In this document: positions 1 to 46,124 of the stretch, piece by piece
How the letters are laid out: each line of letters opens with the position of its first letter
How positions within the stretch are numbered: the first letter of the stretch is position 1
Source of the DNA: a virus
Lineage: Duplodnaviria; Caudoviricetes
Virus record (IMG/VR): IMGVR_UViG_3300048577_000585
Location: 1-46,124 of that record
Reading direction: 5' to 3' (one strand)
Length of the DNA stretch: 46,124 nt
Program-made: the position numbers and the translations under genes
The notes under the pieces: model-generated
Seen by the model: only the letters and a program-made list of their open reading frames with translations
Told to the model about the DNA's origin: nothing
Databases searched by the model: none

Positions 1-648
1 GATACACTAACTTTTGAGTTTTCGGCATGTCCGGAAGCTCTAACCGCATGGCAGTTGCTCGCGGCAAAGTGCAGTGAATATCCAGATCGTGAGCGTGAGC
101 AAGCAATGCGATTCGCACTCTGGATTCATGACGGTGACGGCGCGTATTTTCTGGAACGTATTAGGACGCTGCTTGGCTTGGACGAGGGGTTCTTTGGTTA
201 TATCGCTGAGAAATACCTGGCTAAAGGGTACAAAGTACGATTCGAGGTTGACGAGTACAGTGCTAAATACCTGTATACGAAGGATGTCGGCGGTCTAAGT
301 ATCGCATACTCAACGCTGTGGCCGACGGTTTGTTTTGTAAACAACACATCTATCGGCGTCAAGGCAGTGCTCGAACACGCGGACGAGCTTGAGGCCGGTA
401 TCAAGCATCAGCTTGTCCGATTCTGTAAACCGTGTAATGACTGCATGGTTTGTACCAAAGGCGGTAAAAACAAGCAGTTTACCGTCACGGTACATCATGC
501 CGGCAAAGAATATCGCTTCTGTCCGGAATTTGTGCAGATGGAATGGTACAACAGCGACATTTCGAGAGAAAAAATTGATTTCTTGTTAGAACTCAATGAA
601 TTACAGGAACAATTCGGAAAAAATTGGCGAAAGAAAAAGATACTATAA
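1..648 (+). CDS. Hypothetical protein, 5'-truncated (flank outside the prophage); C-terminal Cys cluster (CxxCxxCxxC...C)
   Basis: Frame is open from position 1 to TAA at 646-648; ORF track gives 55..648. Confidence 0.7.
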   Translation, partial: DTLTFEFSACPEALTAWQLLAAKCSEYPDREREQAMRFALWIHDGDGAYFLERIRTLLGLDEGFFGYIAEKYLAKGYKVRFEVDEYSAKYLYTKDVGGLSIAYSTLWPTVCFVNNTSIGVKAVLEHADELEAGIKHQLVRFCKPCNDCMVCTKGGKNKQFTVTVHHAGKEYRFCPEFVQMEWYNSDISREKIDFLLELNELQEQFGKNWRKKKIL

Positions 649-750
649 TCAGGCCAATATCCAAAGTGATAGCGTTTTAATGAGCTTTATATTATCAGAG
701 GTTAAAGTGAGTGGATAGGCAGTATTTTTCAAAGGCTTAATAAGGCATAA

Positions 751-972
751 TTTCCCGCCAACGATTTTATCGTCATTACCCATGAATGGCTTCCCACGAA
801 TGAAGAAGCTCTTAAATATGGAATAGGTGCAGGTTGGGAATATAAAAAAACCATGCAGATACCGGATGGTTATGTTAGAGATGACGAACCTGGTAGTCCG
901 ATAACCCTTATTGAAAGAGAAAACGCAGATACGCCCGACGGTAGTAGATATGAGGTTTGGGTGCCGATATAA
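751..972 (+). pseudogene. Probable C-terminal remnant of a GyrI-like/AraC effector-binding protein
   Basis: Open frame after TAA at 748-750 with no start codon at its 5' end: ...ITHEWLPTNEE...PDGYVRDDEPG...ERE...RYEVWVPI*; the EWLP and YEVWVPI motifs resemble GyrI-like C-termini. Confidence 0.45.
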
Positions 973-1083
973 AAGTGTGTTAAGTCGGTTCTGTCAAGAA
1001 GCATATGGATGAACTGAAACCGACCGTTTTGGCCTGTTTTGACCGATTCGGTGGGCTACATAACACCTAAACGGCAAATAGCA

Positions 1084-1127
1084 AAACGCCGATAAAGCAT
1101 TGCAATTGCAGCACTTTACCGGCGTTT
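1084..1127 (-). terminator. Inverted repeat just downstream of the tRNA 3' fragment
   Basis: AAACGCCGATAAAG (1084-1097) / CTTTACCGGCGTTT (1114-1127), 13 of 14 complementary. Confidence 0.45.
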
Positions 1128-1133
1128 ACATAT

Positions 1134-1182
1134 TGGAGCGGGTGAAGGGAATCGAACCCTCGCATTCAGCTTGGGAAGCTGA
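1134..1182 (-). repeat. Attachment-site core: 3' part of tRNA-Gly(CCC), from the anticodon arm to CCA
   Basis: Reverse complement reads TCAGCTTCCCAAGCTGAATGCGAGGGTTCGATTCCCTTCACCCGCTCCA (CCC anticodon loop, GTTCGA T-loop, CCA end); no D-arm or 5' acceptor strand upstream; 29 bp from the integrase stop. Confidence 0.9.
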
Positions 1183-1211
1183 AAGTTAAAACGGCTGTTC
1201 CAGTTACGGCC

Positions 1212-2378
1212 CTAGCCCTCGGCTGTTTCGGCAATCTCGGTCTGAGACACCTTTTTAGATGCGTAATCATTTATTAATCCGGCAGCCAGTTTTATTATCT
1301 CATCAGATTCATGCGTGTAGATATTCGCGGTTGTGGCGATATCGGCATGCCCCATTAGGTATTTTGCTACGTTAATCGGAACAGTGGCATTCTGCAGGTC
1401 CGTTCCGTATGTGTGCCGGAGAACGTAGGGGCAGAGATCGTCGGCAACCATCGACTTTATAATCTGACTGCGGTAGACCTTCGCTCCCAGGGAGATATCC
1501 AGCGCCCGGAGGAAGGACAGCCAGTAACGGCGCATTGATGTTTCGGTATGATGCTTTCCTTTATTTTCAGTTTTTACCTGTGTGAAAATATAGTCCAGCG
1601 GCTTACCGCGCTTCCGCTTGAAATCTTCAAACAGATCATCCGGGATCGGTACCTGCCGAAAACCGGCGTCGCTTTTCGGGGCCTTGAAGCTGTCTGATGT
1701 GCCGCTCTCTAATGCTTGGTGTATATTAAGCGTTTGCTTCTTGAAGTCAATGTCGCGCCACTGCATAGGGATAGTTTCACCTGGGCGCGGACCGCAAAAC
1801 AGGATTGTCTTAACCCATAAGCCAGCAGGATGTGTTTCAGCTAATTTGAGAATCGCCGAGCGCTCGGCCGGTGTCAGAGAACGGCGCTTTTTATCAGACG
1901 CTTTCGGAAGCACCAAATCTTCTGCAGGGCTGAACGGGATAAGCCTGGACTTTACGGCTTGTCCGAACATGCGCTTCATGTATTCCCGAAGCTTTGTAAC
2001 ATGAGACAAGCTCTTGCCGGCCTGTCCGTTAAGTATCTTCTGAAGGTGAACGTCCTTGACCTCTTTCAACTTCATAGTGCCAACCGCCGGGATGACATTC
2101 TTGTTTATTTTACCCTTTATATTCAAATATGACTTATGAGTTATATTGGTTGGTTCGACATAAGTGGAAAGCCATGTTTCCGACCACGACTTAACCGATG
2201 TGTTACTGTTGAGGACGTTGATGCCTTGCTTTGCTTTAACAAGCTTCTCGTTCAGATCGTCAAAGGCTGCCTTTTGCGCGGCTTTCTCGGATACTCCTTT
2301 GGCACTTGCACAGCCGGTATAAACCCTGCCTTCATAACGCTTGTACTCGCGCCAATACCCATCTTTACACAGACCCAT
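1212..2378 (-). CDS. int: Tyrosine integrase
   Basis: GPRPGE (catalytic R), PKS (K), YVLRHTY, LMGHADIATTANIY motifs; GGAGG RBS before ATG at 2378. Confidence 0.95.
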   Translation of the reverse strand: MGLCKDGYWREYKRYEGRVYTGCASAKGVSEKAAQKAAFDDLNEKLVKAKQGINVLNSNTSVKSWSETWLSTYVEPTNITHKSYLNIKGKINKNVIPAVGTMKLKEVKDVHLQKILNGQAGKSLSHVTKLREYMKRMFGQAVKSRLIPFSPAEDLVLPKASDKKRRSLTPAERSAILKLAETHPAGLWVKTILFCGPRPGETIPMQWRDIDFKKQTLNIHQALESGTSDSFKAPKSDAGFRQVPIPDDLFEDFKRKRGKPLDYIFTQVKTENKGKHHTETSMRRYWLSFLRALDISLGAKVYRSQIIKSMVADDLCPYVLRHTYGTDLQNATVPINVAKYLMGHADIATTANIYTHESDEIIKLAAGLINDYASKKVSQTEIAETAEG

Positions 2379-2599
2379 TGGTGATTCCTCCAAAACTTCC
2401 GCAACTTCACTCGCTGTACTGTTTATCGCGCACATATTGATTTAAAATCATACTTACAAGGTCTAATATTTACTATGCTGTAAATTATTGTTACTGCTTT
2501 GTAAAAATTCATGAATTAGATTATGTTAATTGATATTGCCGGATTCAGGTGTAAAATGGGGAATATGGTAAAGAGATGCGGCACGATATGGAGGATTAT

Positions 2600-2734
2600 A
2601 TGCCTAAAGATGATGAACTTAGTAAAAGAAGAGAAGATGCTGCAACGCTGTCGGAGATCGTTAACATGATCGCTGGATTCACTGAAGACGAAATAAAGGA
2701 GTTCAATCGCCTCGTTTTGCAATTATGCCCTTAG
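2600..2734 (+). CDS. 44-aa acidic helical peptide convergent with the repressor; candidate antirepressor
   Basis: GGAGG at 2590-2594, ATG 2600, MPKDDELSKRREDAATLSEIVNMIAGFTEDEIKEFNRLVLQLCP*; possible promoter TTGATA-16-TAAAAT at 2530-2557; below the ORF-track size cutoff. Confidence 0.6.
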   Translation: MPKDDELSKRREDAATLSEIVNMIAGFTEDEIKEFNRLVLQLCP

Positions 2735-3089
2735 CAATCTGTTTGATTGATTCATACATGCTAGGATCGACCTGAGAGAGAAGTTCTATAGATTCCCGAA
2801 AATCATTATTAGATTCCGCCATTTTCATAACGCGCTCGCTGAAAAGCGGGTGCGTTTCTTTTTTCTCGGTCAGGTCCGACATGCGAACGCCGAAGTATTC
2901 CGCAATTGTTTGCATTTTATCAACTCGCGGGTATTTCTTGCCAAGGTACCAATCAGAAACCGTAGATGCGGTGATGCCGAGGTCGATCACCATGTCGGCC
3001 TGCGTTTTCCCGCTGCCTTCCATTAAGCGTTTAAAGTTTTCCGCAAATATTTGCTTTGCGGAGTTTGTTATTGAATCTTCGTTTTTCAT
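2703..3089 (-). CDS. CI-like XRE/HTH immunity repressor without a peptidase domain
   Basis: TQADMVIDLGITASTVSDWYLGKKYPRVDKMQTIAEYFGV HTH_3 pattern; divergent from cro-like gene. Confidence 0.9.
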   Translation of the reverse strand: MKNEDSITNSAKQIFAENFKRLMEGSGKTQADMVIDLGITASTVSDWYLGKKYPRVDKMQTIAEYFGVRMSDLTEKKETHPLFSERVMKMAESNNDFRESIELLSQVDPSMYESIKQIAKGIIAKRGD

Positions 3090-3119
3090 AGCAACCCCCA
3101 CCCATTGTATTCCACCGCT

Positions 3120-3206
3120 ATAATAATCTAAAAGCGTAATAAATGCAAATATATTTTTGAATCATTACGCTTTTAGCTTGACATTACGCTTTTAGCGTGA
3201 TAGCAT
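3120..3206. promoter_or_regulatory. Lysis/lysogeny switch: divergent promoters with three operator copies (consensus ATTACGCTTTTAGCGTGAT)
   Basis: Rightward TTGACA(3178)-17-TAGCAT(3201) with TGn extension; leftward TTGCAT-17-TATTAT (3148 to 3120); ATTACGCTTTTAG at 3128-3140 (-), 3164-3176 and 3183-3195. Confidence 0.8.
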
Positions 3207-3228
3207 AACTGCAAAAGGGGTGAAACAA

Positions 3229-3480
3229 ATGCCAGAAAACGCGCCACGTATACAATTAAAAGCAGCCAGAGTAAATAAGGATTTATCCCAAGCAGAGGCG
3301 GCAAAAGAGCTTGATATATCGAAATCTTCGCTTCAGAAGTACGAGACATATCAGGTTGTTCCGCCCTGGGATGTCGTTACGCGAATGTCTTCGCTTTACG
3401 ATATCCACACGGATTACCTTATTTTTTTGCGTCCAGATTCCGCTAAAAGCGTAATAAAGGCGGCCGGCCATGGCGACTAG
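3229..3480 (+). CDS. Cro-like XRE/HTH regulator
   Basis: LKAARVNKDLSQAEAAKELDISKSSLQKYE; GGGGTGA RBS. Confidence 0.88.
   Translation: MPENAPRIQLKAARVNKDLSQAEAAKELDISKSSLQKYETYQVVPPWDVVTRMSSLYDIHTDYLIFLRPDSAKSVIKAAGHGD
3437..3455 (-). promoter_or_regulatory. Fourth operator copy, inside the 3' end of cro
   Basis: ATTCCGCTAAAAGCGTAAT; reverse complement matches the consensus at 17 of 19 positions. Confidence 0.7.
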
Positions 3481-3682
3481 GCAAGAAGTCATTGACGATA
3501 TCCGGTGTCATTACGGCAATATGCTGAATGTCACGCAGCTCGCCAAGCTCTTTAACTGCGATCGAAGGACAGTTCCTACATATGTCGAAGGGATTCCATT
3601 CTTCACGATGGGGAAGGACAAGAAATACCTCGCTCTTGATGTCGGCCGCAGGATATATGACCGGATGGAGGGCGGAGTATGA
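3470..3682 (+). CDS. Small winged-helix/excisionase-like DNA-binding protein
   Basis: MLNVTQLAKLFNCDRRTV HTH pattern; directly follows cro. Confidence 0.65.
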   Translation: MATRQEVIDDIRCHYGNMLNVTQLAKLFNCDRRTVPTYVEGIPFFTMGKDKKYLALDVGRRIYDRMEGGV

Positions 3683-3771
3683 AAAACGCCAGGAACTACC
3701 GATTGATCTTTGCGTTTTGCCTCGCGTTCTGGCTGGTGGCGTTCTGCGTTTACCGCGCGGTGTCAACATGA
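3679..3771 (+). CDS. 30-aa single-TM peptide
   Basis: MKNARNYRLIFAFCLAFWLVAFCVYRAVST*; ATGA overlaps with both neighbours; GGAGG upstream. Confidence 0.6.
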   Translation: MKNARNYRLIFAFCLAFWLVAFCVYRAVST

Positions 3772-4466
3772 AGACCCGGCAGAAGCAGGACAAGCCTATC
3801 AGTAACCCAATTGCTTACTGCGCGTTTCACGAAATCCTTATGAACCTGCCATACATAAGAAACAAAGGCTGTGTCGTACCGAGGTATTGCAATCGGCTCT
3901 GGTGGTACGGCGCGGACGGAATCGGAAAGAAACTGAAAGGACGGAAAGAGACTGAAAGGACGGAAAGAGAAATGAAACGATTCAAGCCCTACATAGGCCG
4001 CATCAAACTGATCGACAAGATACTGCTGGGTGCCGCGACGATTGCAATTATGGTCCTGTGTGTCGGAATGGCCTTCTTCTGCGCCGCCGCCACACCGACA
4101 GCCAACGCCACGGACGCGCCGTTTGTGGCCTGCCCATACCAGCACATCGGTACATTCCAGATCACCGGCTACGACCCGTACAACCCCGCCTGCGTCAACA
4201 AGGCAACCCCTGACGGCATCACCCGCAGCGGCGAGTTGGCGATCCCCGGCGAGACGGCTGCCATGTACGGAGATTCGACCGGCTTCTACATAGGTGAAAT
4301 ACATTACCCTTTCGGTACCCGAGTCTACATTGTCGGCCTTGGCGAGTACATCGTCAACGATACGGGCCCCGCCCCCGGAGTGGTTGATGTAGCCTGTCCA
4401 GACATACCGAGTTGTTATGAGGTTACGGACAGCTACACGCTATACATCATAACCCCAGCCAGATAA
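3768..4466 (+). CDS. Fusion of a small Cys/His protein with a membrane-anchored 3D-domain (cell-wall-related) protein; internal start at 3972
   Basis: TM segment ILLGAATIAIMVLCVGMAFFC; 3D-like ITGY..DGITRSG..PFGTRVYIVGLGEYIVNDTG..VDV; the ORF-track start at 3528 overlaps real upstream genes. Confidence 0.65.
   Translation: MKTRQKQDKPISNPIAYCAFHEILMNLPYIRNKGCVVPRYCNRLWWYGADGIGKKLKGRKETERTEREMKRFKPYIGRIKLIDKILLGAATIAIMVLCVGMAFFCAAATPTANATDAPFVACPYQHIGTFQITGYDPYNPACVNKATPDGITRSGELAIPGETAAMYGDSTGFYIGEIHYPFGTRVYIVGLGEYIVNDTGPAPGVVDVACPDIPSCYEVTDSYTLYIITPAR
3932..3969 (+). repeat. Perfect 19-bp tandem duplication
   Basis: ACTGAAAGGACGGAAAGAG at 3932-3950 and 3951-3969. Confidence 0.95.
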
Positions 4467-4493
4467 GGAAAGGAGGACACCTTGCATACCACC

Positions 4494-4556
4494 AAAACAA
4501 ACCCGGCCTGACGCTACCAACATCAGGCCGGGCATGAGAACCAAGGATATTATTAC
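4494..4556 (-). ncRNA. Putative antisense sRNA of about 60 nt in the early operon
   Basis: Minus-strand TTGACA(4592-4587)-18-TATACT(4568-4563); terminator stem CCCGGCCTGA/TCAGGCCGGG (4502-4532) followed by TTTGTTTT on the minus strand. Confidence 0.55.
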
Positions 4557-4591
4557 ACGCTCAGTATATGAGCAAGGAGGGCAATTTGTCA

Positions 4592-6025
4592 ATGAAAACC
4601 ACCAAAATCTACATACGCGATCTTTTCGGCGTCGCTTTGCGCGTCATCGAGGGCGGCAAATCATACGAGCTGACCGGGCCGAAGGGCTCCGGCAAAACGT
4701 CGGTGCTGGATGCAATCCGTTTCGCGCTGACTAACCGTTCTGACCGGGAGTTCATCATCCGGCAGGGCGCGGACGAGGGCGAAATCATCATCGAGACAAA
4801 TACCGGTCTTTCGATTGACCGGAAGATCCGCGAAAGCAAAGCTGACTTTATCAAGGTCAAGGACGGCAACCTGCTCCAGAACCGACCAGCCGAGTTTCTC
4901 TCCGGCATATTCACGCCGCTGCAGCTTAATCCGGTTGAGTTTACGCAGATGTCCCGGCAGGAAAAGAACCGCGTCATTCTGTCTCTGATCGAGTTCGATT
5001 GGGATATCAACTGGATTCAGGAGAAATTCGGGGAGATACCGCCCAAGATCGACTATACCAAGCACATTCTTGAAGTCCTGTCTGATATCCAGGCCGACAA
5101 CGGCGTTTATTACCAAAGCCGCCGCGACCTGAACAGCCGGGCGCTCCATGTGAAGAAGTCTATTGAGGACATTGCCCGGACCATTCCGAAGGATTACGAA
5201 TTTGCGAAGTGGGACGCCTACTCTCTGGCAGACGCTTATGCCAAGTTGGAGAAGATCAAGGACCACAACGGCAAAATCGCCCGAGCGAAGGCGTTCAAGG
5301 ACAGCTACGACAATAAACTACGCGGACTCCAGGCTGACCGGGATATCGCGCTTGCCGCGGCTGATAAGGCCATTCAGAACGAGCGTGAAGGGCTGCTTAC
5401 CACCATTGAACGCCTCCGTGCGGAGATCAAAGCCGCTGAGGACAAAATCTACGGGCTTGACTCGACGCTGGCCGACAAAAAAGCCGTCATCCAGTCGAAG
5501 TACCAGGAAGACCTTGCCAAGCTTGACGCTGACACCGGTACCGCCGCTGAGTGGGCAGATAAGGAACCGCAGCCGGTCGACACGCTCCAGCAGGAAGTCG
5601 GCACAGCCGAAGCCATGAAGAAGCACCTGAACGAGTATCAGCGGATGCTTCATAACCAGGCAGAACTGGAAAAGCTCACCGAGGACGCCGCCGAGTTGAC
5701 CCGTAAAATCGATCTGGCCCGAGAGCTCCCGGGCGAAATCCTCAAAACCGCGACACTGCCGATTGCAGGCTTGACCGTAGAGAACGGCATTCCGCTCATC
5801 AACGGTTTGCCCATCAGTAACCTGTCCGACGGCGAACTGCTTGACCTGTGCGTCGAAGTCGCTATATGCCGTCCGGGTGGCCTCGAAATCATCCTGATCG
5901 ACGGCGCGGAACGCCTCGACTCCGGCAGCCGTGAACGCCTGTACGCCAAGTGCAAGGAGAAGGGTCTGCAGCTTATTGCGACGCGGGTGACGGACAGTGA
6001 TGAACTGGAGGTTGTGGAATTATGA
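4592..6025 (+). CDS. SbcC/Rad50-like AAA ATPase with coiled coil
   Basis: Walker A GPKGSGKTS, long coiled coil, LSDGE signature, IILIDGAE Walker B; AAGGAGG RBS. Confidence 0.85.
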   Translation: MKTTKIYIRDLFGVALRVIEGGKSYELTGPKGSGKTSVLDAIRFALTNRSDREFIIRQGADEGEIIIETNTGLSIDRKIRESKADFIKVKDGNLLQNRPAEFLSGIFTPLQLNPVEFTQMSRQEKNRVILSLIEFDWDINWIQEKFGEIPPKIDYTKHILEVLSDIQADNGVYYQSRRDLNSRALHVKKSIEDIARTIPKDYEFAKWDAYSLADAYAKLEKIKDHNGKIARAKAFKDSYDNKLRGLQADRDIALAAADKAIQNEREGLLTTIERLRAEIKAAEDKIYGLDSTLADKKAVIQSKYQEDLAKLDADTGTAAEWADKEPQPVDTLQQEVGTAEAMKKHLNEYQRMLHNQAELEKLTEDAAELTRKIDLARELPGEILKTATLPIAGLTVENGIPLINGLPISNLSDGELLDLCVEVAICRPGGLEIILIDGAERLDSGSRERLYAKCKEKGLQLIATRVTDSDELEVVEL

Positions 6026-6684
6026 GCGACAAGCTTGACCGTGTATCCGGCAACGATAGCTTGAAAAAGTATTTTGACAGTCCTTACATGGGCGCCTATT
6101 CCATATCGGATGGCGCGGAGCCGGTCGTAACGATTGCTGAAGTCCTTTTCGGCAAGATCACCTTGGACGGTGGCCGCAAAGAAGATCATGTTGTGATGCG
6201 GTTTGCCGAAAAAAGCGTACCCGGAATGGACGAAGTGAAGCCGCTGGTCCTCAATGCCACCAACTTGAAATCGCTTGAAAAGCTATATGGCAAGGGCGCT
6301 GATGTTTTGATCGGCAAGCGTATCAAGTTCTATGTGGACCCCGCGGTAAAGGCTATCGGCGGCGGCACAACCGAAGGTGTCCGTATCAGACCGCGTATCC
6401 CGCAGCAAGCCACGTCAGGGCCGCCGATTTGCTCCGATTGCAAACATGAGATCACTTCGGCAACCACAAAGACAGGCGCGGAAGCCAGCGCCGCACAGAT
6501 CGTCGCTTTGTCAAGAAAGCGATATCAAGATGACCTTTGCGCTGACTGCATGAAAAAGCGCGAAGCAGTTGACAAGGCCGCTGAGCCCCCGGCAAATACG
6601 GTCACGGTAGATAACACACATGATTCAGCGCCGGAGACATTCAACGCCGCGCTGAGTGCCTTGGAAGGAGCGTTAACTGAATGA
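6022..6684 (+). CDS. Phage recombination-module protein with C-terminal zinc ribbon
   Basis: KPLVLNATN core, CxxC...CxxC; translationally coupled between the ATPase and nuclease. Confidence 0.6.
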   Translation: MSDKLDRVSGNDSLKKYFDSPYMGAYSISDGAEPVVTIAEVLFGKITLDGGRKEDHVVMRFAEKSVPGMDEVKPLVLNATNLKSLEKLYGKGADVLIGKRIKFYVDPAVKAIGGGTTEGVRIRPRIPQQATSGPPICSDCKHEITSATTKTGAEASAAQIVALSRKRYQDDLCADCMKKREAVDKAAEPPANTVTVDNTHDSAPETFNAALSALEGALTE

Positions 6685-7448
6685 TACTCACACAGGAAAA
6701 CTACTTCTCGCCCGAAGCTGAAGCTTTTTACATGGGCTCCACGCAGTTCAAGAGATTTGCTGAGTGCGAATCGTCTGCGCTGGCAATGATCCGGGGCGAG
6801 TACCGGGAAGATTCGACAACTGCGCTGCTGGTCGGCTCCTACGTCGACGCGCATTTTTCCGGGACGCTCAATCTTTTCAAAGCGCAGAACCCCGAAATCT
6901 TCACCAGGACCGGCACGCTCCGCGCCGATTACGAATATGCCAACTACATAATCGCCCGTATTGAGCGTGACCCGTTGTTCATGCGGGCCATGTCCGGTGA
7001 GATACAGCGCATCATGACCGGCGAGATCATGGGCGTCCCGGTCAAGATCAAGGTGGACAGCCTCTTGCTGGACGAGCGGATCGTTGACATGAAGATCATG
7101 CGCGACATGGAGGACGTGTACAACAGCGAGGAACACTGTTGGGAGCCGTTCTGGAAAGCCTGGGGCTACGACATATCAGGCGCGATATACCGTGAAATCG
7201 TCCGTCAGAACGTCGGCGTCACGCTTCCTTTCGGGCTTGCCGTCGCCACCAAGGAAAAGCCGGAGCCGGACATTGCGCTCCTGACGCTGCCGCCGGCTGT
7301 GTTGGACGAGGCGCTTGAGATCGTCAGGGCCGATATCGTCTATTACGACGGCTTGAAGAAGGGCCTGTATGAGCCACAGAACTGCGGAGCGTGCCCACAA
7401 TGCCGGTCTACCAAGGTGCTGACGGAATGGGTGGAGGTCGGGGCATGA
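6681..7448 (+). CDS. PD-(D/E)XK exonuclease (DUF3799/RecE-like)
   Basis: LTQENYFS..YMGSTQFK, ALLVGSYVDA, KVD...IVDMK, YDISGAIY, terminal CxxCxxC. Confidence 0.8.
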   Translation: MILTQENYFSPEAEAFYMGSTQFKRFAECESSALAMIRGEYREDSTTALLVGSYVDAHFSGTLNLFKAQNPEIFTRTGTLRADYEYANYIIARIERDPLFMRAMSGEIQRIMTGEIMGVPVKIKVDSLLLDERIVDMKIMRDMEDVYNSEEHCWEPFWKAWGYDISGAIYREIVRQNVGVTLPFGLAVATKEKPEPDIALLTLPPAVLDEALEIVRADIVYYDGLKKGLYEPQNCGACPQCRSTKVLTEWVEVGA

Positions 7449-7636
7449 TTAAGGTCGAAGGATACAAGGCGTTCCGTGGGACCCTGAGAGTGACGCCGAA
7501 AAACGAAGTCCCGCCATTTGAGATCACAACGGACTGGCTTTATAAGCCTGACGCCAAATGCTGGTACGGCGACGGCAGAAGCTTCCCGGCTGAAATCTGC
7601 GAAGTGGTGACGGAAAGCCCGGAACCGACGGTTTAA
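7445..7636 (+). CDS. Hypothetical phage protein
   Basis: GGAGG RBS and ATGA overlap with the upstream gene. Confidence 0.65.
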   Translation: MIKVEGYKAFRGTLRVTPKNEVPPFEITTDWLYKPDAKCWYGDGRSFPAEICEVVTESPEPTV

Positions 7637-7637
7637 C

Positions 7638-8171
7638 ATGGACACCGCCGCCGACGCAATCAAACGCGCCTTGTCCATGGATACCGTCGCCCGGTTCTAC
7701 GGGTACCGGCCAAATAGGGGCAACTATATTAGCTGCCCCTTCCACAAAGATAAGACGGCTTCCCTCAAAGTCTACGAACAGCCCGGACGCGGTTTTCACT
7801 GCTACGGATGCGGCAAGGGCGGCAGTGTGATCGATTTCGTGATGGAACTGTCCAACGTCGATTATCCCGCCGCCCTGGCTCAACTGAACGCAGACTTTCA
7901 CCTGGGGCTGTCCATGGACAAGCCAGACCCTTCCGCTCTTGCACAGGCCCGCAGGAGGCGCGAGGAAGAGGAACGGCGCAGGGCAATATATGAAGCGGAG
8001 TACTACCGGCATGTCGATGACTTCTCTCGCCTATATTACGCCTTCTCACACAAGCAGCCCAAGCAACCGGAGGACATGGACAACCTGGACCCGGAATACG
8101 TCGAGGCATGTCACCGGCTTGAAGGGCTTGAATACTGGTTTCAAACGAATCCACATCCACGTAAGGGGTGA
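7638..8171 (+). CDS. CHC2 primase-type zinc-finger protein lacking TOPRIM
   Basis: CPFHKDKTASLKVY..FHCYGCGKGGSVIDFV. Confidence 0.88.
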   Translation: MDTAADAIKRALSMDTVARFYGYRPNRGNYISCPFHKDKTASLKVYEQPGRGFHCYGCGKGGSVIDFVMELSNVDYPAALAQLNADFHLGLSMDKPDPSALAQARRRREEEERRRAIYEAEYYRHVDDFSRLYYAFSHKQPKQPEDMDNLDPEYVEACHRLEGLEYWFQTNPHPRKG

Positions 8172-8176
8172 TGTAA

Positions 8177-9259
8177 ATGAATAATACATATAAAAGCAAG
8201 GTATATACCGACCGGCCCGCATATGCAGATTTTGACGCACCGCACAAATTTGAGGCAATTAAAAGCATAATTGCAAAAAGGCTAGTCGAGATCCCGAACG
8301 CGATTTGCTCCTATTCTGGTGGGAGCGACAGCGACATTATGCTTCACCTGACTGAGGCTGTACGCAAAAGCTTCAACCTCCGTCCTGTCCAATACTGCTT
8401 TTTTAATACCGGGTTAGAGATGGACGCAACAAAACGCCACGTCAGCAAGATGGCGGAAAAGTACGGGGTCACGATCACCGCGCACCGGCCCAAAAAAAAC
8501 ATCGTATTGGCGACACGCGAGTATGGCTTGCCGTTTGTATCTAAAATCATGTCGGCGGGACTTGAAGGAGTGCAAAAGAAAAATATTCCTCTATCCATAG
8601 CCGACGAGTACGCAGAGGCCGATGACAAAGCAAGCAAAAGAGCAGAGCTTCGCGCTCGTTATCCAAAATGCGAATCAACAATCAACTTTCTGTGCGGGTG
8701 CAACTCCGCAGGGGAGCCACGACCGGATATACAACTTGTGATTGGTTCGTCCAAGTACATGCTCGATTTTATCAAAGAAAACCCTATTCCGTTCAAAGTC
8801 AGTAACAAATGTTGCGATTACTGCAAAAAGCATGTAGCGCATAACGCTCAAAAATCATTTGACATGGCCATCACAGGTGAACGCCGGGACGAGGGCGGCA
8901 TGCGGTCTGTCCCACGCAAAGACAACACATCAATGTGCTTTTCCGAAGCGTCTGACGGCAAGTACCGGCTGCGTCCGCTCTACTATGTGTCTGACAGTGA
9001 CAAGCAGTGGTACAAGGCCTACCACGGCATCCGCTATTCGGACGCCTACGAGGTGTACGGGCTAACCCGAACGGGTTGTTGCGGATGCCCAATATCGGCG
9101 AAAGCAGTTGAGGATTTGGAAAAGATACGACCCTTTGAGCCGAATTTGGTAAAAGCCGCATGGAACGTGTTTGGCGACAGCTATAGATACCGCCAGCAGT
9201 ACAACAATTATAAGGCTCAAAAGCAGCAAGAAAATCGACACGCGGCGCACATGTCCTAG
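8177..9259 (+). CDS. PAPS-reductase family (PP-loop) protein
   Basis: SYSGGSDS PP-loop, FNTGLE, KCCDYCKK, TGERRDEGGMR, RTGCCGCP. Confidence 0.85.
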   Translation: MNNTYKSKVYTDRPAYADFDAPHKFEAIKSIIAKRLVEIPNAICSYSGGSDSDIMLHLTEAVRKSFNLRPVQYCFFNTGLEMDATKRHVSKMAEKYGVTITAHRPKKNIVLATREYGLPFVSKIMSAGLEGVQKKNIPLSIADEYAEADDKASKRAELRARYPKCESTINFLCGCNSAGEPRPDIQLVIGSSKYMLDFIKENPIPFKVSNKCCDYCKKHVAHNAQKSFDMAITGERRDEGGMRSVPRKDNTSMCFSEASDGKYRLRPLYYVSDSDKQWYKAYHGIRYSDAYEVYGLTRTGCCGCPISAKAVEDLEKIRPFEPNLVKAAWNVFGDSYRYRQQYNNYKAQKQQENRHAAHMS

Positions 9260-9321
9260 ATGATCTTGCTTGTGCAAAAGAACATCGATGTAACCCACGC
9301 GTGGAAAGCGGGTGATACCAG

Positions 9322-11166
9322 ATAGACGACTTTACATACAGTGCCGAGTCCTTCGACACCCCGGAGCCATACCAATACGTTACGGCAATCAAAGACCCGT
9401 TCCAGCAGCAGGTCGCCGAGGACAAGCTTGCCAAATACGCCGCGTCCATCGGTATCAAGTCGTTCAAGCTGAAGCTCCGCAAATACAGGGACTCGCTCCG
9501 AAAGGCAGTCGAAGCGGCCACGGTCGCCGAGAATGTCACTGACTATGAGGAACAGCAACTGGAGCTGCGTACCGGCGAATGGACGGCGGACAGCGGCGGT
9601 GTTTACCGGCATGGTCTGAACGGAATCGAGTACGCCTGTACGCATCCCATCTATATCACGAAGCGGCTCCGCAACATTGACACCGGCGAAGTTAAGGTTG
9701 AACTGGCGTTCAGTCGTGCCAGCAGCCGGAAAACATGGTCAACCCTGACGGTCGGGTACGACACCATTGCCAACGCCAAAAATATTGTGAACCTTGCCAA
9801 CATCGGAATATCGGTTACGTCCGGCCGGAGAGCGCAGGCCCTGGTTGACTATCTGGCGGACATCATGGATTTGAACTACGATTCAATCCCTGAATGCCGG
9901 TCGGTATCGCGTATGGGCTGGAACGAGGAAGGGTTTTCGCCCTATGTTGACGGCGTTGTCTTTGATGGCTCGGACTCCTTCGGGCGCATCTTCAAGACGA
10001 TCGCGCCACACGGCCGCTATGAAAAATGGCTGGACGAGGCGGTGCTCTGCAGGCGTGACAGCATTGCCACCCGGGTTGTCCTCGCCGCGTCGTTCGCGTC
10101 GGTGCTGATTGGACCGCTCAATTGCCTGCCGTTCTTTGTACACCTGTGGGGCATGGACGGTGGGACGGGAAAAACGGTCGCGCAGATGCTGGCCGCGTCC
10201 GTATGGGCGAATCCAGCGGTCGGCGGCGAGTATTTGCGGTCCTTTAGATCAACCTCGGTCGGATTTGAGGTCGTGGCCGGGTTCCTGAACAGCCTACCGG
10301 TCATCATCGACGAGCTGCAGCTTGCCAAGGACCACCGGGGGAAAATCAACTTCAATGTGTATGAGTTGGCCTCCGGAACCGGAAAGCTCCGATCAAACAA
10401 AACGCTCGGGCTAGCATCCACGCCGACGTGGGCAAGCGTGTTCATCACGTCCGGCGAAACGCCGCTGGTAAGCGACAATGACGGCTCCGGCGCTCTTAAC
10501 AGGGTAATTGAGGTTGAGTGTAAGGCTAACGCCAAGGTCATCATGGACGGTCACAGAACATCCGGCGTCCTCAAGCTGAACTACGGACACGCCGGGAAGA
10601 TATTCGTCGAGAAGCTCGGCCTGGGCGACAACAAGACCGCCGCTCATAAAATCTATGAGATTTACTACAACGACTGTATGCAGAACAACACCACCGAGAA
10701 ACAGGCTATGGCGGCCGCACTTCTCCTGACCGGCGACTTCCTGGCTACAAGGTGGATATTCCAAGACGGTGATCCGCTAACGGTCGACGCCATTGCCGAG
10801 TTCCTCAAGTCCAGAGAGGACGTATCGGCTGCAGATCGAGGCTATCAGTACATGTGCGACTGGGTGACGCAGAACGCCAACAAAATGCAGCGCGACATGG
10901 AAACCGGCGACGTGTACGGTCTGATCGAGGACGGCAGGGCTTATATCATCCGGAGCGTTTTCAATCAGGCGTGCGCGAGCGAGGGCATTTCACCAAAAGC
11001 CCTGTTGAGCCACCTGAAAAGCCGTGGACTGATTGACACGCGCGATAAGCGGTTTACGGTAGGTCGGCGAATCAACAAAGTCTTGACGGAATGCATATCA
11101 ATGAAGCTACCGCAAGGGTTTGAGGACATTGCCGATGACGCGCAGATACCTTTTGACAGCCCTTGA
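9322..11166 (+). CDS. DUF927-type replication protein with P-loop helicase domain; probable ATA start
   Basis: Frame of ORF 9787..11166 is open back to 9316; GGGTGA SD then ATA at 9322; HLWGMDGGTGKT, IIDE, ITSGE, NYGHAG motifs. Confidence 0.8.
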   Translation: MDDFTYSAESFDTPEPYQYVTAIKDPFQQQVAEDKLAKYAASIGIKSFKLKLRKYRDSLRKAVEAATVAENVTDYEEQQLELRTGEWTADSGGVYRHGLNGIEYACTHPIYITKRLRNIDTGEVKVELAFSRASSRKTWSTLTVGYDTIANAKNIVNLANIGISVTSGRRAQALVDYLADIMDLNYDSIPECRSVSRMGWNEEGFSPYVDGVVFDGSDSFGRIFKTIAPHGRYEKWLDEAVLCRRDSIATRVVLAASFASVLIGPLNCLPFFVHLWGMDGGTGKTVAQMLAASVWANPAVGGEYLRSFRSTSVGFEVVAGFLNSLPVIIDELQLAKDHRGKINFNVYELASGTGKLRSNKTLGLASTPTWASVFITSGETPLVSDNDGSGALNRVIEVECKANAKVIMDGHRTSGVLKLNYGHAGKIFVEKLGLGDNKTAAHKIYEIYYNDCMQNNTTEKQAMAAALLLTGDFLATRWIFQDGDPLTVDAIAEFLKSREDVSAADRGYQYMCDWVTQNANKMQRDMETGDVYGLIEDGRAYIIRSVFNQACASEGISPKALLSHLKSRGLIDTRDKRFTVGRRINKVLTECISMKLPQGFEDIADDAQIPFDSP

Positions 11167-11168
11167 CC

Positions 11169-11448
11169 GTGGACTCCGTGGACATTTATTTTAACGCACG
11201 TCCACACCCTTCCAGCCTTAGAGCCGCAACGGGTTGAACAGTGTAAAAAATGCACCGTGGACGTGTGGACGCACACACCATGTTTATAAGAGAGAAGTAT
11301 ATGTTTTGAATCTGAAATATATATATACATTTCTCGCTATAGCAAATGTGGGAAAAAATGTCCACACCGCCACACCACACCGCAAAGCATTGCAAAATAA
11401 GGATAAATAGCGTGGACATGCACCGCCACAGTACGGCTACACGTCCAC
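11169..11448. other. Putative replication origin (GTGGAC iterons around an AT-rich core)
   Basis: GTGGAC at 11169, 11178, 11257, 11265, 11412; GTCCAC at 11200, 11360, 11443; AT-rich tract about 11281-11340. Confidence 0.7.
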
Positions 11449-11469
11449 GGAATATGAAAGGAGCACATC

Positions 11470-11790
11470 ATGTACAACTTCGGAGGATGGTACTACATTG
11501 ACCCGGCGGAGATCGTCGCGGTTGAAAAGCACGATAATGAAAAGGCTGAAAGCTATAAATTCACCCTGACCGTTCGGATGCGGGACGGTAAAGAATACAG
11601 CATTGCATATAGCACCAAGGCTGCCCGGGATAAGGATGCCGTGTACATCAACAACGCTGTTGACAATCAGCGCAATAACGCATCCTCGCTCGAAACGGTC
11701 CGGCACACTGTCCGTTCGGAAATGGAGAACCTTCGCCGCGATATCCGGGAGTTGAAGCGGCTGGTCAAGACAGGGGAGAGCGGACGATGA
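11470..11790 (+). CDS. Hypothetical phage protein
   Basis: AAGGAG RBS, 106-aa ORF with coiled-coil C-terminus. Confidence 0.7.
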   Translation: MYNFGGWYYIDPAEIVAVEKHDNEKAESYKFTLTVRMRDGKEYSIAYSTKAARDKDAVYINNAVDNQRNNASSLETVRHTVRSEMENLRRDIRELKRLVKTGESGR

Positions 11791-11975
11791 AAGCAGTTAA
11801 GTTGCCAAGATGCGACCAATGCGACGATTGCTATTTCGACAAATCTCAAAAACGTGACGGCTGTACATATTACTGCGGACTTACAGGGCGTGATGTAGGG
11901 CAATCGCATTTTGGGATGAACAGTCCGCGCTGTTGCCCTAAGAGAGAAGAAAAACCGGAGGTGCCGCCATGTTAA
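11787..11975 (+). CDS. Small Cys-rich protein
   Basis: ATGA overlap; CxxCxxC..C..C..CP. Confidence 0.6.
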   Translation: MKAVKLPRCDQCDDCYFDKSQKRDGCTYYCGLTGRDVGQSHFGMNSPRCCPKREEKPEVPPC

Positions 11976-13477
11976 CACTCCGACCATACCAGACTGAATG
12001 CGTCGACCTGATCGACAGCAAGCCGCCCGGAGCGTACCTTGTCCAGATGGCAACCGGGCTCGGCAAGACAGTCACCTTCGCTTCACTTCACCGGCCCGGA
12101 CGTATGCTGATCCTATCTCACAGGGAAGAGCTCGTTCACCAGCCGCTGAAATACTTCGATTGTTACACCGATTACGAAATGGCCGGACACAGCGCGTCAC
12201 CGATGGCCGATGTAGTCAGCGCATCCGTCCAGACCTTAACCCGGCGCCTTCAGCGATTCGCCCCGGACGAGTTCGATATCCTCATCACGGATGAAGCACA
12301 CCACGCAGCCGCCAATTCGTACCGGCGCATATATGACTACTTCACCCCGCGGCTACATATCGGCTTCACGGCAACGCCTGGGCGCGGCGATAAGGTCCGG
12401 CTTGATGATATCTACTCCGACATCATCTTTCAACGTGACCTTCGATGGGGGATTGAGAACAAATACTTATCAGATATCTTCTGCCGACGCGTCAATATCG
12501 GGTATGACCTGTCTGCCGTCCGGACAAGCCATGGAGATTATGCACCGGGCGAACTGGAAGAAGCCATGGACGGTACCGCCGATGCGATTGCCCAGGTGTA
12601 CCGCGAGATGGCCGAGGGCGCGACGCTCATCTTCGCCGTCTCGGTCAAGCAGGCTGAAGAGATTGCGACCAAGATACCGGGCGCTGCCGTCGTCACCGGC
12701 GAGACAAAGAACCGGTCCGCAATCATCGAAGCATTTACCGCCGGACAGATCCCTTGCATCGTGAATGTGATGGTATTCACCGAAGGCACCGACATTCCAC
12801 GCGTTGAGACGATCATCATTGCAAGGCCGACGCAGAACGATTCGCTCTACACGCAGATGGTTGGCCGAGGGCTCCGGCTTTATCCCGGCAAGACGCGGCT
12901 TAACCTGATCGACTGTGTTGGCGTCACCGGCCGGGCGTCACTCTGTACGGCTCCGACGCTCCTGGGCATTGACATGTCGGACGTACCGGCTCGGATGGCT
13001 GAGAAGGTGCAGGGTGATTTGTTTGATCTGCCTCTGAAAGCTGCAGCCGCATCTGATGTACCGGAAAGCTGGATTAAGAACGTCGCTATCGTCGATCTGT
13101 GGGCGAAGGAGCAGAAGTACCGGACGCATGATGTCAACTGGTTCAAGATGCCGGACGGCTCCATGGCCTGCAGCCTGCCCGAGCGCGTATCAATCAAGAT
13201 CGGGCCGATGGACGAACTTGGCCGCGCGGAGTTCATGGGCGTTCGGTACCCGATGCAGGGTGCGCTTGATGCGGCGCTCTTATACCTAGAGGAACGGTAC
13301 GGCCATCAGCGGGCGTTGTGGGACAACCGGATCGTCCAAAAGTGGGGTAAGGCGCCAGCTTCACCGGCTCAGCTCGCTATAATCCAGAAGCGGTGCAAGG
13401 GGTTTGATTCTGCGGGGTTGTCCAAGGCGCAGGCTGGAATGATTTTGAATCGGATTTTGGGAGGGAAGGCAGGATGA
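11969..13477 (+). CDS. SF2 DEAD/DEAH-box helicase
   Basis: LRPYQ, MATGLGKT, DEAHH, TATP, TEGTDIP, QMVGRGLR. Confidence 0.92.
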   Translation: MLTLRPYQTECVDLIDSKPPGAYLVQMATGLGKTVTFASLHRPGRMLILSHREELVHQPLKYFDCYTDYEMAGHSASPMADVVSASVQTLTRRLQRFAPDEFDILITDEAHHAAANSYRRIYDYFTPRLHIGFTATPGRGDKVRLDDIYSDIIFQRDLRWGIENKYLSDIFCRRVNIGYDLSAVRTSHGDYAPGELEEAMDGTADAIAQVYREMAEGATLIFAVSVKQAEEIATKIPGAAVVTGETKNRSAIIEAFTAGQIPCIVNVMVFTEGTDIPRVETIIIARPTQNDSLYTQMVGRGLRLYPGKTRLNLIDCVGVTGRASLCTAPTLLGIDMSDVPARMAEKVQGDLFDLPLKAAAASDVPESWIKNVAIVDLWAKEQKYRTHDVNWFKMPDGSMACSLPERVSIKIGPMDELGRAEFMGVRYPMQGALDAALLYLEERYGHQRALWDNRIVQKWGKAPASPAQLAIIQKRCKGFDSAGLSKAQAGMILNRILGGKAG

Positions 13478-13860
13478 ACGATAACGATATCGTACAGGCG
13501 CTGCGGGAAGCGCTTTTGATATGGACAGCCGTTACTGAACATGTCGTTTCTGAATGCGTAAGTTGTTCAGCGGCGGAGATTGCTGATATGGCACTTGCCG
13601 CAGTCACCATCATCGAACGGCAAGCCGCCGAACTGGACAAGCTGCGTAAGGCGACACGCTGGATACCGGTGACGGAACGATTGCCGGAGTTGCCGAAAGA
13701 CCTCTATGTTGATGACGAGTACAACGTGATAATTGCCGGGTTTAATGTCCCAACAACACTATACTACGTTGCACGTGATGAGTGGCGCGATCGAGATGGA
13801 AACTTTTATGCTGTCTCCCACTGGTTGCCGCTGCCGAAACCGCCAAAGGAGGCGCCATGA
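13474..13860 (+). CDS. DUF551-like phage protein
   Basis: WIPVTERLPE ... VSHWLPLPKPP. Confidence 0.75.
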   Translation: MNDNDIVQALREALLIWTAVTEHVVSECVSCSAAEIADMALAAVTIIERQAAELDKLRKATRWIPVTERLPELPKDLYVDDEYNVIIAGFNVPTTLYYVARDEWRDRDGNFYAVSHWLPLPKPPKEAP

Positions 13861-14087
13861 TAGACGCACAAATTTCCCTGGTTGATGAAGACCGCCCAAA
13901 GGAGTGTTGCTATTCCTGCGTAAACTTTTCGGAATTAAAAGAGCCGCGGGCGTTGGAGCCGGAAGGATCTATTTACGGTTACTGCTTCAAAAGTGGCACG
14001 AAACCCCACAGTTTGAACATGGGCAAAGGGTACGCCGTGTATGTGTCGGAAGGTAAATGCCGAGAATTCAGGAGAAAGAAGCCATGA
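13857..14087 (+). CDS. Small Cys-rich protein
   Basis: AAGGAGG RBS and ATGA overlap; CCYSC..YGYC..C. Confidence 0.6.
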   Translation: MIDAQISLVDEDRPKECCYSCVNFSELKEPRALEPEGSIYGYCFKSGTKPHSLNMGKGYAVYVSEGKCREFRRKKP

Positions 14088-14479
14088 AAACAACCATCAA
14101 GCTCCTGTCCAACCCCGTCACCGAGCACCATCACCAAGTCAATGTCATCCGCTGGTCCATGCTCCACCGCACCGAATATCCCGTTCTGAAGCTGCTGCAC
14201 CATGTACCCAACGGAGGCACCCGGGATACGGTCGAGGCGGCCCGGTTGAAAGATGCCGGAGTCAAGCCGGGCGTCCCGGACCTGTGCCTGCCGGTCGCCC
14301 GATGGGGATATCACGGAATGTACATAGAAATGAAGAAGCCGGACGGCAAGGAAGAACCGGAACAGAAATGGTGGCACGACGAGCTGACCGAACAGCGTTA
14401 CTGCGTTCGGACCTGCTACAGCTGGGAAGATGCGGTGCAGCTGATAATGTGGTATTTGAGTGAGAAGGTGTATCAATGA
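14084..14479 (+). CDS. VRR-NUC nuclease (resolvase-like)
   Basis: HVPNGG..GVKPGVPDL..YIEMK..EQKWW. Confidence 0.88.
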   Translation: MKTTIKLLSNPVTEHHHQVNVIRWSMLHRTEYPVLKLLHHVPNGGTRDTVEAARLKDAGVKPGVPDLCLPVARWGYHGMYIEMKKPDGKEEPEQKWWHDELTEQRYCVRTCYSWEDAVQLIMWYLSEKVYQ

Positions 14480-14829
14480 ATGAAAAATTAAAGCCGTGTC
14501 CGTTCTGCGGCGGCGAGGCCGAGTTTGTCCGAGGCAACAGGAAGATCAATGGCTGCTATACGGATGTCGTGAAGGTTGTCTGTAAGTCGTGCCAGTCTAG
14601 TAGCGAACGGGTTATTTACAATAAGAAAAAGCAAGGGGGAACAGGCGAATACTCGGAGGCCGCCGCTCTCTGGAACCGCCGCACACCCGATATAGTGCGG
14701 TGCGGTGAGTGCGACAAGCTGATGACCTTCGACTGTATGTTGTGCAGCTTTGACAACGAAGGATTCTGTACTGGCGGCCCTGATGACGACCAGTTCTGTT
14801 CTTTCGGGCAGCGGAGGGTATCATCATGA
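14476..14829 (+). CDS. Lar-family restriction-alleviation-like protein
   Basis: LKPCPFCGGEA..C..C..AAALWNRR, plus a second Cys-rich module. Confidence 0.75.
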   Translation: MNEKLKPCPFCGGEAEFVRGNRKINGCYTDVVKVVCKSCQSSSERVIYNKKKQGGTGEYSEAAALWNRRTPDIVRCGECDKLMTFDCMLCSFDNEGFCTGGPDDDQFCSFGQRRVSS

Positions 14830-15011
14830 ATAACCCACCCCACGTCAACCTGTGCGACAACTGCCAGCTCCTGTACGAAGCCGGCTTCACCGTTAAGAAG
14901 GGCCAGACCGTTACGAATTTCGTTTGCTCGGGCTGCGGCAAGCGAATGTCAGTCGGGAAGAAGTGTCAGCTCACGCCGAAGAGGAAGGATGAGAATCATG
15001 CCGGGCGATGA
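14826..15011 (+). CDS. Small zinc-ribbon protein
   Basis: CDNC..CSGC; coupled to the upstream gene. Confidence 0.55.
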   Translation: MNNPPHVNLCDNCQLLYEAGFTVKKGQTVTNFVCSGCGKRMSVGKKCQLTPKRKDENHAGR

Positions 15012-15309
15012 CCGTTGCGTCTGTTGTGGCGAATATGTACCGGAGGGCCGCCAAGTCTGTGCGGCGTGTGAAGGAGGGGTGACGCGCATGTCAGCAGCAC
15101 AACGGCCAGGCATCGTCTGTCCATATTACAAATTCGATAAGGATGGGCAGCTCGTCTGCGAGGCCGGCAAGCTCGAAATGCTCCGGGATAAGAAGCTCCA
15201 GGCCGATTACATCAACGGGTATTGCGCCAGTATGAACTTTTCGCATTGCACCATGGCCAGGGCGTTGACTCGGCATTATGAAAGCGCATCAAAAAATTTA
15301 GATAAATGA
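14998..15309 (+). CDS. Cys-rich protein with an in-frame internal start at 15088
   Basis: CVCCGEYVPEGRQVCAAC ribbon, then AAGGAGG and ATG 15088 beginning a CPYY..CE..YC..C domain. Confidence 0.6.
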   Translation: MPGDDRCVCCGEYVPEGRQVCAACEGGVTRMSAAQRPGIVCPYYKFDKDGQLVCEAGKLEMLRDKKLQADYINGYCASMNFSHCTMARALTRHYESASKNLDK

Positions 15310-15321
15310 AAGGTGATACCC

Positions 15322-15807
15322 ATGAAACAGTACATCGGCACAAAGATCATCAGTGCAGAACCCGTGAACCTCATTGATGCAGAATCGCGTCTCGGCCGCA
15401 AGATAAAACCTGGTAATGAGCCGGGATATCTGGTCGAATATGAGGACGGATATGTCTCGTGGTCCCCGAAAGATGTTTTCGTGAAAGCATACCGGCCCAC
15501 TGACGGCATGACGTTCGGGCTTGCCATAGAAGCGATGCGGGCAGGCAACAAGGTCGCCCGGACCGGGTGGAATGGCATCGAGCAGGGGAAGACACTGTTT
15601 ATCGTCTACATGGAGCCGCTTTACCTGCCGCCGTATAACACAACGGACACGGCCCGGAAAGTCAATGACAGGACGGCGCGGTGGATCGGAGAGGAAACGC
15701 CCCTTGACTCACAGGCTTATTTTGCCCTGTTCAATAACGGTAAGTGGCAACCCGGCTGGGTACCGTCAGTATCTGACTGTCTGGCCGACGACTGGATGAT
15801 CGTATAA
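15322..15807 (+). CDS. DUF2829/Tad2-like anti-defence sponge fused to an N-terminal YIGTK domain
   Basis: C-terminal half MTFGLAIEAMRAGNKVARTGWNG...WVPSVSDCLADDW is the DUF2829 signature. Confidence 0.75.
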   Translation: MKQYIGTKIISAEPVNLIDAESRLGRKIKPGNEPGYLVEYEDGYVSWSPKDVFVKAYRPTDGMTFGLAIEAMRAGNKVARTGWNGIEQGKTLFIVYMEPLYLPPYNTTDTARKVNDRTARWIGEETPLDSQAYFALFNNGKWQPGWVPSVSDCLADDWMIV

Positions 15808-15822
15808 CCACCCCAACACACA

Positions 15823-15854
15823 ACAAAGCCCGGCCTACTCAGGCCGGGCTTTGT
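15823..15854. terminator. Bidirectional intrinsic terminator ending the early operon
   Basis: Perfect 14-bp stem ACAAAGCCCGGCCT-ACTC-AGGCCGGGCTTTGT between convergent genes. Confidence 0.88.
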
Positions 15855-15865
15855 AATTACCGTAT

Positions 15866-16087
15866 TTATGGTAGCGGCGTTTCGCTTTCCTGCCGTCGTT
15901 TTTCCGCTTCCTCCTGCATCTTCTCAATCGTAGCGCACAGGTTGGCCACGATCAGGAGCACGTCGGCGCCTTCATTCAACGCATTGACCGAACGGCGGAA
16001 ATACGCATTGTCGCGGTACAGCTTGGATTCTTCGGGCATCAGGACTTGCATCAGGTCGACATTGTTGATTGCGATTTGCTCTCTCAT
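15866..16087 (-). CDS. Hypothetical protein co-transcribed with the HTH gene
   Basis: GGAGG RBS and ATGA overlap with 16084..16299. Confidence 0.7.
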   Translation of the reverse strand: MREQIAINNVDLMQVLMPEESKLYRDNAYFRRSVNALNEGADVLLIVANLCATIEKMQEEAEKRRQESETPLP

Positions 16088-16299
16088 ATCGTTTTATCCT
16101 CCACATACTCCATAATGTCCCCAGGTTGGCACCCGAGGAAACTGCACAGGCGCTCTATTGTCCGAGTGTCGATGCTGCCGGTTCCGTCCTTCATCTTCTG
16201 AAGGGCAGACTGCGAAATGATATTTTTTTGCCTTATGTCATATTTGCTTATCCCGCGTTCTTTGAGCAGGGCAAAAAGCTTGTCGTACCTGCACCCCAC
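16084..16299 (-). CDS. Cro/C1-type (HTH_26-like) regulator
   Basis: YDKLFALLKERGISKYDI..TIERLCSFLGCQPGDIMEYV. Confidence 0.85.
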   Translation of the reverse strand: MGCRYDKLFALLKERGISKYDIRQKNIISQSALQKMKDGTGSIDTRTIERLCSFLGCQPGDIMEYVEDKTI

Positions 16300-16320
16300 G
16301 GCCTCACCACCTTCCGATAA

Positions 16321-16428
16321 ATTATATCATAACCACTGCACGAAAGCTAGTGTATAAGCTAAATAATAGAAAAAAGTGGAAGTTTGTGCAAAATGACGAT
16401 TGACTATACACGAAAGAGCGTGTATATT
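16321..16428. promoter_or_regulatory. Divergent promoters with two palindromic operators
   Basis: Rightward TTGACT(16400)-17-TATATT(16423); leftward TGnTATAAT (16329-16321); TATACACG-N6-CGTGTATA at 16405-16426 and a variant at 16337-16356. Confidence 0.7.
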
Positions 16429-16482
16429 GACCTCAAACAGGGGCGATTATTGTACATTGAAAATTTGAAAGGAATAAGCGAT

Positions 16483-16797
16483 ATGTTTGAAGGAGCATTG
16501 CACGATCACCCATCGTGGGCCAGACCCAAATGGCAGGCCGGGGCAACAATCACAGAGAGCATGGAACATATCAGGATCGAGGGGCACACCGGCACATGGT
16601 ATGTCATCGACAGCGGGAAGTTCTACAATCACGGATTCGGTTCAGCACCTCACTACTTCTTCCTGCTTGAGCACGAGGAGTATGGTGATGAAGCGGCCAG
16701 CCTGATCGTTGATGATGAGGGCGAGATCATTCTGGACGATGTATGGAACGGCTTCAACGACTTGGAAGACGAAGGATGGGAGAGGGTTGACGTATGA
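16483..16797 (+). CDS. Small, very acidic protein; candidate anti-defence factor
   Basis: AAAGGA RBS; GTWYVID..FLLEHEEYGDEAASLIVDDEGEIILDDVWNGFNDL. Confidence 0.7.
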   Translation: MFEGALHDHPSWARPKWQAGATITESMEHIRIEGHTGTWYVIDSGKFYNHGFGSAPHYFFLLEHEEYGDEAASLIVDDEGEIILDDVWNGFNDLEDEGWERVDV

Positions 16798-16976
16798 CAT
16801 ATCCTGAAGCGGTCCAGGCCGCGAGAGCCGTAACCACCTACGAGGAAGTCGACGCTTTATGCAAGGCTATTGAAGAAGAGTATGAAACGATAAGCGATTC
16901 TCAGTATTATGCGATTAGGAACATAGCCATCAACGCGGCGTACAAAGCGCTTTGTGAAAAGGAGAAGGACACATGA
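16794..16976 (+). CDS. Small acidic helical protein
   Basis: ATGA overlap with GAGGG upstream; 60 aa. Confidence 0.65.
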   Translation: MTYPEAVQAARAVTTYEEVDALCKAIEEEYETISDSQYYAIRNIAINAAYKALCEKEKDT

Positions 16977-17197
16977 CATTCAAAGAAGCTGTCACCGGCG
17001 ACATACCGGTTATGACTGACCGGAAGATAAGAGAATCATTCGAAGTAGTAGCCGTTAACCAGCGCAAAGGTATATGGAAGATTGGCAAGATGGACGGCGC
17101 GGCATTTATGTGGATGGGAATGCCGTGGACAGGTTTCGATGACTTACCGGTTTATGATTGGACACACACAGACAAGACGATGCTGATTATTTTGTAA
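16973..17197 (+). CDS. Hypothetical protein
   Basis: AAGGA RBS and ATGA overlap; 74 aa. Confidence 0.65.
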   Translation: MTFKEAVTGDIPVMTDRKIRESFEVVAVNQRKGIWKIGKMDGAAFMWMGMPWTGFDDLPVYDWTHTDKTMLIIL

Positions 17198-17289
17198 AGG
17201 AGCTTTCACATCATGACAAACCACACCACACACCGGCTCAGATCGCCACCATGAGAGCCCAGCGCCAGACACAGACAGCCCAGCACCTT

Positions 17290-17322
17290 TTCAGGACGTT
17301 TCGCGACGCCCTGAATTTTTTT
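17290..17322 (+). terminator. Intrinsic terminator closing the accessory cassette
   Basis: TTCAGGACGTT-TCGC-GACGCCCTGAA followed by T7. Confidence 0.6.
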
Positions 17323-17328
17323 ATGCCT

Positions 17329-17362
17329 ATTTGATGCATTTACGCTTTTAGCGTGATACCGT
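17329..17362 (+). promoter_or_regulatory. Late promoter 1 (ATTTGATGCA-N14-GTGATAnnnT) with an embedded immunity operator
   Basis: Motif shared with 21633 and 43387; 17340-17358 is identical to 3184-3202. Confidence 0.75.
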
Positions 17363-17370
17363 TTAAGTGA

Positions 17371-18000
17371 ATGGGGGTGAGGACGATTGCCGCATATGAT
17401 TGGCCGAAGATCAAGGCCGAGTATATCTCGTCCTCAATTTCATTACGGGATTTAGCATCTAAACATGGCATTCCATTCCCCACCGTAAGGGACAGAGCAA
17501 AGCGGGAAGGGTGGACAGCGGAGCGTGACGCGTTACGTAACAAGATTGTGTCGCGCACGTTACAGAAAACTGCAGAGAAAGTGTCGACCAAAATTGCCGC
17601 TGGACTCGATAAGGAATACGCCATTGCGGACAAGCTTGCCGACGTGCTTGTCCGAGCCCTGGCAGATGATAAGCAGTTCAACCGGCATATCGTCAACCAG
17701 AAGATGCGCATCGACAAGATTGAAATCGGTACAGCCACCGAGAAGATATATGACAAGCTCGACATGGCTGCCGTTGCCCAGGCCGTCAAATCGCTGCAGG
17801 GCATAGAGACAACCAAGCGCCGCATCAAGGGCATTCTGACCGAGGCAGAGCGCCAGCATTATGACATCGAGCGTGAGCGCCTTGACCTGGAAAAGAAGAA
17901 GGCCGACCGGGGCGACGCGGATGAAGGGGAACACGGCGTTGTTGTGCTGCCCGATATAATCCCAGAACCGGACGAACCGGCGGGTGACGACGATGCCTAA
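17371..18000 (+). CDS. terS: Terminase small subunit (possible ATT start at 17386)
   Basis: YDWPKIKAEY..SLRDLASKHGIPFPTVRDRAKREGW HTH, directly upstream of TerL; GGGGGTGA precedes ATT 17386. Confidence 0.8.
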   Translation: MGVRTIAAYDWPKIKAEYISSSISLRDLASKHGIPFPTVRDRAKREGWTAERDALRNKIVSRTLQKTAEKVSTKIAAGLDKEYAIADKLADVLVRALADDKQFNRHIVNQKMRIDKIEIGTATEKIYDKLDMAAVAQAVKSLQGIETTKRRIKGILTEAERQHYDIERERLDLEKKKADRGDADEGEHGVVVLPDIIPEPDEPAGDDDA

Positions 18001-19429
18001 TGTGATATGGACTCCACAGCCGCGACAGGCGTTGTTTCAAAGCAGGCCGCAGTATGAAGCCTTATATGGCGGAGCTGCCGGCGGCGGGAAGTCTGATGCG
18101 CTTCTGGCCGAGGCGTTACGGCAGGTTACGATACCGCATTATCGCGGGATCATATTCAGAAAGACAGTGCCACAGCTGTCCGAGCTGGTTGACCGGTCAA
18201 GGGAAATGTACGAGGCGTCATTCCCCAGGGCCAAGTACAACGACAATAAGCACGTCTGGACATTTCCGTCCGGCGCGAAGATATACTTCGGCCACATGAA
18301 CCACACCAAGGACCGTACCAACTACCAGGGCAAGCGGTATGACTTCGTTGGATTCGACGAGTTGACGCACTTCACCTACGATGAGTATTCCTATATGTTC
18401 AGCCGAAACAGGCCGGGCGGCAAAGGAACGCGCGTTTATATCCGAGGCACAACCAACCCCGGCGGCGTCGGTCACGGTTGGGTGAAAGACCGGTTTATAA
18501 CGGCAGCTCTGCCCATGACGCCGATCAAGGGTGTTTACGATATCGTCAGCCCGGACGGCAAGATCATTAAGATCAAGCGCAACCGCATATTCGTTCCGTC
18601 GACGGTCTTTGACAATCAGATCCTGCTGCAGAACGACCCGAACTATCTCGCCAACCTGGCCATGCTGCCCGAGGCGGAGAAGAAGGCACTGTTATATGGT
18701 GATTGGAATAGTTTCCAGGGGCAGGTTTTTGCCGAGTGGATTGACGATGCAGCGCATTACGCTGACCGCATCAGAACGCACGTCATCACCGGCTTCCATA
18801 TACCCGACACCTGGCGTATATACCGAGGTTTCGACTTCGGGTATGCCAAGCCGTTCGCGGTCGGGTGGTTTGCGATTGACCACGATAAGCGCATGTACCA
18901 CATCCGGGAACTGTACGGCTGCACAGACCAGCCGAACACTGGTGTCAAGTGGACGCCACAGCAAATTGCCCAAAAGATCAAGCAGATTGAGGCCGAGGAC
19001 GAGAATCTGAAAGGGAAGTCCATCACCGGCATAGCTGACCCTTCCATATTCGACGAGTCCCGCGGGGAGAGCATCGCCGTCATGATGATGCGCGAGGGCA
19101 TCTACTTCGACAAGGGCGACAATAAGCGGCTGCCCGGCAAGATGGAGCTGCATTACCGCTTCGCCTTCGACCAGAACGGCATTCCCATGCTGTACGTGTT
19201 CTCGACCTGCCGCCATTTCATCCGCACGATGCCGAGCCTGGTTTATGACGAGACGGACCCGGAAGACGTAGACACGGACGGCGAGGACCACATTTACGAC
19301 ATGGTGCGGTATGTGGCCATGGAAAACCCGATAGCACCGAAGCAGGTCAAAGAACGCGCCGCCAAGCAGTATAACCCGCTGGACGACAAGCCTGCGTACG
19401 ATCGTTACGACTTTTATAGGGTGGGATAG
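17993..19429 (+). CDS. terL: Terminase large subunit
   Basis: YGGAAGGGKS, FDELTHF, TTNPGG, GFDFGY, DHIYDMVRY. Confidence 0.95.
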   Translation: MPNVIWTPQPRQALFQSRPQYEALYGGAAGGGKSDALLAEALRQVTIPHYRGIIFRKTVPQLSELVDRSREMYEASFPRAKYNDNKHVWTFPSGAKIYFGHMNHTKDRTNYQGKRYDFVGFDELTHFTYDEYSYMFSRNRPGGKGTRVYIRGTTNPGGVGHGWVKDRFITAALPMTPIKGVYDIVSPDGKIIKIKRNRIFVPSTVFDNQILLQNDPNYLANLAMLPEAEKKALLYGDWNSFQGQVFAEWIDDAAHYADRIRTHVITGFHIPDTWRIYRGFDFGYAKPFAVGWFAIDHDKRMYHIRELYGCTDQPNTGVKWTPQQIAQKIKQIEAEDENLKGKSITGIADPSIFDESRGESIAVMMMREGIYFDKGDNKRLPGKMELHYRFAFDQNGIPMLYVFSTCRHFIRTMPSLVYDETDPEDVDTDGEDHIYDMVRYVAMENPIAPKQVKERAAKQYNPLDDKPAYDRYDFYRVG

Positions 19430-19431
19430 TC

Positions 19432-21282
19432 ATGAAAAAACAGTTTCAAGCGCTCGGACACAATATTGCAATCGCTCCGGCACCGGCAGGCCCGGACCAA
19501 CGCATGATTGCCGACGTTGCCGCGGGTAACATGCAGACGGCTGCCGCGCTGAATATGGCGCCTCCGCCCGGTACGATTGGTTCTGAACAGATTCGCAAGG
19601 CGACAACGACGCTGCTGGAGTATCAGACCGGCAAGTCGAGCCTGGACAACCGCATCGTTGAGAATGAGCAGTGGTATAAGCGCCGCCATTGGGAGTACAT
19701 CCGGGCGAAACAGGCCAAGATCGGCGAGGTCGAACCGGCGTCGGCATGGCTGTTCAACAACCTGGCGTCGAAACACGCTGACCTGATGGACAATTACCCG
19801 GACTCGAACATCCTGCCTAGGGAAGCCGCCGACGAGGGCGAAGCGGACAGCCTGACGAGCATTGTCCCGGTTGTCATGGAGCGCAATGAATATGAGCAGA
19901 CGTATTCGGATACCGGCTGGTACTTCTTGAAGAACGGCCTGACCGCAATCGGTTACTTTTGGGACCCGGACAAGGAGAACGGACTCGGCGAGATCAGCAT
20001 CAAGAAGCTGAATATCCTCAATCTGTTCTGGGAACCCGGAGTCACGGACATCCAGGACGGCGCGAACTTCTTCATTGTGTCCTCGGTCAACGAGGGCGCC
20101 GTAAAGTCTCAATATCCGTGGCTGCCGGACGGTGCAAACACATCCATTACGGTTGTCGAATACCTTCACGACGAGAGCATTGACAAGACTAAGAAGAAAG
20201 TGATCGTCGATTGGTATTACAAGATTGTAACGGAGGACGGAAGGACGCTCCTGCATTACGCCAAGTTCATCGGTGAGTATTGCGTGTTCGCCAGCGAGAA
20301 TGCAACCAAACCGGACGGCTCTCCGGCGTATCCCAACGGCTGGTACGACCACGGCCTTTATCCGGTTGTCATTGATGTGCTGTACCCGGAAGAAGATTCG
20401 CCGGCTGGTTTCGGCCTTGTCGACCTGATGAAGGAGCCGCAGCTCTATATTGACAAGCTCGATAGCATCATCATGAGGAATGCTATGATGGCCGGGAAAA
20501 AGCGGTTCATGACAAGGGTTGACAGCGGCATTAACGAAGAAGAGTTCTGCGACTTATCCAAGGATGTCGTTCACGTGACAGGCACCCTCGATGAGCGCAA
20601 TTACAGGGAAATCGACGTTAAGCCCCTTGATGGATTTATCATCCAGCACAAGCAGATGAAGATCGACGAGCAGAAAGAGACGAGCGCCAACCGCGACTTC
20701 TCCCAGGGCGGCGTCACTGGCGGCGTCACGGCAGCATCGGCAATCGCCGCGCTGCAGGAAGCCGGGAACAAGAACAGCCGCGATATCAATAAATGCCGGT
20801 ACCGTGGCCACAAAAAGGGCGTCTACTTCGTGATCGAGTTGATACGGCAGTTCTACGACGAACCGCGCAAGTTCCGTATCATGGGCGACACCGGCGCGGC
20901 GGAGTACATAGCGTACAGCAACGCGAAGCTCAAGACCCAGACTCTTCTTCCGGCATATCCCGGAGCTGAACAGGCGTTCAGGACGCCGGTATTCGATATC
21001 AAGGTTGTTCCGCAGCGCGCCAACCCGTTCAATAAGGCCGCGCAGAACGAATTGGCCATGGCAATGTATCAGCAGGGCGTATTCGCTCCGCCGCGCGTCG
21101 ACGAGGCCCTTATCCTGCTGGATATGATGGACATCGAAGGCAAGCAGAAGCTGATCCAGAAGATCACGCAGAACGGCGAGGCCTTCAAGATACTGAACCA
21201 GCTCATGATGCTGATGCAGCAGGCGCAAGGTGGCGGACCGGCGCAACCCGGACAGCCACAGAAACAGGAGGAACCGTCATGA
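19432..21282 (+). CDS. Portal protein (podovirus/P22-like)
   Basis: 616 aa directly after TerL; Q-rich C-terminal helix; GVTAASAIAALQE. Confidence 0.85.
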   Translation: MKKQFQALGHNIAIAPAPAGPDQRMIADVAAGNMQTAAALNMAPPPGTIGSEQIRKATTTLLEYQTGKSSLDNRIVENEQWYKRRHWEYIRAKQAKIGEVEPASAWLFNNLASKHADLMDNYPDSNILPREAADEGEADSLTSIVPVVMERNEYEQTYSDTGWYFLKNGLTAIGYFWDPDKENGLGEISIKKLNILNLFWEPGVTDIQDGANFFIVSSVNEGAVKSQYPWLPDGANTSITVVEYLHDESIDKTKKKVIVDWYYKIVTEDGRTLLHYAKFIGEYCVFASENATKPDGSPAYPNGWYDHGLYPVVIDVLYPEEDSPAGFGLVDLMKEPQLYIDKLDSIIMRNAMMAGKKRFMTRVDSGINEEEFCDLSKDVVHVTGTLDERNYREIDVKPLDGFIIQHKQMKIDEQKETSANRDFSQGGVTGGVTAASAIAALQEAGNKNSRDINKCRYRGHKKGVYFVIELIRQFYDEPRKFRIMGDTGAAEYIAYSNAKLKTQTLLPAYPGAEQAFRTPVFDIKVVPQRANPFNKAAQNELAMAMYQQGVFAPPRVDEALILLDMMDIEGKQKLIQKITQNGEAFKILNQLMMLMQQAQGGGPAQPGQPQKQEEPS

Positions 21283-21617
21283 TAACGGTCAAATTCACAC
21301 AGAGCGCACGGACAATCCGAGCCACGACAGAAGGGCATGCGGATCTCAACCCTGGCAATGACCCGGTATGTGCTGCTGTCTCGGCGCTCATGTACGCGCT
21401 GAAAGGCAGCGTCGAAAACCTTATGCACAGCGGCAAGAAGAATTACCGCACCGAGCCGGGCATCTTCACGGTGAGGTATACCGCAGACACCGACGCTGCC
21501 GCAACGACCGCCGCATTTATATTCAACACCATCCTCATCGGCTTGCTTCAGATTCAGGCTACATACCCGGAGCAGGTCCACATCGTGCCGAAAGATAACG
21601 GCGCTCCGAAGCAATAA
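21279..21617 (+). CDS. Prp-family (DUF464, ribosomal-processing) cysteine protease acting as prohead protease
   Basis: EGHA....GNDPVCAAVSAL His/Cys dyad, GLLQIQATYPEQV C-terminus; lies between portal and scaffold. Confidence 0.82.
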   Translation: MITVKFTQSARTIRATTEGHADLNPGNDPVCAAVSALMYALKGSVENLMHSGKKNYRTEPGIFTVRYTADTDAAATTAAFIFNTILIGLLQIQATYPEQVHIVPKDNGAPKQ

Positions 21618-21632
21618 AAATATTTCCAGATC

Positions 21633-21666
21633 ATTTGATGCAATCGCCAAAAACGGGTGATACGCT
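21633..21666 (+). promoter_or_regulatory. Late promoter 2 (scaffold/capsid operon)
   Basis: ATTTGATGCA-N14-GTGATACGCT. Confidence 0.7.
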
Positions 21667-21671
21667 TAAAT

Positions 21672-21870
21672 TGCATGATGTGCCCTCCTTCATATTCGTC
21701 CGCGATTCCCGAAGAGTGGTGACCTTCGGGAATCGCGCGGACGGAACAACTTCGAATCTTGATAAGGGCCGGGTATAAGCGCCCGATCAGCGTAAGCACC
21801 CGGCCACATAAAAATACATTCGGCTCTATCAGGGCCTACTCACGGGTAAGACCGCGAAAGGAGATCAATT
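21672..21870 (+). ncRNA. Structured leader or ncRNA of about 200 nt upstream of the scaffold gene
   Basis: Perfect 14-bp stem 21701-21714/21724-21737; 8-bp stem 21767-21774/21798-21805; anti-SD CCTCCTT at 21684-21690. Confidence 0.45.
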
Positions 21871-22824
21871 ATGTCCAAGCTTTTGAAGCTGTTCCCGGTA
21901 TTCCTCGCCGTCCATGACGCAGGAGCGGCGGCACCCGGGGCAGCACCCGCAGCACAGGCCGGGACCCAAGCGCAGCCTGCCGTTGGCCAGCAGGCGAAAC
22001 CGGGCGAAGCAAAACCCGTTGTGCTTTACGGCAAGCAGCCGGACGGTACAGCTCCCGCCGCCGGGGAGAATCCGCAGCAGCCCACAGCCAAGACGCCGGA
22101 GCAGAGACGCGCCGAGTTTGAAGCGCTTATCAAAGGGGACTTCAAAGACGAGTTCACGGAGCGGACGAACCAGATCATCAACCGGCGCTTTGCTGAGACA
22201 AAGACGCTGGAAGATCAGTTGAAAGCGTACTCTCCGCTGACGGACACCCTCGCCGCCATGTTCGGTGTCGACGACAAAGACCCCGCCAAGCTTCTGAAAG
22301 CGGTCCAGAGCGACAACAAGCTGTTTGAAACGCTTGCAGATGCCGCCGGTCTATCCGTTGAGCAGTACAAGGACACCTTGAAGCTGCAGATCGACAAGGC
22401 CGCCGTGAAAGCCCAGCAGGAGGCTATTGCCGCCGAGCAGGACCGCGTTCGCAAGAACATCGAATGGCGCCAGCAGAGTGAAGCGCTGAAAGCGAAATAC
22501 CCGAGCTTCGACCTCGCCGCCGAGATAACCAACGAGAAAACTGGTGTTCGGTTCGCAGGCCTTCTCAATTCGGGCGTCGATATTCAATCTGCTTTCCAGG
22601 CTGTCCACTTCGACGAAATCATGAGCGGCGCGATCACGGCTGCAGGGCAAAAGACTGCTGACAACATTACCAGTACCATCCAGGCAAAGGGCCAGCGCCC
22701 GAAAGAGTCCGGCGCAGCGTCAACGCCAGGCGTGATCATAAAAAACGATCCGTCAAAACTTACAGCGGCCGACCGCAAGGATATTGCGGCCCGAGTCGCC
22801 AGAGGGGAAAAGATCACTTGGTGA
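21871..22824 (+). CDS. Capsid scaffolding protein
   Basis: A/P/Q-rich N-terminus, coiled coil, basic C-terminus (RVARGEKITW); precedes the major capsid gene. Confidence 0.8.
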   Translation: MSKLLKLFPVFLAVHDAGAAAPGAAPAAQAGTQAQPAVGQQAKPGEAKPVVLYGKQPDGTAPAAGENPQQPTAKTPEQRRAEFEALIKGDFKDEFTERTNQIINRRFAETKTLEDQLKAYSPLTDTLAAMFGVDDKDPAKLLKAVQSDNKLFETLADAAGLSVEQYKDTLKLQIDKAAVKAQQEAIAAEQDRVRKNIEWRQQSEALKAKYPSFDLAAEITNEKTGVRFAGLLNSGVDIQSAFQAVHFDEIMSGAITAAGQKTADNITSTIQAKGQRPKESGAASTPGVIIKNDPSKLTAADRKDIAARVARGEKITW

Positions 22825-22849
22825 TGCTCCCCTCGGAAAGGGGAATAAA

Positions 22850-24190
22850 ATGAAAAAGATTCTCAACATCATCTGCGCGGTCATTGCGCTTATCCTGCTT
22901 CCTTTCGCAATGCTCGTTGAGAGCAATCCGCGTCCTCTCCGCATCTTCCCGGCCATTCTGACCGTCCATGACAACACAAACGTCACGGGCGACAGCGGTA
23001 TGAACGATGAGATGAAAACATTCTATTCGACATACCTTATCGACTACGCTAAGCCTGAACTTATACATAACCAGTTCGGGCAGAAGCATCCGATACCGAA
23101 GAATGGCGGCAAGATTATTGAGTTCCGCAAGAAGACGCCGTTTGCCAAGGCCTTGACGCCGCTGACTGAGGGTGTAACGCCGTCCGGGCAGAAGCTCGCA
23201 TGGTCGACCATCACAGCGACCGTGAATCAGTACGGTTCATATGTGGAGCTCTCCGACCGTCTGATTATCGAGGCAATCGACAACAACATCCTGTATGCGA
23301 CCGAGAACTGCGGCGATCAGGCCGGACGGACGCTGGACACAGTTGTCCGGGAAATCCTCAACGGTGGCACCAACGTCCAGTATGCTGGCGGCCAAGTGGC
23401 GGCCCGGTACTTGCTTGTCGGTGGAAGCTCCACGGCAGCCAACAACCACTACTTAACCACGTATGGTATTGAGTTGGCGGTCCGCAACCTTAAGGCCGGC
23501 GGTGGCAAACCGATCAACGGGCACTTCGTCTGCATCGCCCACATTGACACGCTGTTTGATGTTATGCACGACAGCAAGTGGATCGAAACGAAGCAGTACA
23601 GCGACCCGAACAGTCTGTATGAAGGCGAGATCGGAGCATGGGGCAAGGTCCGATTTGTCGAGACGACCGAAGCCAAGGTATTCCATGCGGCTGACCTCGT
23701 TGCTTCCGGTGCCAATGCAAAAAGGACGCTCACGGTCGCGTCGTACAACGCAAAGGTCATCACGATTGATGAGGCTCTTGCCGCGGGTGACGCTACCGCA
23801 CTGGCTGGCCGCAAGATTATCGTTGATGGGTATCTGTACACGGTCGTTTCCGCTGCTGCCGGTGCTGCCGGGGCTGCGACGATCACGATCAGCGAAACCC
23901 CCTCCCACAACCCAGCAGACAACGATGTTGTGTATCCCGGTGAGGCTGGCGCTGCTGGCCGTGACGTTTACAGCTCGCTGTTTATAGGCGCTGATGCATA
24001 CGGCACCACCGACATTGACGGCGAAGGCCTGAAAACGATCATCAAGCAGCTCGGTTCTGCCGGTACCGGCGACCCTCTCGATCAGCGCGCGACCGTCGGC
24101 TGGAAGGCGTCCCTGGTGGCTGAACGGCTCGTCGAAGCCTACATGCTCCGTGTCGAGACGGCCTCCACCTTCGAGTTCGGAGCCAATTAG
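22850..24190 (+). CDS. Major capsid protein, N4-gp56 family, with a hydrophobic N-terminal propeptide
   Basis: IPKNGGKIIEFRK..LTEGVTPSG, GEIG....VRFVET, DPLDQRATVGWK; GAAAGGGG RBS before ATG 22850. Confidence 0.9.
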   Translation: MKKILNIICAVIALILLPFAMLVESNPRPLRIFPAILTVHDNTNVTGDSGMNDEMKTFYSTYLIDYAKPELIHNQFGQKHPIPKNGGKIIEFRKKTPFAKALTPLTEGVTPSGQKLAWSTITATVNQYGSYVELSDRLIIEAIDNNILYATENCGDQAGRTLDTVVREILNGGTNVQYAGGQVAARYLLVGGSSTAANNHYLTTYGIELAVRNLKAGGGKPINGHFVCIAHIDTLFDVMHDSKWIETKQYSDPNSLYEGEIGAWGKVRFVETTEAKVFHAADLVASGANAKRTLTVASYNAKVITIDEALAAGDATALAGRKIIVDGYLYTVVSAAAGAAGAATITISETPSHNPADNDVVYPGEAGAAGRDVYSSLFIGADAYGTTDIDGEGLKTIIKQLGSAGTGDPLDQRATVGWKASLVAERLVEAYMLRVETASTFEFGAN

Positions 24191-24252
24191 TCCAATGAAA
24201 TAACAACAGGGGCCGGTTATAACATACCGGCCCCACGTTGAATGAAGGGAGA

Positions 24253-24726
24253 ATGTACACAGTGACATCCGCAGATAAAGAAGTCGGTGCCCAGGCCACG
24301 ACCGCAGCGCCCGATACCGAGAAGGACGAGCTCCTGAAGCGCATTGAAGCGCTGGAGGCGGAGAAGAAGGCCGAACATGACCGCGCTGAAGCCGCCGAGA
24401 AGGAGGCAAAGGCGCTCGAAAAGAAGCTGAAGAAGGACGAAGCCGTCGCAGCCGCCGCCCAAGCCGCCGAACCGCCCAAGGATGCCAATGATTATCTGGA
24501 AGAGCGCATCACAGTCAACCTGTTCTATGACGGCGAGAAATACAAGGATGACGTTGACATCAGCGTCAACGGCGAAAGAATCCTTATCCAGCGCGGCAAG
24601 GACGTGCAGATCAAACGGAAACACGCGCTCGTCCTCCAGCAGAGCATGAAGCAGGACGATTTCGCCCGGGCCATCATCAAGCAGTTCATAGAGGAATATG
24701 CCGCGAAGGAAAAGGCGCTTTCCTAA
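24253..24726 (+). CDS. Head-module hypothetical protein (coiled coil plus small beta domain)
   Basis: GAAGGGAG RBS; follows the capsid gene; DISVNGERILIQRGKDVQI. Confidence 0.7.
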   Translation: MYTVTSADKEVGAQATTAAPDTEKDELLKRIEALEAEKKAEHDRAEAAEKEAKALEKKLKKDEAVAAAAQAAEPPKDANDYLEERITVNLFYDGEKYKDDVDISVNGERILIQRGKDVQIKRKHALVLQQSMKQDDFARAIIKQFIEEYAAKEKALS

Positions 24727-24736
24727 AGACACGGCT

Positions 24737-24772
24737 TTAGGGGATAGGGATAGCTCCCTGTCCCCTAATTTT
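24737..24772 (+). terminator. Intrinsic terminator after the capsid genes
   Basis: TTAGGGGATAGGGA-TAGC-TCCCTGTCCCCTAA-TTTT. Confidence 0.8.
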
Positions 24773-24793
24773 CATAAAGGAGGATAATTCGCA

Positions 24794-25048
24794 ATGAAAA
24801 ACCTGAAATTGTTCCCGGTGGATTTGACTATTCACCAGGTTAGAGCGATATCCACACCCGACGAGGACGGCGCGATTGACTACGTCTGCAATACAACGGA
24901 CGCTATGTCCACATGGCCGGACGCTGATCAGTGTGGCGCTGGCAGCATGATGACAATCGTCGACGAGACTGTCACGCCGCATCGGATTATCGGCATCGGC
25001 TGGTTTGACGGACTCGCCTGGGCGCTTCCGCAGGGGGTGAATCTGTAA
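24794..25048 (+). CDS. 84-aa virion protein with the putative Prp-cleavage leader
   Basis: AAGGAGG RBS; N-terminus MKNLKLFPVDLTIHQ resembles the scaffold and capsid leaders. Confidence 0.75.
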   Translation: MKNLKLFPVDLTIHQVRAISTPDEDGAIDYVCNTTDAMSTWPDADQCGAGSMMTIVDETVTPHRIIGIGWFDGLAWALPQGVNL

Positions 25049-26412
25049 TGCCGAAAGTAAAAGACAAACAAGCTCGGCTGCAGGGCGCGATTAATGGTGC
25101 GGCAATTAGCGAATTGGTGGACGGATATTTCTATAATTCCTGGGAAATCGGCGCCCTCCACACCGGCACTGGAGCGGACTACGCATCGACCACGCGCGTC
25201 AGAACGCCGTATATTTTCGTAAAAAAGGGAACACGGATAACCTTTAACGAGAAAAACATCATGGGCGGTCTTTTCATTTGCATATATACCCTAAACAAAA
25301 CCTATAAAAGCGGCAGCGGGTACTTCCAGGAGTATTTTGCCGAAGACGACTGCTATCTTAGGCTTACGAGCCGTTATCTTGACGACAGAACAATCACTGA
25401 CGCTTCGGCGTTTAATAACATCGTCAAGATTGAGGAAAAAGCCGCCGGTGTTCCGTTAGCTAAACCATACATCAGCGGCGACTTCAATAAGCTGTTTATA
25501 TCTGATGAGTGGACTAGGATTACAGGGGCGGCAATGACGGCTTCAACTATAACGGACGTATATGCAGGTTGGGAGACATTACGCCTGGCGAATACCGGCA
25601 GCATAACTCGGACGTTGCTTGGCAAAGGCGGCAACGCCAGCAATGTGGCAGATGCCGCCTTAGATATATATGAGTATACAATTTCACCGTCCGAGAACGG
25701 CGAAGGGACAGTGGCGAAAAAGTTGATCCCGCCTTATTTGGTGCTCATAACGGCAAATATGCACGGCGATGAGAAAACCACGACCTGGCAACTGCTTGAT
25801 TTCTTTACGCAAATGTATGCAAAGCTGGCTACTGATGAAACTATGGCTGCGCTGAAGTCAAGTGTGAAGTTTAAGATTATCCCGACTGTCAATCCCGGCG
25901 GTTATAATGCCAACACCAGAAATAATCTTCACGGTGTCAATCTTAACCGGAACTTCGACTATTTGTTCAGCTCGGCAACAGACGCAGACAAGGGCGTGGC
26001 TCCGTACTCAGAGCTTGAGTCGATGATCGTTAAGAACTGGCTTGCCGCAAACCAAGATGCCATAATGTATATCGATTTCCATAACATGAGCATCGATGAC
26101 GAAAATCTTTCATACATCAACTCACCGAACCGTGATATCCTACGGGTTTACTCCAGCGTTATCCGTCGGATGTCTGATGTTTGGAAGCGCCGTGGTATTT
26201 CGTACAGCGCCAATGTAGCTTATGGCTTTTTAGCAAATGATCAGTGGCCAATGGCTTGCCAGGACGCGTACTTCAATCATGGTATTACATACTCAACTAT
26301 CCTAGAGATTATACATACATACGGTACCCAGTATAGTGCCGATGTGCTCAGGATGGGGACGGAATTGTTCGGAAACTTCCTGTTCTCCATGCTGGATTTC
26401 ATTAGCCGTTAA
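25048..26412 (+). CDS. M14 zinc carboxypeptidase-domain protein, probably virion-associated
   Basis: HGDE, NPGG, TRNNLHGVNLNRNF, SELE, IDFH and TILE motifs; N-terminal beta-rich fibre-like region; TAATG coupling to the 84-aa gene. Confidence 0.85.
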   Translation: MPKVKDKQARLQGAINGAAISELVDGYFYNSWEIGALHTGTGADYASTTRVRTPYIFVKKGTRITFNEKNIMGGLFICIYTLNKTYKSGSGYFQEYFAEDDCYLRLTSRYLDDRTITDASAFNNIVKIEEKAAGVPLAKPYISGDFNKLFISDEWTRITGAAMTASTITDVYAGWETLRLANTGSITRTLLGKGGNASNVADAALDIYEYTISPSENGEGTVAKKLIPPYLVLITANMHGDEKTTTWQLLDFFTQMYAKLATDETMAALKSSVKFKIIPTVNPGGYNANTRNNLHGVNLNRNFDYLFSSATDADKGVAPYSELESMIVKNWLAANQDAIMYIDFHNMSIDDENLSYINSPNRDILRVYSSVIRRMSDVWKRRGISYSANVAYGFLANDQWPMACQDAYFNHGITYSTILEIIHTYGTQYSADVLRMGTELFGNFLFSMLDFISR

Positions 26413-26424
26413 AAACGCATATTT

Positions 26425-27510
26425 TTATTTCCGAAACACTTCACACAGTACATCGTCTGTTAAATCTCCAAAAACGGGCCCGTTTGTATATTGTAAAAAG
26501 TCTAGTTGAGGTGATTCAAGGTTCGCTTCAATTAAAACCGGCTCCCCGTCTTTGCCAACAGAGATATCCCAGCCAATAAGTTTATTGTAGGATAGACGGG
26601 GGGCTTGGCTTTTAACAAGATTAAGGATCTTATCAAACGAAGGGATTTCGTAATTTTCAAAAACAAACCCTTGAGGATGACGATCATGTTGAGTGCCGTC
26701 AGCGCTATATGCTTTGCTTTTTAAGTGGCCATCAGAGGTGATGCCGCAAACAATACCGCCAGAACTTGCATTGTCAACGATGCTATTGTTAACACCCATT
26801 CTTAAAACGTGCGATAATATATGCACTTTATTATTTAGGATTAAGGAAACCACGCGAATAGTATTTATCGATGATTGGTGAATAGCACTCATGCTTTGAT
26901 GTTGTTTAATTACCTCCTGCACGATGAATGATGGCACTGAGCTATAATCCTCAAAGGCCTTAATCAAATCGTTGCGGTCTTCGCAGTTAACAAGAGAAAC
27001 CTTTTTGCCGCCGTGTGTGTCGAGAGAAGGCTTGAAAATAACAGAATCGTGACGCTGACACAAATCAACGGCAGCTTCCAAAGATATTATTCGGAAGTCA
27101 TTATCAAGGTATAACCCATTGCTCTTGTGAACAATAGAATCTGGAGTCTTGCAGTCAAACAACAACGGGAAAAACGATTTATTTGCAAGAGGTGATTTTA
27201 GCTTATTAAAGTATGGGTTGATTACAGCATAATACAAATCATCCGGTATGTATCTACAGTCGAAGATACCGGTCACGGAGGTATACAGCTGATGTGAATC
27301 CAATCGAAAATTTTGGGTATAAGGCTTCCAATATTCTCTGATCTGGGATACTTGGTCTCTGCTTAAGACGTTTTGTCTGTCTTCAATTCTTTTTCTAACT
27401 ATCTTTCGGAAAAAATGGGTCATACGAATACGGTATAAATTATCAGGAGCTTTGTTAACGAAACCAACGACATTTTTATTAAAGAATTCTCGCAATCCCC
27501 GTTGATTCAC
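26425..27510 (-). CDS. Sugar-transfer-associated ATP-grasp ligase (moron)
   Basis: KPSLDTHGGK, IVQEVIKQH..SSINTIRV, LRMG..VDNASSGG, IGWDISV...VLIEAN; visibly AT-richer, opposite strand, AT-rich promoter region 27530-27570. Confidence 0.85.
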   Translation of the reverse strand: MNQRGLREFFNKNVVGFVNKAPDNLYRIRMTHFFRKIVRKRIEDRQNVLSRDQVSQIREYWKPYTQNFRLDSHQLYTSVTGIFDCRYIPDDLYYAVINPYFNKLKSPLANKSFFPLLFDCKTPDSIVHKSNGLYLDNDFRIISLEAAVDLCQRHDSVIFKPSLDTHGGKKVSLVNCEDRNDLIKAFEDYSSVPSFIVQEVIKQHQSMSAIHQSSINTIRVVSLILNNKVHILSHVLRMGVNNSIVDNASSGGIVCGITSDGHLKSKAYSADGTQHDRHPQGFVFENYEIPSFDKILNLVKSQAPRLSYNKLIGWDISVGKDGEPVLIEANLESPQLDFLQYTNGPVFGDLTDDVLCEVFRK

Positions 27511-27616
27511 TATTATCCCATCCTTTTCTATATTTTATTATAAAATACCACATATAACAAAATAATCAAGTGCATTGATCCACCAATTCAACAATTGTCC
27601 AACTAAGGAGGCACCC

Positions 27617-28705
27617 ATGAGAACAATAACCGTGTCCGTGCTGGACGAAGTAATCAAAGCATCTTCCAATATCGCCGGAGCTGCCGGATCGTATAACGCC
27701 GTCACGCTGGAGATAACCTTCAGCGACGCATGGGACGGTCTATCCCGAAAGGTATACTTCTATAACGCCAAGGGCGGCGGGTTGGTCTACGTCCTGTTGA
27801 CACCCGCACACCTCAAAGAAGGTACGACGAACGTGTACCAGCTGCCGATCCCCGCCGAGCCGCTTGCTTATGAAGGCGACATGACCATGACGATCAAGGG
27901 GTATCTGCTTAACGGGACGGAAGAGTCCATCGTCATGCTGACCATGCAGAAGGCATTCAAGGTCTACGCTTCCGGGTATGCCGATACGTCCGCGGGGCCT
28001 GCCGAACCGACACCGACACAGGCCGAGCAGCTCCAGGCGCAGATTGACGCGCTGGCCGCTGGTATCGCAGACCCGAAAGGTGAAATTCGTATCTATGAGG
28101 GTACACGATTAAATGAATCCGGCAACCCGGAGGCAATACCGGGAGCTTTTCGGCTCGACTCAACCATTGATGATACATATTTGTCGGTTACTCCGATACA
28201 GGACAGAGCATATTTCCGAGTTTACAAAATAGACCCGGGAACGGGATACGGCCTGTACCGCGACATAAGAATCGACTTTGGGGAAGATGTCGCGGCTTCA
28301 GATGCTTTAAAGTTTGCTCAAAAAACGGAGCCTTTTGGTTGGAATGAGGAATTCAAAATCTATCATGAAGGCAACAAACCGACACCAGAAGAACTTGGTA
28401 TTTACGCTGCAGGCACTGCGTTGCCGGCTACAACAGGCGCAATGACGGCCACAATGGACGGCGGGATCAAGTTAATCACACCGACCGGAAACTGTACGTT
28501 CAATGCCACCGGCGGTACGCTGGGGCAGCGCTGCGCGTTTGTCATTACTACGTCTGGTACCACATCGTACACCTTGACCTGGGGGACAGATTTCAAGACA
28601 GCCGGCACCCTGGCAACCGGGACGGCTGATGCAAAGAAGTTCGTTGTGGAGTTCATATACGACGGCACAACGTGGAACGAGGTATCACGCACAGTTGCGA
28701 TGTAA
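27617..28705 (+). CDS. Tail fibre/receptor-binding-type protein with BppU-like N-terminus
   Basis: AAGGAGG RBS; VTLEITFSDAWDGLSRKVYF..IPAEPL; KIYHEGNKPTPEELG fibre motif; Thr/Gly-rich C-terminal domain. Confidence 0.7.
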   Translation: MRTITVSVLDEVIKASSNIAGAAGSYNAVTLEITFSDAWDGLSRKVYFYNAKGGGLVYVLLTPAHLKEGTTNVYQLPIPAEPLAYEGDMTMTIKGYLLNGTEESIVMLTMQKAFKVYASGYADTSAGPAEPTPTQAEQLQAQIDALAAGIADPKGEIRIYEGTRLNESGNPEAIPGAFRLDSTIDDTYLSVTPIQDRAYFRVYKIDPGTGYGLYRDIRIDFGEDVAASDALKFAQKTEPFGWNEEFKIYHEGNKPTPEELGIYAAGTALPATTGAMTATMDGGIKLITPTGNCTFNATGGTLGQRCAFVITTSGTTSYTLTWGTDFKTAGTLATGTADAKKFVVEFIYDGTTWNEVSRTVAM

Positions 28706-28717
28706 GGAGGACGCATT

Positions 28718-29077
28718 ATGACCATCAATAAAGCACTTGAAATAGCGGACGATCTCCGTCCCAACGCCTTTACACCCGACCGTAAGGCAGAATGGGTAAT
28801 CGCTGTTGATGGCCGAGTCAACGCCGAGGTTGTCAAGGCGACGGATTATGCCGCACCGGAGTACCCTGCAGATCAGGAGACGGAACTTCTCGTTCCGTCT
28901 CCTTACGATGACATTGACCAGATTTACGTCATGGCTCAAATTGCCTTGTATCAGAAGGACTATGACGAATACAATGCATTGGGGCAAACTTTCAACGATC
29001 AATTCAAGGCGTATGCGAGCTATTACAACCGGACGCACAGCCCCGCGCAGCCGAATTCAATCAAGAATCTGTGGTGA
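28718..29077 (+). CDS. Head-tail adaptor-like protein
   Basis: AAGGAGG RBS; 119 aa, ELLVPSPYDDI..Y; precedes the nozzle-like gene. Confidence 0.6.
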   Translation: MTINKALEIADDLRPNAFTPDRKAEWVIAVDGRVNAEVVKATDYAAPEYPADQETELLVPSPYDDIDQIYVMAQIALYQKDYDEYNALGQTFNDQFKAYASYYNRTHSPAQPNSIKNLW

Positions 29078-29083
29078 TGCGAT

Positions 29084-31201
29084 ATGGAACTGGCTTATAT
29101 CAAGGGCGGGAAGAAGAAGCGGGATAGTCAAACGCTCGTCTTTGGCGGCATCAACGTGACCGATGCGGCCAAGGTGGGCGAACTGCGGTCTGCGAAGAAT
29201 CTGACCGGTGACAGGTATCCGTATTTGTCCACGCGCGGCCCGAGAGCGACGCACAAAGTTATCAATGGCTTGACGGCGCTATCCGATTGGAACGAGCTCG
29301 TCTATGTCGCCGGGACGGACCTTTATTACAAGGGCGTGAAGGTCGGGACCGTGACCCCAGGCGAGAAGCAATTCGCAACTGTAAACACCAAGCTGGTCGT
29401 GTGGCCTGACAAAATGTATCTCGACCTGACCACGAACGAGTTTAAGCCGCTGGCCGCATCGGTGGCAACGGACGAAAACAGCGTGGTATTCACACAAAAC
29501 ACGCTGCAGGCGGACATATCGGACAGCACCAGCAGCGAAACGACGCAGATCGTTTACGAAACCGACAACATCCCGCTGGTGAGGGTGTATACCGCCGTTT
29601 CATGGTCGCCGGGAACCGGGTGGACGAAGACCGGACAGACAGAAAAGCAGGTAACTGACGTTTCAGTTGGTGACATCATAATCCCCACGAAAGTGGAAAG
29701 CAGCGGCGCTTATGTACTTGGGTACAAAGCCGAAGGAACTTACCCTGATGATAATACCGATGGAAAGTATTTCGAAATAACAGCGAGAGACCTCACCGCA
29801 GAGTCGAACTACCGATGGGCTGCATTTACATACACGGTATGGTACGGCGACGGATACTGGAATTACTACGACGAGTGGGTGCCGCCCAGCGGCGGTGTCA
29901 ACATAGGAACATTTATGGGTTTCCGGTACGGATTGGTATCAAACGCATATCCGAACAACACAATTGGTCCAGACCCAGCAACGGGGCAAAGCCTTTTCTT
30001 CCAAGGACCGGAGCCATATGTTTATCCGCAAGCGGTCAACCTCACATACGACGTTGTAACCGATACGGAAACAAACTCTTTCCTCGATTTCCTTAAACCC
30101 GGCGATGTGGTCGTTATATCGGGATGCGCGACACTTCCTGTCAACAACATCGCCGTCCCGGTTGACAGCAACGATACCTTTGCGAAGCTATCCAATGTTA
30201 CGGATGACACCCTGACATTCACTGAAAACCTTTTTACCGCGGGGACCGAAGCCGCGGCTATTACTATAAGCAAGTATGTGCCGGACCTGGAATTTATCTG
30301 CGCTCACGATAACCGGCTGTGGGGCGTGAAAGAGCAGATCATTTACGGCTCGGCGCTGGGCGAACCTTCTGTGTTTTACGACTTTTCCAAATTAAGCACA
30401 GACAGCTACCAGGCGGCGGTCGGCACCAAGGGCAATTTTACCGGGTGTGTATCTACCGGAGATGAGCTCCTTTTCGTGAAGGAGGATTGCATTCATCGGG
30501 TGACAGGCGATATGCCGTCGGAATACGGCTATATCACATACGGGATGCCCGGTGTACAGGTGGGGAGCAGCAAGAGCCTCTCAGTCATCAAGGGGAATCT
30601 GTATTACAAGGCCCGAGACGGAATCTATGTCTATTACGGTGGGCAGACGCGCAAAATGAGCGACAATCTCGGCAATGTACGGTATCAGAACGCAGTCGCC
30701 GGTACGGACGGTAATAAATATTACATATCAATGGTCGACAACAATGCGGTATGGCACCTGTTTACCTTCGATACGCGCCACGGTATATGGCTGCATGAGG
30801 ACAATATGCACATTGCGGACTTCGCCTTTCTGGACGGACTCCTGTACTATCTCGACCTGGGCGCGAATGCAATCGGCATAGCAAACCTTCCCGCTGCAAC
30901 CGAATCCATACCCTGGGAGGCAGAACTTGTCGAGTTTAACGAATCCGCGCTGAACAAAAAAGACTACTCCAGGTTGTACGTCCGGGCAGAGTTAGGGGAC
31001 GGCGCTGTCCTCAAGATCGAAGCTGCTGTTGACGGCGGACTGTACCGCCAAGTCTACCTGACGCACAACACCCGCCGGCGGACGCTGACGGTGCCTCTGT
31101 CGCCGTACCGGTGCGATGAGTTGAAGATCCGGCTGTCCGGTGACGGCCCTTGTACTATAAAAGCAATCGAGCGCGAATTTGCCGTAGGGAGTGGGTTGTA
31201 A
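29084..31201 (+). CDS. Podoviral tail nozzle/stabilisation protein (P22 gp10 or T7 gp12-like position)
   Basis: FGGIN..GELRSAKNL..YPYLSTR N-terminus, beta-propeller-like HDNRLWG..IYGSALG repeats; 705 aa. Confidence 0.7.
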   Translation: MELAYIKGGKKKRDSQTLVFGGINVTDAAKVGELRSAKNLTGDRYPYLSTRGPRATHKVINGLTALSDWNELVYVAGTDLYYKGVKVGTVTPGEKQFATVNTKLVVWPDKMYLDLTTNEFKPLAASVATDENSVVFTQNTLQADISDSTSSETTQIVYETDNIPLVRVYTAVSWSPGTGWTKTGQTEKQVTDVSVGDIIIPTKVESSGAYVLGYKAEGTYPDDNTDGKYFEITARDLTAESNYRWAAFTYTVWYGDGYWNYYDEWVPPSGGVNIGTFMGFRYGLVSNAYPNNTIGPDPATGQSLFFQGPEPYVYPQAVNLTYDVVTDTETNSFLDFLKPGDVVVISGCATLPVNNIAVPVDSNDTFAKLSNVTDDTLTFTENLFTAGTEAAAITISKYVPDLEFICAHDNRLWGVKEQIIYGSALGEPSVFYDFSKLSTDSYQAAVGTKGNFTGCVSTGDELLFVKEDCIHRVTGDMPSEYGYITYGMPGVQVGSSKSLSVIKGNLYYKARDGIYVYYGGQTRKMSDNLGNVRYQNAVAGTDGNKYYISMVDNNAVWHLFTFDTRHGIWLHEDNMHIADFAFLDGLLYYLDLGANAIGIANLPAATESIPWEAELVEFNESALNKKDYSRLYVRAELGDGAVLKIEAAVDGGLYRQVYLTHNTRRRTLTVPLSPYRCDELKIRLSGDGPCTIKAIEREFAVGSGL

Positions 31202-31371
31202 TGGCCGAGGATATCAGTAAGGTTGTGTTCAAAAAGAAGCTGCCGCCGAATGCGTCCACGAAGGAAATCGCTGATCACGTCCGGTATATGCAGGAGGCAA
31301 TTGATTTCAAGCTGCAGGTCATTATAGACCAGGTTAACAAACTGACGGCGCAGGTCGGGGGAGGGTCGTAA
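31201..31371 (+). CDS. Small coiled-coil virion protein
   Basis: TAATG coupling; 56 aa. Confidence 0.6.
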   Translation: MAEDISKVVFKKKLPPNASTKEIADHVRYMQEAIDFKLQVIIDQVNKLTAQVGGGS

Positions 31372-31372
31372 A

Positions 31373-32794
31373 ATGGGGTATTCATGGTACAGCAGCGATG
31401 ACGATTATGATAAGGACACAGATTATCAGTCGCTGATTGACACAGCCGTGTCACAGGGCGACTTATATGGCGCCGCAAAATACGAGCAGCGGCGTAACGC
31501 GAAGATTAAAGGTGAGGGGCGCGACGAGGAGCAGACAAACAACTATTCCGATTATTTGAACATGTACGGTGACGGCAGTGAGAAGGGCCAGACACTGTAC
31601 GCCAGGAACGCTTCCGCTCCGGCCAATGCAGGCTATACAAGCCCCTACGCTGCCGATATCGCGGCGCTCATTGATAAGTTTAAGAATTACGGCCCTTACG
31701 ATTCGGCGGCAGACCCGACGTTCCAGAAGCAACTGGCCGGGTTCACCGAGCAGTACACGAAGCGGGGCCAGCGCTCCATGCAGGACACCATCGGGCAGGT
31801 GTCGGCGCGTACAGGCGGCCTTGCCAGTTCCTACGCTTCTTCTGCCGGTGCCGATGCGTATAACTATTATATGGGGCAGTTGGGCGACAAGGAACTTGAC
31901 CTGCTGGCCCAGGGTGAACAGCGGCATGCTGCCGGGAAGAACGATATTATGAACCTTCTGGGTATTTACACGAATCAGGACGCCACCGCATATGGCCGGT
32001 ACAGAGATACCGTCGGTGATGCCCGGTACGAGCAGGAATACGCCGACACCATGGAGCAGCGTGATCTTGAAAACAGTCGGTGGAATATGCAGTGGAATAA
32101 TGAGCTCGGGCGACAGGGTGTTGAGGACGAGCGTTGGAATACGCAGTACGGAGACACGCGGAACGACGCCAACTTCACGAAGGCGCAGACGCTGTTGTCG
32201 ATGGGCTTCTCAACGACCGAAATTGCCGGGTATCTCGGCATCACCCAGGAGCAGGCCGACCAATACGCCGCGATGGTACAGTCTGGCATGAAGGCCGACA
32301 TCGACGCGCGTAACCGGTCGAACACTGGCAGTTCTGGCGGTGGGGGCGGCGGCAAGCCGAGGTTGACAGCCGCACAGGTGAACGCAGCTATCAAGGCAGG
32401 GACGGTCACCAGTGATGTGCTGGCCGCGTATGAGTATTACTATGGCGCTCCGTACACCGGCGGCAACGGCGGCGACGAGGACATGGGTATCATAGATAAG
32501 ATGCTCAGTTACGGCAACGATGCCCGGGCGAAAGAATACCTCTATCAGCAGTCCGGTCTTTCTGATAGCGAAACGGACGAGCTGTGGTACGAATATGAAA
32601 CCCAGCGTGACACAGTGCCGAATGGGGCGCTCACGAAGAAACAGTGGGAGTCAATAAAGGTGTGGGCCGGTTCCCATGGCGGCAAATTCGGCGGCATGCT
32701 CGGCGACATCGACCCGGACGAGGCGGCTGCCGCAGCATACGATTCATACGAAGAATACCTTGCCGACTTTAGACAGTTCGCTCGCGGACAGTAG
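31373..32794 (+). CDS. Probable internal virion/DNA-ejection protein
   Basis: GGAGG RBS; helical, Q/Y/G-rich, GGLASSYASSAG; located before the giant gene as for podoviral ejection proteins. Confidence 0.6.
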   Translation: MGYSWYSSDDDYDKDTDYQSLIDTAVSQGDLYGAAKYEQRRNAKIKGEGRDEEQTNNYSDYLNMYGDGSEKGQTLYARNASAPANAGYTSPYAADIAALIDKFKNYGPYDSAADPTFQKQLAGFTEQYTKRGQRSMQDTIGQVSARTGGLASSYASSAGADAYNYYMGQLGDKELDLLAQGEQRHAAGKNDIMNLLGIYTNQDATAYGRYRDTVGDARYEQEYADTMEQRDLENSRWNMQWNNELGRQGVEDERWNTQYGDTRNDANFTKAQTLLSMGFSTTEIAGYLGITQEQADQYAAMVQSGMKADIDARNRSNTGSSGGGGGGKPRLTAAQVNAAIKAGTVTSDVLAAYEYYYGAPYTGGNGGDEDMGIIDKMLSYGNDARAKEYLYQQSGLSDSETDELWYEYETQRDTVPNGALTKKQWESIKVWAGSHGGKFGGMLGDIDPDEAAAAAYDSYEEYLADFRQFARGQ

Positions 32795-32805
32795 GGAGGG
32801 CGATT

Positions 32806-35800
32806 ATGGCAAAATCATTCGCACAGTGGAAAGCTGAGCAGAATAAAAATAGACAGCAGACGTCCGTGACGCAGAGGGAGCAGCCGAAGTCTTTCGCATC
32901 ATGGGCACAAAAGAACCGGGGTATTCAGTCGACCCCGGATTTCGCTGCACGTCCGGTAAAGCCGTTTACGCCGCCGGAATGGATGACCACCAGAATGGAC
33001 GCCGCGGCTGATCCGGCGGTGTTGGAGGCGCAGCGGACCCTTGCCGCTGACCGGGCCGCGTTCAAGCCGCAGAACGCCACCGATATAGGGTTTTACAATC
33101 GTCCGACAGAAGGGTATGTTAACACCCTCCGTTCGGACCTGGACGAGTTACGCCGTCAGCGGCAGGACATGGGCGGTCCGTTAATGCCGGACGCGTCGCA
33201 GATGGACGCATATTCTGATCTGACCTTCAAGATTGACGCGCTACAGGATAACCTTGATATGTACGGCACCGACCTCTACAACACCAACCGGGCGGCGACA
33301 ATGCGGAGTATTGAGAGCGCAGCCGGGAGCGGCACGTTTGACGGCAAGTCAATCACCGACACCCGCGGTATTTATGGTATAGCGAAATACCTGACCGATG
33401 CCGAGTATAAGGCCGAAACGGACAAGGCGCTGATGGATAATGCCAAGCGGCGCGGGACCGCCGGTACGGGTTTGTGGGAAGTGCCGTCCGTATTCGGTGA
33501 TGCCGCCGACATGCAGCGATACGGCGAAGCTTCCACTATGACCAATCAGGAAAAAGAAACGCTGCTGTATTATCTGTCCATCGGTGACGATGAGACAGCC
33601 CAGCAATATTACGACGCGATTCAGCGTGACCTGCAGAAAAGGTATGCCGGTGAGCAATCCGACTTCACGCAGGACTTCACGAAAGAACACCCTGTCACCG
33701 GCACCTTGATGAACATCACGGCATCGCTCGGCCAGGGTGCGGGGTTTGTATCGAACACCGCGCAGAACCTCAAGAATCAGCTTGGCTCGGGCGAATACGA
33801 GCCTATCAACCTTTATAATATGGCGAACGCACCCACACGGATGGTAAACGACACGACGGAGGCGCTGACGGAAGATATCAAGTCGCCTTTCGGCAAGCTG
33901 CTTGCACAAACAGGCTTGTCAATCGGCCAATTCGCCGCCACGCTGCCGTTTGGCTCAACCGGCGCCCTCGCCATTATGGGGACGGCATCGGCGAATCAGT
34001 ATGCCTATGACGCACTGGAGCGCGGCGTACCGGCACATGAAGCCATGGCTGGTGCTACGGCGGCCGGCGTGATCGAAGTGCTGACAGAGAAGATCCCGCT
34101 GGACGAGCTGTTTAAGATCGCCGATGTAACAACATTTGCGCAGGCCTTAAAGGCTGTGGGTAAACAAGCCGGGATGGAAGGCATAGAGGAAATTGTCAAC
34201 TCCTACGCAAATTCCATTTCGGACCAGATTATCACCGGCGAAAAGTCTCAATTTAATCAGCTTGTGGCATCATATCAGGCAGACGGCATGACCCGCGACG
34301 AAGCGTATCGGAAGGCCATGCTCGACACATACGTCATGCAGCCGCTTCAAGCCGGTTTTGGCGGTTTCCTTTCTGGAGGCTTTATTGGCGGCGGCATGAC
34401 GGCGCTCAACTTCGCGCCGCAGCCGAAAACGCGCGTAGATCTGGCGACCGAACTTGCCAACAGACATCCGGACGCTGAACCGGACTTCGCCGCCATGGTT
34501 GAAGCGGCGGTGCAGCCGACGGAGCCGCTGCCTGTCCAACCAGCAGAAGCCCAGCCGCCCGAGCCGATTCAGCCGCCCACCGTCCCGGATTCATCCTATA
34601 TCGAAAAGGCGCAGGTTGATATTTTCCGTAAGGCCGGTCAATCAATGGTCCCTCTATCTTCTATCGTGCAGCAGGATGAGGAAGTCACGGACGCGCAGAT
34701 GACCGCATACGATGAAGGCATGGCCGAGGCGGTCAAAAAGATGCAAGCCGAGAATGCGGCGAAGAAACCCACAGAAAGCAAGCCGGTTGTGGAAAAGGTT
34801 GAGGCCCCTATTGAAATTCCGGCACAAAAGGTAGATAATGGCACCGTAAGCAAGCCGGTACACGAACAGATTGCAAATTCTGTATATAAATATGTCAGCG
34901 AGGGCCAGACCTTCACCGCTGAACGGCTGTTCGAAATTGCCGACAAAGCGTATGGCGGGACAATGGCTGCCGGGAAATATACGGTCAAGGACGCTTATGA
35001 TGCGGTCGAGTTGGCCGTGAACAAGTGGCTCGAAAAGTATGCGAAGTCCATGAACGGCGATAAGGTAACAGCCAGATCGGCAATCCCGGCCTTTGAGAAG
35101 CTTTTAGCCGCGCTCCCGACGCAGACGAAGCGTACCGCTGAGATGGAGGAATATCAGCAGTTTTCCACGCCTCCGAATATCGCTTATCTGGCGGCTTGGG
35201 CAGCCGGTATCACATCAAACGATACCGTCCTGGAGCCGAGCGCCGGTATTGGCGGCTTGGCTGTATTCCCCAAGGCGTGGGGCGCGAAGGTTTATGCGAA
35301 TGAATTGTCACCCCGCCGTCTTGAGTTCTTGAAGTCCATGGGTTTCACTGGGACTTTCAATTTCAACGCCGAGCAGATTGACAACCTGCTACCAGACGAC
35401 GTGAAGCCGAGCGTCGTGCTGATGAACCCGCCTTTCTCGTCTGCGGCCGGACGGATGACCACGAAAGCCACGGCCAACGCGAAACGGCATATCGAACAGG
35501 CGCTTAATCGGCTTGAACCGAACGGGCGGCTTGTCGCTATCGTTGGGCGCGGCATGGCAGACGACTCGCCGTCGTTCTCATCCTGGTGGAACGATCTGAA
35601 GCAGAAATATAACATCCGGGCGAACGTCCGCATTGACGGAAAGAACTATAAGAAATACGGCACGAATTTTGACATTCAGCTTGTGGTGATTGATAAAACC
35701 GGTGCGACTGAAAAGACCATAACCGGCGAATATACCGACCTTACACAGATACCTACAGTATTGGAGGGAATCAGAAATGATCGGGCAAGAGCAGAAAATA

Positions 35801-38800
35801 GCGCAGGTTCTTCAGCAGAACAAAACGCCGCTGTCTCTGGCGCTCCGGCAGCTGATACAGGAGCCGTCCGGGACGGAACTGTATCTGATAGAAGCGATTC
35901 AGGAAGCGTTGAACCTGCGGGTAGAACAGACAATAAACCTGGAAGCCGCCCTGACAACGCAAAATCTCCTGGTGCCGCTGTCCGTGGAGTTAAGCCCGGA
36001 ACAGGCATACAACCTACTGACATCGACGCAGGACGTGGAGGTAACGGACGAGTACCTTCTGTCATTAATACAACAGGAACCCAGCAGGGAAGCGAAGCTG
36101 TTACTTCTTCTGCAGGAAGTGCAGTCGAATCTGCAGGACAACGGATTCAACTTGACGCCAAGCAGCCCGGAAGCCAGAGAATAGCCGACACTCAAAAACT
36201 GATTGAAAACGCCGATAACGTATATTCCGAATACGCGCCGAAAAAGCTGTCTGTAAAGGGTGCCAAAGCGCATCCTGCAAAGCTGGTCGAGAGCGCGGCA
36301 ATGGCCGCCGTCGATCCACCTGATATTACCTATACGCCGAACCTCCCGCAGAGCCTTATTTCAAGCGGAGCTCTCTCGATAGCTCAGATTGAAAATATCG
36401 TTTATGCGGGGCAAAGCCATGCTCAGATGCTGAAAAACGGCACACGCCGCGGGTATTTCATCGGCGACGGCACCGGCGTCGGAAAAGGGCGCCAGATTGC
36501 CGGTATAATTCTGGACAACATGCGGCAGGGGCGGACAAAAGCCGTCTGGATAAGCAAAAATAATAGCCTGACAGAGGATGCCCGGCGTGACTGGTTGGAC
36601 ATTGGCGGCAAAAAGGACGATATCGTTGAGCTGGGCAAAGTGAAGCTCAACCAGAAGATATCCGCCGAGCGTGGCATTTTGTTCTCCACCTTCGGCACAA
36701 TCAAGACCGAGAAAGCCGACGGCTCCAGAATCAAACAGATTGAGGAATGGCTCGGGAAAGACTTCGACGGCGTGATTGTCTTTGACGAAGCTCACAACAT
36801 GGCAAACTCGATTGCATCCGAGGGTAAGCGGGGCAAGCAGAAGGCGGCGCAGATGGCTCTGGCCGGTATCAAGCTGCAGGAGGCTTTCCCTCAAGCCCGA
36901 ATCGTGTACGCGTCCGCAACGGGCGCGACGAAAATATCCGACTATGCATACCTGACCCGGCTCGGTCTGTGGGGCGAGGGGACAGCTTTCAACAGCGTCA
37001 ACGACTTCATCGAAAAAATCAGCGCCGGCGGCCTGGCCGCTATGGAACTGGTGGCGCGGGACATGAAGGCAATGGGCGTTTACATGGCCCGGAGCATTTC
37101 ATATGACGATGTTTCGTATGATACCATCACGCACGCGCTGACGCCGGTGCAGAATGAGATCTATAACACGATGTCCCGGGCGTGGCAGAAGGTTCTACAG
37201 AATATCAACAGCGTGCTGGAAACAACCAATGCCAACAAGAACAGCATGGCGAAATCGTTCGCCAGAAGTCAATTCTACGGAGCAATGCAGCGGTTCTATA
37301 ACCAGATCATCACGTCGATGTCCATGCCCTCCGTTATTTCTGATATTAAGAAGGAACTGGACAAAGGTAATTCAATCGTTATTCAGCTCGTCAACACGAA
37401 CCAAGCAGCCATGGAGCGTCGTATTGACGAGATGGATGAAAACCAAAGCCTTGACGATATTGACCTGACGCCTTCCGACACTTTGAAGCAGTATCTTGAA
37501 AAGAGCTTCCCGATTTATGAGTATGAGGAATACCAGGACGAAAAAGGCAATACACTGTCCAGACTCGTCACTGACGGAGAGGGTAAGCCGGTGATAAGCC
37601 GGGAGGCTGTGCGGATCCGCGATGAACTTGTCGCCGAACTTGACCAAATGAAAGTACCCGACGGCCCCCTGGAATTGCTCATTGATACATTCGGGGCCGA
37701 CCAGGTTGCTGAAGTCACAGGCCGGACGCGCCGCATCGTCCAGAAAAAGGACGATGACGGACAGATGCGCCGCGTCATCGAGCCGCGCACAACGCACATG
37801 GCCCTTGCCGACGCGCAGTTGTTCCAGGACGGTAAGAAGCGAATCCTTGTATTCTCCGACGCTGGCGGTACCGGCAAGAGCTACCACGCTGACCGCCGGG
37901 CGAAGAATCAGCAGAAGCGCATACATTACCTCCTACAGCCGGGTTGGAACGCCTCCAGCGCCACACAGGGCTTTGGCCGGACGCACAGGAGCAACCAAGT
38001 GTCAGCGCCGACATTCCGTCTTGTCACAACGGACATCATGGGGCAGAAGCGTTTTACATCGACTATCGCACGCAGGCTTGACCAACTCGGCGCGTTGACA
38101 AAGGGCCAGAGGCAAGCCGGTAGCGGCGTGTTTTCGCAGAAGGACAATCTCGAAAGCGATATCGCAAAGGACGCGCTGGCAAAGTACTATCGGAGTGTCC
38201 CGGTGGATTCGCTCATTAAGATGGGTCTTTACGACAAAATGTACGACCAGTACGGCATATGGAAGCCCGACGAAAACACCATCCGAGATATGGGCCTGTT
38301 CCTCAATCGTATCCTTTCGCTGGAAATTGACGAGCAGAACAGTATTTTCAACGGCTTTTTCACGGCGTTTGAAACGTCGCTTGACCGGGCAATCGAAGCG
38401 GGTACCGTCGACATGGGGCTTGAGAATGTCGTTGCCGATAAAATTGAAGTCAAGGACGAACTAACCGTCCGCAAGTATGACGGCGGTGCCGAAACGAAAT
38501 ATGTGCAGATGACCGCCTTCCGCAAGCCGCAGATTATGTCATATAAGCAAATTGAGGACTACCTTCCGAATTTCAAAGGGTTAGTAAGGATGGAAAGCGG
38601 CGAGGTCCGAGCCGTCTACCAGATGGCCAACAAAACCGAAAATACAGGCGAGATAGTCGAGCAATACCGGCTTCAGTCGCCGGTGCTGACAACAAAATCG
38701 GTGTATGTGAAGAAGACGCTGGACGAGAAAACCACTCCGATCCCGAAAAAAGAGTGGATGTCTGCATGGAACGAGCAGACCGCAAAGGCGCCGGAATTCA

Positions 38801-41800
38801 CGGAGCAGACGCTTCACCTTCTGACCGGCACGCTCCTTCCTATATGGAACCGGCTGCCGACAGAAAACACCCGGGTAATGCGCGTCATCACCAGCGACGG
38901 GCGGCAGTATCTTGGCCGCCTCATCAAAAACGATCAGATTGACAGCGTTCTCAAGGTGTTCGGAGTGGGCCGGACGAAGGAAGTGTATACGCCGGAGGAT
39001 GTCCACGCCAAGATTCTCGGCGATGGGTATGAAGCGGTGCTTGAAGCCGATAAGCAGAAGCTTGTCCGGCGGCGCGTCAGCGGAGAAAACCGCATTGAGA
39101 TTGTCGGTAATAACATATGGTTTTATGCCCGTTTCCCTGGGGTTATATCTGAAAAGATCAACTATACATTCCGATATTTTATCCCGACCAACAGCCAGGG
39201 CGTCCAGATCATTAAGCGGATCATGGACAACAACCCGATTGTCGAGTTGGTTAAGGGGACTCGGGCCGACGATGAGGATGGTGTCCGGGCAAAAATATTA
39301 CCGGCAGCCGCGCAAAACGCGACGCCGGTTAAGCTCAAGGAGTATTCAGAACATCAAAAAACAAATTGGCAAGGAAGCAAGAAGATCATCCTTTACGAAA
39401 ACCGCGCACAGTTAGAGGACTTCATAGAAACAGCCATTTCAGATGGTAGTTATCAAAGAAAGATGTATTTCGGCATGATACCAGATGCGCTGTCTATGCG
39501 GGTTAAGTCGGAAACTGGTATCGATATTTCGGAATACAACTTGGTACTGCGGGCAGATGAAATCAGGAAGATACTCCGCGACCATGGCGACGAATTAAAA
39601 GAAGCGAAACACGGACAGAGAGCGATCAACCGCGATGATTTTATCTCCATCCCGGAGATTGTTGTCAACCCTGACAGTATCGAGTTGTCCAACAAACTAT
39701 ACGATGGAAAACCGACGCTTCTTTTCAAGAAGGTGCTAAACGGTAAGACCGTGGCGGTGGCACACGCATCTATTCAAACGCACGACTTGACGGTTCAAAC
39801 AATGTATGCAGGTAAGAATAAAGGAAGCCTTGCTACTACGCCAAGTGGGGTTTCCCCCTTCTCGCATACGCCCGAAGCGCTTAGTAGTACAGCTTCCAAC
39901 GAAAATGTATCACAATCCGGTGATGGTGTCAAGTACGCCCTAACATCCTCCGAATGGGACGTCCCGCAAAACACTACGCCGGCCGCCGTCCGAAACGTCA
40001 TGAGCCTTGCGAACATGATAAATAAGATCAGGCACGACTTCGGGATATCCATAACAACCGGCAATATCCGTAAACAGGGTGCCGCCGGTGTGTATCTGGA
40101 GAAGCCCGGCACGATCAGGACGCGCATTGCCAACGACCTGTTGACCGTGACACATGAACTGGGACATCATTTTGATGAGTTGTACGGTCTGTCCGATGCG
40201 TCAGACGCGGTTCTGACGGAGATAACCGGCAATCTGCCGCAGGATACAAAGGACCGGTATACGGACGAGCAGCTACCCGGTGAAGGTGTTGCCGAGTTTG
40301 TCAGCCGGTATCTGAGCGACAAAGCGAAGGCCGAGGAAGATTATCCACTGTTTTATCCGTGGTTTACGCAGAAGCTGTTGAACGAGGAATTGATGCTCCT
40401 TGATGGGTTGGCAGACGAGGTTAACAATTACCTGTCCGCAGATCTCTCGGCACGGTCCAGCGCCGCGGTCAACATGCCGGGTGACACTCGCGATTTCCGT
40501 ACGCTCGGCGAAAAAGCGGGTGAAAAGGCAGACGCGGTATATCAAGCCAACGTTGACAGCAACCACGGCATTAAACGGTTCGCCGACTTCGCGGACGATC
40601 AGAACGTGTACAGGGTCGCCACAAACGCCGCATATGCTGACAGCGTGGCCAGCGCCAATATCATGTACAACCTGACCGACATCAACGGCAAAAAGGTTGG
40701 ACTCGGGCTGAAGCAAGCCCTTCAGGGTATCAACGTCCGCAACAGGCAGGAGTTCCGCGACTTCAATGAATACTTAAAAGTGAAGCACGGCCCGGAGCGT
40801 CTCAAAGAAGGATTAATGGTATCCTCCGACCCGATGTTGAATAAAGCCGACTTCATGAACTTCCGCGCGAAGGAGTTGGAGCATAAATACCCTAAATTCG
40901 CAGAAGCGGCGCAGCGCGTCTACACGTTCAATCAACAGCTCCTACAGACATGGGCGGTTGACACCGGCTTGATAGCTCCTGAGACGGCGCAGAAGTGGTT
41001 CGAGCGGTGGCAGTATTATGTACCATTCAACCGCGTTATGGACGACGACAGCGCGGGACCGAGCGTGAAGCGCGGGTTTGCGAACCAGCGGAGCCCGTTC
41101 AAGAAAGCGGTCGGCAGCGGTAGAGATATCATAGCCCCGATCGAAAGCATTGCCAGGAACGCGACGAAGCTCATCCAGGCGGCGATCAAAAACAATGTCA
41201 TGGTGGAAGTGACAACACTGGCCGATAAAAACAACGGCTCCGGCGCCTTTCTTGAAAAGGTACCGGCCCCGTTGACCGTGACGAAGTATAACGCCGTCGA
41301 ATTGAAAAAGAAGCTCAAAGTTGAACTGATGGAAGGGCTGCCGGATGAAGCGGTCGACGCAGCATTTGAGATTGTGAACAGCACCGTTGATGACATCCTC
41401 ATCCAGTATGGCCGGGGCAAGGCGTTCGGTGACACTGTAACGGTCATGAAGGATGGCAAACCGCAGTTCTGGCAGATCAACGACGCCATGATGCTCGAAT
41501 CCGTAACGAGCATGACCCCGGCGCGTATGCCGGCCTTCATCGAGGCTTACGGACGGATTACCCGGTTTATCACAAGCAACATCACAGGGAATAACATACT
41601 CTGGTCGATTTTCTCCAACCTTCCCCGCGATATTGCGACCTTCTGGAACTACTCCGAGAATAAGAACCCCATAACTATACTCGGAAATATCGCCAGTGGG
41701 TATGCCAACAATCTGAAAGCCTATACCGGGAAAGGCCGCATAGATCCGTACTACCTGGAGTATATGGCCATGGGCGGCGGGAGCAGCAACTCACTTCTGA

Positions 41801-43371
41801 CAGCCGACCGCGACAACGCGGCCCGAGCCATGGACCGACTGTTTGCGTACAATTCGGCGAAGTACCTGAATCCGCTGGAGTGGGTGGAGGCGTTCTCCAA
41901 CGCCATTGAGGGCGGCCCCCGGTTTGCTTATTACCGCATGCGGCGAATGGCCGGGAAAACCACGTCGGAAGCATTCTATGATGCGATGGAGATCACGACG
42001 AATTTCAAGCGCCACGGTACACAATCTCAGCAGATCAATAAAATTGTGCCGTTCTACAACGCCAGCGTCCAGGGCCTTGACCGGTTCGCCCGGTGGGTTA
42101 CAGCTTCCGACGCGCCGAAGGATATGCGCGGCAAGGTCATAGCAAAACGGTGGAGCGTTTATATCGCGTCCGGGTTGTTTATGGCACTCGCTCAGGTTCT
42201 GGCGGCCAGACGGCGGGACGAGGAAGGTTATGAGCAGCTCTCCGCATATGTGAAGAACAATTATCTCAACATTCCTCTCGGTAACGGCAAGTTCTTCTCT
42301 ATCCCGAAACCCCGGGAGCTGGGCGCTTTAAGCACTACCTTTGAGCGCATCCTCGAACAATACATGCTCGGCAATGATAAGGCATTCAACAACTACGATG
42401 AGTATATTACATCACAATTCCTGCCGCCGGTCATGTCCGGTGTGGCAAAAGCCGGTGTCGGGGCTGTGTCGGGCGATAGCGAAAAGATCATGCAGGGCGG
42501 CAGTGAGGCGCTTGGCGATTTCGGACTTGCGGGTACGCTGGTGGCCATGCTTGCCAATCGTGACTTCCGGGGCAATCCTATCGTCTCAAAAGGCATGATG
42601 ATGCTGGAGCCCAGGGCGCAGTTCAACAACCGGACTAGCAAGATTGCCATTGCCGTGGGGAACGCAACTAACATGAGCCCGCTTATGATCGACTATTTCT
42701 TAACCAGCACGCTCGGCGGCTTCTGGAAGGTGGTCAAATCACTCTGGCCCGAAAATAAAAGCGAGCGCGATTTAACGCTCGGCATAGAGGCGTCGTACAT
42801 AAAAGACAGCCGGTATTCGACCGATATCGTGAACGACTTCTACGACCAGCGGGATAAGGCTGACAAGTTCCATGCGACGTATTCCGAGAACGCCGAGTAT
42901 AAGATCGCAGCCAACGATTACGACGACATGGCGACATTCTACAGCCGCTACAACGCGTTGGCAAAGAGCAGCGCGGACACGCTCGAAAACCTGCAGACCC
43001 GGCAGATGGTCATTGAGATGCTTGAACAGTTCGTTAACGAGCAGGAGAGCGGTCAAAGGACCACAGCCAAAAAGGCGCTGGACGAGTTGGCGGCTTCCGT
43101 GATGAGCACGACATTCTATCCCCAGGTTATGCCGCAGCAGCTTACCATAGGCGAAGGGGGCAAAAAGGAAACCCATCAGCTGACGGCTGCACAGTATGTT
43201 GAGTATCAGACTGTTTATCTGGACTATTACTGGCAAGAAGTCACGCAGCGACTCAACCGGAACTACCGGACAGATGAGGAAAAAGCAAAGGCTGTTACCG
43301 CCGGGAAGGCGACGGCGGCCGAGTTGGCGAAGCGATATATGGCGAAGAAACTCGGTGTCCGATATTTCTAA
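32806..43371 (+). CDS. 3521-aa polyvalent (DarB-like) protein: N6A-MTase, strawberry-notch SF2 helicase, PBECR-like RNase, HExxH metallopeptidase, LPD38-like C-terminus
   Basis: LEPSAGIG (~35230) and NPPF (~35425); GDGTGVGKGR (~36462), DEAH, YASAT, QGFGRTHRSNQ; HGDELKEAKHGQRAI..IPEIVVNPD (~39580-39680); HELGH (40153); IPKPRELG (~42300). Confidence 0.88.
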   Translation: MAKSFAQWKAEQNKNRQQTSVTQREQPKSFASWAQKNRGIQSTPDFAARPVKPFTPPEWMTTRMDAAADPAVLEAQRTLAADRAAFKPQNATDIGFYNRPTEGYVNTLRSDLDELRRQRQDMGGPLMPDASQMDAYSDLTFKIDALQDNLDMYGTDLYNTNRAATMRSIESAAGSGTFDGKSITDTRGIYGIAKYLTDAEYKAETDKALMDNAKRRGTAGTGLWEVPSVFGDAADMQRYGEASTMTNQEKETLLYYLSIGDDETAQQYYDAIQRDLQKRYAGEQSDFTQDFTKEHPVTGTLMNITASLGQGAGFVSNTAQNLKNQLGSGEYEPINLYNMANAPTRMVNDTTEALTEDIKSPFGKLLAQTGLSIGQFAATLPFGSTGALAIMGTASANQYAYDALERGVPAHEAMAGATAAGVIEVLTEKIPLDELFKIADVTTFAQALKAVGKQAGMEGIEEIVNSYANSISDQIITGEKSQFNQLVASYQADGMTRDEAYRKAMLDTYVMQPLQAGFGGFLSGGFIGGGMTALNFAPQPKTRVDLATELANRHPDAEPDFAAMVEAAVQPTEPLPVQPAEAQPPEPIQPPTVPDSSYIEKAQVDIFRKAGQSMVPLSSIVQQDEEVTDAQMTAYDEGMAEAVKKMQAENAAKKPTESKPVVEKVEAPIEIPAQKVDNGTVSKPVHEQIANSVYKYVSEGQTFTAERLFEIADKAYGGTMAAGKYTVKDAYDAVELAVNKWLEKYAKSMNGDKVTARSAIPAFEKLLAALPTQTKRTAEMEEYQQFSTPPNIAYLAAWAAGITSNDTVLEPSAGIGGLAVFPKAWGAKVYANELSPRRLEFLKSMGFTGTFNFNAEQIDNLLPDDVKPSVVLMNPPFSSAAGRMTTKATANAKRHIEQALNRLEPNGRLVAIVGRGMADDSPSFSSWWNDLKQKYNIRANVRIDGKNYKKYGTNFDIQLVVIDKTGATEKTITGEYTDLTQIPTVLEGIRNDRARAENSAGSSAEQNAAVSGAPAADTGAVRDGTVSDRSDSGSVEPAGRTDNKPGSRPDNAKSPGAAVRGVKPGTGIQPTDIDAGRGGNGRVPSVINTTGTQQGSEAVTSSAGSAVESAGQRIQLDAKQPGSQRIADTQKLIENADNVYSEYAPKKLSVKGAKAHPAKLVESAAMAAVDPPDITYTPNLPQSLISSGALSIAQIENIVYAGQSHAQMLKNGTRRGYFIGDGTGVGKGRQIAGIILDNMRQGRTKAVWISKNNSLTEDARRDWLDIGGKKDDIVELGKVKLNQKISAERGILFSTFGTIKTEKADGSRIKQIEEWLGKDFDGVIVFDEAHNMANSIASEGKRGKQKAAQMALAGIKLQEAFPQARIVYASATGATKISDYAYLTRLGLWGEGTAFNSVNDFIEKISAGGLAAMELVARDMKAMGVYMARSISYDDVSYDTITHALTPVQNEIYNTMSRAWQKVLQNINSVLETTNANKNSMAKSFARSQFYGAMQRFYNQIITSMSMPSVISDIKKELDKGNSIVIQLVNTNQAAMERRIDEMDENQSLDDIDLTPSDTLKQYLEKSFPIYEYEEYQDEKGNTLSRLVTDGEGKPVISREAVRIRDELVAELDQMKVPDGPLELLIDTFGADQVAEVTGRTRRIVQKKDDDGQMRRVIEPRTTHMALADAQLFQDGKKRILVFSDAGGTGKSYHADRRAKNQQKRIHYLLQPGWNASSATQGFGRTHRSNQVSAPTFRLVTTDIMGQKRFTSTIARRLDQLGALTKGQRQAGSGVFSQKDNLESDIAKDALAKYYRSVPVDSLIKMGLYDKMYDQYGIWKPDENTIRDMGLFLNRILSLEIDEQNSIFNGFFTAFETSLDRAIEAGTVDMGLENVVADKIEVKDELTVRKYDGGAETKYVQMTAFRKPQIMSYKQIEDYLPNFKGLVRMESGEVRAVYQMANKTENTGEIVEQYRLQSPVLTTKSVYVKKTLDEKTTPIPKKEWMSAWNEQTAKAPEFTEQTLHLLTGTLLPIWNRLPTENTRVMRVITSDGRQYLGRLIKNDQIDSVLKVFGVGRTKEVYTPEDVHAKILGDGYEAVLEADKQKLVRRRVSGENRIEIVGNNIWFYARFPGVISEKINYTFRYFIPTNSQGVQIIKRIMDNNPIVELVKGTRADDEDGVRAKILPAAAQNATPVKLKEYSEHQKTNWQGSKKIILYENRAQLEDFIETAISDGSYQRKMYFGMIPDALSMRVKSETGIDISEYNLVLRADEIRKILRDHGDELKEAKHGQRAINRDDFISIPEIVVNPDSIELSNKLYDGKPTLLFKKVLNGKTVAVAHASIQTHDLTVQTMYAGKNKGSLATTPSGVSPFSHTPEALSSTASNENVSQSGDGVKYALTSSEWDVPQNTTPAAVRNVMSLANMINKIRHDFGISITTGNIRKQGAAGVYLEKPGTIRTRIANDLLTVTHELGHHFDELYGLSDASDAVLTEITGNLPQDTKDRYTDEQLPGEGVAEFVSRYLSDKAKAEEDYPLFYPWFTQKLLNEELMLLDGLADEVNNYLSADLSARSSAAVNMPGDTRDFRTLGEKAGEKADAVYQANVDSNHGIKRFADFADDQNVYRVATNAAYADSVASANIMYNLTDINGKKVGLGLKQALQGINVRNRQEFRDFNEYLKVKHGPERLKEGLMVSSDPMLNKADFMNFRAKELEHKYPKFAEAAQRVYTFNQQLLQTWAVDTGLIAPETAQKWFERWQYYVPFNRVMDDDSAGPSVKRGFANQRSPFKKAVGSGRDIIAPIESIARNATKLIQAAIKNNVMVEVTTLADKNNGSGAFLEKVPAPLTVTKYNAVELKKKLKVELMEGLPDEAVDAAFEIVNSTVDDILIQYGRGKAFGDTVTVMKDGKPQFWQINDAMMLESVTSMTPARMPAFIEAYGRITRFITSNITGNNILWSIFSNLPRDIATFWNYSENKNPITILGNIASGYANNLKAYTGKGRIDPYYLEYMAMGGGSSNSLLTADRDNAARAMDRLFAYNSAKYLNPLEWVEAFSNAIEGGPRFAYYRMRRMAGKTTSEAFYDAMEITTNFKRHGTQSQQINKIVPFYNASVQGLDRFARWVTASDAPKDMRGKVIAKRWSVYIASGLFMALAQVLAARRRDEEGYEQLSAYVKNNYLNIPLGNGKFFSIPKPRELGALSTTFERILEQYMLGNDKAFNNYDEYITSQFLPPVMSGVAKAGVGAVSGDSEKIMQGGSEALGDFGLAGTLVAMLANRDFRGNPIVSKGMMMLEPRAQFNNRTSKIAIAVGNATNMSPLMIDYFLTSTLGGFWKVVKSLWPENKSERDLTLGIEASYIKDSRYSTDIVNDFYDQRDKADKFHATYSENAEYKIAANDYDDMATFYSRYNALAKSSADTLENLQTRQMVIEMLEQFVNEQESGQRTTAKKALDELAASVMSTTFYPQVMPQQLTIGEGGKKETHQLTAAQYVEYQTVYLDYYWQEVTQRLNRNYRTDEEKAKAVTAGKATAAELAKRYMAKKLGVRYF
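35777..36184 (+). CDS. Overprinted 135-aa gene in the +1 frame of the giant ORF
   Basis: GGAGG at 35763-35767 and ATG 35777; L/E/Q-rich helical sequence while the host frame here is a low-complexity G/A/S/R/T linker. Confidence 0.65.
   Translation: MIGQEQKIAQVLQQNKTPLSLALRQLIQEPSGTELYLIEAIQEALNLRVEQTINLEAALTTQNLLVPLSVELSPEQAYNLLTSTQDVEVTDEYLLSLIQQEPSREAKLLLLLQEVQSNLQDNGFNLTPSSPEARE
39814..39897 (-). ncRNA. Putative antisense sRNA of about 85 nt embedded just after the PBECR-like domain
   Basis: Minus-strand TTGACA(39932-39927)-17-TGnTACATT(39909-39904); closing stems GGAAGC/GCTTCC and CTACTA/TAGTAG; followed by TTTATTCTT. Confidence 0.6.
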
Positions 43372-43373
43372 TA

Positions 43374-43420
43374 AAAATGGGGTTGCATTTGATGCAATCC
43401 CATTTTTTGCGTGATAAGGT
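43374..43420 (+). promoter_or_regulatory. Terminator of the giant gene overlapping late promoter 3 (lysis operon)
   Basis: Hairpin AAAATGGGGTTGCAT/ATGCAATCCCATTTT with T-tract; ATTTGATGCA-N14-GTGATAAGGT at 43387-43420. Confidence 0.72.
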
Positions 43421-43450
43421 GAAGTTATAAGACGGAAGCAGGTGGACGAT

Positions 43451-43798
43451 ATGTGGGAAAAAATCATCTTAACTGTTGTTGGTGTTGTCGCTGGTGCTAT
43501 TGTGGCCGCAGCAGTCGCAAAAATTAAAGCGACGGCGAAAGGTCGCAGTATTAAAGCAATCAAGAGCCAAATCGCTGACATCGAAAAGTGGCGCGAATTT
43601 GCCCAAGAGGATATCGACTGCAGCACCGAAGAGCGCCGTATTGTCCTCCGCGCACTTCTGGCGGCGTTATACGGATTGAGAGAACAGGGCTGCAACGGCC
43701 CGGTCAACAAAGGAATTGAGATGCTTGAACAGTATCTGGACACGCAAGCGCACAAGAATAGATCGTACATAAAGGAAATGAAGGAGGAAGTATCATGA
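43451..43798 (+). CDS. Holin/antiholin-like membrane protein
   Basis: N-terminal TM segment, coiled coil, GCNGPV motif; first gene of the lysis cassette. Confidence 0.65.
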   Translation: MWEKIILTVVGVVAGAIVAAAVAKIKATAKGRSIKAIKSQIADIEKWREFAQEDIDCSTEERRIVLRALLAALYGLREQGCNGPVNKGIEMLEQYLDTQAHKNRSYIKEMKEEVS

Positions 43799-44187
43799 AT
43801 TGGTCCGAAATGCTTGACCTTATCGCTCCGTATGTTGTACCGGCAACGGTTACGGCTGTCGGCGCTTTGCTGGCGGCACTGTGGAGCTGGGTGAGGTCGA
43901 AAACGAAGAATGCCAAACTGGATAAGTACATTGACCGGGCGAACGACGCCATTTTGACGGCGGTTGCCGAGACGATGCAGACGTTCGTCACGACAATGAA
44001 GAACAACGGCACCTGGGATGCGGATGCTGCAGCGAAAGCTTTCGAAATGTCCATGATAAGGGCGAAGGAAATTATGGGTGCTGCAGCTCTCCAGGCGCTG
44101 CCGGAGGTCATTGGTGACGTTGAGAAGTGGTTGACGGCCAAGATCGAGGCGGCGACGCTCACCACGAAGGCGGCGATTGCCGCATGA
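43795..44187 (+). CDS. Holin (LL-H-like)
   Basis: One N-terminal TM segment, AVAETMQTFV, KIEAA; upstream of the endolysin. Confidence 0.7.
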   Translation: MNWSEMLDLIAPYVVPATVTAVGALLAALWSWVRSKTKNAKLDKYIDRANDAILTAVAETMQTFVTTMKNNGTWDADAAAKAFEMSMIRAKEIMGAAALQALPEVIGDVEKWLTAKIEAATLTTKAAIAA

Positions 44188-44939
44188 TTATCGACAAGAG
44201 CCTGCCGACCGACCGGAGCAACTACTCCAAGTCCTCCGGGCGAAAGGTCAAATACATCGTTATCCACTACACCGGAGGCACCGGTACAGCCAAGGCGAAC
44301 GCGATGTACTATCAGGGCAAGAACCGGAACGCTTCCGCACATTTCTTTGTCGGCCATGCTTCTGAGGGCGCCAAAATCTATCAAACTGTCAATCCCGCTG
44401 ATGTCGCATGGCATTGCGGTACCACGGGCCGGTATTATAGTGATTGTCGGAACGCGACGAGCATCGGCATTGAAACGTGCTGCCACAACGATACGGCCAA
44501 CAAATCCGCAGCGTCAAAAGATTGGTATTTCGACGCCGAGACGGTTGACGCGCTGGTGGAACTGACCAAGGCGCTCATGGCCGAATACAATGTGCCGGTG
44601 GAGAATGTCATCCGCCACTACGATGTGACACATAAGGTCTGTCCGGCTCCTTGGGTGCATAACGAAGCTGCCTGGTTGTCCTTTAAGGCCCGGTTGGCCG
44701 GCGAAGCGACAATGCCGAAGCCGGTCGCGCAGATCCCGCCGACGGTCAAATTCGGCAGCCGCGGGGAACATATCAGAGCGCTTCAGAAGCTGCTTAATAA
44801 ACAGGGCTTCGACAGTGGAATCGTTGATGGCGTGTTCGGCAACACGACACTCGCCGCCGTAAAAACGTTCCAGTCAGTAAAGGGGCTCGTCGTAGACGGC
44901 ATCGTCGGCCCGGCAACCTGGAAGGTGCTGCTGGCGTAA
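44184..44939 (+). CDS. Endolysin: N-acetylmuramoyl-L-alanine amidase (Amidase_2) with PG-binding domain
   Basis: YIVIHYT, ASAHFFV, AWHCG, SIGIE, RHYDVTHKVCP; DGVFG..T..AVKTFQ..GLVVDGIVGPATW. Confidence 0.93.
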   Translation: MIIDKSLPTDRSNYSKSSGRKVKYIVIHYTGGTGTAKANAMYYQGKNRNASAHFFVGHASEGAKIYQTVNPADVAWHCGTTGRYYSDCRNATSIGIETCCHNDTANKSAASKDWYFDAETVDALVELTKALMAEYNVPVENVIRHYDVTHKVCPAPWVHNEAAWLSFKARLAGEATMPKPVAQIPPTVKFGSRGEHIRALQKLLNKQGFDSGIVDGVFGNTTLAAVKTFQSVKGLVVDGIVGPATWKVLLA

Positions 44940-44951
44940 AGACAATACACA

Positions 44952-44980
44952 AACGCCCGGGGATTATGTCCCTGGGCGTT
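44952..44980. terminator. Terminator between the endolysin and convergent morons
   Basis: AACGCCCGGGGA-TTATG-TCCCTGGGCGTT. Confidence 0.75.
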
Positions 44981-44992
44981 ATGCTCATGCAC

Positions 44993-45529
44993 CTACTTAA
45001 TCAAGATAGATAAGGCGACGGCAATAATACTGACGACAAGCGAAATAAATGCAATAAAGTTCGCTCGTTTTGCTAATCGTATAGCTGGTTCATCTTTTGT
45101 TATACCAGTTAGGTTTTGTTTGCGATCAATAAAACTGATGATACGTGCAACCATCGAATCTCTAAGGGTGTTTATACCAATTTCTACTGAGGGCGACGCG
45201 TTATTAAACTCGCGTGACATTGCGTTACATATATCTTGAAGATGCTCAGTATATAGTTCTTTTACAGTCGTGTATTCATCGCGGGATAATTTGTTATTTG
45301 TCCGGCTTACCTCATCAAAGAATTCACTGAGGCTCTCCGTGTAGTTGGTTTTGACTAAACTGGTATACGTTAATAACAAAACCTGCACCCTTACGCCACT
45401 GTTCAGTCCGTTGCTTGCCCACTGAACATTGTAATTCATCTTCTCTTTACTGTATTGAGAGCTTATTTCATTATTTAACGAGTCAAGGTCTTTACTTAGC
45501 ATTTCAGGATAGGTGATGTTATTCTTCAT
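44993..45529 (-). CDS. AT-rich moron with a C-terminal TM helix, unknown function
   Basis: AAGGAGG RBS; terminal FIAFISLVVSIIAVALSILIK. Confidence 0.75.
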   Translation of the reverse strand: MKNNITYPEMLSKDLDSLNNEISSQYSKEKMNYNVQWASNGLNSGVRVQVLLLTYTSLVKTNYTESLSEFFDEVSRTNNKLSRDEYTTVKELYTEHLQDICNAMSREFNNASPSVEIGINTLRDSMVARIISFIDRKQNLTGITKDEPAIRLAKRANFIAFISLVVSIIAVALSILIK

Positions 45530-45564
45530 GTCAAAGCCTCCTTCAACGGTTCCATATTTGCTTT

Positions 45565-45804
45565 TTATTGTTCGGGGCTGCCGTATCTGTCCGGCACAAT
45601 CGGATCATACGACGCCGGTTCTATGTGCGCCTGGGCCAGCTTCTCCGGCCAGACGAAAAATCCCAGGCTGTCCGTGACGCCGAATTTATCTTCAGGGTTT
45701 TTCTTCTCCATCATGATGCTGGCTGCAATCAAGGAGTCTTTGTCTTGGTCGTCTATAATGGTAATGCGGATTCCGGTGGGTTTTATTTTTACGAGCTTGT
45801 ACAT
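45565..45804 (-). CDS. Hypothetical protein
   Basis: AAGGAGAGTGA RBS then ATG 45804. Confidence 0.65.
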   Translation of the reverse strand: MYKLVKIKPTGIRITIIDDQDKDSLIAASIMMEKKNPEDKFGVTDSLGFFVWPEKLAQAHIEPASYDPIVPDRYGSPEQ

Positions 45805-45899
45805 TTGAATCACTCTCCTTGGCGCTTATGATAGCAGGGCAGGAGGGCGATAGGCAGGACAGCGAAAATGGAAATAAAAGTAATTACTTTTGTCATTAC

Positions 45900-46124
45900 T
45901 TATCCTAATTGGCAGATTACCGTTGCCCCATCGGTGGTTATGTTATATACAAAGCCTGTTTCTTGACTTAGCACGATTGCACCCATTTCTCGGTTGTCAG
46001 GTGATTGGTCGAGCGTTACATATCTGTGCTCCGATGTGGCGCTGAACGTGCGGTAGTAAAGCGGTACAGCAAAGATCGCAGCACACACAATGACGGTTAC
46101 GCAAATGGCAATCAACTTTTTCAC
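45900..46124 (-). CDS. Small secreted or membrane-anchored protein (start at the window edge)
   Basis: MKKLIAICVTVIVCAAIFAV signal/TM segment. Confidence 0.6.
   Translation of the reverse strand: MKKLIAICVTVIVCAAIFAVPLYYRTFSATSEHRYVTLDQSPDNREMGAIVLSQETGFVYNITTDGATVICQLG

What the first reader, a model, noticed from the sequence alone, without database searches (positions are those of the whole stretch)
35763..36184. Overprinted gene hidden in the MTase-helicase linker of the giant ORF
Seen: GGAGG-N9-ATG opens a 135-codon +1-frame ORF that coincides with the disordered G/A/S/R/T linker of the giant protein, while the nested product looks like an ordered acidic helical protein. The host-frame composition is what an off-frame reading of a real gene would give. 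Inference: a nested partner (inhibitor, chaperone or DNA mimic) genetically locked to the MTase-helicase module.
Basis: partly seen in the sequence, partly recalled or inferred. Interest (0 to 1): 0.7.

Follow-up and report, generated by a model that had tools for sequence, protein, structure and literature searches.

The report
Hidden gene behind a phage methylase
The floppy spacer after the DNA-methylase part of a giant phage protein also encodes, in a shifted reading frame, a small conserved protein predicted to fold into helices, which is kept at the same spot in related phages and plasmids and likely serves as a partner of that methylase.

Summary
Confirmed. GGAGG-N9-ATG at 35763-35779 opens a 135-codon +1-frame ORF inside the methylase (MTase) to Strawberry-notch-helicase linker of a 3521-aa phage polyvalent protein. 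Its length alone is unremarkable (5% of synonymous resamples stay open). Comparison is decisive: 81 of 84 distinct homologous linkers, and 115 of 118 in a second, partly overlapping set, have a +1 ORF starting at the same place. Purifying selection flips to the +1 frame in 9 of 9 groups. The Shine-Dalgarno site is stronger than the host amino acids require in 45 of 45 clusters. The product folds confidently in AlphaFold2 (pLDDT 86.5) while the host frame is predicted disordered. No family or fold match was found. Four gammaproteobacterial plasmids carry it, unlisted in their gene tables. It is tied to the MTase end, persists in two genes with no helicase behind it, and was lost in several lineages. 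DNA mimicry is poorly supported. Function is inferred only: most likely an accessory or brake of the MTase module; translation and binding are untested. The scan noted this same arrangement before on other DNA (8 listed findings). My literature searches found no description.

The parts
35763..35767 (+). Shine-Dalgarno GGAGG of the nested gene, encoded in the last helix of the MTase (host motif LEGIRND)
   Evidence: sequence; helix H199-211 of the host model; anti-SD pairing -8.8 vs -5.7 kcal/mol for synonymous resamples, stronger in 45 of 45 clusters
35777..36184 (+). nested +1-frame gene, 135 aa, predicted seven-helix protein with family motif LNxxPLxQxAxxxL..DPxxLYLxQLxxWxL
35800..36135 (+). 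host-frame linker (residues 999-1110), predicted disordered, under no purifying selection
   Evidence: pLDDT<50; host pN/pS 1.09-2.71 in the overlap
34855..35778 (+). conserved N-terminal helical domain plus N6-adenine MTase (TP and NPPF motifs) of the giant protein, residues about 684-991
   Evidence: motif description in PMC5512222 section 14
36268..38424 (+). Strawberry-notch-type SF2 ATPase (AAA_34 1155-1455; Helicase_C_4 1622-1873)
   Evidence: Pfam E 4e-119 and 3e-83
32806..43371 (+). giant 3521-aa polyvalent protein gene (also PBECR3 2227-2339, LPD38 3140-3313) in the virion-protein block of a temperate phage
   Evidence: integrase, terminase, P22-like portal, major head, internal virion protein, holin, amidase in the window

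Best explanation
A separate gene with its own ribosome-binding site sits in the +1 frame of the methylase-helicase spacer and is conserved by selection; it is likely translated from the same mRNA into a small protein predicted to be helical, which likely acts as an accessory or brake of the adjacent DNA-methylase module. Shown: the ORF, its conservation, frame-specific selection and linkage to the MTase end. Predicted: the fold, and disorder of the host linker. Inferred: translation by independent initiation at the SD-AUG; that the host linker is the passive off-frame reading of this gene (its length follows the nested gene's length); that the protein binds the MTase module in the cell that makes it, holding it quiet or folded until the giant protein is packaged or transferred and reaches a new host. 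Odds: real protein-coding gene about 0.95; MTase-module partner about 0.45.
For: 81 of 84 distinct linkers carry the ORF at the same offset, 79 ATG and 2 GTG. Second set: 115 of 118 MTase+helicase linkers; 75 of 100 ORFs not in the first set match a profile built without them at E<1e-3. pN/pS in the overlap: +1 frame 0.17-0.75, host frame 1.09-2.71, in 9 of 9 groups; flanks show the normal pattern, host 0.02-0.44. SD excess in 45 of 45 clusters. None of seven relatives lacking the gene combines a start, a long +1 ORF, A/T-rich third positions and a profile match. Start at the same codon offset from the MTase end in 78 of 97, distance to helicase 8-282 codons. L175 and L165 keep MTase plus nested gene with no helicase match in their records. 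Nested length and linker length correlate, r=0.88, n=78. Same layout in phages and four plasmids, two typed as conjugative, both routes that deliver such proteins to a new cell (PMC5512222 section 14). P1 DarB has a small helper, Ulx, listed as aiding DarB localization (PMC9024508 table passage): an analogy only.
Against: No translation or peptide evidence. Linkage to the MTase end could follow merely from the SD being written in the MTase's last helix. The gene is dispensable in at least seven relatives with intact-looking NPPF motifs where seen (L023, L025, L090, L194), and the 91%-complete record of L023 has no copy elsewhere, so it is not an obligatory antidote. The family is far more divergent (about 20% identity) than the MTase (51-54%), and 25 of 100 new ORFs in the slot do not match the profile, which is unusual for a tight partner of a conserved enzyme. 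The two helicase-less cases come from records only 34-37% complete.
Confidence: 0.45

Rival explanations
1. The gene is real but independent cargo: the SD-AUG at the MTase end is an expression slot for small proteins with their own job in the conflict with the host (anti-defence, host-factor binding, possibly DNA mimicry), as comS is independent of srfA.
For: Non-matching ORFs occupy the same slot: L029, 25 of 100 new ORFs, Bacteroides phage BS-TP4; fast divergence; repeated loss; comS/srfA have independent functions (PMC12350097 passage).
Against: One family holds the slot across records from at least six phyla, phages and plasmids, and no free-standing copy appeared in the flanks of 122 loci. 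Acidity is not conserved, which argues against the DNA-mimic version.
Confidence: 0.27
2. The protein is a partner of the Strawberry-notch ATPase, or of the whole MTase-ATPase pair, and not of the MTase alone.
For: In nearly all loci both enzymes flank it; the two are thought to work as one unit (PMC5512222 section 14).
Against: Retained where no helicase follows (L165, L175); helicases of this type without it are common on alphaproteobacterial plasmids (3 of 3 examined). Binding to the helicase was not modelled.
Confidence: 0.13
3. The +1 frame is reached by ribosomal frameshifting, giving a shorter MTase-plus-helical-domain isoform that ends before the helicase; the SD-like motif would stimulate the shift.
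For: The ORF starts exactly at the MTase end; SD-like elements can stimulate frameshifting (recalled).
Against: A start codon is kept at the same register (79 ATG, 2 GTG of 81) at initiation-type spacing; no conserved slippery run in the upstream matrix; a +1 stop lies only 1-2 codons before the start in 11 of 45 clusters.
Confidence: 0.1
4. The ORF is a shadow of a G/A/S/R/T-rich linker and is not a gene.
For: Such linkers rarely give +1 stops: 5% of resamples are open here, and up to 90% in GC-rich relatives.
Against: Frame-specific selection, a conserved protein motif, SD excess and the third-position shift.
Confidence: 0.03

Closest known systems
comS nested in srfA of Bacillus subtilis (PMC12350097, passages seen)
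   Same: small same-strand, out-of-frame gene wholly inside a very large multidomain gene
   Different: unrelated protein; here the host is a phage/plasmid MTase-ATPase polyvalent protein and the layout recurs across many lineages
Rz1 embedded in Rz of phage lambda (recalled; also named in earlier scan notes; no paper read)
   Same: +1-frame phage gene embedded in the gene of its putative partner
   Different: spanins are membrane lysis proteins and both frames are functional over the overlap; here the host frame is unconstrained
DNA methylase-helicase dyad of polyvalent proteins, archetype P1 DarB (PMC5512222; section 14 read, term search of main text; supplements not seen)
   Same: gamma-class N6-MTase with TP and NPPF motifs fused to a Strawberry-notch SWI2/SNF2-like ATPase, in a virion gene block
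   Different: the paper's main text has no hit for 'overlap' or 'alternative reading frame'; P1 darB itself shows no matching nested gene after its MTase
P1 Ulx (17 kDa, aids DarB localization; PMC9024508 table passage)
   Same: small protein encoded with a DarB-type gene; a model for an accessory role
   Different: separate downstream gene, no homology detected (hhalign probability 0.2%)

Membership tests
Nested (out-of-frame embedded) protein-coding gene | ORF wholly inside another gene in a different frame, with its own start signal | tested here: met
Nested (out-of-frame embedded) protein-coding gene | purifying selection on the nested frame | tested here: met
   pN/pS 0.17-0.75 in 9 of 9 groups
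Nested (out-of-frame embedded) protein-coding gene | translation shown (Ribo-seq or peptides) | not testable with these tools
   no run listed
De novo overprinted gene (new frame on an older, conserved frame) | the host frame is the more constrained frame over the overlap | tested here: not met
   host pN/pS above 1 and predicted disordered; +1 frame conserved and folded
Polyvalent protein with MTase-helicase dyad (host gene) | N6-MTase with TP and NPP(Y/F) motifs fused to an SF2/SWI2-SNF2-like ATPase, plus LPD/PBECR domains, in a virion gene context | tested here: met
Polyvalent protein with MTase-helicase dyad (host gene) | LPD36 domain N-terminal to the MTase | tested here: inconclusive
   a conserved helical domain with a GG motif precedes the MTase but Pfam gave no LPD36 hit
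DNA-mimic proteins (Ocr/ArdA-like; features recalled) | conserved, strongly acidic surface | tested here: not met
   net charge median -5, range -20 to +2, 7 of 45 neutral or basic; only 2 of 32 conserved columns acidic
DNA-mimic proteins (Ocr/ArdA-like; features recalled) | fold likeness to a known mimic | tested here: inconclusive
   no clear match
TnpV (PF14198), lead from earlier scan notes | match to the Pfam profile | tested here: not met
   0 of 61 members at E<=0.01; no profile-profile test was possible, as no TnpV sequence was found
P1 Ulx | sequence homology | tested here: not met
   probability 0.2%, E 0.37
Enzyme inhibitor or chaperone of the MTase | physical binding and effect on activity | not testable with these tools
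   needs pull-down and activity assays

The most novel reading that the evidence does not exclude
Polyvalent proteins grow by reading straight through intact small genes in another frame, so their low-complexity linkers are shadows of hidden genes. This one encodes a dedicated brake for the methylase module that stays in the producing cell, so the enzyme switches on only once the giant protein is injected or transferred without it. Four further SD-led +1 ORFs in other linkers would be more such passengers.
Probability: 0.25. Interest if true: 0.82.

Novelty: new variant of a known kind. Interest (0 to 1): 0.62.

Why it matters
It adds an unannotated protein family to a widespread anti-restriction-type module of phages and conjugative plasmids, shows that disordered linkers in giant mobile-element proteins can be the off-frame image of a real gene, and offers a clean test: a change of the start codon that is silent in the host frame removes the small protein and leaves the giant one intact. 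If it regulates the methylase, it would help explain how a virion-delivered DNA-modifying enzyme is controlled before delivery.

Tried and rejected
Word-seeded homologue searches with the single protein, alignment A1 and alignment A7 (longer proteins) found nothing; full phmmer found 13 plausible relatives and one repeat-protein false hit, P0017; the nine looked up are unnamed, on contigs of 549-4530 bp, so whether any stands alone is open. No consistent family in Pfam, PHROGs, NCBIfam or PADLOC for 61 members; no convincing PDB sequence match; Foldseek gave no E<=0.001 in PDB or BFVD; VIA-align best Z 3.7; no usable ESM Atlas hit. None of this shows a new fold. The co-folding job (MTase module + nested protein) gave no answer, score 0.00; the helicase was not modelled with it. 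No sequencing run was listed. No sigma-70-like promoter on the + strand upstream and no unusual RNA structure at the start. No tblastn match of the nested protein in 50,697 phage records; the plasmid copy matched only itself. Locus searches with the nested alignments could not run for lack of a conserved stretch, and P0014 gave no locus. ORF length as evidence was rejected. Literature searches (listings seen) gave no description of this gene; subscription papers and the supplements of PMC5512222 were not seen. One notebook entry calls L176 a miss; one search shows it is a duplicate of L007.

Full report
Setting. The window is a temperate phage: integrase, terminase, P22-like portal, major head, internal virion protein, holin and amidase. 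ORF 32806-43371 encodes a 3521-aa polyvalent protein with an N6-adenine MTase, a Strawberry-notch ATPase (AAA_34, Helicase_C_4), PBECR3 and LPD38. This is the methylase-helicase dyad of Iyer et al. (PMC5512222; section 14 read), whose archetype P1 DarB is a virion protein that protects DNA against restriction.

The observation. GGAGG (35763-35767), nine bases and ATG (35777) open a 135-codon +1 ORF ending at 36184, over host residues 991-1126. On its own the open frame proves little: 5.1% of synonymous resamples stay open, two longer stop-free +1 runs exist in the gene, and the SD is no stronger than the host residues L-E-G predict (p=0.365). The codon choice is not chance: A/T at host third positions in 94 of 137 codons against 44 expected (z=9.3), the only such peak in the gene.

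Homologues. Three scans gave 122 loci. With the window, 17 lacked an anchor and 22 were duplicates, leaving 84 distinct linkers, all in one open host frame. In 81 a +1 ORF of at least 80 aa starts 12-27 codons after the MTase anchor (79 ATG, 2 GTG; 87-159 aa; 45 clusters at 60% identity, 11-33% identical to the window's protein). The three exceptions have a short or unrelated linker. A second set of 160 viral loci found with MTase and helicase alignments (partly the same contigs) collapsed to 127 entries: 115 of 118 MTase+helicase linkers have the ORF, 89 matching the profile; 6 entries were truncated and 3 lacked a helicase hit (output partly cut; re-shown). Of 100 ORFs not in the first set, 75 match at E<1e-3.

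Which frame is selected. In nine hand-picked groups of close relatives (56 of the 81 sequences; DNA alignments, pairwise counts without multiple-hit correction, pairs not independent) pN/pS over the overlap is 0.17-0.75 in the +1 frame and 1.09-2.71 in the host frame, while both flanks show the reverse (host 0.02-0.44). In the largest group (n=22) the figures are 0.40 and 1.24 against 0.10-0.11. The SD pairs more strongly than synonymous resamples in 45 of 45 clusters (-8.8 vs -5.7 kcal/mol; other +1 ATGs in the MTase -1.7). The host codon that carries the start ends in T in all 43 ATG clusters, whereas the catalytic Asn uses AAC 24 and AAT 21 times; this count is partly circular because I chose loci by their ATG, but the start sits in one fixed register. 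AlphaFold2 gives the nested protein seven helices at pLDDT 86.5 and the host linker pLDDT below 50. Nested length tracks linker length (r=0.88, n=78 linkers under 210 aa). I infer that the linker is the by-product, so 'overprinted' is likely the wrong way round; the order of events is not shown, as the tree is unrooted.

Spread and loss. Carriers include records titled Bacillota, Spirochaetota, Planctomycetota, Lentisphaerota, Thermodesulfobacteriota and Rhodothermota, and four gammaproteobacterial plasmids whose gene tables do not list it (those tables are incomplete and one record has no annotation). Seven relatives lack it (L023, L025, L090, L194, L287-L289). On a quick tree (69 rows; the careful search did not finish; L183 and L290 are long, unsure branches) the lack needs 3-4 changes, and L090 sits inside a fully supported clade of carriers with body and start both gone. 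L288 and L289 have an ATG near the site, but with weak SD, an Arg/Pro-rich product and no third-position shift. P1 darB has no such gene after its MTase.

What it goes with. The start is at the same codon relative to the MTase end in 78 of 97 loci, while 8 to 282 codons separate its stop from the helicase. L175 and L165 have MTase plus nested gene and no helicase match in their records; the L175 gene's 5' end is in view, that of L165 is not, and both records are fragments. No free-standing copy was seen in the flanks of the first 122 loci. Against a strict partnership: repeated loss, about 20% family identity against 51-54% for the MTase, and non-matching ORFs in the same slot (L029, BS-TP4, 25 of 100).

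What it is. No family or fold match (see Tried and rejected). Conserved positions are N15, P18, L19, L27, L35, Y36, Q39, W43, P74 and core leucines; charge is variable, so DNA mimicry is unlikely. It is not TnpV by Pfam and not Ulx. I commit to an accessory or brake of the MTase module (0.45), with independent cargo (0.27), helicase partner (0.13), frameshift isoform (0.10) and artefact (0.03) as rivals. All functional steps are inferred.

Known and new. Nested genes are known (comS in srfA, PMC12350097 passages; Rz1 in Rz, recalled). Nine literature searches showed no account of a gene nested in a methylase-helicase linker. The scan's own notes list the same arrangement in eight other findings; these are AI notes and were not used as support. 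Verdict: a real, undescribed nested gene family; new variant of a known kind; interest 0.62.

Noticed in passing
L002:3009, L038:3768, L098:2519, L100:8505: Further SD-led +1-frame ORFs of 61-75 aa with strong third-position shifts (z 4-9) in other linkers of the same giant genes; no Pfam match.
   Followed up: partly
L290:2255 (Bacteroides phage BS-TP4, PQ571277.1 near 10032): A 115-119 aa acidic +1 ORF at the same spot in a cultured phage, unannotated, not matching the family profile and without a clear SD.
   Followed up: partly
L029:4950-5210 and 25 ORFs of L123-L282: The start site is kept but the ORF content does not match the family: replacement or fast divergence.
   Followed up: partly
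L027, L030, L183 helicase regions: Insertions inside the helicase that look like inteins (recalled end motifs; not scanned).
   Followed up: no
proteins P0014 and P0023: Family member with N- and C-terminal extensions (265-302 aa); could be a fused or free-standing form; context not found.
   Followed up: partly
L165 MTase: Catalytic motif reads SPPF instead of NPPF in a helicase-less gene that keeps the nested ORF.
   Followed up: no
window 25048-27510: A zinc carboxypeptidase-domain gene and, on the opposite strand, a low-GC ATP-grasp (ATPgrasp_ST) gene within the virion block.
   Followed up: no
window 39286-39900: The PBECR3 nuclease region has mildly raised A/T third positions (0.45-0.57) with +1 stops, perhaps a recent acquisition.
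   Followed up: no

Follow-up and report, generated by a model that had tools for sequence, protein, structure and literature searches.

A conserved structured RNA unit, read on the minus strand, behind the PBECR3 RNase-type domain of a phage polyvalent protein: a candidate antisense silencer

The window analysed here is the whole 46,124-nt stretch of the IMG/VR virus record IMGVR_UViG_3300048577_000585 (Caudoviricetes). Its plus strand encodes a giant polyvalent protein, in which we identified a MTase-like region, an Sbno-type helicase (AAA_34 / Helicase_C_4), a PBECR3 domain, a HELGHH peptidase motif and LPD38. The PBECR3 profile (Pfam PF18812) matched at 61.3 bits, well above its cut-off of 30, and a six-frame search recovered the domain at 7.2e-20 and 66.4 bits. 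The last strand of the domain, DLTVQTMY, ends at 39807, and the AlphaFold pLDDT stays above 90 as far as this strand. A fold search with the PBECR3 model returned no match at E <= 0.001 and gave weak rows of RelE, BrnT and CDI-toxin type, and thus the domain call rests on Pfam. In those parts of PMC5512222 that deal with these families, polyvalent proteins are described as counter-defence arsenals, and PBECR domains as predicted colicin D-like RNases that are injected along with the DNA. The ORFs adjoining the giant gene (31373-32794, 43442-43798 and 43795-44187) had no Pfam match, though they may include an immunity protein.

Directly after the PBECR3 match, over ORF residues 2337-2376, the minus strand carries a compact unit from 39932 to 39814. 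The promoter, the stems and the U-rich tract that a sequence-only reading had described on this strand were all found in place. The features are as follows.

32806..43371, plus strand: giant polyvalent-protein ORF, 3521 aa (ORF call and Pfam)
39484..39822, plus strand: PBECR3 RNase-type domain, residues 2227-2339 (Pfam, 1e-16, 61.3 bits)
39932-39927, minus strand: -35 box TTGACA, in the plus-strand codons of G-V-K
39904..39912, minus strand: extended -10 TGaTACATT, with TACATT at 39909-39904, in the plus-strand codons of N-V-S
39897, minus strand: predicted transcription start G39897, the first P1 base, 7 nt past the -10, placed by spacing
39823..39897, minus strand: structured RNA core, 75 nt (fold, relatives and covariance model)
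39897-39891 with 39829-39823, minus strand: P1, outer stem GGAAGCU (pairing)
39887-39883 with 39837-39833, minus strand: P2, inner stem CUACU (pairing)
39879-39869, minus strand: P3 hairpin, near-invariant CGYUUCGRRCG (relatives)
39867-39838, minus strand: P4, variable hairpin, here with GGGG/CCCC inside (relatives)
39822-39814, minus strand: U-rich tail UUUAUUCUU after P1, predicted 3' end, in the plus-strand codons of K-N-K

The spacer between the -35 and the -10 boxes is 17 nt long and ends in TGA. The covariance model R1 matched the window once, at 39809-39900 on the minus strand, with 82.9 bits. A simple terminator scan, whose consensus is a G+C-rich hairpin followed by a T run, did not call the site, because P1, the stem before the U-tract, closes a multi-branch fold. 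The GGGG/CCCC hairpin noted earlier is present in the window, but its sequence is not conserved in relatives, where the variable P4 holds the position. The message of the giant gene is 10.6 kb long, and the antisense RNA site lies in the middle of it.

We then compared the site with the chance expectation. The giant ORF holds 8 promoter-like sites against 7.0 +/- 3.2 expected, which is no enrichment. The window site folds at -33.1 kcal/mol (z = -2.79 against dinucleotide shuffles), and by fold energy it ranks 37th of 1048 within the ORF. When the same peptide was resampled with synonymous codons, 487 of the 2000 resamples folded as well or better, while a 10/12 promoter appeared in only 6 of the 2000. 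Single-sequence statistics alone do not establish the fold; the comparison with relatives makes the unit far beyond chance.

A DNA similarity search of phage and plasmid collections gave no match for the window, and two loci that are 100% identical to it (L001 and L013) are uninformative. The comparison was made on 36 distinct homologous DNAs with about 45% protein identity. The four-helix structure is paired in 94.9% of cells, against 32-54% with slid partners; both-side changes were counted in 147 cells, against 9-35 in slid controls, and 0 of 500 shuffles came up to these figures. RNAalifold gave 22 pairs, and compensatory changes were seen in 18 of these. The structure also discriminates between the two strands: of the G.U cells, 125 are consistent with a minus-strand RNA and 5 with a plus-strand one, and the paired fraction falls from 94.9% on the minus strand to 79.3% on the plus strand. 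Moreover, all 48 strong model matches (46 loci and the window) are oriented opposite to the protein match.

The transcription signals are kept as well. TTGACA is exact in 19 of the 36 homologues and the -35 box matches at 4 or more of 6 positions in 28; the -10 box matches TATAAT at 4 or more of 6 positions in 32, with TATACT in 19; the spacer is 17 nt in 35/36; and in every homologue 6 nt separate the -10 from P1. The 10 nt after P1 contain 6-9 T in 36/36. Recurrence of the same promoter and a covarying stem after PBECR domains elsewhere had been proposed as a check on the original observation, and this is what the 36 DNAs provided. Taken together, these comparisons make it very probable that a conserved RNA-level element, read on the minus strand, is real. 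Even between very diverged copies, the P3 hairpin and the bases at the junction hardly vary, a conservation beyond what pairing needs. The subtype beginning GGRAGCAGUCCC often has no recognisable sigma-70 promoter, and L027 is without one.

The encoded linker gave a consistent picture at the codon level. Third codon positions vary least in the RNA region, where their mean entropy is 1.01 bits; it rises to 1.60 across the PBECR3 domain and to 1.76 beyond. Individual codons in the RNA region are frozen, with Thr as ACG in 35/35, Ile as ATA in 27/35 and Lys as AAA in 32/35. The peptide motif is kept in 120/120 of the closest giant proteins, and AlphaFold assigns the linker peptide a pLDDT of 30-34, predicting it to be disordered. 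Further, the RNA is intact where the frame is broken (L059 and L060) or where the ORF has a stop (L050). A protein-level cause of the motif was rejected on the frozen third positions, the RNA being kept without a frame and the predicted disorder of the peptide. Given that third positions are frozen and the structure is conserved with covariation, the conserved linker peptide is, on this alignment evidence, the imprint of an RNA gene, whose constraints dictate the linker sequence. On the plus strand the stem begins directly after A-rich codons. A plus-strand frameshift signal was tried and rejected: 39811-39825 contains no slippery heptamer of the X_XXY_YYZ form, a spacer is missing too, and pairing is poorer on the plus strand. 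Elsewhere in the giant ORF, 42964-42752 is another site that may carry an antisense unit.

We further studied how closely the RNA is linked to the RNase-type domain. PBECR3-type proteins fall into 1375 clusters. Among 149 representative proteins, the RNA-coded motif directly follows 140 of the 148 complete PBECR3-type matches. Six of the eight matches without it lie in proteins that end too early, and the other two resemble the same DNA in another frame, so that 140 of the 142 testable PBECR3 modules of the clade are followed by the motif, or 142/142 if the other-frame pair is counted. Where the PBECR-like domain has diverged, so has its RNA (L116 and L117; 33-36 bits), and the RNA copies are in general as diverged as their host proteins. 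In a solo PBECR3 ORF (L186, 192 aa) and a solo LPD3 ORF (L135), the ORF ends inside the RNA, in convergent orientation. The RNA was also found after ART-PolyVal (the second copy in L045, and L078), after LPD3-like domains (L079, L135 and L149) and after an uncharacterised domain (L069). L022 and L079 have the cassette and the downstream part in common while their upstream domains differ, and 27 representative proteins diverge completely past the cassette. The idea of a self-contained antisense unit that travels with the toxin domain thus stands in so far as the unit lies behind the PBECR-type domain and is co-inherited with it, but the association is not exclusive to PBECR3.

Many copies lie outside giant genes. 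Among 39 distinct RNA copies, 24 are outside any long ORF and 5 are fragments that carry only about 22 residues of the PBECR3 tail in other contexts; these counts reflect a biased sampling, in which set A3 was drawn with a PBECR3 peptide pattern and the free copies with a DNA pattern that demands the P3 hairpin, and set A6 was fitted to the covariance model. The structure persists in 22 copies outside long ORFs, with 91.1% paired against 34-42% with slid partners, and covariation is also seen in free-standing copies, in phages and chromosomes, that have no PBECR3 domain close by. Half of these copies (11/22) have no promoter site scoring 9 or more; in one of the eleven, L082, the promoter lies beyond the 60 nt scanned. 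The contexts are varied: G001 has three tandem copies between TerL and portal, the orphan copy of G002 has a zeta-toxin-like gene, HsdM and AbiEi in its surroundings, and other free copies adjoin DUF4143, VanZ and SLH genes. In G003, a phage that is 96% complete, the copy follows an integrase on the same strand, and neither a PBECR3 match nor a giant ORF is present. PF18812 was absent from the five records with non-PBECR contexts, of which four are fragments and only G003 is 96% complete, while the positive control, the record of the window, worked; outside G003 the absence carries little weight. The RNA occurs in 5 of 151 genomes of one bacterial family, and the five genomes searched hold one copy each. 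Given the free copies and those after other domains, a neutraliser role of the RNA, if any, is not limited to one RNase in cis.

Rfam 15 gave no match at E <= 10 for 39814-39932. In 20 related loci, two stray matches with E > 7 overlapped RNA positions, GcvB in L014 and a snoRNA in L046, at 18-19 bits where the gathering scores are 42 and 90, and no family recurred. The arrangement had been put forward as one without a known description, and we likewise found none in Rfam 15 or in the papers searched, although unnamed candidates in structured-RNA catalogues may include a free copy.

Several known systems share some of these properties. In type I systems of Firmicutes (txpA/RatA and bsrG/SR4), which occur on prophages, a convergent small RNA with a strong promoter and a terminator overlaps the 3' end of the toxin gene, and the toxins are small membrane peptides. 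The conserved promoter and the position of our unit, complementary to the effector message, agree with a type I antitoxin, its transcription being predicted. Type I toxins are small and usually hydrophobic peptides, whereas the partner here is an RNase-type domain in a 3521-aa ORF or a 192-aa solo protein; the RNA lies in the middle of the ORF of a giant protein, and both toxicity and repression are putative. Type III systems (ToxIN, CptIN and TenpIN) encode their antitoxin as repeats of 34-45 nt, arrayed upstream of the toxin gene and on its strand, which the toxin itself processes. The likeness to these lies in an RNA that would neutralise an endoribonuclease (putative here), while the layout is different: in place of tandem repeats upstream on the same strand with a terminator between, there is a single unit, downstream and on the opposite strand, and tandem units occur only in some free copies. 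Lambda OOP and IS10 RNA-OUT are antisense RNAs too, short, structured and stable; each has its own promoter within or next to the gene it targets, and they act by pairing. They overlap the end or start region of a gene in one element, unlike a modular linker cassette co-inherited with a domain across hundreds of diverged genes. Rickettsia RPE-type palindromic elements are present in many similar copies per genome, inserted in unrelated genes, whereas the window and the five genomes searched have a single copy each, diverged like their host proteins.

The closest parallel is STnc6030. According to the sections of PMC7067206 that concern it, this RNA of the Salmonella prophage BTP1, which has P22-like virion genes, lies opposite the 3' end of a late-region gene for a DNA-injection protein, is made in the lysogen and keeps out superinfecting BTP1, with pairing to the late message as the proposed mode; OOP RNA is mentioned alongside it (PMC7067206). 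STnc6030 and the RNA predicted here would both be prophage RNAs antisense to the gene of an injected protein, expression in lysogeny being reported for STnc6030; for the present unit, promoter and U-tract signals are conserved in the 36 DNAs, and expression in a lysogen is predicted. STnc6030 measures about 786 nt and spans two genes; a compact structure is not part of its description, and it is not known to show family-wide covariation or a link to a toxin domain. The unit here has about 83 nt and four helices, lies wholly in linker codons and belongs to a large family.

We tentatively propose, at somewhat less than an even chance, that the host transcribes this conserved unit of promoter, four-helix RNA and U-tract and that the RNA silences the giant effector mRNA by pairing. 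The most likely role would be to silence the effector gene in cis by antisense pairing, in the manner of a type I antitoxin or of STnc6030. Host sigma-A polymerase would transcribe the minus-strand unit into an antisense RNA of about 83 nt, starting near G39897 and ending in the U-tract. Because the promoter is close to consensus, it would be expected to act in the lysogen and in early infection, before the late giant gene. The RNA would be complementary over its whole length to the stretch of giant mRNA at the 3' border of the RNase module, and the duplex, perhaps nucleated at the UUCG (YUNR-type) loop of P3, would lead to cleavage or decay. The toxic injected effector would thereby go unexpressed in the prophage, the same gene of superinfecting relatives would be hit likewise, and the free copies that other prophages, defence islands and chromosomes carry would act in trans against such phages. 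The uniform antisense orientation (48/48), the convergent ends in L186 and L135 and the precedent of STnc6030 count for a silencer. Against it count the free copies without a cis target, as in G003, the near-invariant P3 and junction bases, which a purely cis-antisense RNA does not need, and the frequent lack of a promoter in the GGRAGCAGUCCC subtype. The invariant bases hint at a protein partner or a common trans target.

Such a protein partner could be the toxin itself. The RNA would then be a type III-like antidote that blocks the PBECR3 RNase or serves as its decoy substrate and protects the producer, with orphan copies guarding the resident prophage or host against RNase effectors from incoming phages. 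We consider this unlikely, although several observations agree with it. The asymmetry matches that between a toxin and its immunity factor, PBECR3 being accompanied by the RNA in 140-142 of 142 testable modules and the RNA often being without PBECR3 (24/39 not in a long ORF); orphan copies sit beside an integrase (G003) and near the zeta-toxin-like gene, HsdM and AbiEi (G002); P3 and the junction are as invariant as a protein recognition site is expected to be; diverged domains have diverged RNAs (L116 and L117); and PBECR domains are the predicted injected colicin D-like RNases of PMC5512222. An antidote of the RNase does not account for the RNA after ART-PolyVal, LPD3-like and uncharacterised domains, the layout is unlike that of type III loci, and the linkage could be plain co-descent of one module. 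A small RNA that does something else in trans, for example as a counter-defence decoy or by regulating messages of the host or the phage, is rather improbable. It would sit in the linker for lack of room in a compact phage genome, with the antisense orientation forced because the U-tract stem would otherwise terminate the late operon. Autonomous copies with their own promoter and terminators in varied contexts (G001, G003, and the DUF4143, VanZ and SLH neighbours), the sequence conservation beyond pairing needs and the description of polyvalent proteins as counter-defence arsenals (in the relevant part of PMC5512222) fit such an RNA. It leaves unexplained why the RNA is at the exact 3' edge of every testable PBECR3 module of the clade, and, with the RNA in 5 of 151 genomes of one bacterial family, a host target would have to be general.

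A selfish or structural DNA cassette, either a palindromic mobile module inserted in frame at domain borders or a shuffling junction, with the RNA incidental, would account for the different domains on either side (L022 vs L079), the complete divergence of 27 representative proteins after it, the PBECR3-tail fragments in other contexts (5/39) and the tandem copies. We regard it as very unlikely: the G.U asymmetry of 125 vs 5 cells points to selection on one RNA strand and not on duplex DNA, promoter, spacing and U-tract are conserved, and the copies are diverged like the host proteins, not near-identical, with one per genome in the window and five genomes. It is highly improbable that there is no RNA gene and that the promoter and stems are by-products of a peptide kept for a protein reason (a cleavage site or an intramolecular inhibitor) or of a plus-strand mRNA fold causing pausing or frameshifting. 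The peptide motif in 120/120 of the closest proteins, the A-rich K-x-K stretch before the plus-strand stem and the unexceptional single-sequence fold would suit this explanation, but third positions are frozen, pairing drops to 79.3% on the plus strand, the structure persists in copies whose frame is broken, shifted or missing, no slippery heptamer occurs at 39811-39825 and the peptide is predicted to be disordered.

Colicin D targets tRNA-Arg, and the P3 loop YUUCGGR could mimic the anticodon loop of tRNA-Arg(UCG). This tRNA mimic was considered and dropped; no TCG anticodon was found in 25 of 30 tRNA loci from two host MAGs.

The comparison indicates that a whole transcription unit of promoter, structured RNA and termination signal can be superimposed on a coding sequence and dictate the protein sequence, and that the conserved linker motif in hundreds of polyvalent proteins reflects an RNA gene beneath it. 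Surveys of structured RNAs confined to intergenic regions miss such units, and so, by the part of its description that covers the search, does the IMG/VR catalogue for DNA viruses (PMC10690425). The unit is also a candidate answer to how a phage tolerates BECR-type RNase effectors without an evident immunity protein. More broadly, though we consider it doubtful, a large undescribed family of antisense RNA genes in the linker codons of phage polyvalent effectors might be the RNA antidote of RNase modules, toxin and neutraliser forming one indivisible dual-coding module; bacteria and rival prophages might have taken up the cassette, at times together with a remnant of the phage gene, and express it as an RNA-based immunity, independent of CRISPR, to effector-carrying phages. 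With the free and fragmentary copies known from prophages, defence islands and chromosomes, RNA-based exclusion becomes testable, with STnc6030 as an experimentally shown precedent.

The window, a provirus record with a completeness rating of 100%, carries the following genes:

1212-2435, minus strand, integrase
17984-19429, large terminase
19432-21282, P22-like portal
22784-24190, capsid gene
32806-43371, giant ORF of 3521 aa
44127-44939, endolysin

By Pfam, the giant protein is a polyvalent protein with AAA_34/Helicase_C_4, PBECR3 (residues 2227-2339) and LPD38 domains. Amid the virion genes, we also observed a plus-strand gene of M14 zinc-carboxypeptidase-like type (25048-26412) convergent with a minus-strand ATP-grasp gene (26425-27510; sugar-transfer-associated type); this pair (25048-27510) is cargo uncommon in a prophage.

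The predicted RNA unit lies in the codons of giant-protein residues 2337-2376, and all letters of the promoter, stems and tail described in the sequence-only reading were confirmed on the minus strand of the window:

39932-39927, minus strand, -35 box TTGACA
between the -35 and -10 boxes, minus strand, 17-nt spacer with TGA at its end
39909-39904, minus strand, -10 box TACATT
opened by G39897, minus strand, outer stem GGAAGCU, with its partner at 39829-39823
39887-39883 with 39837-39833, minus strand, inner stem
enclosed by the inner stem, minus strand, internal hairpins
39822-39814, minus strand, tail UUUAUUCUU

The promoter scored 10/12, with a TG extension. When the peptide was fixed and synonymous codons were redrawn by the giant ORF's own usage (n=2000), a promoter scoring at least 10/12 appeared in 6 versions, while 487 of the 2000 equalled or bettered the 88-nt window fold (-33.1 kcal/mol, z = -2.79), which ranked 37/1048 by energy within the giant ORF. 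Promoter-like sites were not enriched in this ORF (8 seen, 7.0 +/- 3.2 expected). As single-sequence evidence, the promoter is at most suggestive and the fold does not stand out.

Residues 2180-2480 of the giant protein retrieved 238 related proteins at E <= 0.001. After ...DLTVQTMY, 27 representatives (mutual identity < 85%) shared the consensus K-x-K-x-SLAT...T[PS]E[AT]..GT[AV]S..NSI......VN, downstream of which they diverged completely. In this peptide, 'KxK' is the U-tract, 'NSI' the -10 box (TATACT on the opposite strand) and 'xVN/K' the -35 box (TTGACA). An AlphaFold model of the PBECR3 module, from a 26-sequence alignment, had pLDDT > 90 as far as the QTMY strand and 30-34 in the peptide coded by the RNA region. 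The relatives' DNA, from 22 loci of viral contigs and 26 loci of genomes (chiefly Clostridia MAGs, gut and rumen), was aligned by codon. Among the 36 distinct DNAs so aligned, the outer and inner stems stayed paired through GC, AU and GU swaps in 33-35 of 35-36 sequences. The residues covaried as well, S with A/T and N with V, which is the base pair 39827/39893 read through the code. Third-position entropy differed along the alignment as follows.

Mean third-position entropy, 35 sequences
PBECR3 domain, 78 columns, 1.60 bits
RNA plus promoter, 40 columns, 1.01 bits
Beyond the RNA, 10 columns, 1.76 bits

The Thr of 'TPE' was coded by ACG in 35/35 sequences, the Ile of 'NSI' by the rare codon ATA in 27/35, the Val of 'VN' by GTC in 22/35 and Lys by AAA in 32/35. 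Judged from these alignments, the conservation of the linker peptide has a nucleotide-level cause.

RNAalifold applied to A3, the alignment of the 36 minus-strand RNA segments, predicted 22 pairs with compensatory changes in 18, arranged in helices P1 (7 bp) and P2 (5 bp), a near-invariant hairpin P3 (CGYUUCGRRCG) and a variable hairpin P4. The GGGG/CCCC hairpin pointed out earlier is present in the window as one version of P4, and its sequence is not conserved. Paired cells amounted to 94.9%, against 32-54% with slid partners, and 147 cells were changed on both sides, against 9-35; each value was reached by 0/500 shuffles. G.U pairs filled 125 cells on the minus strand, whereas the plus strand would have them in 5 cells only, so that pairing is 94.9% on the minus strand and 79.3% on the plus strand. 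The -35 box was exactly TTGACA in 19/36 segments and matched at least 4/6 in 28/36; the -10 box was TATACT in 19/36 and matched TATAAT at 4/6 or more in 32/36. The spacer was 17 nt in 35/36, the TG extension occurred in 15/36, and only L027 among the 36 loci had no promoter at the usual place. In all 36, the -10 box lay 6 nt from P1 and 6-9 T residues fell within 10 nt after P1. The promoter and covarying stem that were to be sought behind homologous PBECR domains are both present in this 36-DNA alignment. Comparison confirms and much strengthens the window observation, and it shows an element of the minus strand, constrained at the RNA level, with conserved transcription signals.

A covariance model of the RNA, R1 (89 positions, 24 pairs), found a single copy in the window (39809-39900, minus strand, 82.9 bits). 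At 47 bits or more there were 48 matches, in 46/58 loci plus the window, all opposite in strand to the protein match; of the 12 loci without one, 11 have only the peptidase part in common and 1 is cut off. Several matches fell outside the R1 training set: L059 and L060 (72.6 and 67.2 bits), which have a broken reading frame and an intact RNA; L050, whose ORF ends just past the RNA; and the first of two diverged copies in L045 (740-828 and 1364-1464). These two flank one PBECR3 module, the first lying behind an ART-PolyVal domain (Pfam 3.6e-12) and ahead of the module. Proteins P0016 and P0066 have the same two-copy arrangement. Among the closest 120 giant proteins, the motif followed PBECR3 in 120/120, with a second copy in 3.

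A protein-independent search used a DNA pattern derived from the RNA, with P3 required. Its 61 R1 hits represented 39 distinct RNA sequences.

Loci from the DNA-pattern search and contexts of the distinct sequences
Viral contigs: 38 loci with pattern match, 18 with R1 match
Metagenome contigs: 80 of 121 pattern-matched loci searched, 43 with R1 match
Embedded after a PBECR3-like domain: 11 of 39
Embedded after another domain: 3 of 39 (ART-PolyVal-like, L078; LPD3-like, L079; unknown domain, L069)
About 22 residues of PBECR3 tail, stop upstream: 5 of 39
Not in a long ORF: 18 of 39
Without a frame open through the RNA: 1 of 39
Context undecidable: 1 of 39

Of 151 genomes searched from one bacterial family, 5 had the RNA; 2 of the 3 new copies there lay behind diverged PBECR-like domains and had good promoters.

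Free-standing copies occurred in varied surroundings. Record G001 carries three in tandem (C1:6051-6310; L101, L105, L106; 67.7, 66.2 and 20.9 bits) in the terminase-portal gap, antisense to both genes; the two downstream copies abut with no promoter between them and would thus be co-transcribed. The G003 copy immediately follows a serine integrase on the same strand, with a perfect TTGACA-17-TATAAT and extra terminators, and this 96% complete phage lacks a giant ORF and gave no PF18812 match in a search whose positive control worked. The G002 provirus has its copy between hsdM and a zeta-toxin-like ORF, with an AbiEi-like gene near. A solo PBECR3 gene in L186 (192 aa, 1028-1603, minus strand) and a solo LPD3 gene in L135 are both convergent with the RNA and terminate within it; the former adjoins an ornithine/aspartate carbamoyltransferase gene and has VKSMRS in place of VQTMY as its catalytic-strand motif. 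Further free copies adjoin DUF4143, VanZ, SLH and metabolic genes. Five free cassettes with about 22 PBECR3-tail codons and a stop upstream (L132, L139, L140, L145, L160) look like captured pieces of polyvalent genes in non-phage surroundings (VanZ, PT-HINT and ART-PolyVal neighbours).

When the 22 copies outside long ORFs were fitted to R1, with P3 already demanded by the search pattern, 91.1% of cells were paired against 34-42% with slid partners, with 103 double changes (0/500 shuffles). A promoter-like site scoring at least 9 lay within 60 nt upstream of 11/22 free copies and in 40/370 control windows. Those without it were mostly of the GGRAGCAGUCCC (5') subtype, which is richer in G+C and in which a sigma-70 promoter often cannot be recognised at the expected spacing (L082, L084, L085, L122, L146, L027); its hosts may use a different kind of promoter, or transcription may enter from upstream.

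Searched by itself, the PBECR3 module (residues 2165-2334) matched 1375 representative clusters at E <= 0.001, the best 149 proteins of which contained 148 complete domain matches. The RNA-coded motif directly followed the domain in 140/148; in 6 the protein ended within 45 residues, and in 2 it continued without the motif (RPKR and NVRN peptides). From the protein alone, we infer that these two are the same DNA in another frame, since they read like the out-of-frame translations seen at other loci. Of the 142 testable PBECR3 modules in this clade, 140 to 142 are thus accompanied by the RNA. The sequence-only reading had the toxin domain travelling with its own RNA neutraliser; this is partly supported, in that the co-travel is borne out by these counts, and neutralisation would be a possible role. 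The converse link is loose, as the RNA is frequently found without PBECR3. This asymmetry resembles toxin-immunity pairs with orphan immunity genes, and co-descent of a single module is another possible origin of it. By these comparisons, the element is co-inherited with the RNase-type effector module and also able to exist alone.

We tentatively propose that the element is an antisense silencer of the giant effector gene, the reading that we rank first and consider quite possible as a whole. Host polymerase would make an RNA of ~83 nt in the lysogen and in early infection, which would pair with the late message of the giant gene, at the RNase module's 3' edge. Pairing may begin at the UUCG loop of P3, a loop in keeping with the YUNR loops of antisense RNAs. 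The duplex would lead to cleavage or decay of the giant message, leaving the toxic injected effector silent in the prophage and shutting off that gene in superinfecting relatives too. The closest precedent with experimental tests, likewise an antisense RNA of a prophage, is STnc6030 of prophage BTP1, which lies opposite an injection-protein gene at its 3' end, in antisense orientation, and excludes BTP1 (PMC7067206).

The main rival, in which the RNA would bind the RNase protein as an antidote or serve as its decoy, would account better than antisense silencing for the near-invariance of P3 and for the orphan copies, but it fits poorly with the copies behind ART-PolyVal and LPD3 domains, and we consider it rather unlikely. 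Some other function in trans is unlikelier again, a selfish or recombination cassette is improbable, and the absence of any RNA gene would be most surprising.

No Rfam 15 family matches the RNA. The available portions of the founding polyvalent-protein paper (PMC5512222) mention no antisense, linker or noncoding elements, and those of a 2026 preprint on BECR RNases mention no RNA antitoxin. According to its available text, the IMG/VR structured-RNA catalogue covers only intergenic DNA for DNA viruses, so that embedded copies lie beyond its scope, and its unnamed candidates might include free copies (PMC10690425). We class the RNA with phage antisense RNAs and type I-like antidotes, from which it is set apart by the features that make it notable, complete dual coding and a modular tie to an effector domain.

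All 11 terminator-like sites in the giant ORF (32806-43371) are on the minus strand and 0 on the plus strand, as expected from selection against plus-strand terminators together with Lys-rich A runs; hidden antisense units would have the same effect. A possible second antisense unit lies directly after the LPD38 domain (42752-42964, minus strand), where two hairpin-plus-T-run sites (42823-42807 and 42781-42762) come after a promoter-like TTGCCA-17-TAGAAT (42964-42936). In its appearance, the peptide encoded there does not resemble a low-complexity linker.
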